In this document: one piece after another, positions 1 through 64,000 of the stretch
How positions within the stretch are numbered: the stretch's first letter is position 1
Layout of the letters: each line of letters begins with the position of its first letter
Virus record (IMG/VR): IMGVR_UViG_3300021400_001319
Coordinates: 13,098 to 77,097 of that record
DNA length: 64,000 bases
Strand: one strand, 5' to 3'
From: a virus
Lineage: Duplodnaviria; Caudoviricetes
Notes under the pieces: model-generated
Seen by the model: the letters and a program-made list of their open reading frames with translations, nothing else
What the model was told of the DNA's origin: nothing
Databases searched by the model: none
Made by a program: the position numbers and the translations under genes

Positions 1-147
1 TGCCGTAGTTGCCACCGACAGCTTGACGAGGGACAGGCTAAAGAATTGTATCGTGAGCGGGCAAAGGAATATCTTAAATCGATTTATCCAGATTGGAATG
101 AAGAAGATTTAGTTTATAACAAATGGAAAGGTTTTAAGTATCAATAA
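1..147 (+). CDS. 3' end of a gene, HNH/Zn-finger nuclease-like C-terminus (partial)
   Basis: Frame 1 is open from base 1: CRSCHRQLDEG...YPDWNEEDLVYNKWKGFKYQ*. The CxxCH motif is typical of HNH-type domains. Confidence 0.5.
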   Translation, partial: CRSCHRQLDEGQAKELYRERAKEYLKSIYPDWNEEDLVYNKWKGFKYQ

Positions 148-159
148 AGGAGAAACAAC

Positions 160-579
160 ATGAACAAACTGAGTTTAGTTGGAAGAATTGTACGTGATGT
201 TGATATTAAGACATCACAGAATGGCAAAACAATTGCAAGATTTACGGTTGCAGCACAGAGAAAATACAAGAATAACGAAGGTAATTATGACAGTGATTTT
301 ATCCCGTGTGTTGCCTTTGACAAGAGTGCAGAGTTTATTGAGAAGTACTTTAAGAAAGGCGACATGATTGGTATTACTGGTCGTATGCAGAGTGGATCCT
401 ATGAAGGTCAGAACGGCAAAGTTTACACGCTGGATTGCTACGTAGATGAGGCTGAGTTCGTAGGAAGTAAAGGATCTAGTAATGGTTCTCAGCAGAACAA
501 TTCTCAGCCGGCACAGCAGAATAACAATGATTTCATGAGCATTCCTGACAATATCCCTGAAGAGTTGCCTTTTAACTGA
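160..579 (+). CDS. ssb: single-stranded DNA-binding protein
   Basis: OB-fold N-terminus (LVGRIVRD...RFTVA...DFIPCVAF), Q/N-rich linker, acidic tail ending EELPFN, SD aaggag. Confidence 0.95.
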   Translation: MNKLSLVGRIVRDVDIKTSQNGKTIARFTVAAQRKYKNNEGNYDSDFIPCVAFDKSAEFIEKYFKKGDMIGITGRMQSGSYEGQNGKVYTLDCYVDEAEFVGSKGSSNGSQQNNSQPAQQNNNDFMSIPDNIPEELPFN

Positions 580-590
580 TGAGGTGCAGT

Positions 591-845
591 ATGCAGATAC
601 CAATATTCAGGGCAAAAGATAGAGACAGTGACCAGATGGTCGAGGGGTTCTACGTTGAATACCCAGTTACCAATACCCAAGGGAGCAGTGAGATAACAAC
701 CAATACTGCGCAGTGTATATTCACCTATAAGCCGGGAATGATGGGGCTGATCAATGAACCTTATGTATGCACGATTGAGCTTGGAACTTTGGAGTTTGTA
801 AGGTATGTTGAAGTTCCTTGTTCAGTAGGGAAGATAATTTTGTAA
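591..845 (+). CDS. YopX-like phage protein
   Basis: MQIPIFRAKDRDSDQMVEGFY resembles the YopX N-terminus. SD gaggtg precedes the ATG at 591. Confidence 0.5.
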   Translation: MQIPIFRAKDRDSDQMVEGFYVEYPVTNTQGSSEITTNTAQCIFTYKPGMMGLINEPYVCTIELGTLEFVRYVEVPCSVGKIIL

Positions 846-1160
846 AAGTTATAGATAGTTGTGGCAAGCCAGCAATAGTTAACCATGGAAAAACTATTGC
901 AGAAGTCCGCCAAGAGGAAGGGGCCTGCAATGGCAGGATAGTAAAACGCAAGTCAGAGGGTCGCGCCCTCTGTGAGAACTGGCTAAAGTACGTAGAACTT
1001 GCTAGTGAAAAGAACTGAAGCCACAACAACTAAATATTCCAAGCTGTGGATGTAAGGCACTTCCTGTCTTGGAACATCATACTCCAACTGGTCCGAGTGG
1101 TGATCAGCGCTTACAACATGTATACATAACATATCTTGTGCGACAACAAGAGCAAAATGC

Positions 1161-1233
1161 CGCCCCTTCGCCAAAAGGTTAAGGCCTGGGATTTTGGTTC
1201 CCATATGTGTCGGTTCGAATCCGACAGGGGCTG
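1161..1233 (+). tRNA. trnQ: tRNA-Gln(UUG), no encoded CCA
   Basis: Cloverleaf: acceptor CGCCCCT/AGGGGCT (1-72 mismatch), D stem GCC/GGC, anticodon arm TGGGA-TTTTGGT-TCCCA, T arm GTCGG-TTCGAAT-CCGAC. Confidence 0.9.
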
Positions 1234-1236
1234 CTG

Positions 1237-1388
1237 CAGGGATATGAAGAAGAGCCGATTCAGCCTACGTGGGTAGGTGTGGGTAATAGGACACTCTTCA
1301 AGCAGAGAACACGTTCCGATGAAGTCGGAGTGCTGATGAGAGAAATAGGGGAATAACCATAGATAAGGTGCAAGTCCTTAATTCCTGC
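1237..1388 (+). ncRNA. tRNA-like structured RNA (acceptor stem and T arm with a ~120-nt multi-hairpin insert, no anticodon arm)
   Basis: CAGGGAT(1237-43) pairs with ATTCCTG(1381-87). T-arm-like TAAGG-TGCAAGT-CCTTA at 1364-80. Internal helices GAAGAG/CTCTTC, CCTAC/GTAGG, GTGT/ACAC, TCCGA/TCGGA. Confidence 0.6.
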
Positions 1389-1426
1389 TGCTACCCGTTC
1401 GCCATGGGTAGTTTTTACCTCTGTTT

Positions 1427-1453
1427 AGGGCAGGCTGCTACTCCTGCCCTTTT
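1427..1453 (+). terminator. intrinsic terminator after the RNA cluster
   Basis: AGGGCAGG-loop-CCTGCCCT followed by TTT. Confidence 0.65.
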
Positions 1454-1480
1454 CAAAAAAAGAAAGGAGTATGTTGGGGA

Positions 1481-1972
1481 ATGGATAATTTAACAGAGAT
1501 AGCAGTTCAGTTAAAAAGGATAGCTGACTGCCTAGAAATGATGACAGCGGTTCCTAAAATAGACGCAAGTCCAGAGCAGATTAAAGAACTGGAAAAAGCG
1601 TTAAAGAAGGAACCTCTTACTTTTATTGAGGGGGAAAAAGGAACTCATCAGGATATTGTTGATGCATGGAACAATGAGATGGTTCCTTTGGGTATACCTA
1701 AGATCAATGGCATAAGAAGTAAGAGAGCCACAATGGTTTCTGCCAGAATAAAAGAATATGGGAAAGAGTCTTTCTTCAAATGTATGGAAGAGGTAAAGCA
1801 GAGTTCTTTCCTACAGGGTAAAACAAAGAAACCGTGGACAGGCTTTACTTTCGACTGGCTGATATGCCCTAGTAACTTCCCGAAAGTCTTAGAGGGTAAT
1901 TATAACGATAGTAGAAAAAAAGAAGTCGAGCAGCCAACAAGTAGTGCATTACCGCTTGACTGGCTCAAATAA
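1481..1972 (+). CDS. phage replication initiator / replisome organizer-like protein
   Basis: C-terminal FTFDWLICPSNFPKVLEGNY motif typical of phage initiator C-domains; lies upstream of a loader gene. Confidence 0.7.
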   Translation: MDNLTEIAVQLKRIADCLEMMTAVPKIDASPEQIKELEKALKKEPLTFIEGEKGTHQDIVDAWNNEMVPLGIPKINGIRSKRATMVSARIKEYGKESFFKCMEEVKQSSFLQGKTKKPWTGFTFDWLICPSNFPKVLEGNYNDSRKKEVEQPTSSALPLDWLK

Positions 1973-1977
1973 TATAT

Positions 1978-2253
1978 ATGGGGGTGGGGAAATTGGAACA
2001 GAATGAATTTTTTGCTATTGCAAACAAACTTAAGGCAGCATATCCGAGAGAGGCTTTTCAGGAGCATTACACATTTGATTTGTGGTATGAGTGTCTGCGT
2101 GACCTTGAAGCCAAGTGGGTTGATAAAGCTGTAATAGATTTAATAAAGACTATGAGGTACTGTCCTAAGATAAGCGACATAAGAGAGAAGTATGAGACAT
2201 ACGACAGGAGAACAGAACAGCAGAAGTACGAGGAAGAACATGGACTCCAATAA
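1978..2253 (+). CDS. helicase loader/inhibitor, SPP1 G39P-like
   Basis: LKAAYP...LWYECLRDL...AV...IKT..YCPKISDIRE pattern, size and position. Confidence 0.7.
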   Translation: MGVGKLEQNEFFAIANKLKAAYPREAFQEHYTFDLWYECLRDLEAKWVDKAVIDLIKTMRYCPKISDIREKYETYDRRTEQQKYEEEHGLQ

Positions 2254-2262
2254 GGGGGATAT

Positions 2263-4404
2263 ATGGAATTTTATGATGAAGCAGAAATCAGGAAGTCTTT
2301 AGCAATCTTAAAGCCTAATGGTGAGATATTTGAAATTCGCATACTTGGGGTAGGCAAAAAGAATTATAGCGGATACTTCCGCGATGTAGACGTGATGTTG
2401 GATGAGCTTAAAAAGATTGATTTAACTGGTGCTAATGTTTACTTTTCAGTCAACTCTGTTAATGAAGCTTGCTATGACAGACAGCAAAAAGACAAGCTGA
2501 TGCAGTACTCAAAAGCCACTACCTCAGACAATGACATCTGTGCTTACGACTATATCATGATTGACTTGGATCCTCGTAGGCCTACAGACACTAGTTCAAC
2601 AAATGAGCAGGTTCAGATGGCGAAGGACCTTGGCAACAAAATATATCAGTTTTTAAAAAGCATAGGATTTGAACAACCTATATTTGGCTATAGCGGCAAT
2701 GGTGTTCATTTATTATACCGAATAGCATTAAAGAACTGTGATGATAATAAGAACCTTATTAAAAGGGCTCTTGAAACATTGGCTCTGCTATTTGATACTG
2801 ATGAGGTTCAGGTAGATACAACAACATTTAACCCATCGAGAATATGCAAACTCTATGGCACACTTGCTCAGAAAGGTTCAAGTACTAAGACAAGACCTCA
2901 CAGAATGTCTTATATCCTTAATGGTCCAGGGCAGATTAACATTACTGACATAGAATATATCCGAAAGCTGGTCGGTTATTATCCGGTTGAACTTGAAAGA
3001 CCTCAGAGGTACAACAACTACAATCCTAGAGATTTTGATCTTGAACAATGGATTGACAAATATCATCTGGGGTACAGAAAGACGTCCTTCAGTAACGGCA
3101 CAAAATATATACTTGATTGTTGCCCATTTGACTCTAATCATAAGGGTAAGGATGCTGCTTTGTTTAAGATGAACAATGGTGCTTTAGGCTTTCATTGCTT
3201 TCATAACTCCTGCTCAGATAAAACATGGCGTGATGTAAGACTTTTATTTGAGCCTGATGCATATGAACAGAGAGAACAGTATGAGCAGAAGATTAAATAC
3301 CAATCGTTTAACAGAGACAAGCCACCCGTTCAGCACATAGAAGAAAAAAATAATGAACCCATATTTGAAACTGCATTACAGATTTTACAGAAAAAAGAAC
3401 CGCCTAAGACTTATATAAGAACAGGATTGCATTTGTTTGATCAGAAAACAGGCGGTCTTATTAAAGGGCAGGTAACACTGGTCTCCGGAGTCCGTGGTTC
3501 TGCAAAATCAACATGGCTTAATCAAGTATGTTTAAATGCTATAGATGCAGGGAACAGAACAGCAGTATTCTCGGGGGAGTTAAAAGATACACGGTACATG
3601 AACTGGCTGTACCGTCAGGCTGCAGGAAAAGCTTATGTAAAATCAAACGCCAGATTTGAAAACTCTTATTATGTTGAGGAAAAAACTCAGCAAAAGATTG
3701 CTCAATGGCTAGGAGATAACTTTTATCTGTACAATAATAAATACGGTAATGATTTTAATGCCATGATAGAACAGTTTGAAAAGATAACTAAAGAAAAAAA
3801 GTTGGATCTTCTTATTCTAGATAACCTCATGGCTTTCAATATCAAAGCTTTATCAGAGAACAAGTTTGACGCACAGTCGGAGTTTATATTGACGCTTCAT
3901 AGGATGGCCGAAGAAAACAATATTCATATCATATTTGTGGCTCATCCACGTAAGTCGTTTGGTTTCCTCAGATTAGATGATGTAAGTGGCTCTGCAGATC
4001 TTGCCAATGCAGTTGATAACGCACTGATAGTTCATAGAAACAACAAGGACTTTCAAGCTAAGACTGCCCAGATGTTTGGTTGGAAACAGGACAATGAGAT
4101 ATATCTTGCAACTAATGTCATAGAAATATGTAAGGAACGTGAAAACGGACTGCAGGATGTTTTCATTCCGTTGTTTTTTGAAACTGAAACAAAAAGACTT
4201 AAGAATGACTTCGCTGAAAACATTATATATGGATGGAATGTGGATTCCGATGGTTTTGTGAACTTATCACAAGAAGAAGCTACAGAAGTTGAGGAAGCCT
4301 TTGTAAATATTCAGGAAGAAACTCCATTTGACCTCATTGGAGACAAGGGACAACTTTCTTTGGATGACTTCCAAGCTATAGAGAAAACACCATTTGATGA
4401 TTGA
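2263..4404 (+). CDS. primase-helicase (N-terminal AEP-like primase, Zn-binding module, C-terminal SF4/DnaB-like helicase)
   Basis: IDLDP and SGNGVHLLY primase motifs; CPFDSNH...CFHNSC Zn motif; Walker A GVRGSAKST; Walker B LLILDNL; FVAHPRK and SGSADL motifs. Confidence 0.88.
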   Translation: MEFYDEAEIRKSLAILKPNGEIFEIRILGVGKKNYSGYFRDVDVMLDELKKIDLTGANVYFSVNSVNEACYDRQQKDKLMQYSKATTSDNDICAYDYIMIDLDPRRPTDTSSTNEQVQMAKDLGNKIYQFLKSIGFEQPIFGYSGNGVHLLYRIALKNCDDNKNLIKRALETLALLFDTDEVQVDTTTFNPSRICKLYGTLAQKGSSTKTRPHRMSYILNGPGQINITDIEYIRKLVGYYPVELERPQRYNNYNPRDFDLEQWIDKYHLGYRKTSFSNGTKYILDCCPFDSNHKGKDAALFKMNNGALGFHCFHNSCSDKTWRDVRLLFEPDAYEQREQYEQKIKYQSFNRDKPPVQHIEEKNNEPIFETALQILQKKEPPKTYIRTGLHLFDQKTGGLIKGQVTLVSGVRGSAKSTWLNQVCLNAIDAGNRTAVFSGELKDTRYMNWLYRQAAGKAYVKSNARFENSYYVEEKTQQKIAQWLGDNFYLYNNKYGNDFNAMIEQFEKITKEKKLDLLILDNLMAFNIKALSENKFDAQSEFILTLHRMAEENNIHIIFVAHPRKSFGFLRLDDVSGSADLANAVDNALIVHRNNKDFQAKTAQMFGWKQDNEIYLATNVIEICKERENGLQDVFIPLFFETETKRLKNDFAENIIYGWNVDSDGFVNLSQEEATEVEEAFVNIQEETPFDLIGDKGQLSLDDFQAIEKTPFDD

Positions 4405-4407
4405 TAC

Positions 4408-4436
4408 TTGCAATAATTAACAGTTAATGATACAAT
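4408..4436 (+). promoter_or_regulatory. sigma-A promoter with a palindromic operator in the spacer
   Basis: TTGCAA-N17-TACAAT with extended TG; ATTAAC-A-GTTAAT palindrome at 4416-4428. Confidence 0.7.
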
Positions 4437-4443
4437 ATTCTAG

Positions 4444-4656
4444 ATGGGGGATTTCATGGACAATCCAGTAATACAAACTATTAAAGTCATTATCATAATT
4501 ATTGCGGCCGCTATAGTAATAGGGACTATAGGTGCTTTAGCCTTATCCTACCACGTTTTGGTAGCCGGCGCAGTATGTTTCTTAATTGCGGGCATTTTGA
4601 TTGGTACGCTCATAGGAGTATTTATTTCCAATATAGGAATAGAAGAGGAGCCATAA
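4444..4656 (+). CDS. small two-TM membrane protein
   Basis: Two long hydrophobic stretches in 70 aa; directly downstream of the promoter. Confidence 0.65.
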   Translation: MGDFMDNPVIQTIKVIIIIIAAAIVIGTIGALALSYHVLVAGAVCFLIAGILIGTLIGVFISNIGIEEEP

Positions 4657-5738
4657 TGATTTATTTTGATCAGGCAGCAACAACTAAGCTTCATCCAAGA
4701 GTATCTGAGTTCATGAAAGAGCATTTAGATTATGATTGGATGAATCCAAGCAGTATGTATGCAGCAGACAAGAAAAAAGATATAGATGATTGCAGAATGA
4801 AAATACTAGGCATGATTGGAGCAGACCTTGATGATTATCTGATATTTACTTCAGGTGGGTCGGAGTCCAACTCATTGATGATCCACACTGCAGAACGTCT
4901 TATTACCACTGCAATTGAGCATGACTCAATACTTAACTGTACCAAGCGTCACACATTGCCAGTAGATTCTTATGGCATGATTGATGTGGATAAGCTTTCT
5001 ATTTACAAGGGGGCAATAAGAAACCCTCAGACAATAGTTTCTGTACAGTATGGTAATAATGAAATAGGCACGATACAAGACATAAGCGCTATACGTAATG
5101 CCTGCCCTGACTGCTTGTTACATGTCGATGCAGTTCAGGCAGTAGGACACGTCCCTTTTAGCGTAAAAAAGCTAGGTATAGATATGCTATCAGCTTCTGC
5201 ACATAAGTTTGGTGGGCCTAAAGGTGTTGGCTTCCTTTATGTATCCAAAAGAGCATACCCCTTTATTACCCCTGTAATATATGGGACACAGGAGCAGGGA
5301 TTAAGAGGTTCTACCTATAACTACATTGGGATAATGGCTATGACTTATGCATTAGAACTTGCATTTGATGCGATGATGGACAATCTCCTTCAGACATGCA
5401 GAGTTAGAATGGCTGTTTATGACAGTATGCTCAAGATACCGTGCGCTCACCTTAATGGGCCAATAGACTTTAAGCAACGTTTACCAGGGAATCTGAATTA
5501 CAGATTTGATGGTTACAGAGGGGAAGAACTACAAGCATTTCTTATGCAGCATGATATATTGGTTTCCACTGGCTCTGCCTGCAACACAGGAAACACAAGT
5601 CATGTTCTTACTGCTATAGGTCTTAGTGAGGAAGAAGCGGACAGTTCTCTCAGATTTACTTACAATGAGACGAACACGGTGAGCGAAGCACTAATACTAT
5701 TTAAAACTATTCAGCAGGGATTGGAGCTTTTGAAGTGA
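4656..5738 (+). CDS. iscS: cysteine desulfurase (IscS/NifS family, class V PLP aminotransferase)
   Basis: Real start MIYFDQAATT at 4656; HVDAVQAVG; PLP lysine motif SASAHKFGGPKG; catalytic Cys in STGSAC; SLRFT. Confidence 0.92.
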   Translation: MIYFDQAATTKLHPRVSEFMKEHLDYDWMNPSSMYAADKKKDIDDCRMKILGMIGADLDDYLIFTSGGSESNSLMIHTAERLITTAIEHDSILNCTKRHTLPVDSYGMIDVDKLSIYKGAIRNPQTIVSVQYGNNEIGTIQDISAIRNACPDCLLHVDAVQAVGHVPFSVKKLGIDMLSASAHKFGGPKGVGFLYVSKRAYPFITPVIYGTQEQGLRGSTYNYIGIMAMTYALELAFDAMMDNLLQTCRVRMAVYDSMLKIPCAHLNGPIDFKQRLPGNLNYRFDGYRGEELQAFLMQHDILVSTGSACNTGNTSHVLTAIGLSEEEADSSLRFTYNETNTVSEALILFKTIQQGLELLK

Positions 5739-6160
5739 AAAGAGTGATAAAAAAGACTGACGAGGAGTTTGCGATACTTCAAGAGTTTTGGAAGATACTC
5801 CAAAATTTCTATGAACCGGAAGATACTGATGAGTATTGGAGCAAGCTCCTTGATACAACTATTAAGTTTGAACGTGATCATCCAAACAACCTTTTGTGTG
5901 AACAGCTGATATTGATGATACTGAACTATCTTGAAACTAAATTCAAAAAGGACAGAACATCATCTTACGCAAAGCTGCTTACAATTGTCAGATGGGCATA
6001 CAAAGACTTTGTTGCCGTCGCAAACGAAGAGGATAAAAAAATACTTAATGAAGTTCTTGATAGCAATGAGGGTGCCACAGAACAGAAGATTATTTTGAAA
6101 GCACGGCAGCTTCATCAGCAGGATTCCATGGAACAGTTAAGTATGTTTTTGAAAGGATAA
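5735..6160 (+). CDS. hypothetical protein
   Basis: 141-aa ORF with GTGA overlap, in operon context. Confidence 0.6.
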   Translation: MKRVIKKTDEEFAILQEFWKILQNFYEPEDTDEYWSKLLDTTIKFERDHPNNLLCEQLILMILNYLETKFKKDRTSSYAKLLTIVRWAYKDFVAVANEEDKKILNEVLDSNEGATEQKIILKARQLHQQDSMEQLSMFLKG

Positions 6161-6162
6161 TA

Positions 6163-6669
6163 ATGTACGGGAAGAGAATAGAAGAGAAGAGGAAAATGCT
6201 GGGGCTTACCAGAAAGCAATTGGCAACAAGGGTAAACACAGTCCCGCTTAACATAAGGTTGTGGGAAGAGGAAAAGATTGAGCCAACTATAGCAGACCTT
6301 ATTATATTGGCTGCCGAGTTCAACACAACAATCGATTGGTTGGTAGGGGTAACAGAAGAGGATTCTGAAATAGACTATGTCTGTGAAGACTGCGATGAGT
6401 TTATTGATTGTAAGATAACGCCTCACTTGGAATGTTACATGAATAAACATAAAGATGAGGATCCAGCATATATACATATCCAAGTTGCCATTGATGGAGA
6501 CGATGATGATTGCTTTTTGTACGCAGGGAATGCGAGTGCACTTTTTTCATGTGTAAACATATTGCTGAATAGCCTATCAGATGAATGCTCTATGAATTAC
6601 TATGATATATTAGCAATGTTGGCTTCAGCACATGCTGGTTCTGAGTTAGGGGAGTTGTTTGGGGAATGA
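6163..6669 (+). CDS. XRE-family HTH regulator with an acidic/Cys C-terminal extension
   Basis: RIEEKRKMLGLTRKQLA...IRLWEEEKIEP...LAAEFNTTIDWLVG. Confidence 0.8.
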   Translation: MYGKRIEEKRKMLGLTRKQLATRVNTVPLNIRLWEEEKIEPTIADLIILAAEFNTTIDWLVGVTEEDSEIDYVCEDCDEFIDCKITPHLECYMNKHKDEDPAYIHIQVAIDGDDDDCFLYAGNASALFSCVNILLNSLSDECSMNYYDILAMLASAHAGSELGELFGE

Positions 6670-7253
6670 AGAGAATAATATCAATCACATGTGCCTACTT
6701 ATTATTGGCTTTTGAAATCTGTGCTGCGTGTGAAGAACCTATCGAAGAAGCCGTTGGGGAAGAGGTACAGATAAAGGCAGGGTTTACTCAGTTTATATCA
6801 GATATAGTCCCCACACAGGATAATACAGAGGATTCTAAAAGAACAGCGTCTAAACTAGAAATAATTAACAATATGTATTGTGAAAACAAAGATGTTTCTG
6901 TACCGATACAATCCGACATTGATCTATTGGCATCAATTATACGTGCTGAAGCAGGCAACCAATCATTAGCAGGGAAGAGAGCTGTAGCAGATGTTGTGTT
7001 AAACCGAGTTGATAGCGACCAATTCCCGGACACTATCAAGGAAGTTATTTACCAAGAAGGACAGTTTAATTGCGTAACCGATGGCAATTTTGCCACAGCC
7101 ATTTATACCAAAGATGAAACTGATTATGAGGCTGCAAGGATAGAATTATCAAACAGAACAGATACAGAGATATTGTATTTCCAAACAAACAGCTATAGCG
7201 CTTATGGGACACCAGCGTATGTAATTGGAGATCACTATTTTGCAAAGCAGTAA
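6666..7253 (+). CDS. SleB-like cell wall hydrolase (Hydrolase_2) with N-terminal signal/anchor
   Basis: LLASIIRAEAG...AVADVVLNRVDS..FPDTIKEVIYQEGQF...IGDHYF. Confidence 0.88.
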   Translation: MKRIISITCAYLLLAFEICAACEEPIEEAVGEEVQIKAGFTQFISDIVPTQDNTEDSKRTASKLEIINNMYCENKDVSVPIQSDIDLLASIIRAEAGNQSLAGKRAVADVVLNRVDSDQFPDTIKEVIYQEGQFNCVTDGNFATAIYTKDETDYEAARIELSNRTDTEILYFQTNSYSAYGTPAYVIGDHYFAKQ

Positions 7254-7263
7254 AGGAGTTTTT

Positions 7264-7494
7264 ATGGCAGTAACAAGGATGAAAAGAATCAAAGCAATAA
7301 TTGATAGCGGTATTTACACAAAAGATCATGGACATATCGCAATCACCAAAAAAGAGGCTGAAGAGATAAAAGCCTTATGTGAAAAAGAAATCAGCGTTCA
7401 GGACAGACGTGAGTATCACAAGTCTTATTATCTCAAAAATCCAGACAAATACAATCAGAAGGGGAAGAATAATGCAGAAGATAGCAAAATTTAA
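7264..7494 (+). CDS. hypothetical protein
   Basis: SD aaggag before the ATG at 7264; operon context. Confidence 0.55.
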   Translation: MAVTRMKRIKAIIDSGIYTKDHGHIAITKKEAEEIKALCEKEISVQDRREYHKSYYLKNPDKYNQKGKNNAEDSKI

Positions 7495-7978
7495 GAAGGT
7501 ATCTTTTGAACAGTTTTCAAAAGATTCAAAAAAATTACTTTTTGATTATTCAGAAGAGAAGCTGGCTCATATATATGCCGGGATAAAGCTGCCGTTAAGA
7601 GCTACAAGTGGGTCAGCAGGGTATGATTTTTACACACCTTACGAAGTAAATCTCCATCCTCATGATAAAGTTATTATCCCATCTGGCATACGCTGTGAAA
7701 TTGAAGAAGGTTACATGATGCTTGGAGTAGTAAGAAGTTCAATGGGCATTAAGAACGACATCAATCTGAGTAATACATGCATGGTACTGGATAGCGATTA
7801 TTACTTTGCAGACAATGAGGGACACATAATGATTGCATTAAGGAATATGAGAAACTACTCAGTACACTTCTCAGCTGGCGAGAGAATCATGCAGGGAGTA
7901 TTTCTTCCTTATTGCATCACAATAGACGACAAAGCAGAGAATAAACGAACAGGCGGTATTGGCAGCACTAATGTCTGA
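7472..7978 (+). CDS. dut: trimeric dUTPase
   Basis: Motifs SAGYDF, RSSMG, LDSDY, GHIMI, ERIMQG, RTGGIGST; start MQKIAK at 7472. Confidence 0.93.
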   Translation: MQKIAKFKKVSFEQFSKDSKKLLFDYSEEKLAHIYAGIKLPLRATSGSAGYDFYTPYEVNLHPHDKVIIPSGIRCEIEEGYMMLGVVRSSMGIKNDINLSNTCMVLDSDYYFADNEGHIMIALRNMRNYSVHFSAGERIMQGVFLPYCITIDDKAENKRTGGIGSTNV

Positions 7979-8156
7979 ACTGCAAAGAATTTTGGTAAAG
8001 ATAATAGAAAGTAAACAGAAGGGAGAAAACCGGCTATATCTTACTTGGGGAATAGCTTATGAGACTCTGATAGAGTTAATAAACATGGGCTATCTTGTTT
8101 TGTGGGTATACAAGAACAGTGGAATTTACACGATAGTCGGGTGGGAAAATGATTGA
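7971..8156 (+). CDS. hypothetical protein
   Basis: Short ORF overlapping the dut stop. Confidence 0.45.
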   Translation: MSELQRILVKIIESKQKGENRLYLTWGIAYETLIELINMGYLVLWVYKNSGIYTIVGWEND

Positions 8157-8314
8157 GTTTTTGAGATTTATATTTAGCGACCCTATGTATTTTTTTGGTT
8201 CATTGGCAATCATATCGATAATTGTATGGGGAATTAGCAATTTCACATTAGTAAGAATCAATATATCAAACTACCACCTGCGTTCCGAAGATTCTGTGGA
8301 TACTGAGGTGGACG

Positions 8315-8527
8315 ATGAGGAATTGTAAAGATTGTGTGTTTTGCCAAACAGACTTAATTACAGATTATATTAAGGAAATTGATTTGTACAAATGTGACCT
8401 GGACAACGATGTGATATTTGATCCTCGTCACGAAGGTGAGAACTGTACTTGGTTTAAAGAAAGAAAGCATGAACGTAGAACTTTACTTACGAAAATCCAA
8501 GACTGGTTACACATAAGGAATAATTGA
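8315..8527 (+). CDS. small Cys-rich hypothetical protein
   Basis: CKDCVFC...C...C; SD gaggtgg. Confidence 0.55.
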   Translation: MRNCKDCVFCQTDLITDYIKEIDLYKCDLDNDVIFDPRHEGENCTWFKERKHERRTLLTKIQDWLHIRNN

Positions 8528-8627
8528 GTGTCAAAGCTCATTATTCTATTCGTCTCCTTAAGAGACGTTCATTGATTCAAGGCATGCTGGTACTCCTATA
8601 CCAGTGTGCCTGTCCTTTAGGTAATCT

Positions 8628-9938
8628 ATGGAAAAAGAAAAACTATCAAAGCTGTTTGCTTTCTATCTTAATAATGGTATCATTGACCTGGACAGCCTTG
8701 CGGAGAATAGCAAGGAGGAATCAATGAACAATATTTTGGGCAAGGTGCACAAGTATAAGATATATGTGCATTCAGATGGAAGGTATGTAACATACGTTCC
8801 AGATCCAACCAAAAAAGATGGAAGGAGACAGATAAGAAAAAAAACAATAGATGAACTCAATGAATTCTTGCTTGAGTTCTATACAACAGAGGTAAAAGCT
8901 AAAGAAAAAACATTCGATGAACTTTACAAAGAATGGGTTGATTACAAGAAAAGCTTCTGTGCAGTTAAAAATGTGCATAAAGGAATATCACCGTCAACTA
9001 TTAGACGATATCAAAGAGACTTTGATAATTATCTAAAGGATAGCAAATTATCCGGAATGCCAATATCTGCAGTTACTGCTGTTAAGCTTGAAACAATATT
9101 AGGAGATATTGTGGAGAGTAACAACATGATTGAAAGTTGTGCAAGTAATGTAGTTGGATACATTAGGCAAACTTTTGCTTATGCAAGAAGATCAGGACTT
9201 CTAAAGGAAAATCCATGTGAGTACATGGATAGAAAACTGGTGCTATCGAAATGTTCTCTTAAGCCGAAGAAGGATGATAGTGATAGAGTTCTTACTATAG
9301 CAGAAATGAATTCTCTAAGGCAATCTGTACGAGAACATGAGAAGAAATATCCTGACTACATGCCTAACTATGCTATAGAACTTGCTATGATGACCGGAAT
9401 GAGAGTAGGAGAAATAGCTGCTCTAAGATGGATGTCTATTGATGATGGGTATATTCACATTGATGAGTCGGAACATAGGTTAGATTACGAAGACAAACCA
9501 AGTGAACTTATCATTGGAGAACCAAAGAACCAAAAACACAGAATGGTTCCATTGACTGACGATATGAGAAATCTATTTCTTAGAATCAGAAGTCTTGGAC
9601 ATGAACATCCTGAAGGTTTTGTTTTTGTCAGAGAAACAGGTGAACGCTGTACTGGCCATGATATTGGCTGTGCTATAGACAGAAGAGCTTCAGAGGCAAT
9701 GATCAAAAAGACATCTATACATGGGATAAGAAGAACAGTCTCATCCATTCTCAGAACAAAACTTCCGGCTAGGACTGTAGCCAACATGTTAGGTCATCTT
9801 GAATCAACCAATGAACGACATTATAATTATGACTTCTATGAGGACGGAGCAAAGATCGAGGCATTATCATCGATTTCTCAAATGTCCTCAAATGTCCTCA
9901 ATTTTTCTCAAAACAAAAAAATAGCGGAAGCCAGATAA
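8628..9938 (+). CDS. int: tyrosine integrase
   Basis: Catalytic residues in MRVGEI (R), EPKN (K), HGIRR (HxxR), LGH and HYNY (Y); adjacent to attP. Confidence 0.93.
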   Translation: MEKEKLSKLFAFYLNNGIIDLDSLAENSKEESMNNILGKVHKYKIYVHSDGRYVTYVPDPTKKDGRRQIRKKTIDELNEFLLEFYTTEVKAKEKTFDELYKEWVDYKKSFCAVKNVHKGISPSTIRRYQRDFDNYLKDSKLSGMPISAVTAVKLETILGDIVESNNMIESCASNVVGYIRQTFAYARRSGLLKENPCEYMDRKLVLSKCSLKPKKDDSDRVLTIAEMNSLRQSVREHEKKYPDYMPNYAIELAMMTGMRVGEIAALRWMSIDDGYIHIDESEHRLDYEDKPSELIIGEPKNQKHRMVPLTDDMRNLFLRIRSLGHEHPEGFVFVRETGERCTGHDIGCAIDRRASEAMIKKTSIHGIRRTVSSILRTKLPARTVANMLGHLESTNERHYNYDFYEDGAKIEALSSISQMSSNVLNFSQNKKIAEAR

Positions 9939-10055
9939 ATACTGAGCTTCCGTTACTTTATAGGCGTAGCGAGGGGGGGACTTGAACAAATTATAACGTT
10001 GTAAACCGCGTATACAATACCCTCCGTGGGGCTGTCCTCAAAAAAGTCCTCAAAA
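9875..10055. other. attP: tRNA-3'-end core with arm-type repeats
   Basis: Core 9967-9987 reads GTTCAAGTCCCCCCCTCGCTA on the minus strand (T loop through discriminator of a tRNA). GTCCTCAA occurs twice on the left (9884, 9894) and twice on the right (10034, 10046). Confidence 0.8.
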
Positions 10056-10089
10056 AAAAATAGGAACCACCCTAAGGCAGTTCCTATCC
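10051..10089 (-). terminator. terminator of the late/lysis transcript
   Basis: Minus strand: TAGGAACTGC-CTTAGG-GTGGTTCCTA followed by a long T run. Confidence 0.75.
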
Positions 10090-10090
10090 A

Positions 10091-10981
10091 TCATAAAATC
10101 CCAATCAAAGAGTACCATGTCGCATCATCACAAATACCTGTCTGCTTAATTCCTTTGTATCCCTGGTAGCGCTTTAAGGCGGAAAGAGTAACTGGACCAA
10201 ATTTGCCATCGACAGACAAGCTCTTTCTAACTTCCTTTCCACCAACCATGACAATAGCTGTCTTGAAACGGTTAAGTAAAAGCAGTTCCTGAAGTTTCTT
10301 TACGGAAGGACCACTGTCACCATATTTCAGCGTTGGCATTTGCCCAGCACTACTAGCATAAGATCCTCTCTCAACCCTTACATACCACTCATTAACGTCT
10401 ACGTTCCCGTTTATCCCATTTACTTTGCAAGTAGAAGAGTACTGCCATCCGTATAATTGATTATTGATAGCAGGCTTTTTAAGAATGTTCACAGGTGTTT
10501 TTAAGGTGATAGAGGTCTTTGAAGGATACCTTGCAATCCAGAACGGAACGTCAACAAGATAGGAAGAATACTTTTTCAAGTACGTATTATAAAAAGACAG
10601 TCCGGTGTATATACCAAACTGTCTTCCGCTTTCGGTGATTATTTTCTTGTAGGCTTGGATTATCTCAAAGAGCCTGTTTCCTAATTCTTTTTGGCAGTCA
10701 TCTTCGATGTCTAACCACACCATAGGTTTTCTATCGCCAAGAATTTCTAACACCCTTCTTGCATCTATCTTGGCTTTTTCCACAGTAGTGGAGTACGAAT
10801 AATTGTACACCCCCTGCACAATCAAGCCCACTCTTTCACATTCTTTATAGTTCTGTTCAAACATTTTGTCAGGGTTAAGGTCTTTCCTTATGACTTTCAG
10901 GATGGCAAACTCCACGCCGGCTGCTCTGACTTCATCCCAATTTATCTTCCCCTGATAACTCGAAACGTCTATTCCTTTCAT
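10091..10981 (-). CDS. endolysin, GH25 muramidase with C-terminal PG-binding domain
   Basis: MKGIDVSSYQGKINW; WLDIED; FWIARY; WQYSS...VDVN; C-terminal LKYGDSGPSVKKLQ...DGKFGP. Confidence 0.93.
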   Translation of the reverse strand: MKGIDVSSYQGKINWDEVRAAGVEFAILKVIRKDLNPDKMFEQNYKECERVGLIVQGVYNYSYSTTVEKAKIDARRVLEILGDRKPMVWLDIEDDCQKELGNRLFEIIQAYKKIITESGRQFGIYTGLSFYNTYLKKYSSYLVDVPFWIARYPSKTSITLKTPVNILKKPAINNQLYGWQYSSTCKVNGINGNVDVNEWYVRVERGSYASSAGQMPTLKYGDSGPSVKKLQELLLLNRFKTAIVMVGGKEVRKSLSVDGKFGPVTLSALKRYQGYKGIKQTGICDDATWYSLIGIL

Positions 10982-10993
10982 TCTTTAATCCCC

Positions 10994-11728
10994 CTATTTC
11001 TTTAATGCATCTCTTGTCTTTGCACCTACCAGGCCATCAGCAACAAGGCCGTTAGATTTCTGAAATGTTATGATCGCATTATGTGACTTTGGTCCGATGT
11101 CACCGTCAACTTCATTCCAACCTAAATACCCTTTGCGTGCCAAATGCCACTGTACCCATTTTGCAATACTTCCCTTGGAGCCTTTCTTTATCAGTGTCAC
11201 GGGTTCTTTATGTGGGTTTGTCACGTTTGTAACCATAACTGTGTGCGATCCTGGCTTAACTAGTACATCACCACGTTTTAGAAACATATCCGTCTTGAGA
11301 TACTTTGCATCTGTCAGTACTTCAAAATTCCCCGTATTAAGGAAGACTTTAACCATTGTCGAAGTGGTGGGAGCGTTAGAAGTGTAGTTAAGCTGAGACA
11401 CCCCTGCTGCAATATAGCAAGCGGTAACAAAAGCAGAGCAGTCAGTTTCACATGAAGCTATGGCATCCACGTTGAAATTATGCTTTCTGAGCTCGTTATA
11501 GAGAGAATTCCTTTGGCTCTGGTCATAACCCACCTTGTTTGAATTAGCAAGCGATAAGGCAACCTGAACAGCATTTTCGGCTATTTTAGAATCCTTTGGC
11601 CTTAACACATACGACCAAGGCTTTGAATACCATCCTCTTGTGCAGACTTCTTTACCGGTTTGATCACCTGCGGTTCCACCTTTTATTCTTTTGTTTTCAT
11701 CGATTGATGCATGAATTATTGTACTCAT
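10994..11728 (-). CDS. second endolysin, NlpC/P60-CHAP-like peptidase with PG-binding domain
   Basis: Start MSTIIHASIDEN (SD aaggag); DCSAFV (Cys), GSHTVMV (His); C-terminal KGSKG...VQWHL...DGDIGP..DGLVG. Confidence 0.85.
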   Translation of the reverse strand: MSTIIHASIDENKRIKGGTAGDQTGKEVCTRGWYSKPWSYVLRPKDSKIAENAVQVALSLANSNKVGYDQSQRNSLYNELRKHNFNVDAIASCETDCSAFVTACYIAAGVSQLNYTSNAPTTSTMVKVFLNTGNFEVLTDAKYLKTDMFLKRGDVLVKPGSHTVMVTNVTNPHKEPVTLIKKGSKGSIAKWVQWHLARKGYLGWNEVDGDIGPKSHNAIITFQKSNGLVADGLVGAKTRDALKK

Positions 11729-11810
11729 AGCTTTCTCCTTTCTCGGAGGATATCTATACACAAAAGTGACAGGACAACTAAGCCCTGCCACTTTAAAAAC
11801 CGCTTCTGAA

Positions 11811-12305
11811 TCAGGCGCTTATCACTGTAACAAGAGAGGTCAAAACATCTATCTTTGCTTCCAAATCTTTGATTGTGTTCTGCATTGCTTCAAGCTTTGC
11901 GCTTACACTGGAAGCAAGCTCATAATTATCCCAAGGCTTTACCTCAAAGGATGCACTTCTGCTCCTTAATACCTGACGGTCTAAAACACTTGAGTTGTCA
12001 GAATTTGTATATGCAAACTCAAGCCATATCTCTACAGTACCTGCCATATCTGTAATAGCAGTGGTAACAGGAAGAATATATTCAAGATAGTTATCCTTGT
12101 CACTAATAGCTGATTCAAGAATTTCTGAATACACATTGTTCCCGGAATCTTTGTAGAAGAGAGTAGCGGAGAACAAAGACATATCACTATCTTCATAGTA
12201 CGTAGGGACATAAATCTTCAGTTTATCAACCAAGTTTTCGCCCTGCATAATTGTACTTACTGAGTTGATCTGTAATGTTTTGTCATTCTTTAAGAGTATT
12301 ACCAT
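11811..12305 (-). CDS. BppU N-terminal-like hypothetical protein
   Basis: LEYILPVTTAITDMAGTVEIWLEF resembles BppU_N; SD aggagg before MVILLK at 12305; C-terminal coiled coil. Confidence 0.5.
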   Translation of the reverse strand: MVILLKNDKTLQINSVSTIMQGENLVDKLKIYVPTYYEDSDMSLFSATLFYKDSGNNVYSEILESAISDKDNYLEYILPVTTAITDMAGTVEIWLEFAYTNSDNSSVLDRQVLRSRSASFEVKPWDNYELASSVSAKLEAMQNTIKDLEAKIDVLTSLVTVISA

Positions 12306-12403
12306 TAAAGGCCTCCTTCCATACAAAAAGGAACAGCATTTTAAACTGTCCCTTGTTGATAAATTTGTTGTTTTAGATTAAACTTATTTTGTTAGGGAAT
12401 AAG

Positions 12404-13270
12404 TTATCTTATTTCTGGCGCGCTGGTTCTCTCTGTAGGCTGGTGCGCTTTTTGTTTTATCATATCAATTATTTCTTCTGTTGTTACTGATTCTTTATCC
12501 GCAAGATGCTCGGCTAGATCCTCGTCATTCCAAATGATGCCTTTCGCCCTGTCTTCTTCACGCATTTCTCTAAGATATCTATAAAATGTTGACTTGGTAA
12601 TCTGGGCAATAGTATAGCATTGCGTGGCAGTTAGTTCCCCACCAAATAATTGAAAGTGTTTTCGTATTATTCTCTTTGCTCTTTTTGATTTCTTGGTGAT
12701 TAGCTTTTGTCCAGGTTGCCTTCCCACCTTAGAACCCATCAGTTTGGCTTTCTTCAACCCTTCAGAAGTACGTTGTGATAATAATTCTCGCTCTTTCTGT
12801 GCATGCTCAAAGGCTAAATATATCTGTCTCTCAGCTACAGATAGGAGATAGTCATTAAGGCCGCCTATCACAGTATCAATAAGTTTTGCTGTTTCCTCGT
12901 CCATACCTTCTGTAGCAATCTCAATCTTTCGCTCAGAAGCATCACGATATATCTTACTGTTAATATGAGGTTCTTTGAGAAATTCCAATTCAATACCTAG
13001 ATTATAGAGCTCTTTGTATTCCACTATAGCCTCTTCAGCATTTCTTGAAAATCTTGATACTTCGTCAAAAACCAACTTCTCAACAGCACCGAGCCTGCAT
13101 TGTCTCATGAGCTTCTTCCACCTTGGTCTATTATCAGTGCTGCCGGTATATACCTCACTGATAACTACAATGTCTGGGTATGCCTCTTTCAAATTGTCAA
13201 TCTGCCTGCGTAATTTTTGCTTTGGCGTAGATACTCTTGCATACCCCACTATCATTTTCTTTTGATCCAT
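12404..13270 (-). CDS. serine recombinase (resolvase/invertase family) with C-terminal HTH
   Basis: GYARVSTPKQ (catalytic Ser), YTGSTDNRP, VSRFSRN, GSKVGRQ, ITKSTFYRY. Confidence 0.93.
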   Translation of the reverse strand: MDQKKMIVGYARVSTPKQKLRRQIDNLKEAYPDIVVISEVYTGSTDNRPRWKKLMRQCRLGAVEKLVFDEVSRFSRNAEEAIVEYKELYNLGIELEFLKEPHINSKIYRDASERKIEIATEGMDEETAKLIDTVIGGLNDYLLSVAERQIYLAFEHAQKERELLSQRTSEGLKKAKLMGSKVGRQPGQKLITKKSKRAKRIIRKHFQLFGGELTATQCYTIAQITKSTFYRYLREMREEDRAKGIIWNDEDLAEHLADKESVTTEEIIDMIKQKAHQPTERTSAPEIR

Positions 13271-13296
13271 AAAACCCTCCTTTTTTATTCGTGTAT

Positions 13297-13328
13297 CGGT
13301 TTTATTTAGAGGGGTTTAAATAGAACTT
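13297..13328. promoter_or_regulatory. palindrome (12-8-12) upstream of the serine recombinase, candidate binding site
   Basis: CGGTTTTATTTA-GAGGGGTT-TAAATAGAACTT; same arm/spacer geometry as the sites at 15120 and 15940. Confidence 0.35.
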
Positions 13329-13391
13329 TTGCACAATCATAATTGCGATAAATAGTAAATGTGCCATGGGTTATGCAGATTTAAGACATAG

Positions 13392-13778
13392 CTGATTACT
13401 GTTCTATTTGTTGGAACGACTCCTACATTATTATGGACTAATCCAAATCCAACTTCTACTATGGCAAAAACTACAATTTCCATCAATGTTACAATATATA
13501 GTCATATAATAATATTACTAATAGCTAGTAACAGCTCCGATGTAGAGCAATATTGCCTAGTACCTGTTGCTTCCATACCCACAGTTACGAGTGGTTCGTG
13601 GTACCCTATTAGTGCAGGCAGATTTGAATCTAGTGGTTCCAAATTCTACGGTTTTACAAGAGGACTAAATGGAAAAACAACAAGTTCTATACAGGTTTCA
13701 GGTGGTTATAGAGAATCTCAAACATATGACGGTCATTGTATACCATATAAGATATGGGGTATCAATTTAACTTTTTAA
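13392..13778 (+). pseudogene. cassette B: start-less paralog of the 14561-14971 protein
   Basis: Frame opens after TAG(13389-91): ...VGTTPTLLWTNPNPTS|MAKTT...YKIWGINLTF*. The LWTNP motif shared with cassette A lies upstream of the first ATG. Confidence 0.7.
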
Positions 13779-14117
13779 ATAGCCTTATTTTGTCGAACAG
13801 CATTTAAGAAATATGTTTTAATTTCCAAATCACATAATAGTTCTATATCGTGTTGTCTTATCTATAATGGAGGCAGTGTTATTGCAGATACTGGTACTAT
13901 AGCAGCAGTAGGATCAACAAGTGACCTACTTCACTGGGCTTCAGTTACTACTAATTATTTGACTTATACTGCTCAAGTAGATTGTCATGTACTTGGTGCA
14001 AACGGTAATTCTGATACTAGTACTACAAATATATCAGGCGACTATACAGCAGGACAAACATTCAAAATTAAAAATGTAGCAAGCGGTCCACTGTGCTGCA
14101 TATTTGCATGGATCTAA
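13779..14117 (+). pseudogene. cassette C: 112-codon start-less open frame
   Basis: IALFCRTAFKKYVLISK...GPLCCIFAWI*; no ATG/GTG/TTG near the 5' end; absent from the ORF track; begins right after the stop of B in the same frame. Confidence 0.6.
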
Positions 14118-14199
14118 GATAATTAAACACGCCTCATACTAATGCCTTTTATATTTATATCAAAGGCTAACATAAGCTTTAGCGATGTGAATATGTCAA

Positions 14200-14547
14200 T
14201 TACGCTGGTTCAAACAATAAAACTAAACCACTGTGTTGATATTCAGAGAACGTAAGACTTGATGAAGTAAAGTTATACAGTACAGTTTTAGTATTGCTGC
14301 CAAATGTTTCACACACGTATAGAGTTCCTGGTGCTGTGCTAGTAAACGTTGTATTTTTATTTGATGAAGAACTATTAGCAACGGACATAGTTATTTCGTC
14401 TACTGTAATAGTTTGTTTTCCACTATTACCGACTCCTCCTATTTTACCGATTGAACAAATAGGAGTATAATTTCTTGTAATTCCCCACAAAGCTCTATAT
14501 CCGTCGCCAAATCCGCTTCGTGAATATGAAAGTATAGTATATTTCAT
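14200..14547 (-). CDS. cassette D: small S/T-rich beta-rich protein, possibly a silent cassette from ICSIG onward
   Basis: 115-aa ORF with a weak SD; contains TPICSIGKIGG. Confidence 0.55.
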   Translation of the reverse strand: MKYTILSYSRSGFGDGYRALWGITRNYTPICSIGKIGGVGNSGKQTITVDEITMSVANSSSSNKNTTFTSTAPGTLYVCETFGSNTKTVLYNFTSSSLTFSEYQHSGLVLLFEPA

Positions 14548-14560
14548 TTCATCCGTTCGT

Positions 14561-14971
14561 TTATTTCATTCCTATAATTGCTAATGGAATTAGAGTTGAA
14601 TTATTGGGAGTTTCGCCTGCCAGTGCCAGAGAAGCCTTAAAATTTAGTGTCATATCTGATACACGATATATTGTTCGTTTATATGGACTTGTCCCAGAGC
14701 GAGTAGCTATTATCCCAAAAGGTTTATCACTCGTACTAGTACTTGCTGCCCATTTTTGAATTTCTGTCATCGGATACATAACTCTATATACATCAGATAG
14801 ATTGCTTCTATTGCGAGCATAAGTAAATGCAATATATTCAAAATTTGCTATACTTTGACTTAATGTCACATCTTGTGCTGGAAATGTCGCAGACGGATCT
14901 GGGTTAGTCCAAAGTGTAGTTTCTGATAATGTTCCTCCAGATGTTCCACATCTATAAAATGCCATAAGCAT
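14561..14971 (-). CDS. cassette A: expressed small tail/receptor-associated protein
   Basis: Strong SD aaggaggtg; MAFYRCGTSGG...TLWTNPDPS...LIPLAIIGMK. Confidence 0.75.
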   Translation of the reverse strand: MLMAFYRCGTSGGTLSETTLWTNPDPSATFPAQDVTLSQSIANFEYIAFTYARNRSNLSDVYRVMYPMTEIQKWAASTSTSDKPFGIIATRSGTSPYKRTIYRVSDMTLNFKASLALAGETPNNSTLIPLAIIGMK

Positions 14972-15078
14972 TCACCTCCTTGATGTTTAGGCCCTTCAAC
15001 ATAGGGCTAAATCGAACTGTTTTATTATTTGTTATTTTGTCTTGCATTGTTTTATGATCTTTTATTTTTTTTAGAAAA

Positions 15079-15099
15079 GGAGAGGGCAGTACCCTCTCC
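15079..15099 (-). terminator. intrinsic terminator
   Basis: GGAGAGGG-TACTG-CCCTCTCC-TTTT; stem identical to the one at 21132. Confidence 0.7.
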
Positions 15100-15119
15100 G
15101 TAAAACGTGTATTTTACTG

Positions 15120-15151
15120 AACTTTCGTTTAATCTATCTTATACGAAATTA
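15120..15151. repeat. lox-like palindrome S1
   Basis: AACTTTCGTTTA-ATCTATCT-TATACGAAATTA. Confidence 0.65.
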
Positions 15152-15182
15152 CAATGTTCCATGGAAGAAGTTTATGATAAAC

Positions 15183-15848
15183 TCATTTCAGTTTCTCCTT
15201 TCTTTTATTTTCAATATCCATTTGCCTGGCATCTTCTTCTGAAACAACGGTAAGGCCCATTATGTAATTGACGTTTTCGGAAACAACGCCATTGCCACCG
15301 AGCTTTTTATAAGGTTCATACATGGACTTTATAGTTGCTTTTTCCCTGTTAGTGATAGCTCCCCTCTCAGAAATCTTATCTGTAAGGAAAAGAATCCTAT
15401 CATGTGCCTGACCTACAAGGCTTTCTGCCATGATTTCCTGCTTATCGGCTATCTTCACTAAACTATCGGTTATCTTTGTATTATTAGCTTCAAGCTGCCT
15501 GATGGCTTCGAACAAGGCTTGTGCATCTTTCTGATGCTGAAGATCCATTCTCTCTATAGATAAATGATGTTCATCATATCTTTTCTTACCCATAGCTTCA
15601 CGTTCTGCCAAGCCAACCTTTACTTCTTCTGCCAAATCAGCTATTGCTTTAGCGTTCTTGTCACAGTAGTCAAGTTTCCATTTTGCATTGACATTTGTCA
15701 GATGATCTCGCATATCCTTTTTGATTGTTTCATCGTGATTTTGTTTTGCGTCTTCTTTCTGTTTATCTTTACGGGTTACGAAGAACTGTATAATTCCGCT
15801 ACTAATTAAAACTGTTACTCCGGTTATAAGAACTTGAGTCCAATCCAT
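15183..15848 (-). CDS. holin-associated membrane protein (N-terminal TM, coiled coil, C-terminal YxxLGGNG)
   Basis: MDWTQVLITGVTVLISSGIIQFFV; YEPYKKLGGNGVV motif, common in proteins next to Firmicute phage lysins. Confidence 0.65.
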   Translation of the reverse strand: MDWTQVLITGVTVLISSGIIQFFVTRKDKQKEDAKQNHDETIKKDMRDHLTNVNAKWKLDYCDKNAKAIADLAEEVKVGLAEREAMGKKRYDEHHLSIERMDLQHQKDAQALFEAIRQLEANNTKITDSLVKIADKQEIMAESLVGQAHDRILFLTDKISERGAITNREKATIKSMYEPYKKLGGNGVVSENVNYIMGLTVVSEEDARQMDIENKRKEKLK

Positions 15849-15864
15849 TGTGCCTCCAAAATAA

Positions 15865-15890
15865 GAGCCGACTCAGTTAAGAATCGGCTC
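15865..15890 (-). terminator. intrinsic terminator, loop CUUAACUG
   Basis: Minus strand: GAGCCGATT-CTTAACTG-AGTCGGCTC-TTATTTT. Confidence 0.7.
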
Positions 15891-15939
15891 CTGTTAAAAT
15901 GTTTGTTTTATTTGTTTCTATGAGAAAAGAGATACTTGA

Positions 15940-15971
15940 AACTTTCGTTTAATATGTCTTATACGAAGGTT
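15940..15971. repeat. lox-like palindrome S2 (direct repeat of S1, 820 bp apart)
   Basis: AACTTTCGTTTA-ATATGTCT-TATACGAAGGTT. Confidence 0.65.
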
Positions 15972-16827
15972 ATGTTGTTTTGGTGTATTGGATTGTTACA
16001 TAATATGTTGAAGAAGAAGTAAACCACGCATTAATAAGCGCAAGTTGATTTTTGTAACTCGTATCGGCAGATGTATTAGTATGTCCTATAAATCTTAGAG
16101 TAGCACTTATGTCACCTCTACATGCGCTTATAGGAAAGTACATACCACTAAATAGAACACCTCCTTCTATATTTACAAATGTATCAACTTTCGCACCCAT
16201 GCTTACAAATGTTGTGGTTTCAGTTCCAACTTTATTAGTAGCAGTTAATGTTCCTTTAAATGTTTTCTGATAAATCGGTTTTCCATCAATCCAAGTACCT
16301 ACTATCTTTTCTGATGTAGAGTAATCATTTTCATCTGCGTATTTGAAGGAGTTGGCGCTGTCGGTGGTTTTGGTGTATTGGATAGTCACATAAGTTTCTG
16401 TAAATGCGCTTCTATCTGTACCTGTAGTTATTCTTATTACATTTGATGAAGCAACATAAACTAAATCAACAGATGCAACGTTACTTCCACTAATAGTTTT
16501 ATCAACATATGGAAGGGGCAATATCAGACCATCTGTATTGCGTCTTGAATATCCTTCAATATTGATAACACGATTTATAGATGAAACACCTGTAGCTATT
16601 GTAGTAACACTATTATTAGGTAATGCTCCGCAACTAATTGTCTTTTGATAGATTGGTCTTCCATCTGTCCAACAACCAACTATTTTCTCTGTAGTAGAAT
16701 ATAAATCTGCTCTACTAAACTTATTAGCTAATACCTCGGGCATACCACCAAGATAAGGAAAGATGCCCCCGTAGAAATCTGCTAAGTCTTGCTTGGTTAC
16801 TACCTTGTCTGGATTTGTTACTGACAT
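15970..16827 (-). CDS. tail fibre/receptor-binding protein with two tandem YSTxEKIVGxWxDGxPIYQKT...YVTIQYTKTT modules
   Basis: Internal duplication visible in both protein and DNA. Confidence 0.75.
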   Translation of the reverse strand: MSVTNPDKVVTKQDLADFYGGIFPYLGGMPEVLANKFSRADLYSTTEKIVGCWTDGRPIYQKTISCGALPNNSVTTIATGVSSINRVINIEGYSRRNTDGLILPLPYVDKTISGSNVASVDLVYVASSNVIRITTGTDRSAFTETYVTIQYTKTTDSANSFKYADENDYSTSEKIVGTWIDGKPIYQKTFKGTLTATNKVGTETTTFVSMGAKVDTFVNIEGGVLFSGMYFPISACRGDISATLRFIGHTNTSADTSYKNQLALINAWFTSSSTYYVTIQYTKTT

Positions 16828-16839
16828 AGTTTACCCTCC

Positions 16840-17709
16840 TTAATCTGTAGTTTTGGTGTATTGAATTGTGATATTATATATTGCTGATGCATAATCTGTA
16901 TAAGGCGAGATAATTCCTGTTTTTGGTACTAATAGCTTTAAAATAGTTTTGGTACAATCCATTCTTGTGTCACAATTGTTCCCCATGATGACATAACGGG
17001 TATTGTCGCCAGACCAATAAGCAAAACCAAAAATATTTATAATATAGTCAATATTAGATATATTATGCGTATAATTACAAGCATAATTTTTTTCTATTGC
17101 AGTATTCCATGAAGATAAGGGGAAAAGCTGACCCGTAATAGTTTTCTGATATAACGGCTTTCCATCAACCCATTCGCCTACTATTTGCTCCTCTGTACTG
17201 TACTTAGGGTATCTAGCTTGTACACTTGGAAGAGTAGCCATTACTTCATCCATATCTCCACTTTCAAAAGGCTTGATAGACATGGTATTGCTTGAAAGTG
17301 AAAGACCTGTTCCTGCGGTGACTTTGTTATAAAGCGTATCAAAATAGGTCTTGAGCTTTGACTTTATATTACTCCATGTAGAATTTCTCTTGGCACTTGC
17401 AGAAGCATCATAGAATGGGAATTTATCTGAGTCTGAAAGCGTTGTCTCAGCGGCATCTGTTGTATGATAAGCATTTTCATCATCACCGCCTCCGCTTGAA
17501 AACTCTCTCCATCTTCCAAGTGTTTCATCTACTGTATTTGTAGATTTCCACTGATAAGTCTTATCTGACTCCGAACAGTACGCCGTACAACCATCATACA
17601 TAGTTGCATCTACTACTGCTTTCATTTCTGCTGTAGTGCTATACTTCAACCTCGCATCAAGAGGTTTTGAAGCCGAATAGCTGAAATTATCGCCCACCAA
17701 AATACTCAT
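16840..17709 (-). CDS. tail fibre protein with one YSTEEQIVGEWVDGKPLYQKT module
   Basis: Shares the C-terminal module and the PLDAR N-terminal motif with its neighbours. Confidence 0.75.
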   Translation of the reverse strand: MSILVGDNFSYSASKPLDARLKYSTTAEMKAVVDATMYDGCTAYCSESDKTYQWKSTNTVDETLGRWREFSSGGGDDENAYHTTDAAETTLSDSDKFPFYDASASAKRNSTWSNIKSKLKTYFDTLYNKVTAGTGLSLSSNTMSIKPFESGDMDEVMATLPSVQARYPKYSTEEQIVGEWVDGKPLYQKTITGQLFPLSSWNTAIEKNYACNYTHNISNIDYIINIFGFAYWSGDNTRYVIMGNNCDTRMDCTKTILKLLVPKTGIISPYTDYASAIYNITIQYTKTTD

Positions 17710-17720
17710 AGCTTACCTCC

Positions 17721-19334
17721 TTATGCATAAATTTGTTTAAATCCCGTAGCTGTTACAGGGTCGGTCTGCGTATAAACGTTATAGCTTACATCATCAACAG
17801 TAACATTAGTCTTTGTATATCCACTAATGTATTCAAACCCATTACCATCCTTGATGCTTGTAAGATTTCCAAATGAGGCAGGATAACAATAACAAGCCCT
17901 CTGATTATTTAAGGTGAAAGTAGCTGTCTGTCCCTTGCCTGTCTTAACGTTCTTTGTAAGTGCTACAATACCCGCTTTATCTGTAGGTGCTGTTGTTACT
18001 GCTCCATAATAAGAAGCCATTACAAATGTGTATGTAGCGGTCTTTTCAACACTTGCTGTGGTATCGTCTGATTTCTTGTATTCAAGGACACCCTTAACTG
18101 TTGTTGTAGATGATATAGCACCCATGGTGTATGTATATGTATTTGTTCCATCAACATAGGTCTTTGTATCAAGAAGAGTAGAACCGTTATAAAATTTGAT
18201 TGCTATTGGTGTTCCTGTTCCCTTATCAGTGATATTAAGTGTAAGTGTAGGTGTAACAGATGTGCCAACTTCCTTTACGCCACTTCCACTTGCTGAAAAC
18301 GTAGTTGTTGGTGCAATCTCAGTAATAAGAAGTTTCTGTGCAAATTCCGTAAACGTAGTTCCCTGTGAGAGTGTTGTTCCGCTTAATATAGCACCTACAG
18401 TAAGATTAGCGGTAACATCTGCTGTTAGTGTAGAATCACCACCGCCACTACTAGGCTGTACATTAGTCTGAACCCATGAATATGTTGCAGGGTCTTGTCC
18501 ATCAGAAACACACTCATAGAAATATCCATGAGTAAGTCCACCACCTGTAACACCTGTATATTCAAAGATTTTGCCCTCTAATTCAGCCGAAGGAGTGGAA
18601 AGGACAGAATACTGTACCTTATCCTGTTTACCTGCTAAAAGAGCCGTTAAATCAGTTGAGGTAACATAATCTGCAAGAGCAGTATTAAGTTCTGCCTTTG
18701 TTACATAATTTGAGAGGTCAACAGACGTACTTCCTATTTTCTCCCATCCTGCCGTCGTTCCGTCAAGGTTGATATACTCGTCCTTAACATCACTTGTCTG
18801 TGGGTCAGAACTTGGTACAAGATAGATTACATTTGTCTTGATATTTGTGGTTGGAAGTGAAGACACAACTTCAAAACGGCTATTCTTAATTGCCGTTACA
18901 ATAGTGTCTACCTCTGTCTTGCTATAAGTTTCTGTTTTAAGGTAGTAGTTTACAAGGTCATCAACAGACTTAGTGATGAAATCTGTTAAATCACTTGATT
19001 TAGCAAGCCCTAAATCGGATGCACTCTTATTTCCTACAAGAGTTACACCCTCAACCTGTGGTTTGTTATCTAAGTCTGCATAGTCATCTGTTCCGCTACC
19101 GCCACCCTCGGCTACTTCTTTCCAATTTTTAATGTCTGTTGGGTCATCCCCAATCAATCTATACTTTTTATCTTCTGCAACAACATATGTTTCCATACCC
19201 ACATACGGATATGGAAAGTTACCGCTAGTAGTTAATTCAGCTTTAGTAGCTACTTTATCTCTAGCGTCAAGAGGGGCAGATATAAGTGGTTCTATTGCTC
19301 CCGCTAATGAAAAGCTACCTTTTGTCCTAGCCAT
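17721..19334 (-). CDS. tail fibre/minor structural protein
   Basis: SD aaggagg before MARTKG at 19334; PLDAR motif; Y.DL.NKP motif; S/T-rich beta C-terminus. Confidence 0.7.
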   Translation of the reverse strand: MARTKGSFSLAGAIEPLISAPLDARDKVATKAELTTSGNFPYPYVGMETYVVAEDKKYRLIGDDPTDIKNWKEVAEGGGSGTDDYADLDNKPQVEGVTLVGNKSASDLGLAKSSDLTDFITKSVDDLVNYYLKTETYSKTEVDTIVTAIKNSRFEVVSSLPTTNIKTNVIYLVPSSDPQTSDVKDEYINLDGTTAGWEKIGSTSVDLSNYVTKAELNTALADYVTSTDLTALLAGKQDKVQYSVLSTPSAELEGKIFEYTGVTGGGLTHGYFYECVSDGQDPATYSWVQTNVQPSSGGGDSTLTADVTANLTVGAILSGTTLSQGTTFTEFAQKLLITEIAPTTTFSASGSGVKEVGTSVTPTLTLNITDKGTGTPIAIKFYNGSTLLDTKTYVDGTNTYTYTMGAISSTTTVKGVLEYKKSDDTTASVEKTATYTFVMASYYGAVTTAPTDKAGIVALTKNVKTGKGQTATFTLNNQRACYCYPASFGNLTSIKDGNGFEYISGYTKTNVTVDDVSYNVYTQTDPVTATGFKQIYA

Positions 19335-19367
19335 TTTTGCCTCCTTTAACAATGTATCTTGAATCTA

Positions 19368-20864
19368 TTAAGACCACTTAATTCTTATTTTTCTTGAACC
19401 TGTGGCTACGCCAAGATTGCAAAGATATTTTTTATAATTTACTGTATTTCCACCTGCATCTGTGTGAGTCGTGTCTGTTACAGTAAATTCACCCGCACAG
19501 TTTTCCCATTGATTTGACAAGGTATTAAGAACTTCTACTGCTGTGATAGTCCAACTTGTAGGGACGTGGAACTGTTCGGGATTGGTTGCTGTCTGTGCAG
19601 GGAAGTTATATTCTTTAAGTTTTGCACTCTTGCTTACCAAAGCTAATTTAGCCACGGTAGCTATATTAGCTGTATTAGCCCAAAGAGCGTCTACAAATTC
19701 GTAGTTTATTGTATTTGTATTCACGCTACCTGCGGGTAATGGAGAATTATAGTTATTTCCTTTAGAATCTTTAGGTTGTACTCCTGCTCCATATGCTACA
19801 GAGCCTTGATATGATTTCTTTGCCTCTGTAACAGTAATACTAAATGTATTTCCCGCCTGTGAAGTACCATCCAATGTATAAGAAGTAGCCGAACCACTTC
19901 TATAGCTTGATTCAGCCGTATATTGAGGATTGATACTACCTCTGTTAAGCGTTAGAGTAAATGTTGTATTTAAGGTAGCACCCTTTTCAAGCAACTTCGC
20001 ACCTGTAGCTGTCATAGAAGCTGATGGGTTCGTAAGAGTTGGGTATAATGTAGGTTCGAGCATATCTCTTATGACAGTTTCAAGTGGTGTATCTTTTGCA
20101 TACTCTGTTCCTGCTTCTATTCCACCTACGGATATTGCAGTTGTTAAATCATCTGAAAGAACAGAACTACCACCCGATACATTGATATTTCTCCATGTTT
20201 CGGTTGCGGCATCATACGCAAGAACCTGTCCCTCTGTCGGATTAGTTAAATCAACATCCTCTAATCCGTCAAGTGTAGAACTTCCACCGCCACTGCCATC
20301 AAATACTTTTGCTGACTCTGAGCCAGTTTCGTTTGTGACTGTTACCCTTACGCCATCGCTCTCTCTTTGAAGGTCAATGGTAGGAGAGTATCCAGGATCG
20401 CCTTTTACACCAGCGATTGGCCCGTTATTTTTCCATTCCTCATCTTCCTCTAGCCATATATACAAGTCTGGGTTTTCATTTGTTCCTACAAAATATGCGT
20501 CACCCGGATCTCCAACAGGGTGTGCTGCTATAAGTTCTTCATATGTTGCATACTGTGCTTTTATGGAGAATGATTTTCCATCTGCGCCAGTATCACCCTT
20601 ATCACCTTTTACGGTGGGAACAATGCCTGATGTGGTTTCGGTTCTGCCATCTGAATATGTGATAACAAGATGTTTATTATCATCTACATCAACACTTGTT
20701 ACGGATACTCCATCTTCAGGCTGACGGAACTGATATGTAAGGGTCTGACCATCAGAGGTAATAAATGTCAGAAGCCCTTCATCTGATATTGAATAATTAC
20801 TGACGCCTGCAACAACTGAGGCAATCAAGGCTTTGCTTAAGACATAACTTTCTTCACCATTCAT
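19368..20864 (-). CDS. tail fibre protein with short collagen-like GxxGxxG repeats
   Basis: KGDKGDTGADG, KGDPG; C-terminal half paralogous to 17721-19334. Confidence 0.7.
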   Translation of the reverse strand: MNGEESYVLSKALIASVVAGVSNYSISDEGLLTFITSDGQTLTYQFRQPEDGVSVTSVDVDDNKHLVITYSDGRTETTSGIVPTVKGDKGDTGADGKSFSIKAQYATYEELIAAHPVGDPGDAYFVGTNENPDLYIWLEEDEEWKNNGPIAGVKGDPGYSPTIDLQRESDGVRVTVTNETGSESAKVFDGSGGGSSTLDGLEDVDLTNPTEGQVLAYDAATETWRNINVSGGSSVLSDDLTTAISVGGIEAGTEYAKDTPLETVIRDMLEPTLYPTLTNPSASMTATGAKLLEKGATLNTTFTLTLNRGSINPQYTAESSYRSGSATSYTLDGTSQAGNTFSITVTEAKKSYQGSVAYGAGVQPKDSKGNNYNSPLPAGSVNTNTINYEFVDALWANTANIATVAKLALVSKSAKLKEYNFPAQTATNPEQFHVPTSWTITAVEVLNTLSNQWENCAGEFTVTDTTHTDAGGNTVNYKKYLCNLGVATGSRKIRIKWS

Positions 20865-20882
20865 AGGTGGGTCCCCCTTTCT

Positions 20883-21110
20883 TTACAGTTCCGTCCATAC
20901 GTCCTGCGAGTTTAAGATGTAATACTTTGAACCCCCAAGCACAAGGCAAGAGGAACCTTTGGCTACTTTCTGACAAGACACATTATCGTTGCCCTGTTGT
21001 ACGCCCAATCTAGTAGAGGTAGGCAGCTTAGATACGTCATCTACACTGTCAGCGTAAAAGGCTTTACAATTGCCACGCATATCTGGATTATTTTCATTTA
21101 TCCAATACAT
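20883..21110 (-). CDS. small hypothetical protein
   Basis: 75-aa ORF in the late operon. Confidence 0.6.
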   Translation of the reverse strand: MYWINENNPDMRGNCKAFYADSVDDVSKLPTSTRLGVQQGNDNVSCQKVAKGSSCLVLGGSKYYILNSQDVWTEL

Positions 21111-21131
21111 GTTATTTCCTCCGTATAAAAA

Positions 21132-21154
21132 GGAGAGGGCAGTTCACCCTCTCC
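21132..21154 (-). terminator. intrinsic terminator
   Basis: GGAGAGGG-TGAACTG-CCCTCTCC-TTTTT. Confidence 0.7.
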
Positions 21155-21199
21155 GTTGATAGTCACATTATCCTTTTATTCTTATGTAAAATTGTTGTT

Positions 21200-21556
21200 T
21201 TACTGAACTTCCTGCATTACGCCAATTACGGCTGCTCTTATATTGGGATTTGTTTCTAACTGGTTCTTCATCCATTCAAGAGCTTCATCTACCATTTCAG
21301 AAAATTGTTCAAACGTTAGTATTTTTGTGATGAATGGAAACTGCGCCGTGGCCATCGACCAGATCATCTGTAATTTTAACTTCCCGGTATTCGCTCCAAG
21401 CGCTTTTTCTGTAACAGTAACTGCGTATTTCAGCCATTCGCGGATAGCTTATATTTTCTGCTCTTTATCTTTATTAACGAACCTGCTTCCTGCAACGACT
21501 GCTCCAAGTACTATGATTAGAAGTCCTACTATAGTTACCAAATTGTTTATTTCCAT
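21200..21556 (-). pseudogene. LL-H-family holin interrupted by an in-frame TAA at codon 36
   Basis: MEINNLVTIVGLLIIVLGAVVAGSRFVNKDKEQKI*AIREWLKYAVTVTEKALGANTGKLKL...FSEMVDEALEWMKNQLETNP; TAA at 21449-21451. Confidence 0.8.
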
Positions 21557-21606
21557 AATATTTTTCCTTTCAATCTTTGCTATCCCTTATAAGGGAGGTT
21601 ACTGAA

Positions 21607-22023
21607 TTATAAAAACTTGTAGTGCGGCTTTTCACCGCCAAAGAACCAATACTCCAAGTAGTCATCTAGGACTATTGCTATAGCACATAATGGTAGCCAT
21701 ATGATTGCAAATAGTAAGCATACCTGGCCCATGATATTGAATGGCATATCAGAATAATCCCAAACATTAAGTCCTAAAAGAATGTTCAGAATAAATCCAA
21801 ACACAAATTCACAAGAAAGCACGAACAAATCTACTCTTAGTACTTGTCTCCAAAATGGTACTTGCCATTCTGTGCGCTTATTACTATAAGATGTGAATAC
21901 TCCAACTAAGCCCCCAACAAGAAACATGCTCCAATGTGAATGACCACGCCACGCAATCTCGATAAGAACATATAGCGTTCCAAAGATTACTAGAAGTACA
22001 ATATCCTTTATCCTTTCACTCAT
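21607..22023 (-). CDS. multi-TM membrane protein (putative ABC-transporter permease-like family)
   Basis: YVLIEIAWRGHSHWSMFLVGG...CEFVFG...VWDYSDMPFNIMGQVCL. Confidence 0.7.
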   Translation of the reverse strand: MSERIKDIVLLVIFGTLYVLIEIAWRGHSHWSMFLVGGLVGVFTSYSNKRTEWQVPFWRQVLRVDLFVLSCEFVFGFILNILLGLNVWDYSDMPFNIMGQVCLLFAIIWLPLCAIAIVLDDYLEYWFFGGEKPHYKFL

Positions 22024-22066
22024 AAATCACCTCATAAAAAGAGAGCAGAGTGGTTAGCTCTGCTCC

Positions 22067-23263
22067 CTATGCACCTTGCTGTTTACATATGGTTTTTATT
22101 TCTTTGTGATATTTCCACACATAACCACCACAAGTCTTTCTTTTTCCATTGCACACATCTGCAATATGTTCTCTTCCAATCTCCGCTTGTGCAGCGGAGA
22201 TAGAGGGATATGTTTTAACAAAATTGCCATCAAGAGTGAAACAATCGACTAATATAGCATTATTAGAGGTATAGTATTGGCGAGAATGTTTTAAGTTGTC
22301 TTGCAAATCAAAAGAGTATATGTAACCATGATAGCTATTTCTTCGATGCCTTAAATTATCAACAATTTTTTCACGCTCTTGAGGAGTACATTCAATTTGA
22401 TAAACATCGTTATACGAGGCAACCAAATTACCATTAAAAGAATATTTATACACCTTTTGGTTTCGATACTTGCATCTTGAATTATGAACATTTATAGTTT
22501 CTAGAATAAAACCACCATCACGCTTGTTAATAACATTATAATTAGCCAAGTACTTTTTGGATAAAGGAGTTACACTCCAATAATATCCATATGCGCTATT
22601 AGCTGAATGTTCGTCATCTAACACTTCAAAGATTTTTATAGCCCTGAATGATGTTTTGGACGCTAATTCTTTTAAGTTATTATACGTATGAACAAGATGC
22701 ATTTCCCTATCGTATTGATAAATCTTTTGTTTTGAACACAACTTAAACTCCATATATTTTGAAAGTTTAGGCAAAGGATATAAATCGATTGATTCACCCT
22801 TCTTTCTCCATATATACCCTCCTGCTGAAAGTGCCAATCCGTTAGCAGAGTTATATATTCCAGTATGCGAAACTCGTGTGCTATTAGATGCAGCTCTGAC
22901 AGATGAATAGCTTTTTAGAAAATTTCCCTTTATATCATAACAATCAACAGGAACACTAAGCCCATCATCTCCACCTTTTGATACATTGTATCCATATCGT
23001 TTGTCATACGTTTTAAAATGCGCAATAAACTTTTTTTCTAGATAATATGCTTCTGCTTTTGTTAGACACTCAATTAAGATTATATGAGTTATATTATCCC
23101 ATCCATATTTTTGTATAGCTCTCCAAAAATGTGCTTGAGTTTTATAACCACATCCAGTAGTACCCCACCTTTTTTGAGCGCCCATTCTTGTGATACCTAT
23201 ATATCTTTTGGCATTTGGGGTTTTGTGCATATAAAGACTATACTCTCTAGTTTCGTTATCCAT
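22067..23263 (-). CDS. free-standing GIY-YIG homing endonuclease with NUMOD1 repeats
   Basis: YSLYMH...RYIGIT, KRW, LEKKFI, GYN; repeated xVxCY/FxLxGxFxKxYxS modules. Confidence 0.88.
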   Translation of the reverse strand: MDNETREYSLYMHKTPNAKRYIGITRMGAQKRWGTTGCGYKTQAHFWRAIQKYGWDNITHIILIECLTKAEAYYLEKKFIAHFKTYDKRYGYNVSKGGDDGLSVPVDCYDIKGNFLKSYSSVRAASNSTRVSHTGIYNSANGLALSAGGYIWRKKGESIDLYPLPKLSKYMEFKLCSKQKIYQYDREMHLVHTYNNLKELASKTSFRAIKIFEVLDDEHSANSAYGYYWSVTPLSKKYLANYNVINKRDGGFILETINVHNSRCKYRNQKVYKYSFNGNLVASYNDVYQIECTPQEREKIVDNLRHRRNSYHGYIYSFDLQDNLKHSRQYYTSNNAILVDCFTLDGNFVKTYPSISAAQAEIGREHIADVCNGKRKTCGGYVWKYHKEIKTICKQQGA

Positions 23264-23278
23264 ATCATTCTTCCTATA

Positions 23279-24010
23279 TTAGTTCGCATTGTGTAAGCGA
23301 ATCAAATCTTTAAGAACATCAGATTGATATTCCTCTGGTGGAATCTGAGGGAAAGTAACGGCTAGAACATCTTCCTTGTTGTCCATGGATTCAATCCATA
23401 TGCGCTCATCCCTAAACAGAGTAACCATATATGTTACGTAGGACAATGCGGCATCTGTTATTAGCAGCATATCCTCTGCATCGTAATACTTACAAAACTC
23501 ACTATGGTCTGCTGTATGCCATGGGATTTTTTCAGCGCCTGCCTCTGCTAGAGCTCTCAAGCTGGCTAAAGATATTTGATCATGTACTGTAAAAGTAAAA
23601 TGTTCAACACTTCCATCTTTTAATGTTACATCAGTGCCCTCAGACACCATTGTCTCCATTATACTATTCAATTCAGATATATGCATCTCTTTAATTTCTT
23701 CTAGTGTTGGTATGTATGGTTCCGGAGCTGGCGGCCCTGGAACAAAGGGTTGCTCATGCCACTCGTCGGTAGGATCATCCGTGATAATAAATACATGATC
23801 GGGGACTTCCTCATGGTAAAGATATCTGTGCTTGGAAAAATCACTCATTACCATCTGATTTTTTTCGTTTAGTTCCTGAAACCCCAAAGCAATCATAGTT
23901 GTAATTGTAGAGATAGGAACTTTAAATGTCAGCTGTACTCTGTGTCCCTCAAGGGAGATATCAGCCTCCATTATGGATTCATTAGCTAAAAATTTCACTA
24001 AGCTCATCAT
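23279..24010 (-). CDS. tail-associated protein with a DUF4376-like C-terminus
   Basis: GTDVTLKDGSVEHFTFTVHDQISL...IPWHTADHSEFCKYY motif. Confidence 0.6.
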   Translation of the reverse strand: MMSLVKFLANESIMEADISLEGHRVQLTFKVPISTITTMIALGFQELNEKNQMVMSDFSKHRYLYHEEVPDHVFIITDDPTDEWHEQPFVPGPPAPEPYIPTLEEIKEMHISELNSIMETMVSEGTDVTLKDGSVEHFTFTVHDQISLASLRALAEAGAEKIPWHTADHSEFCKYYDAEDMLLITDAALSYVTYMVTLFRDERIWIESMDNKEDVLAVTFPQIPPEEYQSDVLKDLIRLHNAN

Positions 24011-24019
24011 TAACCTCCC

Positions 24020-24472
24020 TTACTGGTTAAAATAAAATACCTGCACTATCACGTTATTCTCCTGTGCTGGGAATGTGAGAGTGAGAGTAGTATCGGTGAG
24101 ACTCATTGCTGTAGGAGATACACCATATACATTTGTCCAAATATCAAAGTGAGTCGTGTTTCCGAAATTACTATTTGTAAATTCTAATTTTGTTGAACCA
24201 GCGGGAAGTGTTGCAGACACATATTGATTAACTCTCTTATAAATACTGGCAACTACAGTTGCGTCTGCAGCAAAACCCTCATTTAGAACGGATGTAGAAG
24301 TTGTGATACCGTTGATATCGCCTAGCTTTGCCTGTGCTGTTTTGCCATCGTTAAACTCAACATCTTCTGCACTCGTCCATAAAGATAATTGATTCCACAC
24401 AAAAGCACCCGGAGTGTTATCAACAAGAACTTTATAGGCTCGTCCTTTTATCTTATTTATCGTACTGCTCAT
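24020..24472 (-). CDS. minor tail protein
   Basis: Start MSSTINK at 24472 (SD aaagga); late operon. Confidence 0.6.
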   Translation of the reverse strand: MSSTINKIKGRAYKVLVDNTPGAFVWNQLSLWTSAEDVEFNDGKTAQAKLGDINGITTSTSVLNEGFAADATVVASIYKRVNQYVSATLPAGSTKLEFTNSNFGNTTHFDIWTNVYGVSPTAMSLTDTTLTLTFPAQENNVIVQVFYFNQ

Positions 24473-24491
24473 GTTTTGTTCCTTTCTGTTA

Positions 24492-24800
24492 TTAAGTCCA
24501 ACAATAACCCTCTTCTTTATCCGTTGGCTCAATATCATTGTAAGTTGTTAAGTCTGGCTTATCCGTACCATGAACGATGTAGTTTTCAATAGCTATTAAA
24601 CGTTCCTGAAGCATATTTAAAAGCCATGCTCCGTAAAATGAAATCTCATGTGTATTTAAGTATTCGCTTGCATCGCTATAATGGCCAATGGCAATCATTT
24701 CGTTGTATTGATCCATTATAGGCAACTTATCTATTGAAACGTCTTGAAAAAAACAAAGTTTATCAACATCGTCGGGAAAGACAGTTGAATAATCTTTCAT
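24492..24800 (-). CDS. baseplate-associated small protein
   Basis: MKDYSTVFPDDVD...; paralogous in style to 24812-25144. Confidence 0.55.
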   Translation of the reverse strand: MKDYSTVFPDDVDKLCFFQDVSIDKLPIMDQYNEMIAIGHYSDASEYLNTHEISFYGAWLLNMLQERLIAIENYIVHGTDKPDLTTYNDIEPTDKEEGYCWT

Positions 24801-24811
24801 GTCACACCTCA

Positions 24812-25144
24812 CTATTTGACTCCAAGCCACACATCATTTACAGATGGCTCTGTATCAGGCTCACCATCTTGATAATAGATCTGTTGCTTTTTAGCTTTTG
24901 CATATATTTCTATATTTCTAGTTTCCTCGTCTATGGTATTAAGATACTCACTTCCGAGCACATAAGGGGCAAGTATATCTTTGTACTCGTCAATCTTTCT
25001 AGCTGCTTGATCATACTTGCCCTGTGCTTGAAGGAGCTTAATCTGATTGATATATAATGCTACTGAATCGTCTGCATCTCTAAACTCATGACGGGTCATT
25101 ATCTGAGATGGGAACATGCTGTAATCGTGCGTATAAGAACTCAT
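24812..25144 (-). CDS. baseplate-associated small protein
   Basis: YSMFPSQI...; C-terminal YYQDGEP..SVNDVW. Confidence 0.55.
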   Translation of the reverse strand: MSSYTHDYSMFPSQIMTRHEFRDADDSVALYINQIKLLQAQGKYDQAARKIDEYKDILAPYVLGSEYLNTIDEETRNIEIYAKAKKQQIYYQDGEPDTEPSVNDVWLGVK

Positions 25145-25168
25145 AGTTATTCCTTTCTATCACGAGTT

Positions 25169-25507
25169 TTACTCCTCAGTAGCTTCAGGCTCTTCAAATG
25201 TTTCAACCCTTCCATCAGAGTATGTGATTGTATAAACATTTCCCTCTTTTGTGATAGACACAATAGTAATGGCAGGCGCAGGCTCGATGCTTGTCCACCA
25301 TTCACCGTCTATCCTATTGCCGTAAGAATCAAGGAGCATCACTGCAACGTTGTCGTAAACATCGCTCCCAACAAACTGAGACAATTTTAAAAAGTATTCT
25401 TTTTTGGCCAAGCCAAGATCATCAAACCTACCGGAGATTCTATAATCCCATGCATTATTTTGGCCATTATGGATTAGATATACTACTAAATAACAAGTAT
25501 CAATCAT
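25169..25507 (-). CDS. hypothetical protein
   Basis: 112-aa ORF in the late operon. Confidence 0.6.
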   Translation of the reverse strand: MIDTCYLVVYLIHNGQNNAWDYRISGRFDDLGLAKKEYFLKLSQFVGSDVYDNVAVMLLDSYGNRIDGEWWTSIEPAPAITIVSITKEGNVYTITYSDGRVETFEEPEATEE

Positions 25508-25519
25508 TTTTCATTCTCC

Positions 25520-28500
25520 TTATTTTAGAATCCTTAACTTACATACATCACCAGTTGCAGCACCATCAACAGTATAAGTAAGAGTTGTAGATGTTCCGCT
25601 TCCTGATTTGGCTACGCTCTTTATAGTTATCAATTTGTCTTGACAATACAAATCATAGCCGTAACTATCATTAAGTCCGCTAAAAGCAACGGTACCCGAG
25701 CTAGAAACAGTTGCCGTAGATGTCCATGTATCTGTAATGATATTGGCTGTGGCTGCAGAACTTGAATTTGCAGTAAATGTTGCCTTTGATGTTCCATTCT
25801 GTTGGATTGTTAATGTGGCATTGTTTACTGTTGGGTATGCAGGAAGTGATACTACGCCGCTTGATGGCGAATACGATGTTGTACCCACTTTAACAGATGT
25901 AACTGTTCCGGTGTTTGTTGTATACCCACTATCATTAGTCAGTTCGGAAACTTTAGTAGGAACTGTTATATTCGCAGTTGCGTTGGAACTCTGGTTAGCT
26001 GTGAATGTTTGGACATTAGTTCCATTTTTTTGTATTGTAAGTGTTCCGTTGTTAACTGTTGGAATAGTAGGTTTATTAGTGAGGTCATTATAACTTCCAC
26101 TAAACGAACTTGTTCCAGCACCAATATTCGCCCTTGCGTTGGATTTTTCTGTATCCGTAAGCCCTTGTGATGCTACAGTAGAAACTGCTTTAAAGTTTCC
26201 GACATTCCCAAGGCCGATGTTTGTAGCAGTTATGTTTACATTGCCTGTTCTATAAGAGCTTTCACTATTACCTTTTACGCCTGTTACGGCGCTACTTGTA
26301 ATATAACCACTATCATTAGTCAGTTCACTTGTTTTTGTGGGGACAGTTATGTTAGCCGTGGCATTACCACTCTGGTTTGCAGTAAATGTCTGTACATTAG
26401 TACCGTTTTTTTGGATAGTTAATGTTCCATTATTTACTGTTGCTGTACCAGAAGGAACTTGCCAGCTTCCATCAGCTCTTAGAAATTTGGTATTATAACC
26501 ATCTTTCGGGGGCACTGCATTAACATATCCTACGCTACCATTAGCCGATGACGTTGCTCCCACCATTGCGTTCCATGTATTGTTATCTTGTTGGGTAAAT
26601 GTTCCGGTAGTATTATCTAGGCATGTATAGGTAAAGGTCGTCCCGCTTCTTGTAATGCTCTTTATTGCCTTTGCGTCATAGTAACTCGGCTTACTTGATA
26701 CATTTCCCCATGCAACCGCACCGGCGCTATTTGCATAATTTGCTGTAGCTAGGTCAACGCTTGTAGCAGTAGCAGTTGGCGTACTGCTTTCTTTTGTTGT
26801 GCTGTTGTTAAGTGTATAGCTTGCAGTTTTTCCATTAGTGGAACTTTCCTGCAGAACAGTCCAAGTATCTCTGTAATACTGAGATCTTGTTATATTCTGG
26901 TAAATAGCCCAGTTATTGCCACTTGTATTTACTATGAAGTTTGCAAGCGTATATCCGTATCTTACAAGCCATCCGAACTTCTTGACTGTTAACGATGTTC
27001 CATTATCGCAACGTAAATCAAAAGTCAGTATTCCTGCGTTATAATCCGCCGTATTATGAACAGCAAAAATTAGTGATACGTTAGAATATCCTGTAAGGCT
27101 ACCACTGCAGACTTTATACCATCCAGCACTGGACGCTGCATCCGAGCCAACCTGTGATATTTGTGAGGTTATTCTGGAAGAATCACTTGCAGCAATGGTA
27201 ACTGTGCCACTTGAATTGGTTACAGTTACATTAGAACCTGCTTTTAGATTTAAAGCAGTAGTATTATTTCCCAATATCTCAGTACCATTGACTTGAATTG
27301 GTCTATGGGTATTGGTATCTGTGGCTGCAATAGTAACGTCACCACCTGATCCTGTTATGGTTACATTAGAACCGTTTTTAAGATTAAGCGCTGTTGTATT
27401 ATTACCAAGAGTCTGTGTACCATTGACGTTGATAGGTCTATGAGTGTCGGTATTTGTTGGATATGCAGGAAGTGATACAACACCACTTGTGGGATTATAT
27501 GCTGTGTTGCCTACTTTCACAGAGGTCACGGTTCCTGTATTTGTGGTATATCCACTATCATTTGTCAGCTCAGACACCTTTGTAGGCACAGTGATATTCG
27601 CAGTTGCATTAGAACTTTGGTTTGCTGTAAATGTCTGCACATTTGTTCCGTTCTTTTGAATAGTAAGAGTACCATTGTTTACTGTATAAGTATTGTTTTC
27701 CCAAGGTACATTGACAGAAAGGTTCCCGCTAGCGTCAAGTCCGACTGCGTATTCCCTACTAGAGGTACTACCCTTATCTGCCGCAGTCAAAGTGGATTTA
27801 GTTTCTGACTTCAGCTTTGCCTTGAGTGTACCGCTTCCGGTAATTGTTCCGCCGGTCAAGCCAGCACCGGTAGCAACTGACGTAACAGTTCCAACATTGG
27901 TTGTATAGCCACTATCATTTGTCAACTCAGATACCTTCGTAGGAACGGTGATATTTGCAGTTGCATCAGTATCTTGATTGGCAGTAAATGTCTGCACAGC
28001 TGTTCCATTCTTTTGAATTGTCAAAGTGGCATTATTTACTGTGGGCAGTGCCGCTGAAGTGATGAACCCACTATCATTAGTCAGTTCTGATGTTTTAGTT
28101 GGAACTGTTATGTTTGCGCTAACATCTTCGGTAGCATTAGCAGAGAAAGTCTTAACTGCAACTCCATTCTTTTGGATAGTAAGATTTGCATTACCTATCG
28201 TTGGTTTATTAGTTAGGTCATTATAGCTACCTGAGAAAGCCACTATCTTTAAATCATTAAAGAACTTCATTATTTTCCCAAACAATATAGAAAGGGTTTC
28301 TCCGCTTACTATATTTGTTCTTGTTGATGCTTGCGTGAAAGTAGGCGCTTGATCATTTGTTGCAACGTTAGGCACGTTGCCTAAACCTATATCTGATTTA
28401 GTGATATTGATATCGCCCACCCTATAAGAACTTTCTGCATCGCCCTTAACACCGGTTACAGTGTTCACCTGCGCACCAGCTTCTATACCCTCCAACTTAG

Positions 28501-29248
28501 TTACCATAGCTGGAGTCATAAGACCTTTAACAGAAGTAGTAGCATCAGGAATAGCATTGGCACTGATAACTATCCATGAAGTTCCGTTATATCGATAAGT
28601 GTAGTCAGTATCTTTTACATTTACAGTCCAACCGTCTACAGGATTGGGATATGTTGTAGCAATATCAGCATAGGTTGCCACAGCTTCTTTCCAATCTATG
28701 TTTGTCTCAAATGCAGACATAAGGTTGTCCACTTCTGTCTTGGTATAAGTTGTAGCTTGATTTGCTTTTGTATTTAAAGCGTTTGTAATTACTGCGTTCT
28801 GAACTGCATTGGTAGAAGTGGTACTCAATGCACTATCAATAGTTGCTTGAACCGCACTGATAGTTCCATCTTCTTCAACAGTTATTGTTGTTCCATCAGG
28901 TTTTACAATACCGGGGGTGGTAGTGGTGGCTATATTCGGTATCATACCTTCAAGATTTGCGATGGCATCAGCATTGGCTTCTTCAGCAGCCCTTGCCCTC
29001 GTTGCTTCTGCTGCAACGGCTTGGGCTATTGCCTGTGCTTGTGGCGTACTTACAGGCTTCGTTGCATCGCTTGTGTTATCCACATTACCAAGCCCGATTT
29101 GAGCAGCCGTAACTTCATGCGGATTAGTTTTTTCATTTACGTGAGTCAATGTCTCATCTATGATCGTATTGTTCGTATTGAAAACATTGACATCATATTT
29201 CTCAGTCACAAGCGGCAAACCGAGATTGAAGTTTTCTGTATGATTCAT
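25520..29248 (-). CDS. long tail fibre protein, 1242 aa, highly T/S/N-rich, six internal repeats
   Basis: NPHEVTAAQIGLGNVDNTSD motif; six TVNN(G/A)TLTIQKNGT..TFTANQ..ATANITVPTK repeats. Confidence 0.85.
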   Translation of the reverse strand: MNHTENFNLGLPLVTEKYDVNVFNTNNTIIDETLTHVNEKTNPHEVTAAQIGLGNVDNTSDATKPVSTPQAQAIAQAVAAEATRARAAEEANADAIANLEGMIPNIATTTTPGIVKPDGTTITVEEDGTISAVQATIDSALSTTSTNAVQNAVITNALNTKANQATTYTKTEVDNLMSAFETNIDWKEAVATYADIATTYPNPVDGWTVNVKDTDYTYRYNGTSWIVISANAIPDATTSVKGLMTPAMVTKLEGIEAGAQVNTVTGVKGDAESSYRVGDINITKSDIGLGNVPNVATNDQAPTFTQASTRTNIVSGETLSILFGKIMKFFNDLKIVAFSGSYNDLTNKPTIGNANLTIQKNGVAVKTFSANATEDVSANITVPTKTSELTNDSGFITSAALPTVNNATLTIQKNGTAVQTFTANQDTDATANITVPTKVSELTNDSGYTTNVGTVTSVATGAGLTGGTITGSGTLKAKLKSETKSTLTAADKGSTSSREYAVGLDASGNLSVNVPWENNTYTVNNGTLTIQKNGTNVQTFTANQSSNATANITVPTKVSELTNDSGYTTNTGTVTSVKVGNTAYNPTSGVVSLPAYPTNTDTHRPINVNGTQTLGNNTTALNLKNGSNVTITGSGGDVTIAATDTNTHRPIQVNGTEILGNNTTALNLKAGSNVTVTNSSGTVTIAASDSSRITSQISQVGSDAASSAGWYKVCSGSLTGYSNVSLIFAVHNTADYNAGILTFDLRCDNGTSLTVKKFGWLVRYGYTLANFIVNTSGNNWAIYQNITRSQYYRDTWTVLQESSTNGKTASYTLNNSTTKESSTPTATATSVDLATANYANSAGAVAWGNVSSKPSYYDAKAIKSITRSGTTFTYTCLDNTTGTFTQQDNNTWNAMVGATSSANGSVGYVNAVPPKDGYNTKFLRADGSWQVPSGTATVNNGTLTIQKNGTNVQTFTANQSGNATANITVPTKTSELTNDSGYITSSAVTGVKGNSESSYRTGNVNITATNIGLGNVGNFKAVSTVASQGLTDTEKSNARANIGAGTSSFSGSYNDLTNKPTIPTVNNGTLTIQKNGTNVQTFTANQSSNATANITVPTKVSELTNDSGYTTNTGTVTSVKVGTTSYSPSSGVVSLPAYPTVNNATLTIQQNGTSKATFTANSSSAATANIITDTWTSTATVSSSGTVAFSGLNDSYGYDLYCQDKLITIKSVAKSGSGTSTTLTYTVDGAATGDVCKLRILK

Positions 29249-29278
29249 GATTATCCTCCGTTGCCAATTGTCGCCTTT

Positions 29279-31060
29279 TTACAAGAGTGTCTGAAGTTGT
29301 GAGTGTGTATATCTTGAAAGAACACCATGAGTGTACTTGGACAATATTACATGAGTACCTCGCTTATCATCATGCTCATCATCATAAAGGGGATAGAACT
29401 TCATAAGTGTCCATGATGTAGTTCCACCGCTCCAATCATGCGATACATTCTTTACAATGTACTGATGGTCTACATCTTCGGAACTTGGACGATATTCCAC
29501 TTTCACATTCACATCTGCAAAAGGAGTTATCTTTGTGCTCAGTGTAATTGAGTCAGTGAGTCTGCAATTCTTCCAGTTTTCCCATATTGCTCTGTGAACA
29601 GCAAGCGCATCAGATGTAATATTTTCATATTCGCCACCTGTTTTCACATCTAGAATTTCCCCTAGTTTTTGAATAGTAAAAGGAGAATCTTTAATAATTG
29701 TGAGATTTACGCACTCGCAGTTATATTTAGCTTGAAAATAATCTTTGGAAAATACTTGATGGGTTACGCCATCCTGATCGGTCCATGTCTCAGATGAAAT
29801 AGAGCCATCGGTTAAAACATCTATTCCATGTGGAAGATAATGGCCAAGAAGATAAGCTCTGAATTCTGAATGAACACCATCTATCAATTTGCTTTTTATC
29901 TTAAAAGTGTAAATAGTATTAGGCGTAAGTGAACTTTGCTCAAGATATGTTTCTGTATACTCATCATAGATTGGCAATGCACTAAGCTTGTTTATTTTCA
30001 GCATTGGATTGCTAGGGTTAGTTTCATAGATTTGAAGCGCCACTATATCTCCGTTGTAATACTCATCATACTCCCCAACTGTGGCAGAGTAAGTACGTCC
30101 GCTGAGGTTGGTTGTCTCTGAATAAAAGTCAGCCTCAATAGCCTTTCCAAAGACTTCGCATACATTTCTTACAGTAGATAGGTCAACGGAGGTGCTTTCA
30201 GATATGATGACATCCCTGAAGAAATCATTGGTGAGAACGGTATCATCAGAATATCTACTCGGAATCATCTGACAAATGAATGTACCTTTCTCATCAAAAA
30301 ACATTTCATAATTAGGATAGAGATCTCGGAATGTCGTTAGGACGCTCCACACAGAGGATCCCACAGAAAACTCCTGATCATAAGGGAGCGCATTCCATGT
30401 ATATTCCATGGTCCCATCTTGCACAGCTACCTTTGATTGTTCTCTGTATTGTTCGTAATCTTCGTTATATTGTGGCATTCCTTTATATTCACCAATTTCA
30501 TCAACTTCATAATCTGCTACAAAAGAAAGTTGCGTGAGAGTAGTAACAACTTGGTCACGGATATAGTTATAATGAATGACTTCTCCGGTTTCCTCGTCTT
30601 CCTCATAAGCAGGATACTCAATTGTTTCAGCGCCACCTATCTGGCCATTCTTTGTTCCGTCAAGTTTAGCCACAAGGTCATTACATGAAAGTGAGATAGT
30701 ATTTGTTGTAGCGTCAAATGTAGCTGACATATTAGTAAATACAAATCTACCTTCTTCATACCATGTATACACTTGTTCTCGGGTATCTAATATGCCTATC
30801 TCAAGCTTTATAATACGATTGAGCCATATAATACCTTCCTCATTGACCACAAGTCTGTCGTTATCTATCGGGGTACATTCCAAAGAAAAAGTGCGTCTTA
30901 CATCAGATTCTGCACTTACTGTACTAGAGCCTGATATAATACCGCACTCAAGTTGATCCATAAATTCACCTGTTATTTCATGGTATATTGTTATTCTTAC
31001 CCGTAGGTCTATTATGCTTTGTTTAAGGAGTTCGACATCACTAACTGAAATAGTATACAT
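29279..31060 (-). CDS. baseplate hub/tail tip protein (DUF5048-like)
   Basis: ESDVRRTFSL...; YPNYEMFFD..GTFIC; position after TMP and Dit-like genes. Confidence 0.7.
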   Translation of the reverse strand: MYTISVSDVELLKQSIIDLRVRITIYHEITGEFMDQLECGIISGSSTVSAESDVRRTFSLECTPIDNDRLVVNEEGIIWLNRIIKLEIGILDTREQVYTWYEEGRFVFTNMSATFDATTNTISLSCNDLVAKLDGTKNGQIGGAETIEYPAYEEDEETGEVIHYNYIRDQVVTTLTQLSFVADYEVDEIGEYKGMPQYNEDYEQYREQSKVAVQDGTMEYTWNALPYDQEFSVGSSVWSVLTTFRDLYPNYEMFFDEKGTFICQMIPSRYSDDTVLTNDFFRDVIISESTSVDLSTVRNVCEVFGKAIEADFYSETTNLSGRTYSATVGEYDEYYNGDIVALQIYETNPSNPMLKINKLSALPIYDEYTETYLEQSSLTPNTIYTFKIKSKLIDGVHSEFRAYLLGHYLPHGIDVLTDGSISSETWTDQDGVTHQVFSKDYFQAKYNCECVNLTIIKDSPFTIQKLGEILDVKTGGEYENITSDALAVHRAIWENWKNCRLTDSITLSTKITPFADVNVKVEYRPSSEDVDHQYIVKNVSHDWSGGTTSWTLMKFYPLYDDEHDDKRGTHVILSKYTHGVLSRYTHSQLQTLL

Positions 31061-31071
31061 ATCATCCTCCT

Positions 31072-32007
31072 TTAATTCTCATACGACCAGAAGTTTTCGG
31101 GAACATCAATTATCCCTGCTTTATATAAATATTTTTCGGAATCAGGGTCACCTGTTTCAGTAAGGGTAAACGTAACCTTTCTGATAAAGTAAATGCCATC
31201 GGCTGTATCAGATGGTGGAGTAGTAATATAACCAAGCCATATTCTGCCATCAGGACTCTTTAGTACTTTAGTACGTCTGTTTCTTAGGAATAATTTAGCT
31301 TCTCTGTTCCATTTTGTTCGCAACGCTTCGTCATCTTCAATCAGACTACAACCATCATCATCTATAGGCATAAACTCTGCGTTTACAGTTACTTGCTCAT
31401 AATTAGCAAGAGTGTTGCTGACTATTGTTGGATAACGGTCATACATTGTTTCAATTACTGAATTGGGCACAACTGCAACATCATCAAGATTCTGGTCTGT
31501 AAGGTACGTATACCAAAGAGCAGTACTATCAGCAATAACTATTCCTTTTGACTTGATATCGAGTTTTTCAATAGAATACTCATTTTCGACGTTATCAACG
31601 ATAGCGACCACAGCATACTGATATTCATATCCTGGAACGGCAGTGAAGTCTGTTCCTTCAAGATTATATTCACTTACGTCTGTAGCAAGTTGAACGTCCT
31701 TATAGTCAATAGTCGTCCACTTATAATCATTAGATTTTTTACGTTTTATAAGCAGATACGAAACTTGCTCAATATCCCACTTGACGTTTCCAGCATATGT
31801 ATCACCATCAAATTTGGCATGCATTGCAGTGTCATAATCCCACTTATCTACAACGTCCTCACTGATTGCTTCATCCATGTTATTAGTAAGCCGTATATCA
31901 TTAAACCATGCGTTCTCAAGTTTGACATGGACAATAGGCTCTATGGTAGTAGGAGTACAGGCAACAGAATTATTTTCGCCACAAAAAAAGCTTTGCATGA
32001 ATATCAT
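31072..32007 (-). CDS. distal tail (Dit)-like protein
   Basis: RYPTIVSN..ANY...VLKSPDGRIW; SD ggagg before MIF at 32007. Confidence 0.6.
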   Translation of the reverse strand: MIFMQSFFCGENNSVACTPTTIEPIVHVKLENAWFNDIRLTNNMDEAISEDVVDKWDYDTAMHAKFDGDTYAGNVKWDIEQVSYLLIKRKKSNDYKWTTIDYKDVQLATDVSEYNLEGTDFTAVPGYEYQYAVVAIVDNVENEYSIEKLDIKSKGIVIADSTALWYTYLTDQNLDDVAVVPNSVIETMYDRYPTIVSNTLANYEQVTVNAEFMPIDDDGCSLIEDDEALRTKWNREAKLFLRNRRTKVLKSPDGRIWLGYITTPPSDTADGIYFIRKVTFTLTETGDPDSEKYLYKAGIIDVPENFWSYEN

Positions 32008-33251
32008 TCTTTCCACCTCCCAATCCATATATCAAATGGTTTATCAGCAAGTACAATAGGCTCTTCATCCATGATGAATCTGTTAACTTCATCTCTTAAT
32101 ATCTTTTCTGTAGGATCATTATCATTATCAATCCAAACATCATACATATTAGGTGATACTGGATCTAAAGTTACTTCAGGTTCATTGATACCAAAGTGCA
32201 TATCATTTTCTGTTACCAGTTCCGATGTAAATACATAGAACTGATAAATGTTATTTATTCTTTTTACATATATGGTAAATACTGTGGAAGGCTCAGGAAT
32301 GTAAGGGTCTGAATATAAGATATATGGAGTCAAACCATTTGGAACTGTGAGCTTGAACCTCATATACAAATCATCATAAACATAAGATGAGAGCGTAAAA
32401 CCATAAGATTCATCAGACACCGTTAATAATGTGTCTGTCTTATAATATTCCTTTATTCTGATACACAAGATAAAATCGCCACTAACCGAAAGCCCGGTAG
32501 AGTAGTTCAACTCTCTATCAACAAGGTTTATATAGCTATCATCATATTCATAATCGCTACCATCTTCATCAGAATTAACAATAGTGAAGTTAGTATAGTA
32601 TGTAACAAGACCATTGTTTTCATTACATTTAGCATTGATATTATTAAATTCTGCATTATCATATGCAGTGTCTACATCAATCTCAATATATCCGGTATCA
32701 AGTTCTGTTCCATATTGGGTTAGTCCTTTGGCCCGGATATAATAAACCGTATCATCCTCAAGACCGCTGTAACTATATGTCAGATAATCGGTTGAATAAA
32801 ATACTTGAGACTCTGACAACAATACTTTATTAGAGTCATAAATAAAAAACTGAAACTGAGCTAGGCTTTCCCCCTGTGTTTGTGAATAAAAAACTTCAGC
32901 ATAAAAAGAAGAAGTAGTCACAGTCTGTTTATCTACTACGTTGGAAAAATAGAAAGCAGGCTGTTCAAGGCACCAAAAATATCTTTTATCTGACACCGAA
33001 CTAGCAACGCCATACATGTCATAACATTGAACTGCTGCGGCATATTTTGTTCCATTAACACAAACATTTGCTGGAAGAGTGCAATACAGGACTCTACTTG
33101 GCGTTGTTGTGTCATATATTGGTTCAAGTGTATCTGCGTTGTATATAATTAGCCTATTCTGATAAGGAAGATCACCCGTATAGGTAAAGGTTATTTGTTT
33201 ATCTACTGTTGCGTCAAATGGGAATATGTTATTTACAACAGGCTTTGCCAT
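32004..33251 (-). CDS. baseplate protein with fibronectin-III/Ig-like segments
   Basis: MAKPV start (SD aggagg); YSGLEDDTVYYIRAKG FN3-like motif. Confidence 0.6.
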   Translation of the reverse strand: MAKPVVNNIFPFDATVDKQITFTYTGDLPYQNRLIIYNADTLEPIYDTTTPSRVLYCTLPANVCVNGTKYAAAVQCYDMYGVASSVSDKRYFWCLEQPAFYFSNVVDKQTVTTSSFYAEVFYSQTQGESLAQFQFFIYDSNKVLLSESQVFYSTDYLTYSYSGLEDDTVYYIRAKGLTQYGTELDTGYIEIDVDTAYDNAEFNNINAKCNENNGLVTYYTNFTIVNSDEDGSDYEYDDSYINLVDRELNYSTGLSVSGDFILCIRIKEYYKTDTLLTVSDESYGFTLSSYVYDDLYMRFKLTVPNGLTPYILYSDPYIPEPSTVFTIYVKRINNIYQFYVFTSELVTENDMHFGINEPEVTLDPVSPNMYDVWIDNDNDPTEKILRDEVNRFIMDEEPIVLADKPFDIWIGRWKE

Positions 33252-33264
33252 ACTTGACCTCCTT

Positions 33265-33516
33265 TCACCTAGTTCCCATAATAAAAGCATTATTCATCTT
33301 GCCGTTTGGAATATGCACCCATACCGCCATCCCATTAGACAAGCTAATGCCCGTTCCGTTTTTTAAGTAATAATATGCACCGTCAATATTGCATTTATAC
33401 GTATTGCCTTTTATCGCTTCTACGGTACTGGCAACGGTGCGGTTCACATTCTGTTTTTCAATAGCTTTCTGTACCAATATCTCTATTGATTTGAATAGTT
33501 CGTCTTGAATACTCAT
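33265..33516 (-). CDS. small baseplate spike-like protein
   Basis: 83 aa, OB-fold-like VWVHIPNG; immediately after TMP. Confidence 0.55.
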   Translation of the reverse strand: MSIQDELFKSIEILVQKAIEKQNVNRTVASTVEAIKGNTYKCNIDGAYYYLKNGTGISLSNGMAVWVHIPNGKMNNAFIMGTR

Positions 33517-33544
33517 ACTCCAGTTACCGCCTTTGTTAGAAATA

Positions 33545-33572
33545 GGCAGGTACTCAGTTAAGAATACCTGCC
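33545..33572 (-). terminator. terminator after TMP, loop CUUAACUG
   Basis: Minus strand: GGCAGGTATT-CTTAACTG-AGTACCTGCC-TATTTCT. Confidence 0.65.
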
Positions 33573-33578
33573 CTTGAA

Positions 33579-35805
33579 TTATTGTTTCATGGCACGTTGA
33601 TAAGCGTTACTTATCATGCCAGCGAATTGGTCTTGAATCATATGCATTACAGATTCTCCCGTCACGCCAGAAACAGTGAATGAAGTACCATTTATATTAA
33701 TAACAGTACTTGTATTATTTGTAGTTACATTACTTATGTTCTGTGCTATGGCCTTAATCGGTTCAAGCATTTGAGATGTATCTGCCTTTATTCCAGCCAA
33801 TGCATTGCCCATAGTCTTAAACATATTTATTTCAGCATCTGACAATGGCATTAAACCACTGCCATTAGCATAAGAGTTACCACCATGTTTACCATGTTTG
33901 ATGATGGATTTAGTTTGTTCAGCATTGAAGATAAGATCGCCTTTATGCAGACGAGTAATTTCTGGGCCATGGTCACCAACGGTACGGTATGTTCCTATCT
34001 CGGGATTATAGACAAGCTCTTGTCCAAGTTCTCCCACAAGAGCATTCTCGGATTTCTTAAGTCCTAGCTTTCCGCTTGCATAGGCATTGCCATGGACATT
34101 TCCAGTTGCCAATCCATTTACATGTACATTGCCGGTGTATTTGTGACCAAGAATTTCAGCGCCACCTGATTCATCAAACTCAGCAATCTTTGAAAGAAGT
34201 TCTACCATTTGAGCTACGCAGGCAGAAATTGCCTCAAGCAATTCATTGAACATGGGAATGATGCCATTTTCACCACGCATTGCTTCTTCGCCTACAATAG
34301 GCAAACTCTTTATAGCACTAACAAGGGTAGAACTTTCGGTGCCGCCTTCTTCTTCAGAATTTCCGATTGTCTCTATTACAGTCATAATTGAACTTGTTAA
34401 TGCGTCAAAATCGGAAATAGCAGTGCCGCCACCTTCTCCTTCTTCGCCACCACCAGCTTCACTACCAGTTCCACCACTAGAGCTTGTTCCAATATACTCA
34501 TCAGCTGCAGTTTTTACTTCTTCTATGGCGCTAATAAGACCACCTGTACCACCTGCACCCTCTGAGGTTTCAGAAGAAGTTCCTTCGGTATCCGTCATTC
34601 CACTAGCACCAATGGCAGAAGATACGGCAGTAACTGCATTTGCTAGTGCATTAAATGAACCAATTGCTCCGGTTGTTTCATCACCTAAGGATACTTGACT
34701 TAAAGCGGTAATGGCACTTTCCAAAGCACTGATTTCTCCGTCTCCAATACCAAGAGCTTCAGCACATGACTTCAATGCTTCTGCTAGATTATTGAATGCG
34801 TCAACAGTAGAAGTGAGATCAGCGTTGGTCATGCTTTGCATTGACTTATCTATACTGTCAAGTGCATCAGCATTCTCACTAACTTTAGCAAGGCTGTCAT
34901 TAAGGGTGTCTGCATTGGTTGCCGCGAAGAAGCTGTTTTCTGCAACTGCATCTAAGTTCTCGGCAGCCGTTCCTGCGTTTTCTCCTTCAGTCTTTAAAGC
35001 TTCAGCAGCAGGTACAATGCTCTCAGCAACCTTATCACCGCTTTCAGCTACCTTTTCATTAGCCTCTGCAAACTTTTCCTTTGAACTATAATACTGTTCA
35101 GCAGCTTTACCCTCAGCTTCAATTCCCTTTGCAGCTTTATCTGTTGCCTCTGCAGCATCATTTGCAGAAGTAGTAACATTACCAAGATTAGAGGCTGCAT
35201 TGCCACTATTAGTTGCAACATTACCAAGAGCAGTAGCAGTATCCTCAACTTTAGAAGAAACCTCACCAAGAGGCTCTAGTGCTTTATCTACTTCTGAAGC
35301 TTTTCCGGCAATTTCACCAAGTGCTGAATTCACGCTATCTTTTGCAGAACTTGTAGCATAAGATAAACCATCAAGGAAGTTTTGATTTCCGCTATTAGCT
35401 TCTTGTAGAATGTTAAGGTAGGCATCCCTAAATGCTTCAAACGCACCGGGAACATCGTTCAAGATATCCTCTACAGAATAGCCAAGGTCTTCGCCTGCCT
35501 CCTGGATAAGAGCATATGCATTAGCAATCTCTTTAATCTCAGCAAGCTCTTCCCATTTAGATTTCTGTTTTTCAAGAGCATCAATAATGGAATCCCAATA
35601 CTTCTCGGTATCAGAGATTAATTGGTCATAATACTTTTCAGCAGCTTCACGAGCTTTTTCAATCTCTTCTCGTTGGTCTTGTAATGTTTCGAGCTGATCT
35701 TCAAGTAGACTCTTTTGTTTTTCTAGAGCAGCAACAGCAATTTCATATTCGGCATCGTCAACTTGCTCTTTGGCTTCACGGACAGCATCTGTATCCGTAT
35801 CATAT
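33579..35805 (-). CDS. tape measure protein, exon 2
   Basis: Open from 35805: (a) TAT GAT ACG = YDTDTDAVREAKEQV..., continuing in frame into the 33579-35462 ORF; C-terminal YASGKLG...ALVGELGQEL. Confidence 0.88.
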
Positions 35806-35978
35806 CATTCTGTTACTTTTATGACCTACATAAGTAGGCGAGTAGTCATTTCTGGCTACTTCTCGCATTTCTTTTATATGGGATTATATTGCGAGTTCGG
35901 ACTGTATATTCACACTTTCGCGTGCGCACTTCAGCATACATGTTACCATGTACGCCCTGCAGTCTCTGCGGTTCCTAA

Positions 35979-36007
35979 TTGTGATTATACTTTGACTCTG
36001 ATATAAT
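35979..36007 (+). promoter_or_regulatory. sigma-A promoter for the intron-borne toxin ORF
   Basis: TTGTGA-N17-TATAAT with extended TG. Confidence 0.7.
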
Positions 36008-36136
36008 TAGACCTTAGACAACATTCGTAACATTTTATTTCGGCTAGAATAAGATGGTTAGGCGGTTGAGTCACTTCAGAACAGCGATGTTCTGTTCAGA
36101 TAGATACCCTTGCTAAGAAAGAAGGTGATATCACAA

Positions 36137-36259
36137 GTGACGTTCCATGTGTTTTTGTTATCTATAGTTGCGAGTTTAATCGCAGCTTTGATATATGACA
36201 TCATCAAAAAGATTGTCAATAAACACAAAAACGACCGCCACCGCCGTGGAAGTCGTTGA
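36137..36259 (+). CDS. putative type I toxin (40 aa, single TM and basic tail) inside the intron
   Basis: GTG start with SD gaaggtg; MTFHVFLLSIVASLIAALIYDIIKKIVNKHKNDRHRRGSR*. Confidence 0.75.
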   Translation: MTFHVFLLSIVASLIAALIYDIIKKIVNKHKNDRHRRGSR

Positions 36260-36330
36260 TGTGTTAGCATTTATCTAGCCATTCTCGCTTTTATGGCTCA
36301 ACCGTCTAATACGAATGTTGTCTTTTTTGT
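36225..36330 (-). ncRNA. putative antitoxin RNA (~100 nt) convergent with the toxin mRNA
   Basis: Promoter TTGACA(36365-60)-N17-TAAGAT(36342-37); terminator AACGAC...GTCGTT-TTTGTGTTT overlapping the toxin 3' coding end. Ends are approximate. Confidence 0.6.
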
Positions 36331-36457
36331 ATTTATATCTTAAATACAATGCTCAGTCTTGTCAATATAATCACTTTTAATTTCTGTTAGTTACCTCAGT
36401 CTCTGGTGTCCCATCACCCTTTGACTGATATAGTGTCGTTTATAGATGGCAAATTCT

Positions 36458-39400
36458 ACCATCTGTCCGTCTTTATAAATCAGACGAGTTCTTTGTTGCT
36501 GAGCTCTTTGAAGTTCATATTGTGCTTTTTGAAGATCGATGTTTCTTTGACGCTCTTCACGTTCTTCTTGAAGTTTGTCGATTTCATCTTGTACCGCATC
36601 GATTTCGTCTTGCTTTGCATCTATAAGCGCATCGATAGCGTCTAATTGTGCATCATACGCTGCAAGAGCTGCATCTTTTTCATCGTTCAAAGCTTGAACA
36701 GCAGCATCCTTACCTTCTTGGGCAGCACTAATCCGCTTATCAAGAAGAGTACCAACAGCTGAGAAAACAGACTCATAGTAGGAGATGACTCTATTAAAGT
36801 AGTCAGCCATACGTTCGGCATACTCTTCACCATATCCGTCTACATCTTTAAAGTATTTTTCTATGAGAGCGCGATAACGATCCAAGAATTCTTTTTCGCT
36901 CAAAATCCCAGCATCACGTTGCTTTTCAAGTGCCTCTAATTCCTTTTCAAAAGCCTCGACATATGCATTGCCGGCATCACCACCAGATTTACTTGCTTCT
37001 TTTGCAGTAGGGTGTAAGTGTAAACCACTACGATACTTTTCGTCATTATGCCATTTCTGCTGTTGAGATTGCCAATCATCAGGCATGCCATAAGTTGAAG
37101 TGATGGTTTTTGTTTCTTTGTTTATTGCATAGCCACTTCCCTGATAAGTCAAATCAAGAAGTTCTTTCAGTAGTTCAATGTCAATGCCAAGCTTCTCTGC
37201 AAGAAGATCCAGCCATGACGTATCACCACCAAGAACAATATTTCCAGCTTGCGCCGCCTGCCTCAGATAATCCATCAGCATTTCATCAGCAAGGCCTAAT
37301 GCTTTACCTTCTTCGTAAATACGAGCTGCAGCATCAACAGCGCCATCAGCCATCTTGCCTTGTTCATCTTGAGCATCTTGCAAGGTGGAAACAAACGACT
37401 GCATTTTATCTTCAGCGGCTACAGAATCAACAAATGTATCCACACCCTCAGATTCAAAGCCATCCATCTTCATCTGAGACTTAACCATATCCATAGTCTC
37501 TTTGGTAGCACCTTGAATCTTTATCATGTTACGGGCATAGCTTGTAGCTATCTTATCGAAAGCATTTTGAACATCCGCGACAGATGCATTGTCGGTAGTG
37601 ACTTTGATTTCAAACTCTTCGAACTCTTCTTTGCCGACTACACTTTCCCATTTCTCACGAAGAGCTTCTACGTCAGAGATATCCAATGGAACTTTGACTG
37701 TATCACCTTCAACATTTTCTCTAAAGGAATTGTACAAAGACTGTAGAGACTCTAAATCATCATCAATTTCATTGAACTTTACAGCGCTGAACACTTCTTC
37801 TGTAGCTTTGGCAGCTTTCTCTGTTTCTTCACGATATAACCGCATGGTTTTAACAGCATCGCCACCTGCATCTACATAAGCCTTTAGCCACCTATTATAC
37901 TCCTCAGCAGTATCGATCTGTTCTTCATCAAAGAAGGTATAGACACCATAAGAATCAACCATATGTCCATCTACTGTGGTTAATTCCTTTTTGGTTTGCT
38001 CGACGCGATTTAGAAGTTCCTTGTCTTCATCAACAATATATTCGACGCCTATTCTTAAGCTTTCAGGAAGGTTCGCCTGTAACGAATTCCATAGCTCAAT
38101 TCTTTGTGTTGGTGTTAGATTTGGGTCGAAGATGTCATTAAACTTTAATCTATCTTCAGGAGACAACTCTTTTGCCTGCGCAACCCAAGTAGCAATCTCT
38201 GCTTGTAAACTTTTGCCATCAAGTTCTTTAGCAAATTCTTCGGGCAATGAGTTCGCATAATTCCTAAGCATTTCTGCCAGCTGATCATCATCAGAGGCTA
38301 GGAAATTGATACCACCTATGATATTAGGCAATATTCCCAACCATGCCGATTGAAGTTTTGCCTGTCCCTGCTTTAGTCCACGTTGCGCCTGCGTAACTCC
38401 CTTATTATAACCATTTACCACAGAATCAAAATATTCATCAAAATATTTCTCTATCGTCTGGCGCTCATCAGGAGAAAACTGACCGAAGTTAACGGCTATT
38501 GAGTACTGATTATCAGTAGAATTATCTACAAGGGAATCTCTTAGCCTGCTAGCTAAATCTTCGTTTTCCTTGGCTACCGCATCTATCATTTCTCCATACT
38601 TGCTTTCAAATGTATGGATAAAATCTATAGAATGAGAATCGAATTGCCCAGCTGTTAATACAAGCTGTTCATCTGTTCTAGCGGATATATTTCTCAGCTC
38701 CTCAAGTAGTGCATTGTAAGATTCAATATCCCTTTGGGCCTCTTCTATATCATTTGTGGCATCTTCTACTAGAACCTTGGTATTCTTTTCAGCTTCAGGG
38801 AGATCTTTATACAACTCATAATTATAATTATCTCGTTGCTGTTCAATCAGCCCTTGTAGCTTTTTCCTCGCCTGCTCGGCATTGTCTCCAAGGTCGAGGA
38901 TATAATTACCATATTCATCAACTCCATGAATTAACTGAGGGAACATTTCAGCAAGTTCTTGGTTAGTAGAAACAAACTCCTTATAATCATCATCTGACAA
39001 ACTGATATTCTTACCTGATATAGCATCAACACCTTTGGCCATTTCAAAATATGAATCAGAAAGCTCATTCACTTTCTTCTCATGACTTTTTATATCAGAA
39101 CTCATGTTGTCATATTTTGTTTGTAAATCATCCATGGCCTCGGTAGCTTCTTCCACTGAGATAGTGAATGCATCGTAGGCTGCCACGACACCTGCAATAG
39201 CACCTGCCGCCAATATACACCATCCAACTGGATTGGTTACAAGCCATGTTGCAAGCGCTTTTATATTTCCCCATAGAGCAGTAGTGAATGCCTCAACAGA
39301 AATTGTGGCAGTTCCATTAGCAGCGGTAAGTCCTGCTTTTGCCAAGATATCAGCCTTAGTAGCCTCATTAACCCCTGCCAAAGTTAGAATTTGAGCAGCT

Positions 39401-42400
39401 TGTGCGTAATTAAGGCCTTCTGTTGCAGTAGCAAGGGCACCAACGGCAGATGCAGCTTGGCTAGCTCCTCCAATAGAAGACAAGGTATTGAGTATTTCCT
39501 GAGTGGCTTTAAACGATGCCGACAGCTTTCCAAAATTCTTAACAAGAACAACTATACCGGCAATTGTGGCAGAGGATCCAAGAAGGCCAACATGTTCTAC
39601 TATATCATCAAGCACACCAATAATTGATGTGCCTAAGTCAACAGTATCTTTTGCTAACTGAGAATCCAAAAAATCTGTTTCTAGTTCTTGAAGAGTCGCT
39701 ATGAAACGATCAAGAGAGTATTGTATACTCTTTGCGTAATTTTCTTGCTCTTTTGCGGCACTTCCTGCAGATTCCTCTGCAGCCTTATATGCACCTTCCA
39801 GAGTATCAAGATTGCCAAGGACAGCATAAAGAGCGTTTGCATTTCGCTTGCCTGCAAGTGCTTCTCCAAGCGATGCACGTTCTATATCGGTGAGATTGTC
39901 CCATTCTTTTCCAATACCAAGAATGATTTCATAGATATCTTTAAAGTTATCCTTATCATCCATGATATCGAATCCGGTAAGGCTTTTTACCAAATCTCTA
40001 AGCTTGGACGTAGTAGTAGTAAATGCGTCCTCCTCCTCACCGAGCTCTTCAAGTTCTGTTTTAGCACCTCGAATCCTGGCACTCAATGTTTTCCAAAGAG
40101 TACCTACAGCCTCGGGATTTTGGACAACCTCATTTGTAGCTGTAACTAGTGCAATTGACTTTGAAAGATCAGTATTAGCAGAATTAAAGGAAGCGGCAGA
40201 TCTCTGTAAAGCTTCGCCTATTCCACGGGTGTCGATTGCGAAGTTGTTTGCTACCTCATTATACTTGTCAATTACGCTTTCAGCTTGATCGCTCGCCAAC
40301 TGAAAACCTTGAAGAGTAGATATAAGATAGCTACTGGCATCGTCAGCTGACATGTTATCACCAACAGTTGTAAACAAAGTAGTAACTCTAGCCAACTTTT
40401 CAGCAGCATCAACATCATAACCAAGTCTAGCCCAATCTGCGGTAACATTAATTACATGGCTTATACTTGAGCCAAGTTCCTTTGCTGTCGCAGCAGATGT
40501 TTCAAAGTTCTGTGCTAATCTTTCAGTTGAAGCGTCAGACACCTTACGTAATTCTGTAAGAGCGGAATCAACTTCTGTTACAGTAGTTACTATAGCCCGT
40601 AAATAACGGAACATATCTTGCAAACTGAAATAAGTAGCGAAAAATTGAGCATTTGCTGATTTCAACTGCTTAACAAAAGAATTAAAGAAACTACTTCCTG
40701 TTTGATGAAGTCTCCTTACGTCCGCTTCAATCTCCGCAACATTTCCCTTGAATTTTTCAAAATCAACCTGAGATAGTTCTTCGCCACTATTGATTATCTT
40801 ACGAAGTTCAACATGTATTGCATTGAGAACTTCTTTGGATTTTTTCCCCGCAGCGGTGTTATTATCTAAAAATAATTGTATTTCATTATCTAAAGACTTG
40901 ATATCATTTATATCTGCAGGGATAACATCGCCTTTTACTGAGCGATTATTGATATCATTTAATTGCGATTCAAAATCACTTAGCGTAGTAAGAAAATCTA
41001 CGACTTGTTGCCTAACTACGTCAATATTTGAATTCTTAAAATCTATCTTAGCTCCAGATAACACAACGAGGGCTTTGCGTAAATCTTCGACCTCTGTTGC
41101 AAAACCAGACATAAATGTTTTAGAAGACAGACTTTCTGTTGAATCAATAAAACTTTTTAATCGTTTCTGAGCAGCAGCAATAACAGCTTCCCAATCTTTT
41201 TCCTGGTTCCTTAAACGCTCTGCATCGAAAGCATCAGCATGATAGTCTTCTGGTAGGAATTCATCAGAGCCAACCCAGCCATTGTTCCTAATTTCCAAAA
41301 GAATCCTATTATATTCCTCAAGAGCATCAATTCTGTTTTGCCAAGCGGACAAGTCAGCACCAGTTTTAGCATTAAGGAGCATGTCCTTCGTTAATTGAGT
41401 AATGGCTTTATCATTATTATGAATCTGTTTTTCTAGTGCTTCGTAATTTTCTTTTGTACTTTCAAAAGAGTAATAATTACCATCCTTATCGTAACCGCTC
41501 GTGGTTGTTCGGGTTCTAAAACGATCAATAAAACGCGTATTGGCATCATAATAATCGGTAGCAGTAACAGAGCCGTTAGCATTGTGAATCTCGTTTTTGT
41601 ATACCTTATCTTCAGCCGCTGCTAACTTTTCTAAAGCTTTTCTGCGCTCATCTTCGGCCTGCGATGCTCTTCGAGTTATACTTACTCCATCTTCTTCAGC
41701 CTTTGATTCTTCTTTAGTTGCCTCGGTACTTTTCTTAGTGGCATCCGTTTTATTTTTCTTTGCATCTGTCTCTGCATCAATTTGTAAAGATGTCTGTTTA
41801 ATAGCTGAATCAGCTTGCTTCTTAGACTCAACATCACTATTGGCCTTTTTGCTCTTTGTGTTTTCATCAATTTTTCGAGTCTGCTTTTCGTACTCGGCAG
41901 TTAAGTCGGCCACCACAGTTTTTGATTTCGATAGATCCTCAATAGGCCTCGTGCCGCCAGCTTGTTCGTATTTCCTGTATTGGTCAGTAATAGTCCTAAT
42001 AACCCCTGGATAATGTTCGGCGTTTGCCCTAGGTTTAGCATATTTGGATGCTAAGGTCTTTATCTCATCAAACTTTTTATCAAGCGATACTTCTGCATTT
42101 TCTTTAGCAGCTTGCGTATTTTTCTTAATCTCTGCAGTATTCTTTGCAACCTCAGATGTATGCTGTGCCGCCTGTTTTGCTTTCTTTTGAGCTACCTTAT
42201 CCGTATCAGCTTTCTTGTTTTCTGAAGCTTGTTCTTTAATCGTAGCAGCAGTTTTCTCTATTGCCTTTTGCTTTTTTTTCTCATTGGCAACTGTTTTTTC
42301 AGATTCTGTTTGAGAAGTCGCTGATAATATAAGCAGGCGGTCTTCTAAATCGTTATACAGCACGCCAAACTTTGTGCCAAAAGATTTGAAGTTATCAAAG

Positions 42401-45400
42401 AACATTCCCCAAGATTGCTGAGCCGCTGCAGGAGAATCATTAATCTCTTGCCATATTTCATTATTAGCCGCAAGTACTTCTTTCTGAATCTTTTTTAAAT
42501 CAGAGGCATCAGTGCTATTGCTTAATGCATCTTTTGCTTTTACAAACAGATCTGAATAACTACCAAGCCTTCCAGTAATAGCCTCTTGAACCGCATCTGT
42601 TTGTTGTTTTTGTGCAGACGTCTGTTCTTTAATCTTAGCTGTTAATTTCTCTGTGCTCTTTGCAGCCTCTTTCTGAGAAACAGAAACATCTGATATTGTT
42701 TTACTGGCCTTTTGAGATTTTGAAACAAGGTCATCCAACGATGCTGAGGCCTCTTGAGTCATCTTAACAGAGGCTTTTTCTTCAGACGGATTCAGAATAT
42801 TATTTATATTAGACAGCAGCTCTTTTTTTATAGCCGAACCATTAAGCTTTTTGAATTTGCTAAACTTAGTTTTACTAGCCAAATTCTGGATATACTTAAG
42901 AATTTCTTGATCCCCAGTATCCCGATATTTATCTAAAGCATTTGCAATCAGGGAAACATTCTTGTCGTGCTTACCAAGAGAGTATAGATTTTTTAGAGAA
43001 GAGTCACTAAGAAGAGAGGTTCCCTTATTGTTAATTATCTTAGGTACACCATTGAAAAGTGTAATTCCTGCGCGTCTAAGATTAACAATAGCCTCATTCA
43101 TAGTCTTGATAGCGTCTTTTAGTGCGAGTTCACTTTCATTTAACTCTGCAGATTTACTCTTAGGAGAGTAGTAGTACTCATCCATCCCCATTTTCTTATG
43201 GACGCTTCCAGTCACTCCTTCGGCCTTAGACAAATCCAACATGGATTCCTTGGCAAGTTGAAGCGCTACTAATAGTTTAGTGACTTCTTCATTTGTTGCT
43301 TTTATTTCTTGTTGGGCTTCACTGCCCATAGCCTCAGAAGCTTGTTCAACCTCTTTAAAGCCTTTTGCAGCAGTATCGGTAGGCAACTTACTTAACAGAT
43401 TAGTAAGACTTGTGCGCATAGTATCGGCATTGCCTATTATTCTGTCATAGTAGGCTTGATACTTCGCTAAAGTTTCTTTTGTACCACCATTCTTTTTATA
43501 GATGTCAAAGAGCTGTATAAACTTTAAATAATGTTTGTAAGCATTTTCCCAATTGGTGTCTTCAAACTTATTATTATTAATCCATTCAGCTTCTGTTTGT
43601 AGACTTCTACGAGCATTATCTCTTACAGTATGACCTTTCTTAGTAGTTCCTTTTACAGTTATGCCATCTAAGACTTCTCTTATAGAAGAGACATTATAAG
43701 CCCCCGACTTAGATGTAAGACGACCAATTGCAGCAGTCATTGCATCTAGCTTTTGTGTCACCTTTTCAACTTTGGTTGAGGTTTGTTCTAGTTCTTCTTG
43801 AGTCTCATCCATGGTGGACTGAAGTGTTTTCTCTTCATTGCTTGCCTGTTTTAACGTAGTGGCATGCTGCAATAAAGTCTTTGCTATACCTTCTTTACTA
43901 TCGCCTGCCTTGCGACCTGCTTGATAAATAGAGTAAGCGTCAAACCCCAATAGTTCATTAAGCTTTTTTGAACTGACACGTGTACCAGAGAGAAGAGCTG
44001 TTAGACGTTCCTCTATATTATCTATTGAAGATTCTACTGTCCCGGCAACATCTTTAACTGCGCTCTTGATTTCATCAATTGCCGGAGTGACATTAGATAT
44101 CAAAGAATTATCAGCCGTATTAGCCATGCCCTCAGACAATCCCTGAAGTGCTTCTTTAGCAGCCTTTTTTGACGTTTCTTTGATTTCTGAGGTCTTTTCT
44201 TTTATTCCCTCTACATAGCCTGAACCAAAGTCATTTCCTAATTTTCTGGTTTTCTTTGCCGCAGAGTGTGAATCCTGTGTGGCTTGCACAGCGGCAAGAG
44301 CTGCCTCAACCATTTTTGTGGCAGCTGCTTCTACATTAGGAATTTGATCTTGAATACCTTTTACATATCCTTGTCCAAAATCTACACCTGCCTCGTACCA
44401 ATCTTTAGCAGCATTGATTTCCTTGACATTTCGGCTGAGCCACCCCTGAACATTTTCTGTTCCGCCAAGATCTTTAAAGCTTTTTGAACCACCTAGTTTC
44501 TGATACTGCTCGAACTGGGCCAACACGCTTTTGATTTCTTTCAGGTTATTCCCACGAAGCGCACCTGATATACTCTGAACCCGCTGTTGGATTCCAGCAA
44601 ACATATTATCAAGATCATTGCTATTAAGAACCTTGTAGGCTGTTTGAATAGATGCAAGAAAATCAGATAAAGTATTTACCAAAGTTTTTACTTCTGAAAT
44701 GTTCTCTTGTAGACTAAGTGTTTTTAAAATTTCCCTAATGTCTACAAGTACCTGCCATACATAAGTCGTCTGGAGCTTTGTTTCCTCAGCTTTAGACATG
44801 ATCATGTCAATGACACTTACTATGGTTTTTACCTCATCGAAGCCCTTTTGATTCTTACCAAACAAGTTAATAGTCTTAACATCTAGAACCAGTTCTTTTG
44901 AAAGACGATTTAGCTCCCGCTGAAGTTTCTTTGTGACTTTTTCATCCATAACAACTGACGGATGAATTTCCATAGGTTTCTCAACCGTTGTACGTATTTT
45001 CTTTATAGTGTTGTTAATATTGGTTTCGGTTTCAGACAAGGCATTTGCTTTGATCTTTATATTGAGTTCCTTATCGCCACTGAAATCTTTTGCGATATTA
45101 TCAAATAGCTCCTGCAAGCCACTTTTATTTACCTGTTCTGGCAGAGAGTCTATTTCACTCTGTATCTGGGAAAGGAGCTTATTGGTTTTCTTTGATGAAT
45201 AACCTGACTGAAGAACAAACTGCAACTTCAGAGGATAGTCATTAAGATGAGGCTGGGTTTTATCAACTATTTCTTTGGCTCGCTGAACAAGCGTGTTTAC
45301 ACCAGTAGAAATATCAAGAGGAACAGTTAACCTTTTTGTTTCACTGGTTCCATTGGCCTTCTTTTCTATCTCAGCAGATATAGTATCTGTTATTCCAACA

Positions 45401-46269
45401 CTTTCTCTTTTTATTTCATTTAGTCTGTCCTGAATACGGTCAGAGAGTTTATCTAACGTTTCCTCTATTCTACCGGTGACTTCCTGAAGTTTCATTCCAG
45501 AAAAGTCTAATTCAAAGACATCATCGTACTTCTCCCTGTTTGCGCTGTCTTGTAATTCTCTAATTTTCTTAGCAGTCTTTACTAATTCAAGCGCAAATTT
45601 ATTGTATTCCTTCACAGGAAGATCAGGTGACTTTAAGACTTCTTCAAGTCTTAAATATTCGTTTATCAGATCGTCAAAAGATTGAGCAAGCTTTTTTGTA
45701 GAACCCTCATAGTTGTCATTCTCAAAGTTAAACTGGTTGATGTCTTCAATGACTTTAGCTATTTCAGTCAACTTCTTAGCTTCTTTTTCTAAAGAAGATG
45801 CATCTATCCCAGTATGCGTTCTTACGTTTGGTGTCTTATTGAATGTAGAATACAAATGATCTATTGCACCGACAGCTTCTTTTGCATTTTGCGTAGTCGT
45901 AGCCATTGAACGCGAGAATGAATCCAAGTCTTTTTTAAAAGCATCCCCTACGTGTTTTGACATAGTGCCAACTAAAGCGGCCATTTCTTGTTCTAGCGCA
46001 GTTGTTCTTTGATCAATACTATCAATCTGCTTAATCAATCCTTTTGACAAGTCTTCAAATGTTTTACGATTAAGCTTGTTTGTGTTGATTGAATTAAATT
46101 GTGCTTGTAGTTCTTTTATTGCTTGTTGAATAGAAGCGACCTGGTCAGCCATTCCCTTTGTCATTTTATTGCCAGCTCTATTGGACAAGCTGTCTAACTG
46201 TCGCTCTAAATCTTTTATTTGATCACTGATGTCTATCCTTATACCGACATCAACAATAGGCTTTGACAT
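36458..46269 (-). CDS. tape measure protein, exon 1 (spliced product 4012 aa)
   Basis: Long helical/coiled-coil protein with a TP901-type TMP domain (VDSALTELRKVSD...WARLGY...ALQRSAA...GTLWKTLSARIRG); exon ends ...KDGQM-GT. Confidence 0.92.
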
Positions 46270-46286
46270 AACCAGTCACCTCCATA

Positions 46287-46799
46287 TTATATTTTTACTT
46301 TCGCTTGAGCTTTTAAAATATAGTCTTGCAAATTATCAACTATTTCATCTCGCCGTTTTTCTATAATTTCCATGGGAGAGGGGCTCATTATATGAGGGAT
46401 AATTCTCGGTTCAAATCCTTGTGGATAAATCTGTGTGCCTGCGACACCATGGAATCCAGCATAAACTGTATCAAATACTTGTTCAGTAACTTGTGCTGAA
46501 CTATACCCCTTACTAGACTGATAAATATCATCCATCAACTGCGGAGTGAACTCAACACCGCCTCTATACACATTTCCGTGAGCATTGGAATAATATTTCC
46601 TAAAACTCTTTTCCAAAAAGTTATAGTAATGTCTTTGGTAACTCTTAGGAGAATAATCCTCATAAAAATGGACTATGGCGTTAAAAGCGGTTTCTGTAAG
46701 TTCATCCCTTATACTAGCCGCTGTAATGCGACCAACTTCTTTTGAATACTTCTCCAGATATTCCTTCAAAGCTGATGTATCTACACTGTTTTTTGCCAT
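46287..46799 (-). CDS. tail component / neck protein (HK97 gp10-like, tentative)
   Basis: FYEDYSPKSYQRHY motif; position upstream of TMP. Confidence 0.55.
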   Translation of the reverse strand: MAKNSVDTSALKEYLEKYSKEVGRITAASIRDELTETAFNAIVHFYEDYSPKSYQRHYYNFLEKSFRKYYSNAHGNVYRGGVEFTPQLMDDIYQSSKGYSSAQVTEQVFDTVYAGFHGVAGTQIYPQGFEPRIIPHIMSPSPMEIIEKRRDEIVDNLQDYILKAQAKVKI

Positions 46800-46822
46800 A
46801 TCATCATTACCTCACGCACTGA

Positions 46823-47293
46823 TCAACCTGTTACCCGTGGCAATTTCTGAATTGCATTTTGAAGTTTGTCTAGTATAAAGTTGATATTTTCAGACTTTAA
46901 AGACAAATGATTCACAAGGTTATTATGATTATCGATAATATCGTTTATAACCATATCTAAAATAGTATTAAATGTTTTTGCATCCCTGCCAATTGCCTTT
47001 GCGAGGATGTCAGAAACCCCATATCTTTCAATAAGATTGAAATCTGCAAGATTATTTTCTGGAATAAGTTCAATATCCGTATATTCTCTAACAAGTGATA
47101 AGATAAAGTTTTCATAAACCAATGGCGTATTTTTAATTAAATCGCCATTGTCAAGAATCATCTTTTTTGCAATAAGATTACTGATTGCTATTTTTCTTTC
47201 AAAGCTTATATAATCAGTTGTCATATGCTTCTTCACATAAGTCTCTTTATTCTGCGACTTATTAAATTCTTCTATAAATTGTTCTATCTTCAT
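46823..47293 (-). CDS. tail assembly-associated hypothetical protein
   Basis: MKIEQFIEE start; operon context. Confidence 0.6.
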   Translation of the reverse strand: MKIEQFIEEFNKSQNKETYVKKHMTTDYISFERKIAISNLIAKKMILDNGDLIKNTPLVYENFILSLVREYTDIELIPENNLADFNLIERYGVSDILAKAIGRDAKTFNTILDMVINDIIDNHNNLVNHLSLKSENINFILDKLQNAIQKLPRVTG

Positions 47294-47324
47294 AACTTTT
47301 CCTTTCATTCCTTTATGTTATAAT

Positions 47325-47552
47325 TTACTCAAAGTCTCTCGCATCCATATACCTTTCAACTGTGTAAACTGGTTCAGCGCAATCACTAGTTATTGTTATG
47401 CTAAAAGACTTGAGGTTGGTGATTTTTTCTCCGTCCAAATAGACATCAATGATATTGTCAGCACAAATGTCATTTGCGCGGTCGGAGTTTATATCATCTA
47501 CAGCCTTGTTTAATTCTTCTGAACTTTTTCGTTTTATAAGTATTTCTTTCAT
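47325..47552 (-). CDS. small hypothetical protein
   Basis: 75 aa; SD aaagga. Confidence 0.55.
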   Translation of the reverse strand: MKEILIKRKSSEELNKAVDDINSDRANDICADNIIDVYLDGEKITNLKSFSITITSDCAEPVYTVERYMDARDFE

Positions 47553-47576
47553 ATTTTCCTTTCTATGGGGGTGTAA

Positions 47577-48032
47577 ATGAAAATCAACTATGACGCAATC
47601 AGAGATACATTGTTATATCTAGAGGAAAACTTGACAATACGTCAATCTAAATCCATCCGTTATGCTCATACTGAAATTAAAATAGAAAAAATAATCAATG
47701 ATCTTTCAAATAAGTATGAGAAGATAGATATATTCTATTCCATTGAAAAACTTAACGAGGTTGGATATATCGCAACAAGGTTCAGCAGAAATGCGACAGA
47801 TGACATTTTCACTGGAATAGTTACAGATATAACTTGGGATGGTTATGATTTCTTAGAAAATATCCGGCAAGATACTATATGGGAGGCAACCAAAAAGGGT
47901 GCTAAGAAAATAGGTTCGCAGTCTATCAGTACCCTTTCTTTAATAGCTAAACAGATTATTACATCAATTGTCACTAATCCTAGCGTCATAAACAAGCTTC
48001 TTGATGAAATGCACTCTTTTACAGCTAAATAA
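47577..48032 (+). CDS. DUF2513-like protein (moron, opposite strand)
   Basis: MKINYDAIRDTLLYLEE...ITWDGYDFLENIRQDTIWEATK. Confidence 0.75.
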   Translation: MKINYDAIRDTLLYLEENLTIRQSKSIRYAHTEIKIEKIINDLSNKYEKIDIFYSIEKLNEVGYIATRFSRNATDDIFTGIVTDITWDGYDFLENIRQDTIWEATKKGAKKIGSQSISTLSLIAKQIITSIVTNPSVINKLLDEMHSFTAK

Positions 48033-48086
48033 TGTTGATATGCATGTGCGGCCTGTATAGTCTTTAATCCAAAAGGAGACGCATAA

Positions 48087-48254
48087 ATGGCTGAGTTAGT
48101 GAATGCGTTAATTCCTTGTATACCACCGGCCATTATTGTTGGAGGATTATTATTCCTCACATATAAAGTCAGAGAAAGAGTCTTATATATCAAAATCACT
48201 CTAGACGGTTTTGAGATAAAATTCGACAAGGGCAGGACAGACAACGCACAATAG
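48087..48254 (+). CDS. small membrane protein (55 aa), not in the ORF track
   Basis: SD aaggag; MAELVNALIPCIPPAIIVGGLLFLTYKVRERVLYIKITLDGFEIKFDKGRTDNAQ*; flanked by a 15-bp imperfect inverted repeat. Confidence 0.6.
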   Translation: MAELVNALIPCIPPAIIVGGLLFLTYKVRERVLYIKITLDGFEIKFDKGRTDNAQ

Positions 48255-48344
48255 TCTGTCGATGAATAAAAGGAGACCGTACATGCATGTATGGGAGGGT
48301 TCGCCCTCAAGGAAAAGGAATATGTTTAAGCATATTCCTTTTCC

Positions 48345-50255
48345 TTATATCTCAGCTACTTCAATAAGCTTCACATGTTTTTCTTTTTGCGTTGCTAGGA
48401 TTTCCCTTACTCTGTTTTCAGGCAATACTGTAATGCCTCTTCTTAGCAATTTACCTGTATATCTATCTTTAAACTCTTGGACAACATTAACTGTTAAACA
48501 TGGTGTTTCCTTTACCTCTTGCCTTATAGGCGCTGGAGCACCAAGAAGCTTTTTCCATTGGTTGACTATGGCTTTGTTGTCGTATCTAAAAGTGAATTTT
48601 GGAATAGTCAATATCTTTCTTACATCAAATTTCATGTCGTATGGTATTACATACCCGTGGACACCATCTTGAAATCCCTCTTCAAACAATGATGGAAAAG
48701 GAGTAGCAAGGACAGGAGTGTTAAGATTAAGAGCTTCTAATACAGACATTGAATATGCTTCGGCATCTGATAGCTGAACAAGATAATCCGCTTTTTGAAT
48801 AAAGCTCTGTATGTTAGCTCTTGGCCCCATATTTATAAAATTTTCCGGGGGATTAGGTAATGCTTTATCTGAGAAGTTAAGCCACACAAAAGGAATATTT
48901 TTTTCATTAAGCATCTTAGCCAAAGTTCTTATCCTTTGGTCGTTTTTACCTTTATCACTTACACCCATTCGTGTTGCTGATACCAACAATAACTCTTTGG
49001 CTTCAGGATAAGACATGTTATGAATAACAATACCATTCTTAGCCTTTTCTCCCCATGAAGACTTAGAAGCCTGAGATACATTCACCAAAAAGTCAACGTT
49101 ATCAGGGTTGAGATCAATTACTTTCTGCTTACATGCATGGCAAACTTGAACGGACTTTTTATACATAACATTTTTAGGGATACTATCTGTGAGTCTATTT
49201 AAAATAATAGTGTCACATGAGATAGGCTGGTTTGGGTCATTCTTCATAACACGAACTATTTTTCTTAGTCGATTACACTGCATAGGATCAAATCTGTCAT
49301 ACAATACCAATATGTCATAATAATCCTTTAAGTGCTGGCACGTGTTATAAAGAAATGTCGATATACCACCTATCATATTTGCAAATTCACAATAAAATAT
49401 TACTTGTGCTTTAATCGGGATTGCCATTCGTATAAATCTATTGTAAGGTTCTCCCCTTAAATAATGCCCCCAAATACTTATTGGTTTAGATATTTGGCAG
49501 TATCTACGCAATTCGGGAAGATCATTCTGCTCAGTAAGCAACCATACCTCATTGGTTTCATCCTCTTTACGTATCTCATCAATGAGCCACCGCATATTTT
49601 CTGTGACGTGTTTATAATAGTAAACGACTCGCTTGGTTTTCATTAAGCCTTTCTTAAAGCGCTTTATCTTTGAATTTGTCACAGCGGTACGATAATAATA
49701 CATGTAGTCTGATATAATCGCCCTCGTGAACTTATTTGTTGGATCAAGATAACCTATTCGCCTTGAAAAGTCTTCATCCTCAGTTGAATCTTTTTTTTCA
49801 TTAAAGCGCGTATTACCAATAAAGGAACGCTTAAATGCCCTTGTACATACTGATGGGTTGGTCAGTCTGTCAGTTGGCTTATTTAATTTCTTATTGTGTT
49901 GAGTCCCTTCGGTAGAAGAAAGTGATTTCCATGAAAATTCAATGACATCGGGGTTAGTTCTGGCAGCCTCTAAAAGCTTTCTAACAAAATAGTTGGGGAC
50001 TAAATCATCAGCATCTATAAATGAGATGTATTCACCAACTGCATTATCAAGGCCAACATTTCTAGCTGTAGAACACCCACCATTTTCCTTGCGGAATACT
50101 TTGCACCACTTATATTTAGTTTTAAATGGTTTTTCACTTCCGTCATCAACAAGTATACACTCGATATTATCCGTCATCTGCGGAGATAAAACATCCAGGA
50201 GTTCATCAGTATATTCTTTTGCATTATAATAAGGGATTATTATTGACAGTTTCAT
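48345..50255 (-). CDS. two-domain glycosyltransferase (N-terminal GT2/GT-A, C-terminal GT-B/GT4-like)
   Basis: LSIIIPYYN...ILVDDGS...NGGCSTARNVGL...FIDADD; C-terminal LVQLSDAEAYSMSVLEALNLNTPVL. Confidence 0.88.
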   Translation of the reverse strand: MKLSIIIPYYNAKEYTDELLDVLSPQMTDNIECILVDDGSEKPFKTKYKWCKVFRKENGGCSTARNVGLDNAVGEYISFIDADDLVPNYFVRKLLEAARTNPDVIEFSWKSLSSTEGTQHNKKLNKPTDRLTNPSVCTRAFKRSFIGNTRFNEKKDSTEDEDFSRRIGYLDPTNKFTRAIISDYMYYYRTAVTNSKIKRFKKGLMKTKRVVYYYKHVTENMRWLIDEIRKEDETNEVWLLTEQNDLPELRRYCQISKPISIWGHYLRGEPYNRFIRMAIPIKAQVIFYCEFANMIGGISTFLYNTCQHLKDYYDILVLYDRFDPMQCNRLRKIVRVMKNDPNQPISCDTIILNRLTDSIPKNVMYKKSVQVCHACKQKVIDLNPDNVDFLVNVSQASKSSWGEKAKNGIVIHNMSYPEAKELLLVSATRMGVSDKGKNDQRIRTLAKMLNEKNIPFVWLNFSDKALPNPPENFINMGPRANIQSFIQKADYLVQLSDAEAYSMSVLEALNLNTPVLATPFPSLFEEGFQDGVHGYVIPYDMKFDVRKILTIPKFTFRYDNKAIVNQWKKLLGAPAPIRQEVKETPCLTVNVVQEFKDRYTGKLLRRGITVLPENRVREILATQKEKHVKLIEVAEI

Positions 50256-50402
50256 GTGTTTTTCCTTTTGCTCTTATGCTACAATCTTATTGGTGCTACC
50301 TAAACGGTGGCGGTTGGTCCTCTAGGAACTATTAACCTTGATTATCCCTGCGGTAGGGAGGAATCGCTATGGGGAAAATAAATCTGAAGGGACTGATGCG
50401 CA

Positions 50403-50489
50403 ATGACTATTTTAGAATTTGCTGCTTTGATCACGCTTCTTTTCGGAGCGTTCGGCATCGGATATAAACTAGGTAAGAACGCAAAATAA
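50403..50489 (+). CDS. putative type I toxin (28 aa)
   Basis: MTILEFAALITLLFGAFGIGYKLGKNAK*; mRNA 5'/3' pairing GGTGCTACC/GGTAGCACC and CGGTTGGTCCTC/GAGGACTAACCG; extended -10 TGcTACAAT at 50277-50285. Confidence 0.7.
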   Translation: MTILEFAALITLLFGAFGIGYKLGKNAK

Positions 50490-50575
50490 CCGCCTACCCT
50501 CAGAAAGTTAGCGGTCATTTTACGTTAATAAAAGCTGAGGACTAACCGTTGCTGTACGGGTAGCACCTTTTTGTA
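50483..50575 (-). ncRNA. putative antitoxin RNA (~90 nt)
   Basis: TTGACT(50610-05)-N17-TAGTAT(50587-82); terminator AAAATGACCGC...GCGGTTATTTT at the toxin stop. Ends are approximate. Confidence 0.55.
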
Positions 50576-50621
50576 TTTATTATACTATATGTTTCACACG
50601 ACATAGTCAATACATAAGGTG

Positions 50622-51056
50622 TTAATCAGTGCAAGTGATAGTTATCTCAGTTCGAGGATTATCCTTGTCATATCCGGTACACAATTCTAAAGATTTCAAG
50701 TGTTCACCGTCATCATCCACAATTAGACCAGCCTCTGTCATACCGTCCAGTATAAACTTAGGCACCATGTTGTCGGGATCTATTCGCCTTTTTGTAGGCA
50801 TATATGTTGTGAAAGTCATACTAAAGGTATTGAGCCTTAAGTTTGACAATTGGTTTTCTTCTATAATCCATTTAATGAAATCTTTCCACCTCTGCTTAAG
50901 TTCATTCATTTGAGGTCTTTTCATTACAAACCAAGTATTGATAGAAGGGTGGTATGGATGCTCAATCGGTTTTTTACGTGCCTTTGTATGTTCTTGGAAA
51001 TACTTTTCTGCATATCTGTTTATGTCCGACTGAGTAATTACAATCTTATATTCCAT
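50622..51056 (-). CDS. RusA-like Holliday junction resolvase
   Basis: RRIDPDNMVPKFILDGMTEAGLIVDDD...PRTEITI. Confidence 0.8.
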   Translation of the reverse strand: MEYKIVITQSDINRYAEKYFQEHTKARKKPIEHPYHPSINTWFVMKRPQMNELKQRWKDFIKWIIEENQLSNLRLNTFSMTFTTYMPTKRRIDPDNMVPKFILDGMTEAGLIVDDDGEHLKSLELCTGYDKDNPRTEITITCTD

Positions 51057-51108
51057 TAAAGCTCCCCTCTTGAAATATCAAAGCGGCCTTTAACAGACCG
51101 CTTTACCA

Positions 51109-51321
51109 TCATTTTAATTTATACTGTCTATACAGTTCATACAGTTCCTTCGTATCCCGTTTTAAGAAAATCATTACAAGGTTTTCATTTTTTTCATACA
51201 TATCTACAGGATATGCTCCGTGCTTTATAAACAAAAATTGTTCATATCTGTCTACAATCCGCACTACTTCCTTTGTGTTATAGAACCTTGTTTGGAACGC
51301 AGGCTTTACCAATTCATTCAT
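51109..51321 (-). CDS. DUF5659-like small protein
   Basis: FIKHGAYPVDMY...IFLKRDTKELYELY. Confidence 0.6.
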   Translation of the reverse strand: MNELVKPAFQTRFYNTKEVVRIVDRYEQFLFIKHGAYPVDMYEKNENLVMIFLKRDTKELYELYRQYKLK

Positions 51322-51384
51322 TTATTTTCCTTTCAGTCCTAAAAAAAGAGGAAACAACCATATCTATACGGATGTTTCCTCTTT

Positions 51385-51828
51385 TCATAATTCTATATCC
51401 GTATTACGCTGCCTGAACTTCTTTTTGTTATTGCGATTCTTATAAGGAAGACCATGTTCATTATTGTCTTGTACTGCGTAGGGATTAAATGATGGCTGTT
51501 CAACTACAACCACTGGCTCTAACTGAGCTTCAGCTTGTGCTGGTTCTGTTATAACCATATCTGACGGTTTATATATTTCATCCAAAACAGATACAATGCC
51601 ACTGTTAAACTTTGAATAATCTTTTATATTATTCTCTTCAAGAACTTTCTTTACTTGTTCTGCTGTAGCCCTGCCAATGTTATAAGCAGCAACGATATTA
51701 AATACTGCGAGACATTCCTTAGTATCTGTAAGGTTTCGCCAAGCCTCATCGCTCTTAGCACCACAATGAGGACAGTACTCATATGCTTTGCCACAGCACT
51801 TACATATTCTTTTACTCTTGAGTGCCAT
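51385..51828 (-). CDS. Zn-finger hypothetical protein
   Basis: RICKCCGKAYEYCPHC; follows the major tail gene. Confidence 0.65.
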   Translation of the reverse strand: MALKSKRICKCCGKAYEYCPHCGAKSDEAWRNLTDTKECLAVFNIVAAYNIGRATAEQVKKVLEENNIKDYSKFNSGIVSVLDEIYKPSDMVITEPAQAEAQLEPVVVVEQPSFNPYAVQDNNEHGLPYKNRNNKKKFRQRNTDIEL

Positions 51829-51888
51829 ATCTTTTCCTTTCAACAAATAGGAGAGAGCCGAAGCTCCCTCCCGTAAATGGTTGCATTA

Positions 51889-52731
51889 TTAAGCACTAAC
51901 TGTTCCTGCTGAATATGGGAACTGTGTATCATATTCATCTGAATCTTCTGCAAGTGCAACATAGAACAGAAGCTGCTCTTTTCCGCAATAGTCCTTAAAG
52001 GCTGTTCCAGAGAAGGCCTGGGCTGATTCTGTATCAACGGTCCAATCAAAGTCAGGAGACATCTGGAAACGAGGGAATACAATGTAAAGAGCACGTACAG
52101 TTTCAGGATCGCAAACGTCTGAGCAGAGAACCCTGAAGGTCGCTTTGCACTCCTTAGGGAACTCAGAAGCAAACTGGTTAACTCTTACTGCAGTTTTACC
52201 TGTTGCAACCTGATAATCATATTTAACCTGGATTGTTGCAGTAGCATTAGTAGGAGCCGTAAGAGTAGTTACTCCATCAACAGTTGTGATTACATAGGTA
52301 TCATCTGCAGCTACAGCACCTGCTGTATACGGAGCATCAGTATTTGGAAGTCCATTTTCGTAAGTACCGTATACCATTACTGTACCTGGGATAGGTGTCT
52401 CCGGCAGAGTAATAGGTGACTCAGAAGCATTAAGCATAAGGATACGTGGAAGAACAACGTTATCATCCACAACCTTATTAGAACCAGTCTGAATAGACAT
52501 AAGGTTAAGTGAAAGAACTGCATTCTCACCAGTAACCTCAACTGACTTCGATGTGTAATATCTCTTAATAAGAGCACCCTGCGCGTCAGTCTTGTCCTTG
52601 GTCTCTGATGTTGTATTAACACCAAAGTTCTGAATCTGATCGAGGTGTGCAAGAAGATTAAGGTTCTTGTCCTCAAACCAGCCGTCATAAACTCTGTCGA
52701 TTACAAGCTTATCAAGATTTAATGTAGGCAT
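51889..52731 (-). CDS. major tail (tube) protein
   Basis: 280 aa, acidic and beta-rich; position after the tail terminator and chaperone genes. Confidence 0.75.
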   Translation of the reverse strand: MPTLNLDKLVIDRVYDGWFEDKNLNLLAHLDQIQNFGVNTTSETKDKTDAQGALIKRYYTSKSVEVTGENAVLSLNLMSIQTGSNKVVDDNVVLPRILMLNASESPITLPETPIPGTVMVYGTYENGLPNTDAPYTAGAVAADDTYVITTVDGVTTLTAPTNATATIQVKYDYQVATGKTAVRVNQFASEFPKECKATFRVLCSDVCDPETVRALYIVFPRFQMSPDFDWTVDTESAQAFSGTAFKDYCGKEQLLFYVALAEDSDEYDTQFPYSAGTVSA

Positions 52732-52767
52732 AATCTTTTTCTCCTTTCAAAAAAAGAAGAAGTATCA

Positions 52768-53556
52768 TCACTTCTTCTTTACTGTTTTGTTTATTAACTT
52801 TTTGCCTTTCGACTTATACTTCTCTTCAGAATATGTCCAATCAAATGCTTTGGACTCTATTCCAGAAGTATCCATAAATCCACTCATACTTCCTTGCACA
52901 AGAGCCATTGCTGACTTCTTACCGCATATCTGCGTAAACGACTTCATGAGCTGATATATGGTTATTTCATACACGGTTTTGTAAGTATATGAAAACTCCT
53001 CAGTATTCACCAAGGAGATAAGAATACCATCAAGCATTGATTCAGGCTCTTTGTTTTTATTTCTATCTCTCGCTCTACGATCATCCATAATAAGGAGTTT
53101 AGCAGTAGATTTGTTAGCAGCTTTCTTTCCAGAGTGATGAAAATTTACCATTTCTCTTACATAAGGAATAACTTCATTATAGACAGACTCATCGAAGATA
53201 TATCCATCAGATTCTCTGTATAATACATACTCCAATTCATCCTTGTCATTTATCCTCTTTTGAAGAATAAACTCAGAAAAATCGAAGTTGCCAAATATAA
53301 GATGAGTTGAATCCTTGTCCATCACTTGAATAACTGACAGAAAGTACTGCCAATCAGAGACCGTCATAAAATCAATACCCATATCATCAAACATTGCAGG
53401 CCTGTCATAAGCAGAAGAGCACATGCTCCAAAAGATTCCAAAGAATCTATCCTCATCAAAGTCAATGATTTCATTTATAGTCGGTTGTCTTAGGGTGATT
53501 TTTTCATTTATGACTATTGGGTCCCCCCGGAGAATTTTAGATTTATTAATTGCCAA
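52768..53556 (-). CDS. tail assembly chaperone-like protein
   Basis: EEFSYTYKTVYEITIYQL C-terminal motif; synteny. Confidence 0.55.
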   Translation of the reverse strand: MAINKSKILRGDPIVINEKITLRQPTINEIIDFDEDRFFGIFWSMCSSAYDRPAMFDDMGIDFMTVSDWQYFLSVIQVMDKDSTHLIFGNFDFSEFILQKRINDKDELEYVLYRESDGYIFDESVYNEVIPYVREMVNFHHSGKKAANKSTAKLLIMDDRRARDRNKNKEPESMLDGILISLVNTEEFSYTYKTVYEITIYQLMKSFTQICGKKSAMALVQGSMSGFMDTSGIESKAFDWTYSEEKYKSKGKKLINKTVKKK

Positions 53557-54106
53557 TTCTTAATCCTCCAGTTTTACCATAAAGCGAGTTAAGTGTTTGT
53601 TGTTCAAATATTAGCGTTCTGCATGCATAATCCGTATCAACAACACTTGGCTTGTCAGACATAAGCTTAAGTTGTGTTCCGAAGATGTTTGCACCCTGGA
53701 ACATATCAATTAGCACAGCAGAGATCAGATCGTGCCGAGCTGTGCTTGTATACTTTTCTGTTATGTCCGCCTGATGACAAAGAACATAGAATATTACTTG
53801 TTGGTATTTTATTACTGAATTGTACCTTGAAACTTCATCAAAGGACGTTTCAAAGCATATGAAGTTTTTCACCTCTGTCTGCGTAGGATGAATGAGATAG
53901 TAGGGCAGTATATTATTACCGAGGTATTCATCATTATCAACCTCAGCCTTTTCAAGCTCTTCATTATGGAGTAAATATATAATCTTATTATTACTAATAA
54001 GCATCTCCTTAATAACTTGTTTATACCGCACATCATCTTCATTAGGCACATTTCTATAGGCACGTAATTCAGCAATTTCGTTTTCATTTAATTTCAACGC
54101 AATCAC
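53546..54106 (-). CDS. tail terminator/completion protein (tentative)
   Basis: RHDLISAVLIDMF; synteny. Confidence 0.55.
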   Translation of the reverse strand: MIALKLNENEIAELRAYRNVPNEDDVRYKQVIKEMLISNNKIIYLLHNEELEKAEVDNDEYLGNNILPYYLIHPTQTEVKNFICFETSFDEVSRYNSVIKYQQVIFYVLCHQADITEKYTSTARHDLISAVLIDMFQGANIFGTQLKLMSDKPSVVDTDYACRTLIFEQQTLNSLYGKTGGLRIGN

Positions 54107-54110
54107 CTCC

Positions 54111-54742
54111 TTACAGTCCAGTTATACTGAGTTCCAAATTGTCTGATACTGTTCCTGCCGTGTATACAACGTCAAGTATCTTTCCAATATAGTCATCAGT
54201 TCCTATAAATCTAATAGACCTTTCATTCTTTGCCAGTCCATCGGTTATCTCTTCAACAAGTAGTGACACATCAGTGCCATCTACATAATAGTTCCAATTA
54301 CCGTCTTTAAACTCTGCAGGTTCCCCATTCTTAAAGAATTGAACAGACAAACGTTTGTAACCGCCATCTATTTTTATTCTCTTATTACCAACTACAGACA
54401 CTTCACAAGTAAGGTCCGTATAATCTGTTTGGTCTTTAGGGGTCAGCCCATCAACAAAGTAGTCAGCCCACATACCTATTACGTTTCCATCTGCGTCCTT
54501 CTCCACATAATCTTTATGAGGGTCAAATACATCTTGGGCAAAGGTAAGACCACATATACCTTTATTGGCTATGCGGTTAGGCTTTGTTATTACCCATACT
54601 CTTGGCTCGGTTAAAACACGATTGTCTATTATAAGACGCTGGTTGTAGAAGAGCTTCTCGGTTTCACGAGTCATTGGGAGCAAACACTTCTGTTGATCTT
54701 CTGGGGATTCTATGCGGTAGTCTACCCATACGCCCGAGTTGT
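54111..54742 (-). CDS. neck/head-closure protein, exon 2
   Basis: After splicing RSQNS-Y-NSGVWVDYRIESPEDQQKCLLPM..., in frame with the 54111-54683 ORF. Confidence 0.85.
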
Positions 54743-55985
54743 CATGAAGTTACTTTAACGGTTCGTTAGACCGCCAAAGAATTATTTATGTTGTAATAAG
54801 AAACATAACGATCATACTTACGTTGTAAATATATAGTTGCATCTTGGTAAATCCAATCAAGAAATGTCTTTGATATATTCCTGCCACCCAAAGTAAAAAC
54901 TTTTGTAATGCCATTATGACATGACGCATCGTATACATGACAATTGATACCAAGCTCAGATTCAACAACTTCTTTCATACCACAACAAAAATTTTCTGTT
55001 GCAGTGATAGTTAATGCTACAGCATGGTTGGTTGGACTTTTGCATTGCATATATACACTGCCATCACCATCATACACGCCTCGAATGAAGTGGGGGATAA
55101 GTGAACGCTCAAGGAAAGTAGGGAAAGTCGTTTTCAAACTTTTGTTTTTTACAACTCCTAATTCAGTAAGAACGTCACATATATGTTTACTAAACACAAG
55201 TAACCTATACTGATTTTTATACTTATAGCCAAAATCAGTTTTCTTTGAGTAATCCAGATATTCTAATGGCTTACTACTATCCATAAGAAGTCGTACTTGT
55301 TCAAGCAAATCCCTATCTTCCTCTTGAAGAGATATGGAAACCGTTGACTTATTAGGATTGTTGCTTCCGTCTGAATATAACAAACCTAATATATAAGCTT
55401 TTTCCTGAGTATCAACTACATCAAAGTAATTCTCGTTGACCTTATATTTCCTTACCATTTTAGCCTGGCTAACTTCTATATTGTTCCTATGAAGAACTTT
55501 CAATATAGGTTTATGAGTTGTGCCATAGCGTTTACCTATAGACACAGAAGATTCGCCGTTTTGGTACGAAACGATAATGTCAGTTTCTTGTTCCTGATTA
55601 AATACAATCTCATTATATGTATGATTACCATTCTTATGCATTGTTTATCTCCTCTAAAAATAAGCAATATAAAAAGACAGTAATCTTCGTGTTAGAGGCA
55701 CGAAGAAAGGGGAGCTACCCCTTGTCCTGTCTTTTTAACAACACAAATAATTTTTCTCTACCTCTCGGTAGAAGTTCAGGTCATATCAACACCATATCAT
55801 TTCTGACTTAGGTGGTTCCCATTACCTCACTTGAGGACTTGACCGTCGAACCTTCCCTTTCGGGCTTGGCTGCTGATTGTCTCTATCTATTAGATTTTTA
55901 CACTTTGGTACTAATAGCCTAACGAGAGTTTCCAGCAATTAGAGAACTTTCGACATATGGTTTCCCATATGAAGCGCACAAATTT
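54743..55985 (-). mobile_element. group I intron (1243 nt, IA2-like) with LAGLIDADG homing endonuclease
   Basis: 5' exon ends in U; IGS TTTGTGCG pairs with cgU (P1) and with 3' exon ACAA (P10); CTAATTGCTGGAAA and AATCAGCAGCCAAG (P4-P6); P7 GGTCA/TGACC; ends ...GTAACTTCATG. Confidence 0.92.
54766..55641 (-). CDS. intron-encoded LAGLIDADG homing endonuclease
   Basis: Two motifs, AYILGLLYSDGS and HFIRGVYDGDGS; N-terminal HTH; located in the P9 region. Confidence 0.9.
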   Translation of the reverse strand: MHKNGNHTYNEIVFNQEQETDIIVSYQNGESSVSIGKRYGTTHKPILKVLHRNNIEVSQAKMVRKYKVNENYFDVVDTQEKAYILGLLYSDGSNNPNKSTVSISLQEEDRDLLEQVRLLMDSSKPLEYLDYSKKTDFGYKYKNQYRLLVFSKHICDVLTELGVVKNKSLKTTFPTFLERSLIPHFIRGVYDGDGSVYMQCKSPTNHAVALTITATENFCCGMKEVVESELGINCHVYDASCHNGITKVFTLGGRNISKTFLDWIYQDATIYLQRKYDRYVSYYNINNSLAV

Positions 55986-56529
55986 ACGAATTCTGGCTCC
56001 TAAGGACTCCAGCCATCTGCATCTTTTTACCATCCATTATCCATTGAAAGACATAATCACACCTAAGAAGTTCAAAGTCAGAAAATTGAACATCATTATA
56101 ATCAGCCTGACTAACTACAAGCCAACGGTTATAATGGCCTTTGTTGTCTGGGATATCCAGATACATTCCTATTGGAAAGGTTGCTCCATACCTTTCTTTG
56201 AATTTCTCTTTGTAATAAGGGATTACATCTTCGGATTGTGATGGCCGAAGTTGCAAATGATAGCTTATGAAATCTTTCGAAAGAGTCTGTTTAGTATGTG
56301 CAATAAACTTAATGCTAATTGGAATTTTCTTTTCGTCTTGTTCTGGGTGCAAGTCATTCAACTGAGTGATATGATCATCATGATCAAAGTCATAGAAATA
56401 AGCAATTCGGGTATCAATATCATTGTCCCATGTTGCCTCCATAATCATGTCAGAGTCAGCCTTGTGATTCTGCCCCACGGTAAGACCACCGTTCATTTTT
56501 TTAAATGTTTCAAAGGAAGGCATGTTCAC
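55986..56529 (-). CDS. neck/head-closure protein, exon 1 (spliced product 391 aa)
   Basis: The apparent stop TAA at 55984-86 straddles the splice site. Confidence 0.85.
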
Positions 56530-56858
56530 ACCTCCTTTATACTTTCGACTTCTTTCCCAGCAGTAAGTACCAATCGCCTATAAACATGAAAGTCATAGTC
56601 ATCACCCTTTTGGTATTCCTTAAGGGCTGCCTTTAGTCTGCAGCTTATTGATACAACTTCCGCCGGATTGTTGAGAAGATCATTAAATCCCGCAAGCATT
56701 CGCAGCATGTCATCGAATGCCGCAGGGATATCAACATTTTTATATTGTTCTTGGGTTTTAGGATCCGCTATTATCAGCAGGAAGAAAATCTTCTTCTGTA
56801 ATAAATGCTTGATGTCTGCAACCTGATTTGGAGTAAACTCACCATATTCATAAACCAT
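56526..56858 (-). CDS. hypothetical head-tail region protein
   Basis: 110 aa; operon context. Confidence 0.6.
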   Translation of the reverse strand: MVYEYGEFTPNQVADIKHLLQKKIFFLLIIADPKTQEQYKNVDIPAAFDDMLRMLAGFNDLLNNPAEVVSISCRLKAALKEYQKGDDYDFHVYRRLVLTAGKEVESIKEV

Positions 56859-56860
56859 CG

Positions 56861-57319
56861 TTACCCCTCCACATAATCATTGTAGAATGAGCCACGAGTT
56901 AGGATATATGACTGCAAATCTTTTTCCATATCAGACTTCAAAGCACGAAGCTCAGAGATATGCGCAGATTGGCTAAAAAACTTACGAGTAGACCCCGTAA
57001 ACATTTGGGCTATATTTACCTTGGACTGTACCTGTGGGGCTATCCACTGTACAGCCATGGATTTTCCAAGCATTGTAGAAACAAAATCATTATCAGCCGC
57101 TTCATCAACAATTTTCTTCATGGCAAATGTCAGAATTTGTACATCATCATCCAAAGTGATAGAAGAGAAGAGTCTTCTTACGTATACCGCTGATACCGCT
57201 TTATGCAGATACTCAACCATGATTTCATTTGCTAAGCTTTCAGCCTGGCCTGCCAATACAGGATCAGTTATATTCCCAAGAAAATTAGAAAATATTACAT
57301 CATAAGATAGAGATGCCAT
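56861..57319 (-). CDS. head-tail connector/adaptor (tentative)
   Basis: MASLSYDVIFSNFL...FFSQSAHISELRAL; synteny. Confidence 0.6.
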   Translation of the reverse strand: MASLSYDVIFSNFLGNITDPVLAGQAESLANEIMVEYLHKAVSAVYVRRLFSSITLDDDVQILTFAMKKIVDEAADNDFVSTMLGKSMAVQWIAPQVQSKVNIAQMFTGSTRKFFSQSAHISELRALKSDMEKDLQSYILTRGSFYNDYVEG

Positions 57320-57334
57320 ATTACACCTCCGTCA

Positions 57335-57895
57335 TTATTCCTCTGAAAAAGCATCGAACTGTGTTCCCCAGAGTTTATCCAAAGCCTTGATTTTCTTAAC
57401 GCTGTCAAGAGAACCATTATCAATTGATGTAGCTGCAATTGTCTTCATGTTCTGTTGAGCGCCTTCAGGAAGTTTCTCAATAGTCTCGATCATTTCTGAT
57501 ACGGGCATTTCAAGAATCTTTCTCAAGTCTTTGGTTGAAAACTGTTTGGAGTAGAACTGGTCGAGCTGAGGTACTTCTTTGATAAAGTCCTTATCTTCGA
57601 TAACGAACCTTGGAGCAAAGACGTTAGGAGACTTCATCATGATAAGACCCTTAAGGTCTCTATACTCAATCTCCGTTACATCGCCGTAAGCAGCGAATGT
57701 ATACATCATGCCTGACTTAGGTCCATCTACAAACAGTGAACCAGGGGTCACACTTCTACAAAGGATACCGTCTGTTGATACAAAGGCCTTTCTCTTTTCA
57801 ACCTTTTCGGGTTTTTCAGCAAGTTCAATGCTTTCAGTAGCCTGCTCAACTGCGATATCCGGGATACTTTCTGTTTTTACATTACGTTTAGCCAT
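57335..57895 (-). CDS. hypothetical protein downstream of the capsid gene
   Basis: 186 aa; LDSVKKIKALDKLWG. Confidence 0.65.
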   Translation of the reverse strand: MAKRNVKTESIPDIAVEQATESIELAEKPEKVEKRKAFVSTDGILCRSVTPGSLFVDGPKSGMMYTFAAYGDVTEIEYRDLKGLIMMKSPNVFAPRFVIEDKDFIKEVPQLDQFYSKQFSTKDLRKILEMPVSEMIETIEKLPEGAQQNMKTIAATSIDNGSLDSVKKIKALDKLWGTQFDAFSEE

Positions 57896-57927
57896 ATTTT
57901 ATTTTCCTTTCATTCCGTGTTAATTTA

Positions 57928-59079
57928 TCACAGTGTCCACTGACCGAAGTATCTTCCAAGAACAGTAGCAACACCAAAGTGTCTCTGAACTTCATATGTC
58001 ATGATGTCAGATACATAGTCACCACGTTCTGTCTTCTCAAGAATGAGAGTATCGCCCTCGTCAACAAACTTAACGAACTTGCCTGCATCACCGATAACAG
58101 GGATGATCATAAGCTTTGTAGGATCGAAGAGCTTGTTAGGAAGAGCAGCACCAGAACCTGTGATAGGAAGCCTTGTAGCGAATCTGTTAGGAATCTCAAC
58201 AAGTCTTGTTCCCTCATAAATACCGATGTTTCCGGTATTCATAACATTGTCTTTCTGAGCGCTTGCAATAAGACTTCCGTTATATGTAACGTCAGCAATA
58301 GCAGAAATCTTTGCAAGGCCTGATCTTGTACCCATGATGATAACTTCTGCACCATCATTAGCAGCAGATACGTTCTCAATGATATCATCGAAAGCAGCCT
58401 TGGTTGAAGATGAAAGAGTACCTGTGCCTACAAATCCTGTCTGAACAGGAAGGGAAGCTGCAGCTGAAGTAACGTTTGAGTAAACCTCAGTCTGAATCTT
58501 AACCATGTATGCCCTTGCAATAGCATCAACAAGAGCTGTCCAGTCAACCTGGCCAACGATGTACTTATTGATGTCGGCACCAACCTTAACTACATACAGA
58601 GCTGTAGGAACAGAGATTGTCTGACCTGCAGGAAGTCTCTGGATGATGTGATCGTGATGAGATGTGCCAGCCTTTGCTACAGAAAGAACGGCATCGTTCT
58701 CGATGTAGAAATCTTGTCTGTCGCCGTAAGCGATATTTCTCTGGTCAACAAGCTCGTTGAACCACATATTGTCTGAGAAACCATATGCGATACTTGTATC
58801 AATGGTATCCTCGATGATGTCGAACCACTCCTTACCGTGGTCACGGAATCCTCTGCGAACCTGCTTCTTGTCATGCACGTTCTCAATTCCGAGAAGCTTA
58901 AGAGAGAACTGATAGATCTTATCGTTAGCTTCTTTCTTAGAAATGACTCTGTCTGTCTCTGCATCGTAGATTTCTCTTCCGAGAGCTACGTCCTGCATAA
59001 GATTGTTCATAGCGTCATAGTTTGTATTCATAGCGGCAAATACGCCATTTACATGCTCACTGAATGTTAAAAGCTTCAT
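57928..59079 (-). CDS. major capsid protein
   Basis: 383 aa, strongly biased high-expression codon usage, after the protease/scaffold and decoration genes. Confidence 0.85.
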   Translation of the reverse strand: MKLLTFSEHVNGVFAAMNTNYDAMNNLMQDVALGREIYDAETDRVISKKEANDKIYQFSLKLLGIENVHDKKQVRRGFRDHGKEWFDIIEDTIDTSIAYGFSDNMWFNELVDQRNIAYGDRQDFYIENDAVLSVAKAGTSHHDHIIQRLPAGQTISVPTALYVVKVGADINKYIVGQVDWTALVDAIARAYMVKIQTEVYSNVTSAAASLPVQTGFVGTGTLSSSTKAAFDDIIENVSAANDGAEVIIMGTRSGLAKISAIADVTYNGSLIASAQKDNVMNTGNIGIYEGTRLVEIPNRFATRLPITGSGAALPNKLFDPTKLMIIPVIGDAGKFVKFVDEGDTLILEKTERGDYVSDIMTYEVQRHFGVATVLGRYFGQWTL

Positions 59080-59101
59080 TACGTTCTACCTCCTTCCCTC
59101 A

Positions 59102-59590
59102 TCAACCTGAGATCTCGTCAACGATGTACTTCTGAGTAGAAGCATCGAAAGTAACTGTAGCACCATCAGCAAGAGTACCGGTGAAAGCATTCTCTGAAAG
59201 CTCAATAACATCACCAATGCAAAGAACTGCACCCTGGGTTACTTCGCCTGCAGCGTTATAGAAAAGAGCCTCTGCCTGCAGATCACGCTCGGGATACTCA
59301 CTTACGGGTGAGTTGTAAAGGTAAAGAACTTCCTCATCAGCGGGGAGTGCAGTTACCTCAACATACCAGTTACCATTTGCTGCCTGCTCATTAATTCTTC
59401 CAGCAAAACTTGCAGAAGGAGCAGCCTGCTCATACTGATCGAAACTTACATAGTCGCCACGGCCTGAAAGCATGCCGTTATCTGTGTTAGCATCGAGTAC
59501 GATATTGTAGACGTGTGAATACTGTCCCATCATAGAAGCAACCTTTACGGGGAAGCTCGCTACATGAGAGCCTTTCTGAATATCAATCAT
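59102..59590 (-). CDS. capsid decoration/stabilising protein
   Basis: ~162 aa, biased codon usage, between the scaffold and capsid genes. Confidence 0.65.
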   Translation of the reverse strand: MIDIQKGSHVASFPVKVASMMGQYSHVYNIVLDANTDNGMLSGRGDYVSFDQYEQAAPSASFAGRINEQAANGNWYVEVTALPADEEVLYLYNSPVSEYPERDLQAEALFYNAAGEVTQGAVLCIGDVIELSENAFTGTLADGATVTFDASTQKYIVDEISG

Positions 59591-59705
59591 GATATTTTCT
59601 CCTTTCAAAATTTGTAATAAAAAAGAGCCCCATTAAGGCTCAGTGAATGGTGGGTAGTTATCCCACAAACTCATATAGAAATGCGGTTTCGCCGCATACA
59701 TCTAT

Positions 59706-61307
59706 TTACTTCACAAACATTCCGCCATATCTGCCAACAGCTTTGACATTCTTAGGCGGGATGCGCACCATGCCAACAGAGGCAGGCTTAGTTGAAAACG
59801 CAACTTTCTTTGCTGCGTTAAGCAAAAGCTCGTCAGCTTTCTTCTTGGTATCTTCAACACTAAGATCAAAGTGACTCTCCTGAAGCTTAAGCTGTGCGAA
59901 CTCTTCACTATCAGCTATATAGCCGTAGTCAGCAGAGTTGAGGATTTCCATCTTCTTAGGCTCGTCTTCATACTTCTGAAGCTTTTCTGTAGCCTGAGCG
60001 TAATTGTTCTTAAGGTCATCCAGAGCTTTCTCTTCATCATCAGTAATATAACGTGCATGTACTGATACACGATCACCAACGAGAGAGTACTTACCGGAGC
60101 GAACCTTATAGGACTGCTTATAAGCTTTGCCTGTCCAGAAGTCCACCATGATAACTTCCTTAGAATCTGTGTAAACGTCTACATCATAGTAGGCATTGTC
60201 AGACTCTGAGTAGGTATCATTGACAAGCTGGCCGAGAGCGTAAAGCTCATCACGAAGACTCTGCTTAAAGGTATAGACCTTCTCACCAAATGTCACAGAC
60301 ATCTCAGCTGTATTTCCCTCTACAGGAGGTTCAGCTTCGGGTTCAGCAGGCTCTTCAGGTGTTTCCTCGGGCTTTTCCTCAGACTCTTCGGCAGGAGTCT
60401 CTTCCGCGGGAGTCTCTGTAGGAGTCTCTTCAGCAGGAGCTTCCTCAGTAACTTCTGGATTCTCAGAAGGTGTTTCAGCCGGAGTCTCTTCAACCGGAGT
60501 CTCAGTTACACCCTCAGTAGGAGTTTCCTCAAGCTCAAGTTCTAACTCTTTACCCATGTCTTCTCCTTTCTGTAGAGCAAAGTTCTCTACGGATTTATAT
60601 TTACTAAGCATCTCTTTCAAGAGCTTAATATCATAAGTAGTAAAACTATTAGAAAAGTCAGCAATGTCTAGCCTTGCGCCTTCCATACCTTCCTCGACAG
60701 CCTTTCCCGTCTCAGGGTCAGTGCCTAAACACGTAACGCCTACAACCTCAACGTCCTCAAGTACCAATTCTTTTTCCTTGGCATCATAAGACATTTCGTT
60801 GATTGCAAGCTCGGCTGATACTTTAGTACCGCCTTTTCTTTCGATTATTTCTGCAGCAGCAGTATATTCTCTTGGGATAGCACAGATGGCATACAGATAG
60901 TTCCTGTCTTTCTCCGCTTCATACTCAACTCTTGGTTCGTCAGCAGTAAAGCAGCCTATCGGAAATTCCTGATACTCTACATTGCCATCCTCATCAATCG
61001 TGAAGTCATGGCTTGTAAAATCCTTTACACCATCTATCTCACAGAAGTTTGCAAGGAGCGGTTTATAAGCTAGGTTCTTCTTGCACTTATTCATTGCATC
61101 CAAGGTAAGGTTTGAACCGTTCCTGTTTCTGCCAGTATGCATAATCTTTACTTCACCGTAGAGCGTATACTCATCACTCTTATGTTTGGCGTATACTGCA
61201 GGAACTCTTACCCTTAGAGAATATCCAGACTCGGAGCTGCTAAACTTTGACAACTTCCCGCTTTCACAGAAAGCCACAAGGTCTTCAAGTGTTAATATCT
61301 TTTTCAC
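59706..61307 (-). CDS. prohead protease-scaffold fusion
   Basis: N-terminal protease-like (MHTGRNRNGS, KPLLAN, VSAEL); E/T/P-rich low-complexity linker; helical C-terminus. Confidence 0.75.
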   Translation of the reverse strand: MKKILTLEDLVAFCESGKLSKFSSSESGYSLRVRVPAVYAKHKSDEYTLYGEVKIMHTGRNRNGSNLTLDAMNKCKKNLAYKPLLANFCEIDGVKDFTSHDFTIDEDGNVEYQEFPIGCFTADEPRVEYEAEKDRNYLYAICAIPREYTAAAEIIERKGGTKVSAELAINEMSYDAKEKELVLEDVEVVGVTCLGTDPETGKAVEEGMEGARLDIADFSNSFTTYDIKLLKEMLSKYKSVENFALQKGEDMGKELELELEETPTEGVTETPVEETPAETPSENPEVTEEAPAEETPTETPAEETPAEESEEKPEETPEEPAEPEAEPPVEGNTAEMSVTFGEKVYTFKQSLRDELYALGQLVNDTYSESDNAYYDVDVYTDSKEVIMVDFWTGKAYKQSYKVRSGKYSLVGDRVSVHARYITDDEEKALDDLKNNYAQATEKLQKYEDEPKKMEILNSADYGYIADSEEFAQLKLQESHFDLSVEDTKKKADELLLNAAKKVAFSTKPASVGMVRIPPKNVKAVGRYGGMFVK

Positions 61308-61322
61308 TTTGGGCTCCTTTCT

Positions 61323-61496
61323 TTAAACTGAGAGAAGATTGGTGTAAACCATCTTATGTCCCTCAGTGGAGAAGGCTAGCTTCCCATCATTCACAAAGGC
61401 GTAGGTCTTTCCCTCTTGTTTAATCAAAGTGAAGCCACTCGCCTTGAGAAGGTCAGCAGTCGTCTTCTCTTGGGTTAGTACAAATTTCTTCTTCAT
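61323..61496 (-). CDS. small hypothetical protein
   Basis: MKKKFVLTQEK... start at 61496. Confidence 0.55.
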   Translation of the reverse strand: MKKKFVLTQEKTTADLLKASGFTLIKQEGKTYAFVNDGKLAFSTEGHKMVYTNLLSV

Positions 61497-61824
61497 CCTT
61501 TTCTTCCTCGTAATCCTGCGCTTGCGTTTCGTAACCATAATCTTTTCTATAGTGTTTGCTTATAGCAATACAGTTTTGCAATCCCGCCTTGATTGCGTAT
61601 GATACAACTGTCACTTTAAAGATGTCAGATATGTTATCAATTACACTTTGTAAGGCAGTGCTATCAGGATAAATACATAACAAGATACATGAAAACAAAT
61701 AGACAGCCACAAATATTATTGTGACTGTCACGACTATCTTTTTTGAAAACTCCCACAACCATTTACGCTTTTCACGAACGGTCTGAGATTTGTCTTTAGT
61801 AGGAATTACTTTTATGTACTTCAT
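61453..61824 (-). CDS. two-TM membrane protein
   Basis: SD ggagg; hydrophobic IVVTVTIIFVAVYLFSCILLCIY and VTVVSYAIKAGL. Confidence 0.65.
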   Translation of the reverse strand: MKYIKVIPTKDKSQTVREKRKWLWEFSKKIVVTVTIIFVAVYLFSCILLCIYPDSTALQSVIDNISDIFKVTVVSYAIKAGLQNCIAISKHYRKDYGYETQAQDYEEEKDEEEICTNPREDDC

Positions 61825-61836
61825 GCACACCTCCTA

Positions 61837-63411
61837 CTAGGCGTTTCGGCTACGCTCCCCCGAGGGACTAAGGTCTTCTGGGTCTGACTCTGGGCGCCCC
61901 TCACCAACTTCACCTTGAACACCAGCAGTAGTATAAGAACTCTGCAATGGATGATTCATAAGAGTATTCAAGTGAAGCACTTCGTTTTCCAAGAACTCCA
62001 TAGCTAGAGCATCCTTCTCAGACACGCCGACCGTAGACATATAAGCCAGCCGAGTGCTGAATGAATGTTGTGCTGACGTAAGAAGCTCCTCAGAAAGATC
62101 CTTCTTGGTGTAAACAGACACCTCAAAGTATTTAACCTTGCAAGCATTGTCGCTTAAATCAAACTTAAGTTGCATATTGACCAGCCCCTCTATCTGGGGC
62201 ATCAAGCTTGATATTGCAAATTCCGTCTCGGCTTTCAACCAGATTTTCAGTGCCTCGTTTGAATTGACATTATTGGTATTAAGTACCGCGCCACCACCAG
62301 CAGTAGACAGAATAGTATTCTGAGATTGCTCATACCTATCCACATCTTTATCCGCGGCAGAGTCAGAGAAGTCCACGACATCAAGACCTTCGCCCGGAAC
62401 CATGGCAGCAGATACATAATCGGGAAGAGCATTATTGACCATCTTCGTAAAGTACTCATACATAAGGTCAGGGCTTATCTCAAAGTCATCTGCAAGCTTA
62501 GCACCCGACAATACCTTCATTGGAAGAGTAACAAGCTTATATATACTCTGTTCATCTGCAATGGCCTGATAGTCTGCCAAGTCCATAAGTGATGCAAGCT
62601 CCTGAAAGAGAGTAGCCATTGGAGGAATAATTAAATTCCAATCCGAGCTTCTGAACTTGAAGCAAGCAGCATATTCATCAGGCACTTGGATATACTTGAT
62701 GCCTGTTCTTTCATATTCTTTCCACATAGAAGAGAGTGGTTCACCAAGCCATTCAATAATTTGTTGACCCGTCTGACTACGGTACTTAGTCATATCAATT
62801 GCAAATGCAAAGTTACCAGTAAAATACTTGCCGACGATTATGCAGTAGGATGGGTCAAGAATATAAAAAAAGGACCCTGTCTCATCCTTAAAAAACAAGG
62901 AATAACATACGTCCTCTGTGTAGCATTTAACCGCCACGTCATACCAGTTACCTTGAATGTTATATCTCTCAAGGCAATCAAGGGTATCATTATAGGATTT
63001 CAGCATCTTAGCTGAATCACCGCCTTTGGTCAGATCATACTTCGGTATTACCTGCCTGCATCTTAAATCCCACATAGAGGCATACCACTGTACAATCCTA
63101 AAGTAAATCTGTGACCTATAATAAAGATACCTTGATACGTTAATAAGGTTAGTCTCGTTAGATGCAGGAGCCTGAAGATAGCCTCTGATAAGTTCCCTTG
63201 TATAGGCCGTCATTGATTTTGTTGAACGTCTATTAGGGTCTCTGAACTGCTTCATATTTTTCATAGCAGCATCATAGTTCTTTTTTACTCTTTCAGCGTC
63301 TTCTTTACGATACCGTTCCTTTATTGTGTTCACAGGCTGATTTGGTTTACCAACCGGTGTTGTTACTTTTCCTACAGAGGTGCCATTAGCACCAGAGTTT
63401 TTCCTAGCCAT
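61837..63411 (-). CDS. portal protein
   Basis: 524 aa, immediately after the terminase and before the protease. Confidence 0.8.
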   Translation of the reverse strand: MARKNSGANGTSVGKVTTPVGKPNQPVNTIKERYRKEDAERVKKNYDAAMKNMKQFRDPNRRSTKSMTAYTRELIRGYLQAPASNETNLINVSRYLYYRSQIYFRIVQWYASMWDLRCRQVIPKYDLTKGGDSAKMLKSYNDTLDCLERYNIQGNWYDVAVKCYTEDVCYSLFFKDETGSFFYILDPSYCIIVGKYFTGNFAFAIDMTKYRSQTGQQIIEWLGEPLSSMWKEYERTGIKYIQVPDEYAACFKFRSSDWNLIIPPMATLFQELASLMDLADYQAIADEQSIYKLVTLPMKVLSGAKLADDFEISPDLMYEYFTKMVNNALPDYVSAAMVPGEGLDVVDFSDSAADKDVDRYEQSQNTILSTAGGGAVLNTNNVNSNEALKIWLKAETEFAISSLMPQIEGLVNMQLKFDLSDNACKVKYFEVSVYTKKDLSEELLTSAQHSFSTRLAYMSTVGVSEKDALAMEFLENEVLHLNTLMNHPLQSSYTTAGVQGEVGEGRPESDPEDLSPSGERSRNA

Positions 63412-63424
63412 TCGGCATCCTCCT

Positions 63425-64000
63425 TCATCTTTTTATTTTTCCCTTACGCATATACATTAAATCAAGTATCTGCTGGGCATTACTTGTTTGTGGCTTTAAC
63501 TGAGTATTTAATATTTGAACTATTGCGTTGTTATAGAGCATAGAAGAATATCTATCCTTTCTCATGCCACTATGTTCTTTTAGCCTAACTTTGTTGTTCA
63601 CCACTTCATGATCCAAGTTAATAGCTTCATTAACAAGAAGCGATGTTTGAACATAAGGCATAAGTATTTCTGTTTGTTCCTTCTCTGAAAGCGTTGAAAA
63701 CGAAGGTATCTTCTTTGCAACTTCTGCGCCGTCATGGCTATCAACAAGAAGATTGATCTCGCCATTCTTAAGGCTTGTTCTGAGTGCAGTAGCAGCATTT
63801 GAATTAAAGTCCGCACTAGCCTTAATACACCATACACATTTACGCGCATTTCTTACTTTGCATCGTTCCGCCATTTCTGGGCTATTACATGAAGTAAGAG
63901 CACCATACGTTTCTCCTGTTTCAGGATCATATTGGTCTTTGATGATGTAATCCACGACTCCAATTCCCAGCCCTTGGCAGCCCAGCACCAGATCGGTGCA
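63425..64000 (-). CDS. terminase large subunit, C-terminal nuclease domain (partial)
   Basis: LVLGCQGLGIGVVD, GEINLL, RKDRYSSMLY motifs; runs off the window end. Confidence 0.85.
   Translation of the reverse strand, partial: CTDLVLGCQGLGIGVVDYIIKDQYDPETGETYGALTSCNSPEMAERCKVRNARKCVWCIKASADFNSNAATALRTSLKNGEINLLVDSHDGAEVAKKIPSFSTLSEKEQTEILMPYVQTSLLVNEAINLDHEVVNNKVRLKEHSGMRKDRYSSMLYNNAIVQILNTQLKPQTSNAQQILDLMYMRKGKIKR

Follow-up and report, generated by a model that had tools for sequence, protein, structure and literature searches.

A presumed DNA-flipping enzyme and three or four probably swappable gene cassettes in a sheep-rumen phage

Beside a serine recombinase gene in the genome of a sheep-rumen phage lie four short reading frames, two of them inverted and lacking upstream start codons. 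Does this arrangement form a DNA inversion switch, and if so, which part of which protein does it exchange? We addressed this in a stretch of phage DNA of 64,000 nucleotides (the window), together with contigs that other assemblies yielded for this phage and with relatives that carry similar recombinases. We find that the locus is real, comprising a presumed DNA-flipping enzyme and three or four probably swappable gene cassettes (Table 1). It is very probably a functioning multi-site DNA inversion switch with Min-like logic, a shufflon in the broad sense. The original prediction held that the switch replaces almost all of a small protein after a very short head, and this is supported by contig ends, by inversions in relatives, and by one head DNA that precedes three different bodies.

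Table 1. Positions of the recombinase gene, cassettes, crossover sites and flanking signals in the window
Feature	Position	Strand	Detail or basis
Small serine recombinase, presumed invertase	12404..13270	-	288 aa; PF00239, phrog_125
sB, silent-type site	13401..13418	+	left arm CTATTTGTTGG, core AA 13415-13416, then CG
Cassette B body, start-less, inverted relative to head, A paralogue	13416..13778	+	BLASTP; no early start codon
sC, silent-type site	13782..13799	+	left arm TTATTTTGTCG, core AA 13796-13797, then CA
Cassette C body, start-less, inverted relative to head, orphan sequence	13797..14117	+	no homologues found
D ORF	14200..14556 (own ATG 14547; ORF 14200-14547)	-	direct orientation, after A
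sD', weak candidate site	14554..14571	-	GAATGAAATAAACG, AA 14557-14556, then CGG
Gene A, expressed	14561-14971	-	ORF; Shine-Dalgarno AAGGAGG at 14975-14981
Cassette A body, currently expressed, all-beta knob	14561..14932	-	family, AF2, Foldseek
sE, expression-type site	14930..14945	-	left arm ACATCTGGAGG, core AA 14933-14932, then CA
Constant head MAFYRCGTSG(G)	14934..14965	-	ATG + 10 codons + two bases
Intrinsic-terminator-like hairpin ending upstream gene	15079..15099	-	

The enzyme adjoining the cassettes is a serine recombinase, as first proposed. Its residues 7-123 match PF00239 (E 1e-21; 78 bits against a cut-off of 23.3), which identifies the catalytic domain, and the protein matches the ‘DNA invertase’ family phrog_125 (E 1e-36). 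The translation carries the catalytic-serine motif GYARVST (GYARVSTPKQ) near the N-terminus. Over residues 156-240 the protein is similar to the C-terminal end of Mpi-family invertases (E 1e-11; 45 bits, far under the curated cut-off of 272), and a separate Pfam helix-turn-helix match is absent from the protein. The best solved match is to Sin/Bin3 (E 3.5e-8, aligned to their residues 1-99); the Gin structure 4m6f matches over the catalytic domain alone (E 6e-4), more weakly than do Sin/Bin3 and the Tn3 and gamma-delta resolvases. The enzyme originally taken as reference, of Gin/Cin/Hin type, therefore belongs to a different group: members of the Hin/Gin/Cin/Pin/Min subfamily are close kin of about 190 aa, and the 26-bp sites with two symmetric half-sites that they use are absent from these loci. 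The term shufflon likewise fits in a loose sense only, since the R64-type shufflon proper has a tyrosine recombinase, Rci, acting on pilV sfx sites, whereas the enzyme here is a serine recombinase and the target a phage protein. Next to its one recombinase gene the locus does have at least three crossover sites, pointing both ways (sE on the minus strand, sB and sC on the plus strand), all at most 1.7 kb from that gene, in addition to the weak sD' on the minus strand. A blastn search with 12300-15100 found no match among GenBank phages.

Gene A supplies the expression site of the set. Its head and strong Shine-Dalgarno sequence, the latter already noted in the original prediction, form a single expression site. 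A likely starts at its second ATG (14965), because this gives a 9-nt spacing to the Shine-Dalgarno sequence and because standalone homologues align from query residue 3. These standalone family members start MA[FLY][YFI][RK]C..GGG, and residues 1-10 are the sole low-confidence part of the A model. The hairpin at the end of the upstream gene implies that A probably has its own promoter within 14982-15078; a promoter scan returned 13 sites against 12.0 +/- 3.7 in shuffles, which is no excess, and singled out no promoter.

The silent bodies retain open frames and have no start signals. Both B and C lie in one frame on the plus strand, as proposed. Between its flanking stops B spans 13392-13778, with no ATG, GTG or TTG until 13461; C spans 13779-14117, with none until 13959, and its first 60 codons contain no start codon. 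B is a paralogue of A (BLASTP E 6e-5), and its LWTNP motif precedes its first start codon, both in keeping with the earlier reading. For C, no homologue was found by database search, by tblastn against all loci, or by profile comparison with the A family. D could be a fourth cassette or a gene in its own right downstream of A. A homologue search with D returned an identical copy only; tblastn against all loci and profile comparison with the A family returned nothing, and D has no similarity to cassette Y of L011 or to the genes that follow A homologues in L001 and L003. An Atlas model of D predicts a beta-sandwich starting at about residue 28 or 42. The A product has 134 aa, and joining the head to the other bodies gives open frames of 131 aa (B), 117 aa (C) and, from 14557, 129 aa (D). 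Every join is in frame, and threonine is the first residue of every cassette in every locus. This layout, one expression site with a constant 5' part plus in-frame silent bodies, recurs in L008, L011, L023 and L024.

Cassette order is not fixed among relatives. Recombinases 61-94% identical to that of the window adjoin inverted start-less cassettes in L007-L012, L023, L024 and L032. Phages whose recombinases are 69-74% identical differ from one another by two natural inversions of cassettes, both of which break in the same AAC(A) core. Between L010 and L011 (98% identical), the stretch 5145-5801 of L011 is inverted and GAACA is common to the junctions. Between L023 and L024 (99%), a 755-bp cassette pair is inverted, and one body (99.5% identical) stands on two different left arms. 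The recombinase-proximal arm bears three different bodies in L007, L023 and L024. In L008, L023 and L024 the head DNA, encoding MPFVREQSGG, is identical; homology stops exactly after GGGGGAACA and is followed by three unrelated bodies. The expression sites of the relatives all read TCTGG(A/G)GGAAC or TTTGGAGGAAC, straight after Gly-Gly codons. None of the 23 metagenome relatives has cassette DNA in common with the window, the likeness being confined to the recombinase gene.

Contigs of the phage itself break at two of the same cores. These Logan and ENA contigs come from one sheep-rumen study, possibly from one sample, and beside the breaks they are 100% identical to the window (99.98% in one case). 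Logan contig L037 ends at 14930 (...ACATCTGGAGGAACA), at the A site, while at sC the final AACA base, 13799, is where Logan contig L038 and ENA contig L039 stop (...TTATTTTGTCGAACA). ENA contig L035 corresponds exactly to 14934-13745, with 55-nt overlaps with its neighbours L036 and L039, and its start is the last base common to the head arm and the C arm. Contigs that stop just past AACA at both the A and the C sites indicate two continuations among the reads, which is what an inversion between A and C would give. At sB and at both D candidates the contigs are uninterrupted. A recombinant junction of this phage (head to C, or C arm to A) was not seen directly in any read or contig, and the branching is read from the contig ends. 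No IMG/VR contig contains the exact head 20-mer, and so none offers an alternative arrangement. Contig ends of the other metagenome loci generally do not fall on sites; the contig-end argument is therefore limited to this phage.

Coexisting strains with fixed, different arrangements would yield an identical assembly graph. The sites might then have been used formerly or very rarely, and the contig ends would reflect heterogeneity of the community and not of a clone. Relatives that differ by an inversion are also 1-9% divergent elsewhere and do not have the same set of cassettes, and the missing breaks at sB and D point the same way. We nevertheless consider such a mosaic of lineages improbable. 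The recombinase gene is intact and is kept beside cassettes at many loci, and the silent bodies retain their long frames despite having no start codon. The near-complete identity of the flanking contigs to the window holds on either side of the breaks, and the inverted stretch of L010 and L011 is 100% identical across the 94 nt available.

The crossover sites of the window can be located from those of its relatives. A weight matrix was derived from 14 sites in relatives, with no window site among them, and applied to about 128,000 positions of the window. sC ranks first (19.8 bits) and sB second (17.5 bits), the latter in frame with the head; the third-ranked position reaches 11.7 bits. Mononucleotide shuffles have a mean maximum of 14.1 bits and reach up to 20.9, so the two scores alone do not exceed chance. 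Support for sB and sC comes from where the two top matches sit: in frame, at the beginnings of the two ORFs without start codons next to the recombinase. These are the crossover points first proposed for B and C. sE, the second GGAACA of A, ranks 8 with the same matrix. Its sequence TCTGGAGGAAC occurs once in the window, and it matches the expression sites at L011 4831, L009 3023 and L008 2628. sD' is a weak candidate crossover site (4.1 bits, rank 107), placed directly past the A stop codon and in frame with the ATG of D. This placement fits the layout of L011, L023 and L024, in which an expressed gene is followed by a direct silent cassette.

Only one side of these sites is conserved. Over the 14 silent and several expression sites, conservation covers the left arm and AAC(A/G), and the right arms differ by cassette. 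The silent left arms follow the consensus TTATTTGTT, two bases, then AAC. The head arm is unlike them, so there are two kinds of left arm. For a serine recombinase binding its sites as a dimer, unconserved right half-sites and a differing head arm are out of the ordinary, and this counts against the proposed switch. A relative whose 10-kb contig has no recombinase also carries TCATCTGGAGGAAC, so the coding of S-G-G-T may be the only reason why the head arm is conserved. Exchange at the two bases that precede AA, as the GTT-NN-AAC symmetry might propose, was rejected: these bases differ between recombined sites and stay with the left arm.

The exact geometry first proposed for A and D is far less likely than the one given here. 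It placed the A crossover at the first GGAACA (AA 14945-14944), leaving a head of seven residues, and the D crossover at AA 14452-14451, giving MAFYRCG-IGKIGG. The first GGAACA does have the same core, the D motif CCTATTTGTTC fits the silent left-arm consensus, and the Atlas model of D puts the folded domain past a Gly-rich stretch near that point. Both positions nonetheless score below 0 bits with the relatives' matrix. Contigs end at 14930 and 14934 and not near 14945, and the Gly-Gly codons that directly precede every expression site in relatives agree with the second GGAACA, 12 nt downstream. At D the left-arm motif lies 1 nt too near AA, the core reads AAT where other sites have AAC, and contigs do not break. 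Crossover at the second GGAACA lengthens the constant head to 11 residues, MAFYRCGTSGG. The bodies predicted for B and C (TTPTLLW and TAFKKY) stand and the head predicted for them does not, the products reading ...SGG-TTPTLLW and ...SGG-TAFKKY.

That there is no switching at all, with B and C as decayed pseudogenes or genes with non-canonical starts and the recombinase serving resolution or integration, is hardly credible: the lack of a directly seen junction in this phage and the resolvase-like nearest solved relatives of the enzyme (Sin, Bin3) would suit it, but it leaves unexplained the contig ends at two cores, the position of the two best-ranked sites, in frame where B and C begin, and the inversions and arm-body reassortment in relatives, and the phage has a separate tyrosine integrase (on L038).

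An inversion switch would thus operate here as follows. Promoter, Shine-Dalgarno sequence, ATG and the 11 codons of MAFYRCGTSGG would constitute the single expression site. The neighbouring serine recombinase presumably crosses over within the AAC(A) core, probably at AA by analogy with other serine invertases. Its partner sites would be the silent arms before the start-less B and C and perhaps D. If the head site (14933) and C (13796) or B (13415) recombined by inversion, that body would come to stand behind the head and the A body would be left behind a silent arm. With the core lying within Gly-Gly-Thr codons, each product would read ...SGG-T..., and the frame lengths given above would be those of the products, perhaps including that of D. 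The bodies would be whole all-beta knob domains, and the head is the native N-terminal peptide of the family plus a glycine linker.

The A knob has a modest resemblance to the tips of phage fibres. The A family has 916 representatives at E <= 1e-3, and the AF2 model of A is confident (pLDDT 92.4). Top Foldseek matches are the receptor-binding C-terminal domains of phage K gp144, a phi812 baseplate chain, a monocin side fibre and the T7 gp17 tip. The match to gp144 (5m9f) is modest (E 1e-4, TM 0.49), so receptor-binding tips of phage fibres are the nearest solved folds at modest similarity (TM about 0.5). Fibre-type proteins in L032 (238 aa) and P0003 also end in A-like domains. A single-sequence AF2 model of C is unusable (pLDDT 39). 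We infer that the head docks the knob on the virion, in which case the switch would alter adsorption specificity.

Inversion switches of phage fibre tips are textbook knowledge, and in almost every known case a long shaft stays constant while only a C-terminal piece is swapped. The kind of switch described here is known from Mu, P1 and p15B; its layout and enzyme lineage are new. A lead from outside phages is the vsa system of Mycoplasma pulmonis, in which one expression site supplies promoter and 5' gene end, and silent genes lacking both arrive by site-specific inversion. It too has a single expression site into which silent genes are inverted, but it serves bacterial surface lipoproteins, with a tyrosine recombinase, and is neither a phage nor a serine-recombinase system.

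Min of the plasmid-prophage p15B and the simpler switches Gin (Mu), Cin (P1) and Pin (e14) are summarised in PMC6109161, which refers to Johnson 2015. Like the present locus, they combine a small phage-encoded serine recombinase with several crossover sites in both orientations beside it, one expressed gene whose 5' part is constant, silent alternatives without start codons, AA in the core, and, probably in the present case, a fibre or receptor-binding module as target. Unlike them, the rumen phage has a 288-aa enzyme that is distant kin, one conserved half-site and two kinds of left arm. Its constant part is 11 residues, as against most of a fibre, and whole knobs, unrelated in sequence, are swapped. 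The host is presumably a Gram-positive rumen bacterium, in which we would not expect Fis. A broader reading, which we advance tentatively and do not think the likelier one, is that head and glycine linker act as a universal docking adaptor for whole knobs, including unrelated ones (A/B as against C, D and the bodies of L008, L023 and L024), and that the enzyme belongs to a new serine-invertase clade using essentially one half-site, two left-arm classes and no Fis-type enhancer.

The Rin shufflon of Bifidobacterium prophages has a tyrosine recombinase, an 11-bp rix site and a long constant N-terminal part of the receptor-binding protein gene, and came to light when arrangements in prophages and virions were compared (Mavrich et al. 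2018, PMC6109161). It is likewise a multi-cassette inversion switch of gut phages, serving a receptor-binding protein as the present one probably does, with short asymmetric sites upstream of variable cassettes; it differs in its recombinase class and its long constant part from the serine recombinase and 11-residue head seen here. A catalogue of gene-altering programmed inversions lists phage tail and tail-fibre genes among enriched targets and, in the passages searched, describes the same combination of a gene, shorter inverted pseudogene-like copies and a nearby recombinase; those passages mention neither a target of the A family nor a constant part as short (Milman et al. 2023, PMC9881135). 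In this phage and at least three groups of related phages, what stays constant is reduced to the start codon, a short peptide that is conserved and a linker of glycines, and a whole, separately folding knob is swapped. If the head is a docking peptide, this would be a compact natural scheme for retargeting phages and would give a handle on a family of some 900 small, uncharacterised phage proteins. This enzyme, with its one-armed sites, widens the known range of serine invertases to rumen phages of probably Gram-positive hosts.

We conclude that the window locus is a real inversion switch, of a kind already known, with a new layout and a new recombinase lineage. The original prediction of a recombinase-plus-cassette switch behind a very short constant N-terminus (the head) is supported by junctions in related loci and by contig ends of the same phage at two predicted crossover sites, sE (head of A) and sC (cassette C). 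The window comes from an IMG/VR virus record of 77 kb, and its cassette region is flanked by tail-fibre-like genes and lysis genes. ORF listing and translation bore out the predicted anatomy, with B and C back to back in the same frame. The recombinase has profile matches to PF00239 (E 1e-21) and to PHROG 125 'DNA invertase'; none of the four cassette ORFs has a Pfam or PHROGs match. B is a paralogue of A (E 6e-5), and profile comparison found no kinship of C or D to A/B, nor of C to D.

Features of the switch locus (positions in the window)
Feature	Position	Strand	Remark
Recombinase, 288 aa	12404-13270	-	ORF listing and translation
B, stop-to-stop ORF	13392-13778	+	no ATG, GTG or TTG until 13461
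C, ORF	13779-14117	+	no ATG, GTG or TTG until 13959
D	14200-14547	-	ORF listing and translation
A	14561-14971	-	ORF listing and translation

A 436-aa tyrosine integrase (PF00589; 8404-9905, via contig L038) lies just past two endolysin genes. The phage is therefore probably temperate, with an integration enzyme separate from the serine recombinase. On the other side, a 28-nt direct repeat (15120-15147 and 15940-15967; 93% identical, a secondary BLAST match) surrounds a gene for a 221-aa membrane/coiled-coil product (15183-15848). Two fibre-like genes next to each other (15970-16827, 285 aa; 16840-17709, 289 aa) match nothing in Pfam, PHROGs or NCBIfam and have an internal module in common (EKIVG.W.DGKP.YQKT ... 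T.QYTKTT; two copies in the first).

Recombinases 61-94% identical to that of the window occur at 5 IMG/VR and 23 metagenome loci, and inverted start-less ORFs adjoin the recombinase in the relatives examined with enough upstream DNA. Loci L010 and L011 are 98% identical; L010 1-94 is the reverse complement of L011 5145-5238, and their three junction sequences have GAACA alone in common. L023 and L024 are 99% identical, yet a 755-bp cassette pair is inverted: one body is attached to arm GTGTTATTTTAGTG in L023, whereas L024 has it on GTAACAAATTAACG, the arm nearest the recombinase. The latter arm bears three different bodies across L007, L023 and L024. Furthermore, L008, L023 and L024 have identical head DNA (MPFVREQSGG), and their homology stops exactly after GGGGGAACA, where three unrelated bodies begin. 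These junctions place the exchange point within AAC(A). AA is the sole dinucleotide invariant across all sites and, if this enzyme works as Hin and Gin do, is likely to be the overlap dinucleotide. The two bases before it were rejected as the crossover, as they vary from one partner site to the other and remain attached to the left arm. Left arms read TTATTT(G/A)TT, two bases, then AAC at silent sites (those of start-less bodies) and (C/T)TGG(A/G)GG, then AAC at expression sites; right arms show no conservation between sites. One silent site (L017:4660-4700) forms an almost perfect palindrome of 14 bp (TTTGTTCGAACAAA), with its centre two bases to the left of AA. The alternative dyad centre that it hints at is not supported by recombinant junctions.

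A weight matrix built on 14 relatives' silent sites, leaving out those of the window, put sC (AA 13796-13797; 19.8 bits) first and the B site, sB (AA 13415-13416; 17.5 bits), second among about 128,000 window positions; the third scored 11.7 bits. Single scores of this size do arise in mononucleotide shuffles (mean maximum 14.1 bits, highest 20.9). The weight of this evidence is that both top matches lie, in frame, where the two start-less ORFs by the recombinase begin, not the scores alone. The expression motif TCTGGAGGAAC occurs once in the window (14931-14941, minus strand), at the second GGAACA of A. The crossover had been predicted 12 nt upstream, at the first GGAACA, which scores below 0 bits; the corrected site lengthens the constant head from the proposed 7 residues to 11 (MAFYRCGTSGG). 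Joined there, head+A (134 aa), head+B (131 aa) and head+C (117 aa) are all open frames reading ...SGG-T..., and head+B lines up with the family N-terminus (SGG-TTPTLLWTNP versus SGG-TLSETTLWTNP).

Coding constraint alone may account for conservation of the head arm, because an A homologue on a contig with no recombinase carries the same TCATCTGGAGGAAC (L001:4333-4758). The ParA-like and Rep3 genes of that contig (L001:7768-9962) suggest a phage-plasmid; a 57-aa inverted ORF lies two genes downstream of the A homologue.

The site proposed inside D is unsupported: it scores below 0 bits, reads AAT in place of AAC, and has its arm motif 1 nt too near AA. A weak alternative directly after the A stop codon (GAATGAAATAAACG, AA 14557-14556; 4.1 bits, rank 107) shares the frame of D's own ATG and fits the layout of L011, L023 and L024, an expressed gene followed by a direct silent cassette. 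D could just as well be a normal second gene as a fourth cassette. No D homologue other than an identical copy was found by database search, in related loci, in L011 cassette Y or downstream of A homologues in L001 and L003; its Atlas model is a beta-sandwich.

Exact-protein look-up retrieved same-phage contigs from sheep-rumen metagenomes (ENA assembly ERZ28612966; Logan assembly SRR873599), four 100% and one (L036) 99.98% identical to the window. L037 (Logan) stops at 14930, on the final base of ...ACATCTGGAGGAACA; L038 (Logan) and L039 (ENA) both stop at 13799, on the final base of ...TTATTTTGTCGAACA. L035 (ENA) spans exactly 14934-13745; its first base is the G that is the last one common to the head and C arms, and it shares 55 nt with each of L036 and L039, as graph branch points at k = 55 would give. 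Thus, five termini fall at the two predicted cores and the sixth at a 55-nt overlap. Because repeats of 5-6 bp are too short to break an assembly graph built at k = 31 or k = 55, the reads must hold two continuations after AACA at both sE and sC, which is exactly what sE x sC inversion predicts. No recombinant junction contig of this phage was retrieved from these assemblies, which may derive from one sample, and their contigs run through sB and both D candidates. The contigs therefore show A/C heterogeneity, not activity of every site.

An exhaustive profile search found 916 cluster representatives of the A family (E <= 1e-3). Many of them stand alone (117-145 aa), and their alignments to the A ORF begin at its residue 3; given this and the 9-nt spacing from AAGGAGG, A likely starts at its second ATG (14965). 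The standalone proteins open with MA[FLY][YFI][RK]C, followed by a glycine run and (T)LSETTLWTNP, so MAFYRCGTSGG reads as the native N-terminal peptide of the family plus linker. The two recurrent N-terminal peptides are MAxxRC..GGG and M(S/A)EKLC.L(R/K)KKGGG (homologues P0005-P0152). Other members are tandem doubles (~260 aa) or C-terminal domains: after fibre-type repeats in P0003, and in a 238-aa protein of L032, ahead of three inverted cassettes. The L032 recombinase shares 94% identity with that of the window. The AlphaFold2 model of A (85-sequence alignment) is all-beta (pLDDT 92.4), uncertain at residues 1-10 only. Solved matches are modest: best are the C-terminal, receptor-binding domains of phage K gp144 (E 1e-4, TM 0.49), then a phi812 baseplate chain, a monocin side fibre and the T7 gp17 tip. 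In a viral structure library, A resembles small uncharacterised phage proteins and tail fibres. This large family of A-type knobs, in standalone, tandem-double and C-terminal-fusion forms, lacks annotation and may merit family definition.

The same recombinase clade serves two designs: a long constant fibre (L009, L032, L033) and a short head (the window, L008/L023/L024, L011). In L009, a 124-kb relative, an IS200/IS605-type pair (L009:3381-4968; 394-aa TnpB-like and 153-aa TnpA-like ORFs, judged from translations alone) separates the fibre gene from its inverted cassettes, putting ~2.5 kb between expression site and silent store. The window switch follows the same logic as Min, Gin and Cin, and as the Rin shufflon (PMC6109161), although Rin uses a tyrosine recombinase; it falls within the class surveyed by Milman et al. 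(PMC9881135). The Gin/Cin/Hin-type enzyme originally taken as the model does not apply, as the window recombinase falls outside the Hin/Gin subfamily; its C-terminal part is weakly similar to the Mpi family. The window switch also differs from these systems in having one-armed sites and a constant part of 11 residues, with the join in linker codons.

Follow-up and report, generated by a model that had tools for sequence, protein, structure and literature searches.

[quoted passage not shown] The persistence of group I introns is usually attributed to homing endonucleases, and introns that have lost theirs are viewed as harmless relics. Type I toxin–antitoxin modules, in turn, are regarded as independent elements that stabilise prophages and plasmids; in this DNA, one would be nested within the other. 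A preliminary description of this DNA knew of no described toxin–antitoxin arrangement in a group I intron, and our literature search likewise yielded no publication of a type I cassette in this layout. The phage comes from the animal gut, has probably a clostridial host, and is probably temperate. It encodes an integrase, and its viral contig is about 50% complete.

Table 1. Positions in the window of the tape measure exons, the intron and its helices, and the elements of the cassette
Feature	Position	Strand	Basis or detail
Tape measure exon 1	36458..46269	-	3' end ...CAG ATG GT
Tape measure exon 2	33579..35805	-	Begins A TAT GAT ACG...; open frame from 35804
Group I (IA-like) intron, 652 nt	35806..36457	-	P1 with U·G, terminal G35806, helices P3–P9.2
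P1	36444..36464	-	Exon AGAUGGU (36464-36458) pairs with internal guide GCCAUCU (36450-36444)
5' core	36393..36435	-	Alignment with relatives and complementarity check
P3 CACU	36435-32	-	
P4 CAGUC	36427-23	-	
P5 GGUG/CACC	36418-15 and 36408-05	-	
P4' GACUG	36401-397	-	
P6 GGU	36395-93	-	
3' core	35806..35972	-	Alignment with relatives and complementarity check
P6' ACC	35972-70	-	
P7 GACUG	35964-60	-	
P7.1, 10-bp hairpin	In 3' core, between P7 and P3'	-	
P3' AGUG	35930-27	-	
P8	35926-11	-	Followed by J8/7 AAUAUA
P7' CAGUC	35904-00	-	Followed by P9, P9.1, P9.2 and terminal G 35806
Closing stem, 5' arm (GUGAUUAUAUUGAC)	36352..36365	-	Pairs with 35981-35996 in whole-intron fold
Closing stem, 3' arm (GUCAA-AG-UAUAAUCAC)	35981..35996	-	Whole-intron minimum-energy fold
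Toxin promoter TTGTGA-N17-(TG)TATAAT, sigma-70-type	35979..36007	+	Scan score 10/12
Toxin mRNA, predicted, ~315 nt	36014..36330	+	Ends inferred from promoter and T run
Conserved 5'-UTR hairpin UCAGAACAGCGAUGUUCUGUU	36076..36096	+	Invariant in cassette family
Shine–Dalgarno AAGGUGA	36122..36128	+	Paired with upstream UACC/CCUU segment
Predicted toxin ORF, 40 codons	36137..36259	+	GTG start 36137, stop 36257-36259
Antitoxin promoter TTGACA-N17-TAAGAT	36337..36365	-	Scan score 10/12
Antitoxin RNA, predicted, ~105-110 nt	36221..36331	-	Fold z -4.2
Antitoxin terminator	Hairpin 36256-36231, U run 36230-36221	-	Found by scan; over toxin ORF 3' end

The ORF at 46269..36391 on the minus strand matches PF10145 (PhageMin_Tail) with an E value of 7e-22. 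This apparent 3292-aa frame reads through the first 64 nt of the intron before the first stop codon. Splice sites, 36458/36457 and 35806/35805, were derived from homologous introns. The 5' site, after U36458, is fixed by P1 and by homology to the relatives; the homologous 3' site, AACAGNUUG/, keeps the frame in the relatives, and the junction is in frame in two other lineages as well. The ligated exons would read ...CAGATGGT/ATATGATACG. At the exon junction, GT and A restore the codon GTA, the translation runs in frame through ...YKDGQMV/YDTDTDAVREAK, and the joined exons would encode a tape measure product of about 4000 aa. Exon 1 had no relatives in the related-locus search. Two earlier models of the interruption were discarded: one put the 5' splice site at 36393, the position of the stop codon, where no room is left for P3–P6, and the other assumed a gutted intron. 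The 5' half of the intron, apparently missing in both, was recognised upstream, inside the apparent ORF.

The interruption had been called a group I intron, and its anatomy bears this out. The intron has a terminal G, and its core helices show the P3/P7 pseudoknot topology. P1 and P3–P9.2 can pair in each of five lineages, mostly with different sequences and with compensatory changes. The seven pairs of P1 include U36458·G36450 at the splice site, and the relatives have P1 in the same place (GGGU/GCCC or AGGGU/GCCCU). G35806 closes a conserved AACAGNNUG motif, and we take AGAGACUGCA and AAUAUACAGUCC to be strands resembling the group I R and S consensus. The hairpin between P7 and P3' is consistent with subgroup IA. 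A P3 formed by UAUAUC and GAUAUA was rejected, as it fails in the window; an ACU/AGU-based P3 covaries instead. The preliminary description had proposed checking the intron by RNA folding and with the Rfam group I model, and the two gave different answers. The minimum-energy fold of the 652-nt intron RNA (z -6.8) recovers the core helices, the outer stem, and a closed cassette domain. Rfam RF00028 did not match the intron, either at its gathering score or at E values up to 10. The model also misses the ORF-poor and ORF-less relatives L019, L016 and L010, so that its silence is uninformative; this intron family is beyond its reach.

Homologous introns interrupt tape-measure-like genes in 20 viral contigs and in two Thomasclavelia phages, TR-TP1 and TR-TP2. 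The P6 loop of these relatives contains an endonuclease ORF (TR-TP1, with a NUMOD4 motif), an ORF remnant, or nothing. It is in the same distal loop (35979-36365) that the window's insert lies, as had been proposed, and the suggested outer stem is present in the fold of the whole intron, where it forms a 14-bp extension of the P6 arm that carries the cassette and whose 5' arm includes the -35 hexamer of the antitoxin promoter. The intron was said to lack a homing endonuclease, and its only other ORF is a 64-aa antisense frame without a family match (Pfam returned nothing meaningful). The search for intron alleles with and without the cassette, also suggested at the outset, was successful for the latter, but cassette-bearing introns were found in one phage lineage only. 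Metagenome contigs gave no match to the combined intron and cassette pattern. A window-specific P3–P5 pattern had no viral match and six metagenome matches, all to one unrelated protein-coding gene. Among GenBank phages, neither the region nor its exon ends nor the peptide had a match by megablast or tblastn; distant blastn returned only TR-TP1, TR-TP2 and one unannotated record.

All the listed elements of a self-contained convergent cassette were recovered where the preliminary description had placed them, including both promoters, the Shine–Dalgarno sequence and ORF, and the antitoxin terminator hairpin with its T run over the 3' end of the ORF. At the same positions, the toxin promoter of the relatives reads TTGACA-N17-TATAAT, and the antitoxin promoter of one relative, L003, reads TTTACA-N17-TAAGAT. 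Pairing of the mRNA ends involves two helices (36016-36029 with 36310-36323, and 36058-36073 with 36294-36309); both are present in the predicted fold of the 318-nt toxin RNA, which has an energy of -111 kcal/mol (z -8.3 against shuffles). The predicted antitoxin RNA, with its own promoter and terminator, could pair over its whole length with the toxin mRNA at the 3' end of the latter; its parts are conserved in position in the relatives, the terminator stem with changes. Two further points of the preliminary description hold by sequence: the intron RNA is antisense to the whole toxin mRNA, and the antitoxin terminator stands in the path of tape measure transcription. At this level, the likeness to Firmicute type I loci extends to the convergent layout, the type of peptide, and the mRNA end pairing. 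Rfam searches of the cassette at gathering and E-value thresholds returned only noise, and its RNA architecture (two closing helices, invariant 5' hairpin, anti-SD stem) is in no Rfam family.

The putative toxin has a single hydrophobic helix (Kyte–Doolittle hydropathy of 2.52 for the best 19-residue window, residues 5-23) and a basic tail with a net charge of +7. It thus has the properties by which type I toxins are recognised, namely fewer than 60 aa, hydrophobicity, a transmembrane segment, and a charged C-terminus. Comparison with profile models of type I toxins, one of the proposed checks, gave a divided result: residues 6-35 align with positions 4-33 of NF047374 (CD_typeI_toxin) at 34.9 bits (E 1.4e-8; 32.4 bits in a six-frame search), below the curated cutoff of 60 bits. 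The peptide is therefore a relative or a look-alike of this family, not a member. Neither word-based nor full phmmer searches of 1.84 billion representative sequences found a relative, which is uninformative at 40 aa, and Pfam gave nothing meaningful.

Using the invariant 5'-UTR hairpin as the search motif, we found 36 further loci with the same parts; in all, the family comprises 19 distinct versions of the cassette (the window's own included) in 38 loci. Promoters, ORF and terminator recur in these loci on other phage contigs. Of the 68 pairs in the family's consensus structure, 19 show compensatory changes, including pairs of the end-closing helices and of the anti-SD/SD stem (alignment columns 118-124 with 155-161). 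Judged by the recurrence of one architecture in 19 versions, with compensatory changes in its pairings, the cassette pattern is beyond chance. The ORF keeps a length of 33-42 aa, and its product retains the hydrophobic helix and the basic tail; the GTG-ACG start and HKNDRH tail are conserved, and dN/dS within the family is 0.09-0.49, values that indicate purifying selection. The window peptide is the most divergent, with 26-39% identity to the others. None of the other peptides matches NF047374, and one has a weak match (E 0.018) to the holin/toxin-secretion family TIGR01593. Elsewhere, the cassette lies between genes, with a tyrosine integrase gene as its neighbour in the one checked locus (L031). 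In most loci, the ORFs on either side run antisense to the toxin; the orientation of the toxin in the window is therefore not an adaptation to the intron. Another cassette built in the same way lies at 50273-50613 in the window's phage, and genome assemblies of Kineothrix and Eubacterium contain the motif as well. The family, widespread in gut and rumen phages of Clostridia, is apparently undescribed, and its clear RNA architecture makes it directly testable.

The same DNA arrangement was found in a second sample. An 829-nt goat-gut contig from another study, whose run was filed 11 years later than the likely source run, extends over exon 2, intron and cassette and shows three differences and one 1-nt insertion. 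An assembly chimera was rejected on the grounds that this independent contig covers the region from exon 2 to the cassette. Two RNA libraries (metatranscriptomes) from two studies yielded contigs covering only 36048-36275 and 36109-36267 at 100% identity, at most a hint of the stable toxin mRNA and labile antitoxin RNA expected of a type I system; these are shallow (word depth about 3) and unstranded, and their source could be contaminating DNA or another phage with an identical cassette. The RNA libraries had no contigs over the exons, the intron flanks or the splice junction, which is not evidence of silence. A 645-nt contig in run X2 was considered as an intron-less relative: it links 35565 and 36506 through 294 nt of other sequence, a length near the 288 nt that a diverged intron-less allele should have. 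This identification was not supported, the anchors being just 28-41 nt long with mismatches.

These features suggest a mechanism for the cassette. The plus-strand promoter would produce an mRNA of about 315 nt encoding the 40-aa membrane peptide. Two long-range helices would close its ends and a local stem would bury the ribosome-binding site, so that the full-length message is expected to be poorly translated. The convergent promoter would drive an antisense RNA of about 105 nt that matches the final 12 codons and the 3' UTR without a mismatch; its pairing with the toxin mRNA would lead to decay of the message, as in the type I systems of C. difficile and of B. subtilis prophages. If the DNA were lost, the more stable toxin mRNA would be left unopposed, and the prophage, and hence the intron, would be retained. 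The P6 loop, where relatives have their homing endonuclease, presumably tolerates insertions, and because the end-to-end pairing is mirrored in the antisense strand, the insert can fold into a closed domain at the side of the ribozyme. In the lytic phase, the tape measure pre-mRNA and the excised intron, antisense to the entire toxin mRNA, should add to the repression, and the orientation of the toxin would prevent late transcription from making a translatable toxin message. Late transcription would, in the same course, have to pass the antitoxin terminator, which lies in the sense direction inside the intron. A good intrinsic terminator in the intron of an essential gene would be costly, which counts against this mechanism.

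This terminator is among the observations that would fit an intron that no longer splices, leaving two polypeptides (of 3292 aa and, from TTG 35462, about 627 aa) or a defective phage, with the cassette in a dead spacer. The silence of RF00028, the lack of an RNA contig bridging the junction, and a half-complete contig of a phage that may not be viable would fit as well. We nevertheless consider this very unlikely: all core helices are intact and show compensatory changes against four other lineages, P1 is a perfect 7-bp helix with its U·G pair, the terminal G lies in its conserved context, the junction is exactly in frame, and the head of exon 2 has nothing like a start signal, whereas RF00028 is equally silent on ORF-less relatives. 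To the idea that the cassette in the intron is a decaying, non-functional hitchhiker, brought in by illegitimate recombination when an endonuclease gene was lost and unselected in this position, we assign the lowest probability of all. The arrangement was found in a single lineage, its peptide has diverged the furthest, and its -35 hexamer, TTGTGA, is weaker than the TTGACA of the family. Yet both promoters, the SD, the GTG start, the ORF and the terminator are intact, and so are both closing helices, whose arms have changed in a compensatory way relative to the relatives; the goat-gut contig differs little from the window, and the RNA-library contigs are identical to it over the ORF region.

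Other explanations accept an intact cassette and assign it a different role. It may encode an antisense-regulated small membrane protein outside any toxin–antitoxin pair, such as a holin-like factor or one for lysis timing or superinfection exclusion, whose synthesis would be timed by the convergent RNA and the late transcript. The peptide is holin-like in size and shape, TIGR01593 is weakly matched by one family member, most family peptides lack a match to the C. difficile toxin model, and both the window copy and the second copy lie within the late structural operon. A late lysis factor would, however, be expected in the sense direction of that operon, and the toxin is antisense to it, as in most loci; the end-closed mRNA, the buried ribosome site, the 3'-overlapping antisense RNA, and the integrase neighbour (at the checked locus) are type I features. 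We regard this explanation as unlikely. Similarly doubtful is the bolder proposal that intron and cassette are fused into one regulatory unit. In the lytic phase, the tape measure pre-mRNA and excised intron would then act as a long antitoxin that silences the toxin. In the lysogen, stable toxin mRNA would pair with the P6 domain of stray late transcripts, and cleavage of the double-stranded RNA would block tape measure expression. The module would also kill recombinants that lose the intron precisely or gain an intron-less allele. If this were true, it would be an "addictive intron" with post-segregational killing in place of homing, and the terminator within it would be a checkpoint passable solely by antiterminated late transcription. 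Under the reading that we prefer, a splicing-competent intron with a type I-like cassette in its P6 arm, the ribozyme loop would shelter an addiction or defence module within an essential virion gene.

The closest described counterparts of the cassette are the C. difficile type I modules CD2517.1-RCd8, CD0956.2-RCd10 and CD0977.1-RCd11, which are found in prophages and CRISPR-adjacent loci, with toxins of 34-59 aa that have an N-terminal hydrophobic helix and a basic C-terminus and major antitoxin RNA species measured at 125-150 nt (PMC5961336, PMC7699646; reviewed in PMC6563280). The window cassette shares with them the convergent toxin and antisense RNA genes, the 3'-end overlap and, probably, carriage in a prophage of Clostridia, and its peptide matches NF047374, a model built on those toxins. 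It differs in its location in a ribozyme loop, in an RNA architecture outside Rfam, and in a tail rich in Arg, His and Lys, theirs being lysine-rich. The bsrG/SR4 module of the B. subtilis SPbeta prophage (RF01412) is likewise prophage-borne and convergent with a 3' overlap; its peptide is unrelated, and RF01412 scores 11.2 bits (E 9.3) on the window cassette, short of the gathering score of 55 bits. In hok/Sok of plasmid R1 and aapA1/IsoA1 of Helicobacter pylori, the full-length toxin mRNA is made inert, much as proposed for the window cassette, by 5'–3' end pairing and occlusion of the ribosome site. Their antisense RNAs act on the 5' region of the message, in contrast to that of the window cassette, which covers the 3' end, and there is no sequence relation.

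As for the intron, tape measure introns (TMP-IVS1, 2, 3a and 3b) are known from prophages of the Bacillus cereus group (Tourasse and Kolsto 2008, PMC2504315). Their endonuclease gene, of the H-N-H or GIY-YIG type, may be present, reduced to a remnant, or absent; it is located in a loop and is often deleted without loss of the fold (PMC2504315). By description, they resemble the window intron in their IA(-like) subgroup and in-frame insertion into the tape measure gene of a Firmicute phage, and differ from it in having no reported antisense, self-promoted cargo (PMC2504315). IStrons, group I introns fused to IS605-type transposons, are similar (bioRxiv 10.1101/2023.11.20.567912) in that a ribozyme has cargo beyond the classical homing endonuclease and a conflict between cargo and ribozyme at the RNA level; the cargo there, a transposase/TnpB with a guide RNA, is in the sense direction at the 3' end of the intron, unlike the antisense cargo in P6 of the window intron. 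Related by sequence are the introns of TR-TP1 and TR-TP2 (PQ571309, PQ571310), which are 72% identical to the window intron over the 3' 165 nt, have the same helices with an insert in the same P6 loop, and interrupt tape measure genes at a similar site (...YEEG/VGW compared with ...YKDGQMV/YDT). In TR-TP1, the loop contains instead a 415-aa ORF with the NUMOD4 motif, annotated as an HNH endonuclease. The TR-TP1 record annotates three separate genes and no intron, an example of how accessory genes in phage introns may be overlooked where a split gene is annotated as separate ORFs.

The tape-measure gene in the window is interrupted: some 590 nt with stops in every frame separate a 3292-aa ORF from a downstream open frame. 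Over its final 165 nt this gap shares 72% identity with Thomasclavelia phages TR-TP1 and TR-TP2, whose tape-measure gene is also split; the ORF that splits it carries the annotation HNH endonuclease. The conserved core pattern AGAGACTGCAGG..TACAGTCCGAAC retrieved 20 further viral contigs, all in tape-measure-like genes. These relatives have a common 5' half (P1 guide, P3, P4, P5, P4' and P6), and their P6 loop contains a 340–484-aa ORF, an ORF remnant (contigs L016 and L019) or a plain hairpin alone (L010 and L022). In the window this 5' half precedes the first stop codon and falls within the apparent 3292-aa ORF, and the intron therefore extends from 36457 to 35806 (652 nt), in agreement with the limits that a separate preliminary note had read from the sequence.

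All intron helices are complementary in five lineages, most of them with different sequences between lineages, and they are recovered, except P1 and the P7 pseudoknot, when the 652-nt RNA is folded to its minimum energy (z −6.8). Splicing would restore a GTA codon at the junction (GT/A), giving the reading ...YKDGQMV/YDTDTDAVREAK, and the frame is also kept at the homologous splice sites in TR-TP1 and in the group of contig L005. The U·G pair in P1, the core helices and the in-frame junction bear out the proposal that the interruption is a group I intron. Of the two checks suggested for it, folding agreed and Rfam did not: the group I model RF00028 has no match in the gap at any threshold. Because RF00028 likewise misses the ORF-poor and ORF-less relatives, its silence is uninformative for this intron family, which Rfam fails to detect. 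The TR-TP1 record (PQ571309; 1642–3172) annotates one gene interrupted by a group I intron as three: exon 1 as 'tape measure protein', the intron ORF, which has a NUMOD4 motif, as 'HNH endonuclease', and exon 2 as 'hypothetical protein'. Elsewhere in the window, another short group I intron carries no cargo, and the ORFs flanking it (55984–56529 and 54766–55641) are probably one split gene. The spliced tape-measure protein (33579–46269) is predicted at ~4010 aa, which is exceptionally long; if length scales the way it does in known siphoviruses, the tail would be very long.

Features of the split gene, its intron and the cassettes (window coordinates)
Feature	Position	Strand	Evidence or detail
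Tape-measure ORF, 3292 aa	46269..36391	-	PhageMin_Tail PF10145, E 7e-22
Open frame 3' of gap (exon 2 side)	35804 to 33579	-	frame without stops
P1	AGAUGGU 36464-58 with GCCAUCU 36450-44	-	U36458·G at splice site
P3	CACU/AGUG	-	complementary across five lineages
P4	CAGUC/GACUG	-	complementary across five lineages
P5	GGUG/CACC	-	complementary across five lineages
P6	GGU/ACC	-	complementary across five lineages
P7	GACUG/CAGUC	-	complementary across five lineages
GNAA-capped hairpin, 10 bp	between P7 and P3'	-	as in subgroup IA
P8, P9, P9.1, P9.2	3' part of intron	-	complementary across five lineages
Terminal G	35806	-	end of conserved motif AACAGNNUG
Cassette	35979-36365		tip of P6
Stem closing cassette, 14 bp	36352-65 with 35981-96		minimum-energy fold
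Toxin promoter TTGTGA-N17-TATAAT with TG	35979-36007	+	promoter scan
Antitoxin promoter TTGACA-N17-TAAGAT	36365-36337	-	promoter scan
SD AAGGTGA, GTG start, 40-codon ORF	36122-36259	+	ORF reading
mRNA closing helix 1	36016-29 with 36310-23	+	RNA fold
mRNA closing helix 2	36058-73 with 36294-309	+	RNA fold
Antitoxin terminator	36256-36221	-	terminator scan, fold
Second cassette, same design	50273-50613	toxin +	28-aa hydrophobic peptide MTILEFAALITLLFGAFGIGYKLGKNAK
Tyrosine integrase	8628-9935	+	PF00589, E 4e-17
Serine recombinase	12407-13270	-	PF00239, E 1e-21
Second, short group I intron	55756-55995	-	Rfam RF00028, 53.5 bits

In the window, the P6 loop holds a predicted toxin-antitoxin cassette. 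Every part listed in the preliminary description (promoters, SD, ORF, end pairing, minus-strand terminator) is present, and the fold of the whole intron places the cassette in the P6 extension, as described there. The predicted toxin mRNA and antitoxin RNA fold with z-scores of −8.3 and −4.2, respectively. Within the intron RNA lie the antitoxin sequence and a complement to the entire predicted toxin mRNA, so that the claim of full antisense coverage holds by sequence. The antitoxin terminator was also correctly placed in the path of late transcription: it stands in the sense direction within the intron of an essential gene, and late transcription must pass it through antitermination or leakiness.

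The source of the window is a 77-kb viral contig of IMG/VR with an estimated completeness of ~50%. An 829-nt goat-gut contig from another study spans exon 2, the 3' part of the intron and the cassette to 36179 with 3 differences, so the arrangement did not arise from misassembly. Runs holding the stretch are animal-gut samples, from goat, bovine or sheep where the host is named. A 645-nt contig from sequencing run X2 bridges 35565 and 36506 with 294 other letters, similar in length to the 288 nt that a diverged tape-measure allele without the intron should have here; its anchors are too short for certainty. One contig each came from two metatranscriptome libraries of two studies (36048–36275 and 36109–36267, both 100% identical); these contigs cover the toxin ORF with part of its 5' UTR but no flanking sequence. 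Being unstranded, at a depth of ~3 and open to DNA carry-over, they hint weakly at a stable RNA that covers the toxin gene.

A 54-nt match led to the unannotated faecal phage MT835469, the only GenBank phage record with the cassette, where all of it occupies an intergenic spacer between two terminators. A search with the invariant 5'-UTR hairpin added 36 viral loci, for a total of 38 loci and 19 distinct versions including MT835469 and the window; the hairpin motif also occurs in two genome assemblies (Kineothrix and Eubacterium). All versions have the 5'-UTR hairpin, the GTG-ACG start, the antitoxin −10 element and the toxin promoter at the same position. The end-closing helices vary in sequence and keep their complementarity throughout (closing arms AGACAACAUUCGUA/UACGAAUGUUGUCU in the window, AGACAGAUUCC/GGAAUCUGUCU in MT835469 and ACAAGCAAAUAAUCC/GGAUAUUUGCUUGU in the main group), the anti-SD/SD stem covaries (U-A to C-G), and the RNAalifold consensus contains 68 pairs, 19 with compensatory changes. 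Each peptide (33–42 aa) has a hydrophobic helix and a basic tail; most versions also carry an HK(N/D)(D/N)R(H/L) motif, which the stem of the antitoxin terminator encodes. Over the first 29 codons dN/dS is 0.09–0.49, and the coding part is less conserved than the untranslated regions, the pattern expected of a module under RNA control. No description or annotation of the gut-phage loci (L024–L059) was found. The cassettes appear to form a well-defined, new type I toxin-antitoxin-like family of gut-phage contigs.

Among the known loci, only that in the window is intron-borne; searches of viral and metagenome contigs found no further intron-borne copy. The suggested comparison of intron alleles was answered in part, with relatives lacking the cassette (ORF, remnant or hairpin) but no second allele of intron plus cassette. 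The other loci are intergenic, and in most the toxin is antisense to flanking ORFs. At L031, the one locus checked, a tyrosine integrase gene (6751–7818, 356 aa) has the cassette (6308–6671) immediately downstream, and in most other loci the cassette is flanked by an ORF of similar size. The window phage is itself probably temperate, since it encodes a tyrosine integrase and a serine recombinase; beside the latter, a possible shufflon had been flagged from the sequence. The window's second cassette lies between minus-strand structural genes, its toxin again antisense to the late operon. In this cassette a T run comes after the closing arms GGTGCTACC/GGTAGCACC, and a minus-strand terminator lies over AAAATAACCGCC...GCGGTCATTTT. 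Directly adjoining this cassette in the structural operon is a fused GT2 + GT1 glycosyltransferase (48348–50255, minus strand). Antisense orientation of the toxin is usual in the family and hence does not reflect adaptation to the intron; it is most simply explained by read-through from neighbours, which then yields antisense RNA and not a translatable toxin message.

We propose that the full-length toxin mRNA would be translationally inert, its ends paired and its ribosome site buried, and that a ~105-nt RNA would pair with the mRNA 3' end and promote decay. Late transcripts would strengthen repression, and the cassette may stabilise the prophage or serve defence. The pairing between the cassette's two ends recurs in the antisense strand, which explains how the cassette can form a closed side domain in a ribozyme loop.

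Prophage tape-measure genes are known to harbour group I introns (PMC2504315), and clostridial prophages to carry type I systems (PMC6563280, PMC5961336, PMC7699646). We found no publication on a toxin-antitoxin module within a group I intron, and the preliminary description knew of none. Comparison with a type I toxin set was partly positive: the window peptide hits the NCBIfam model NF047374, which derives from C. difficile type I toxins, with E 1.4e-8 but 34.9 bits, under the 60-bit cutoff. The remaining peptides of the family give no match to this model, and searches of large protein collections found no relatives of the window peptide. The type I layout claimed for the cassette matches the published C. 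difficile prophage systems, which have convergent genes with 3' overlap, 125–150-nt antitoxins and prophage-borne toxins of 34–59 aa with a basic tail (PMC6563280, PMC5961336, PMC7699646). The window cassette resembles them in convergence, 3' overlap, basic-tailed toxin and prophage carriage; its toxin falls within their size range and its antisense RNA is of roughly similar length. Because of the sub-cutoff NF047374 score, the unmatched family peptides and the matching layout, we call the cassette a putative type I system of the general C. difficile kind and no member of the NF047374 protein family.
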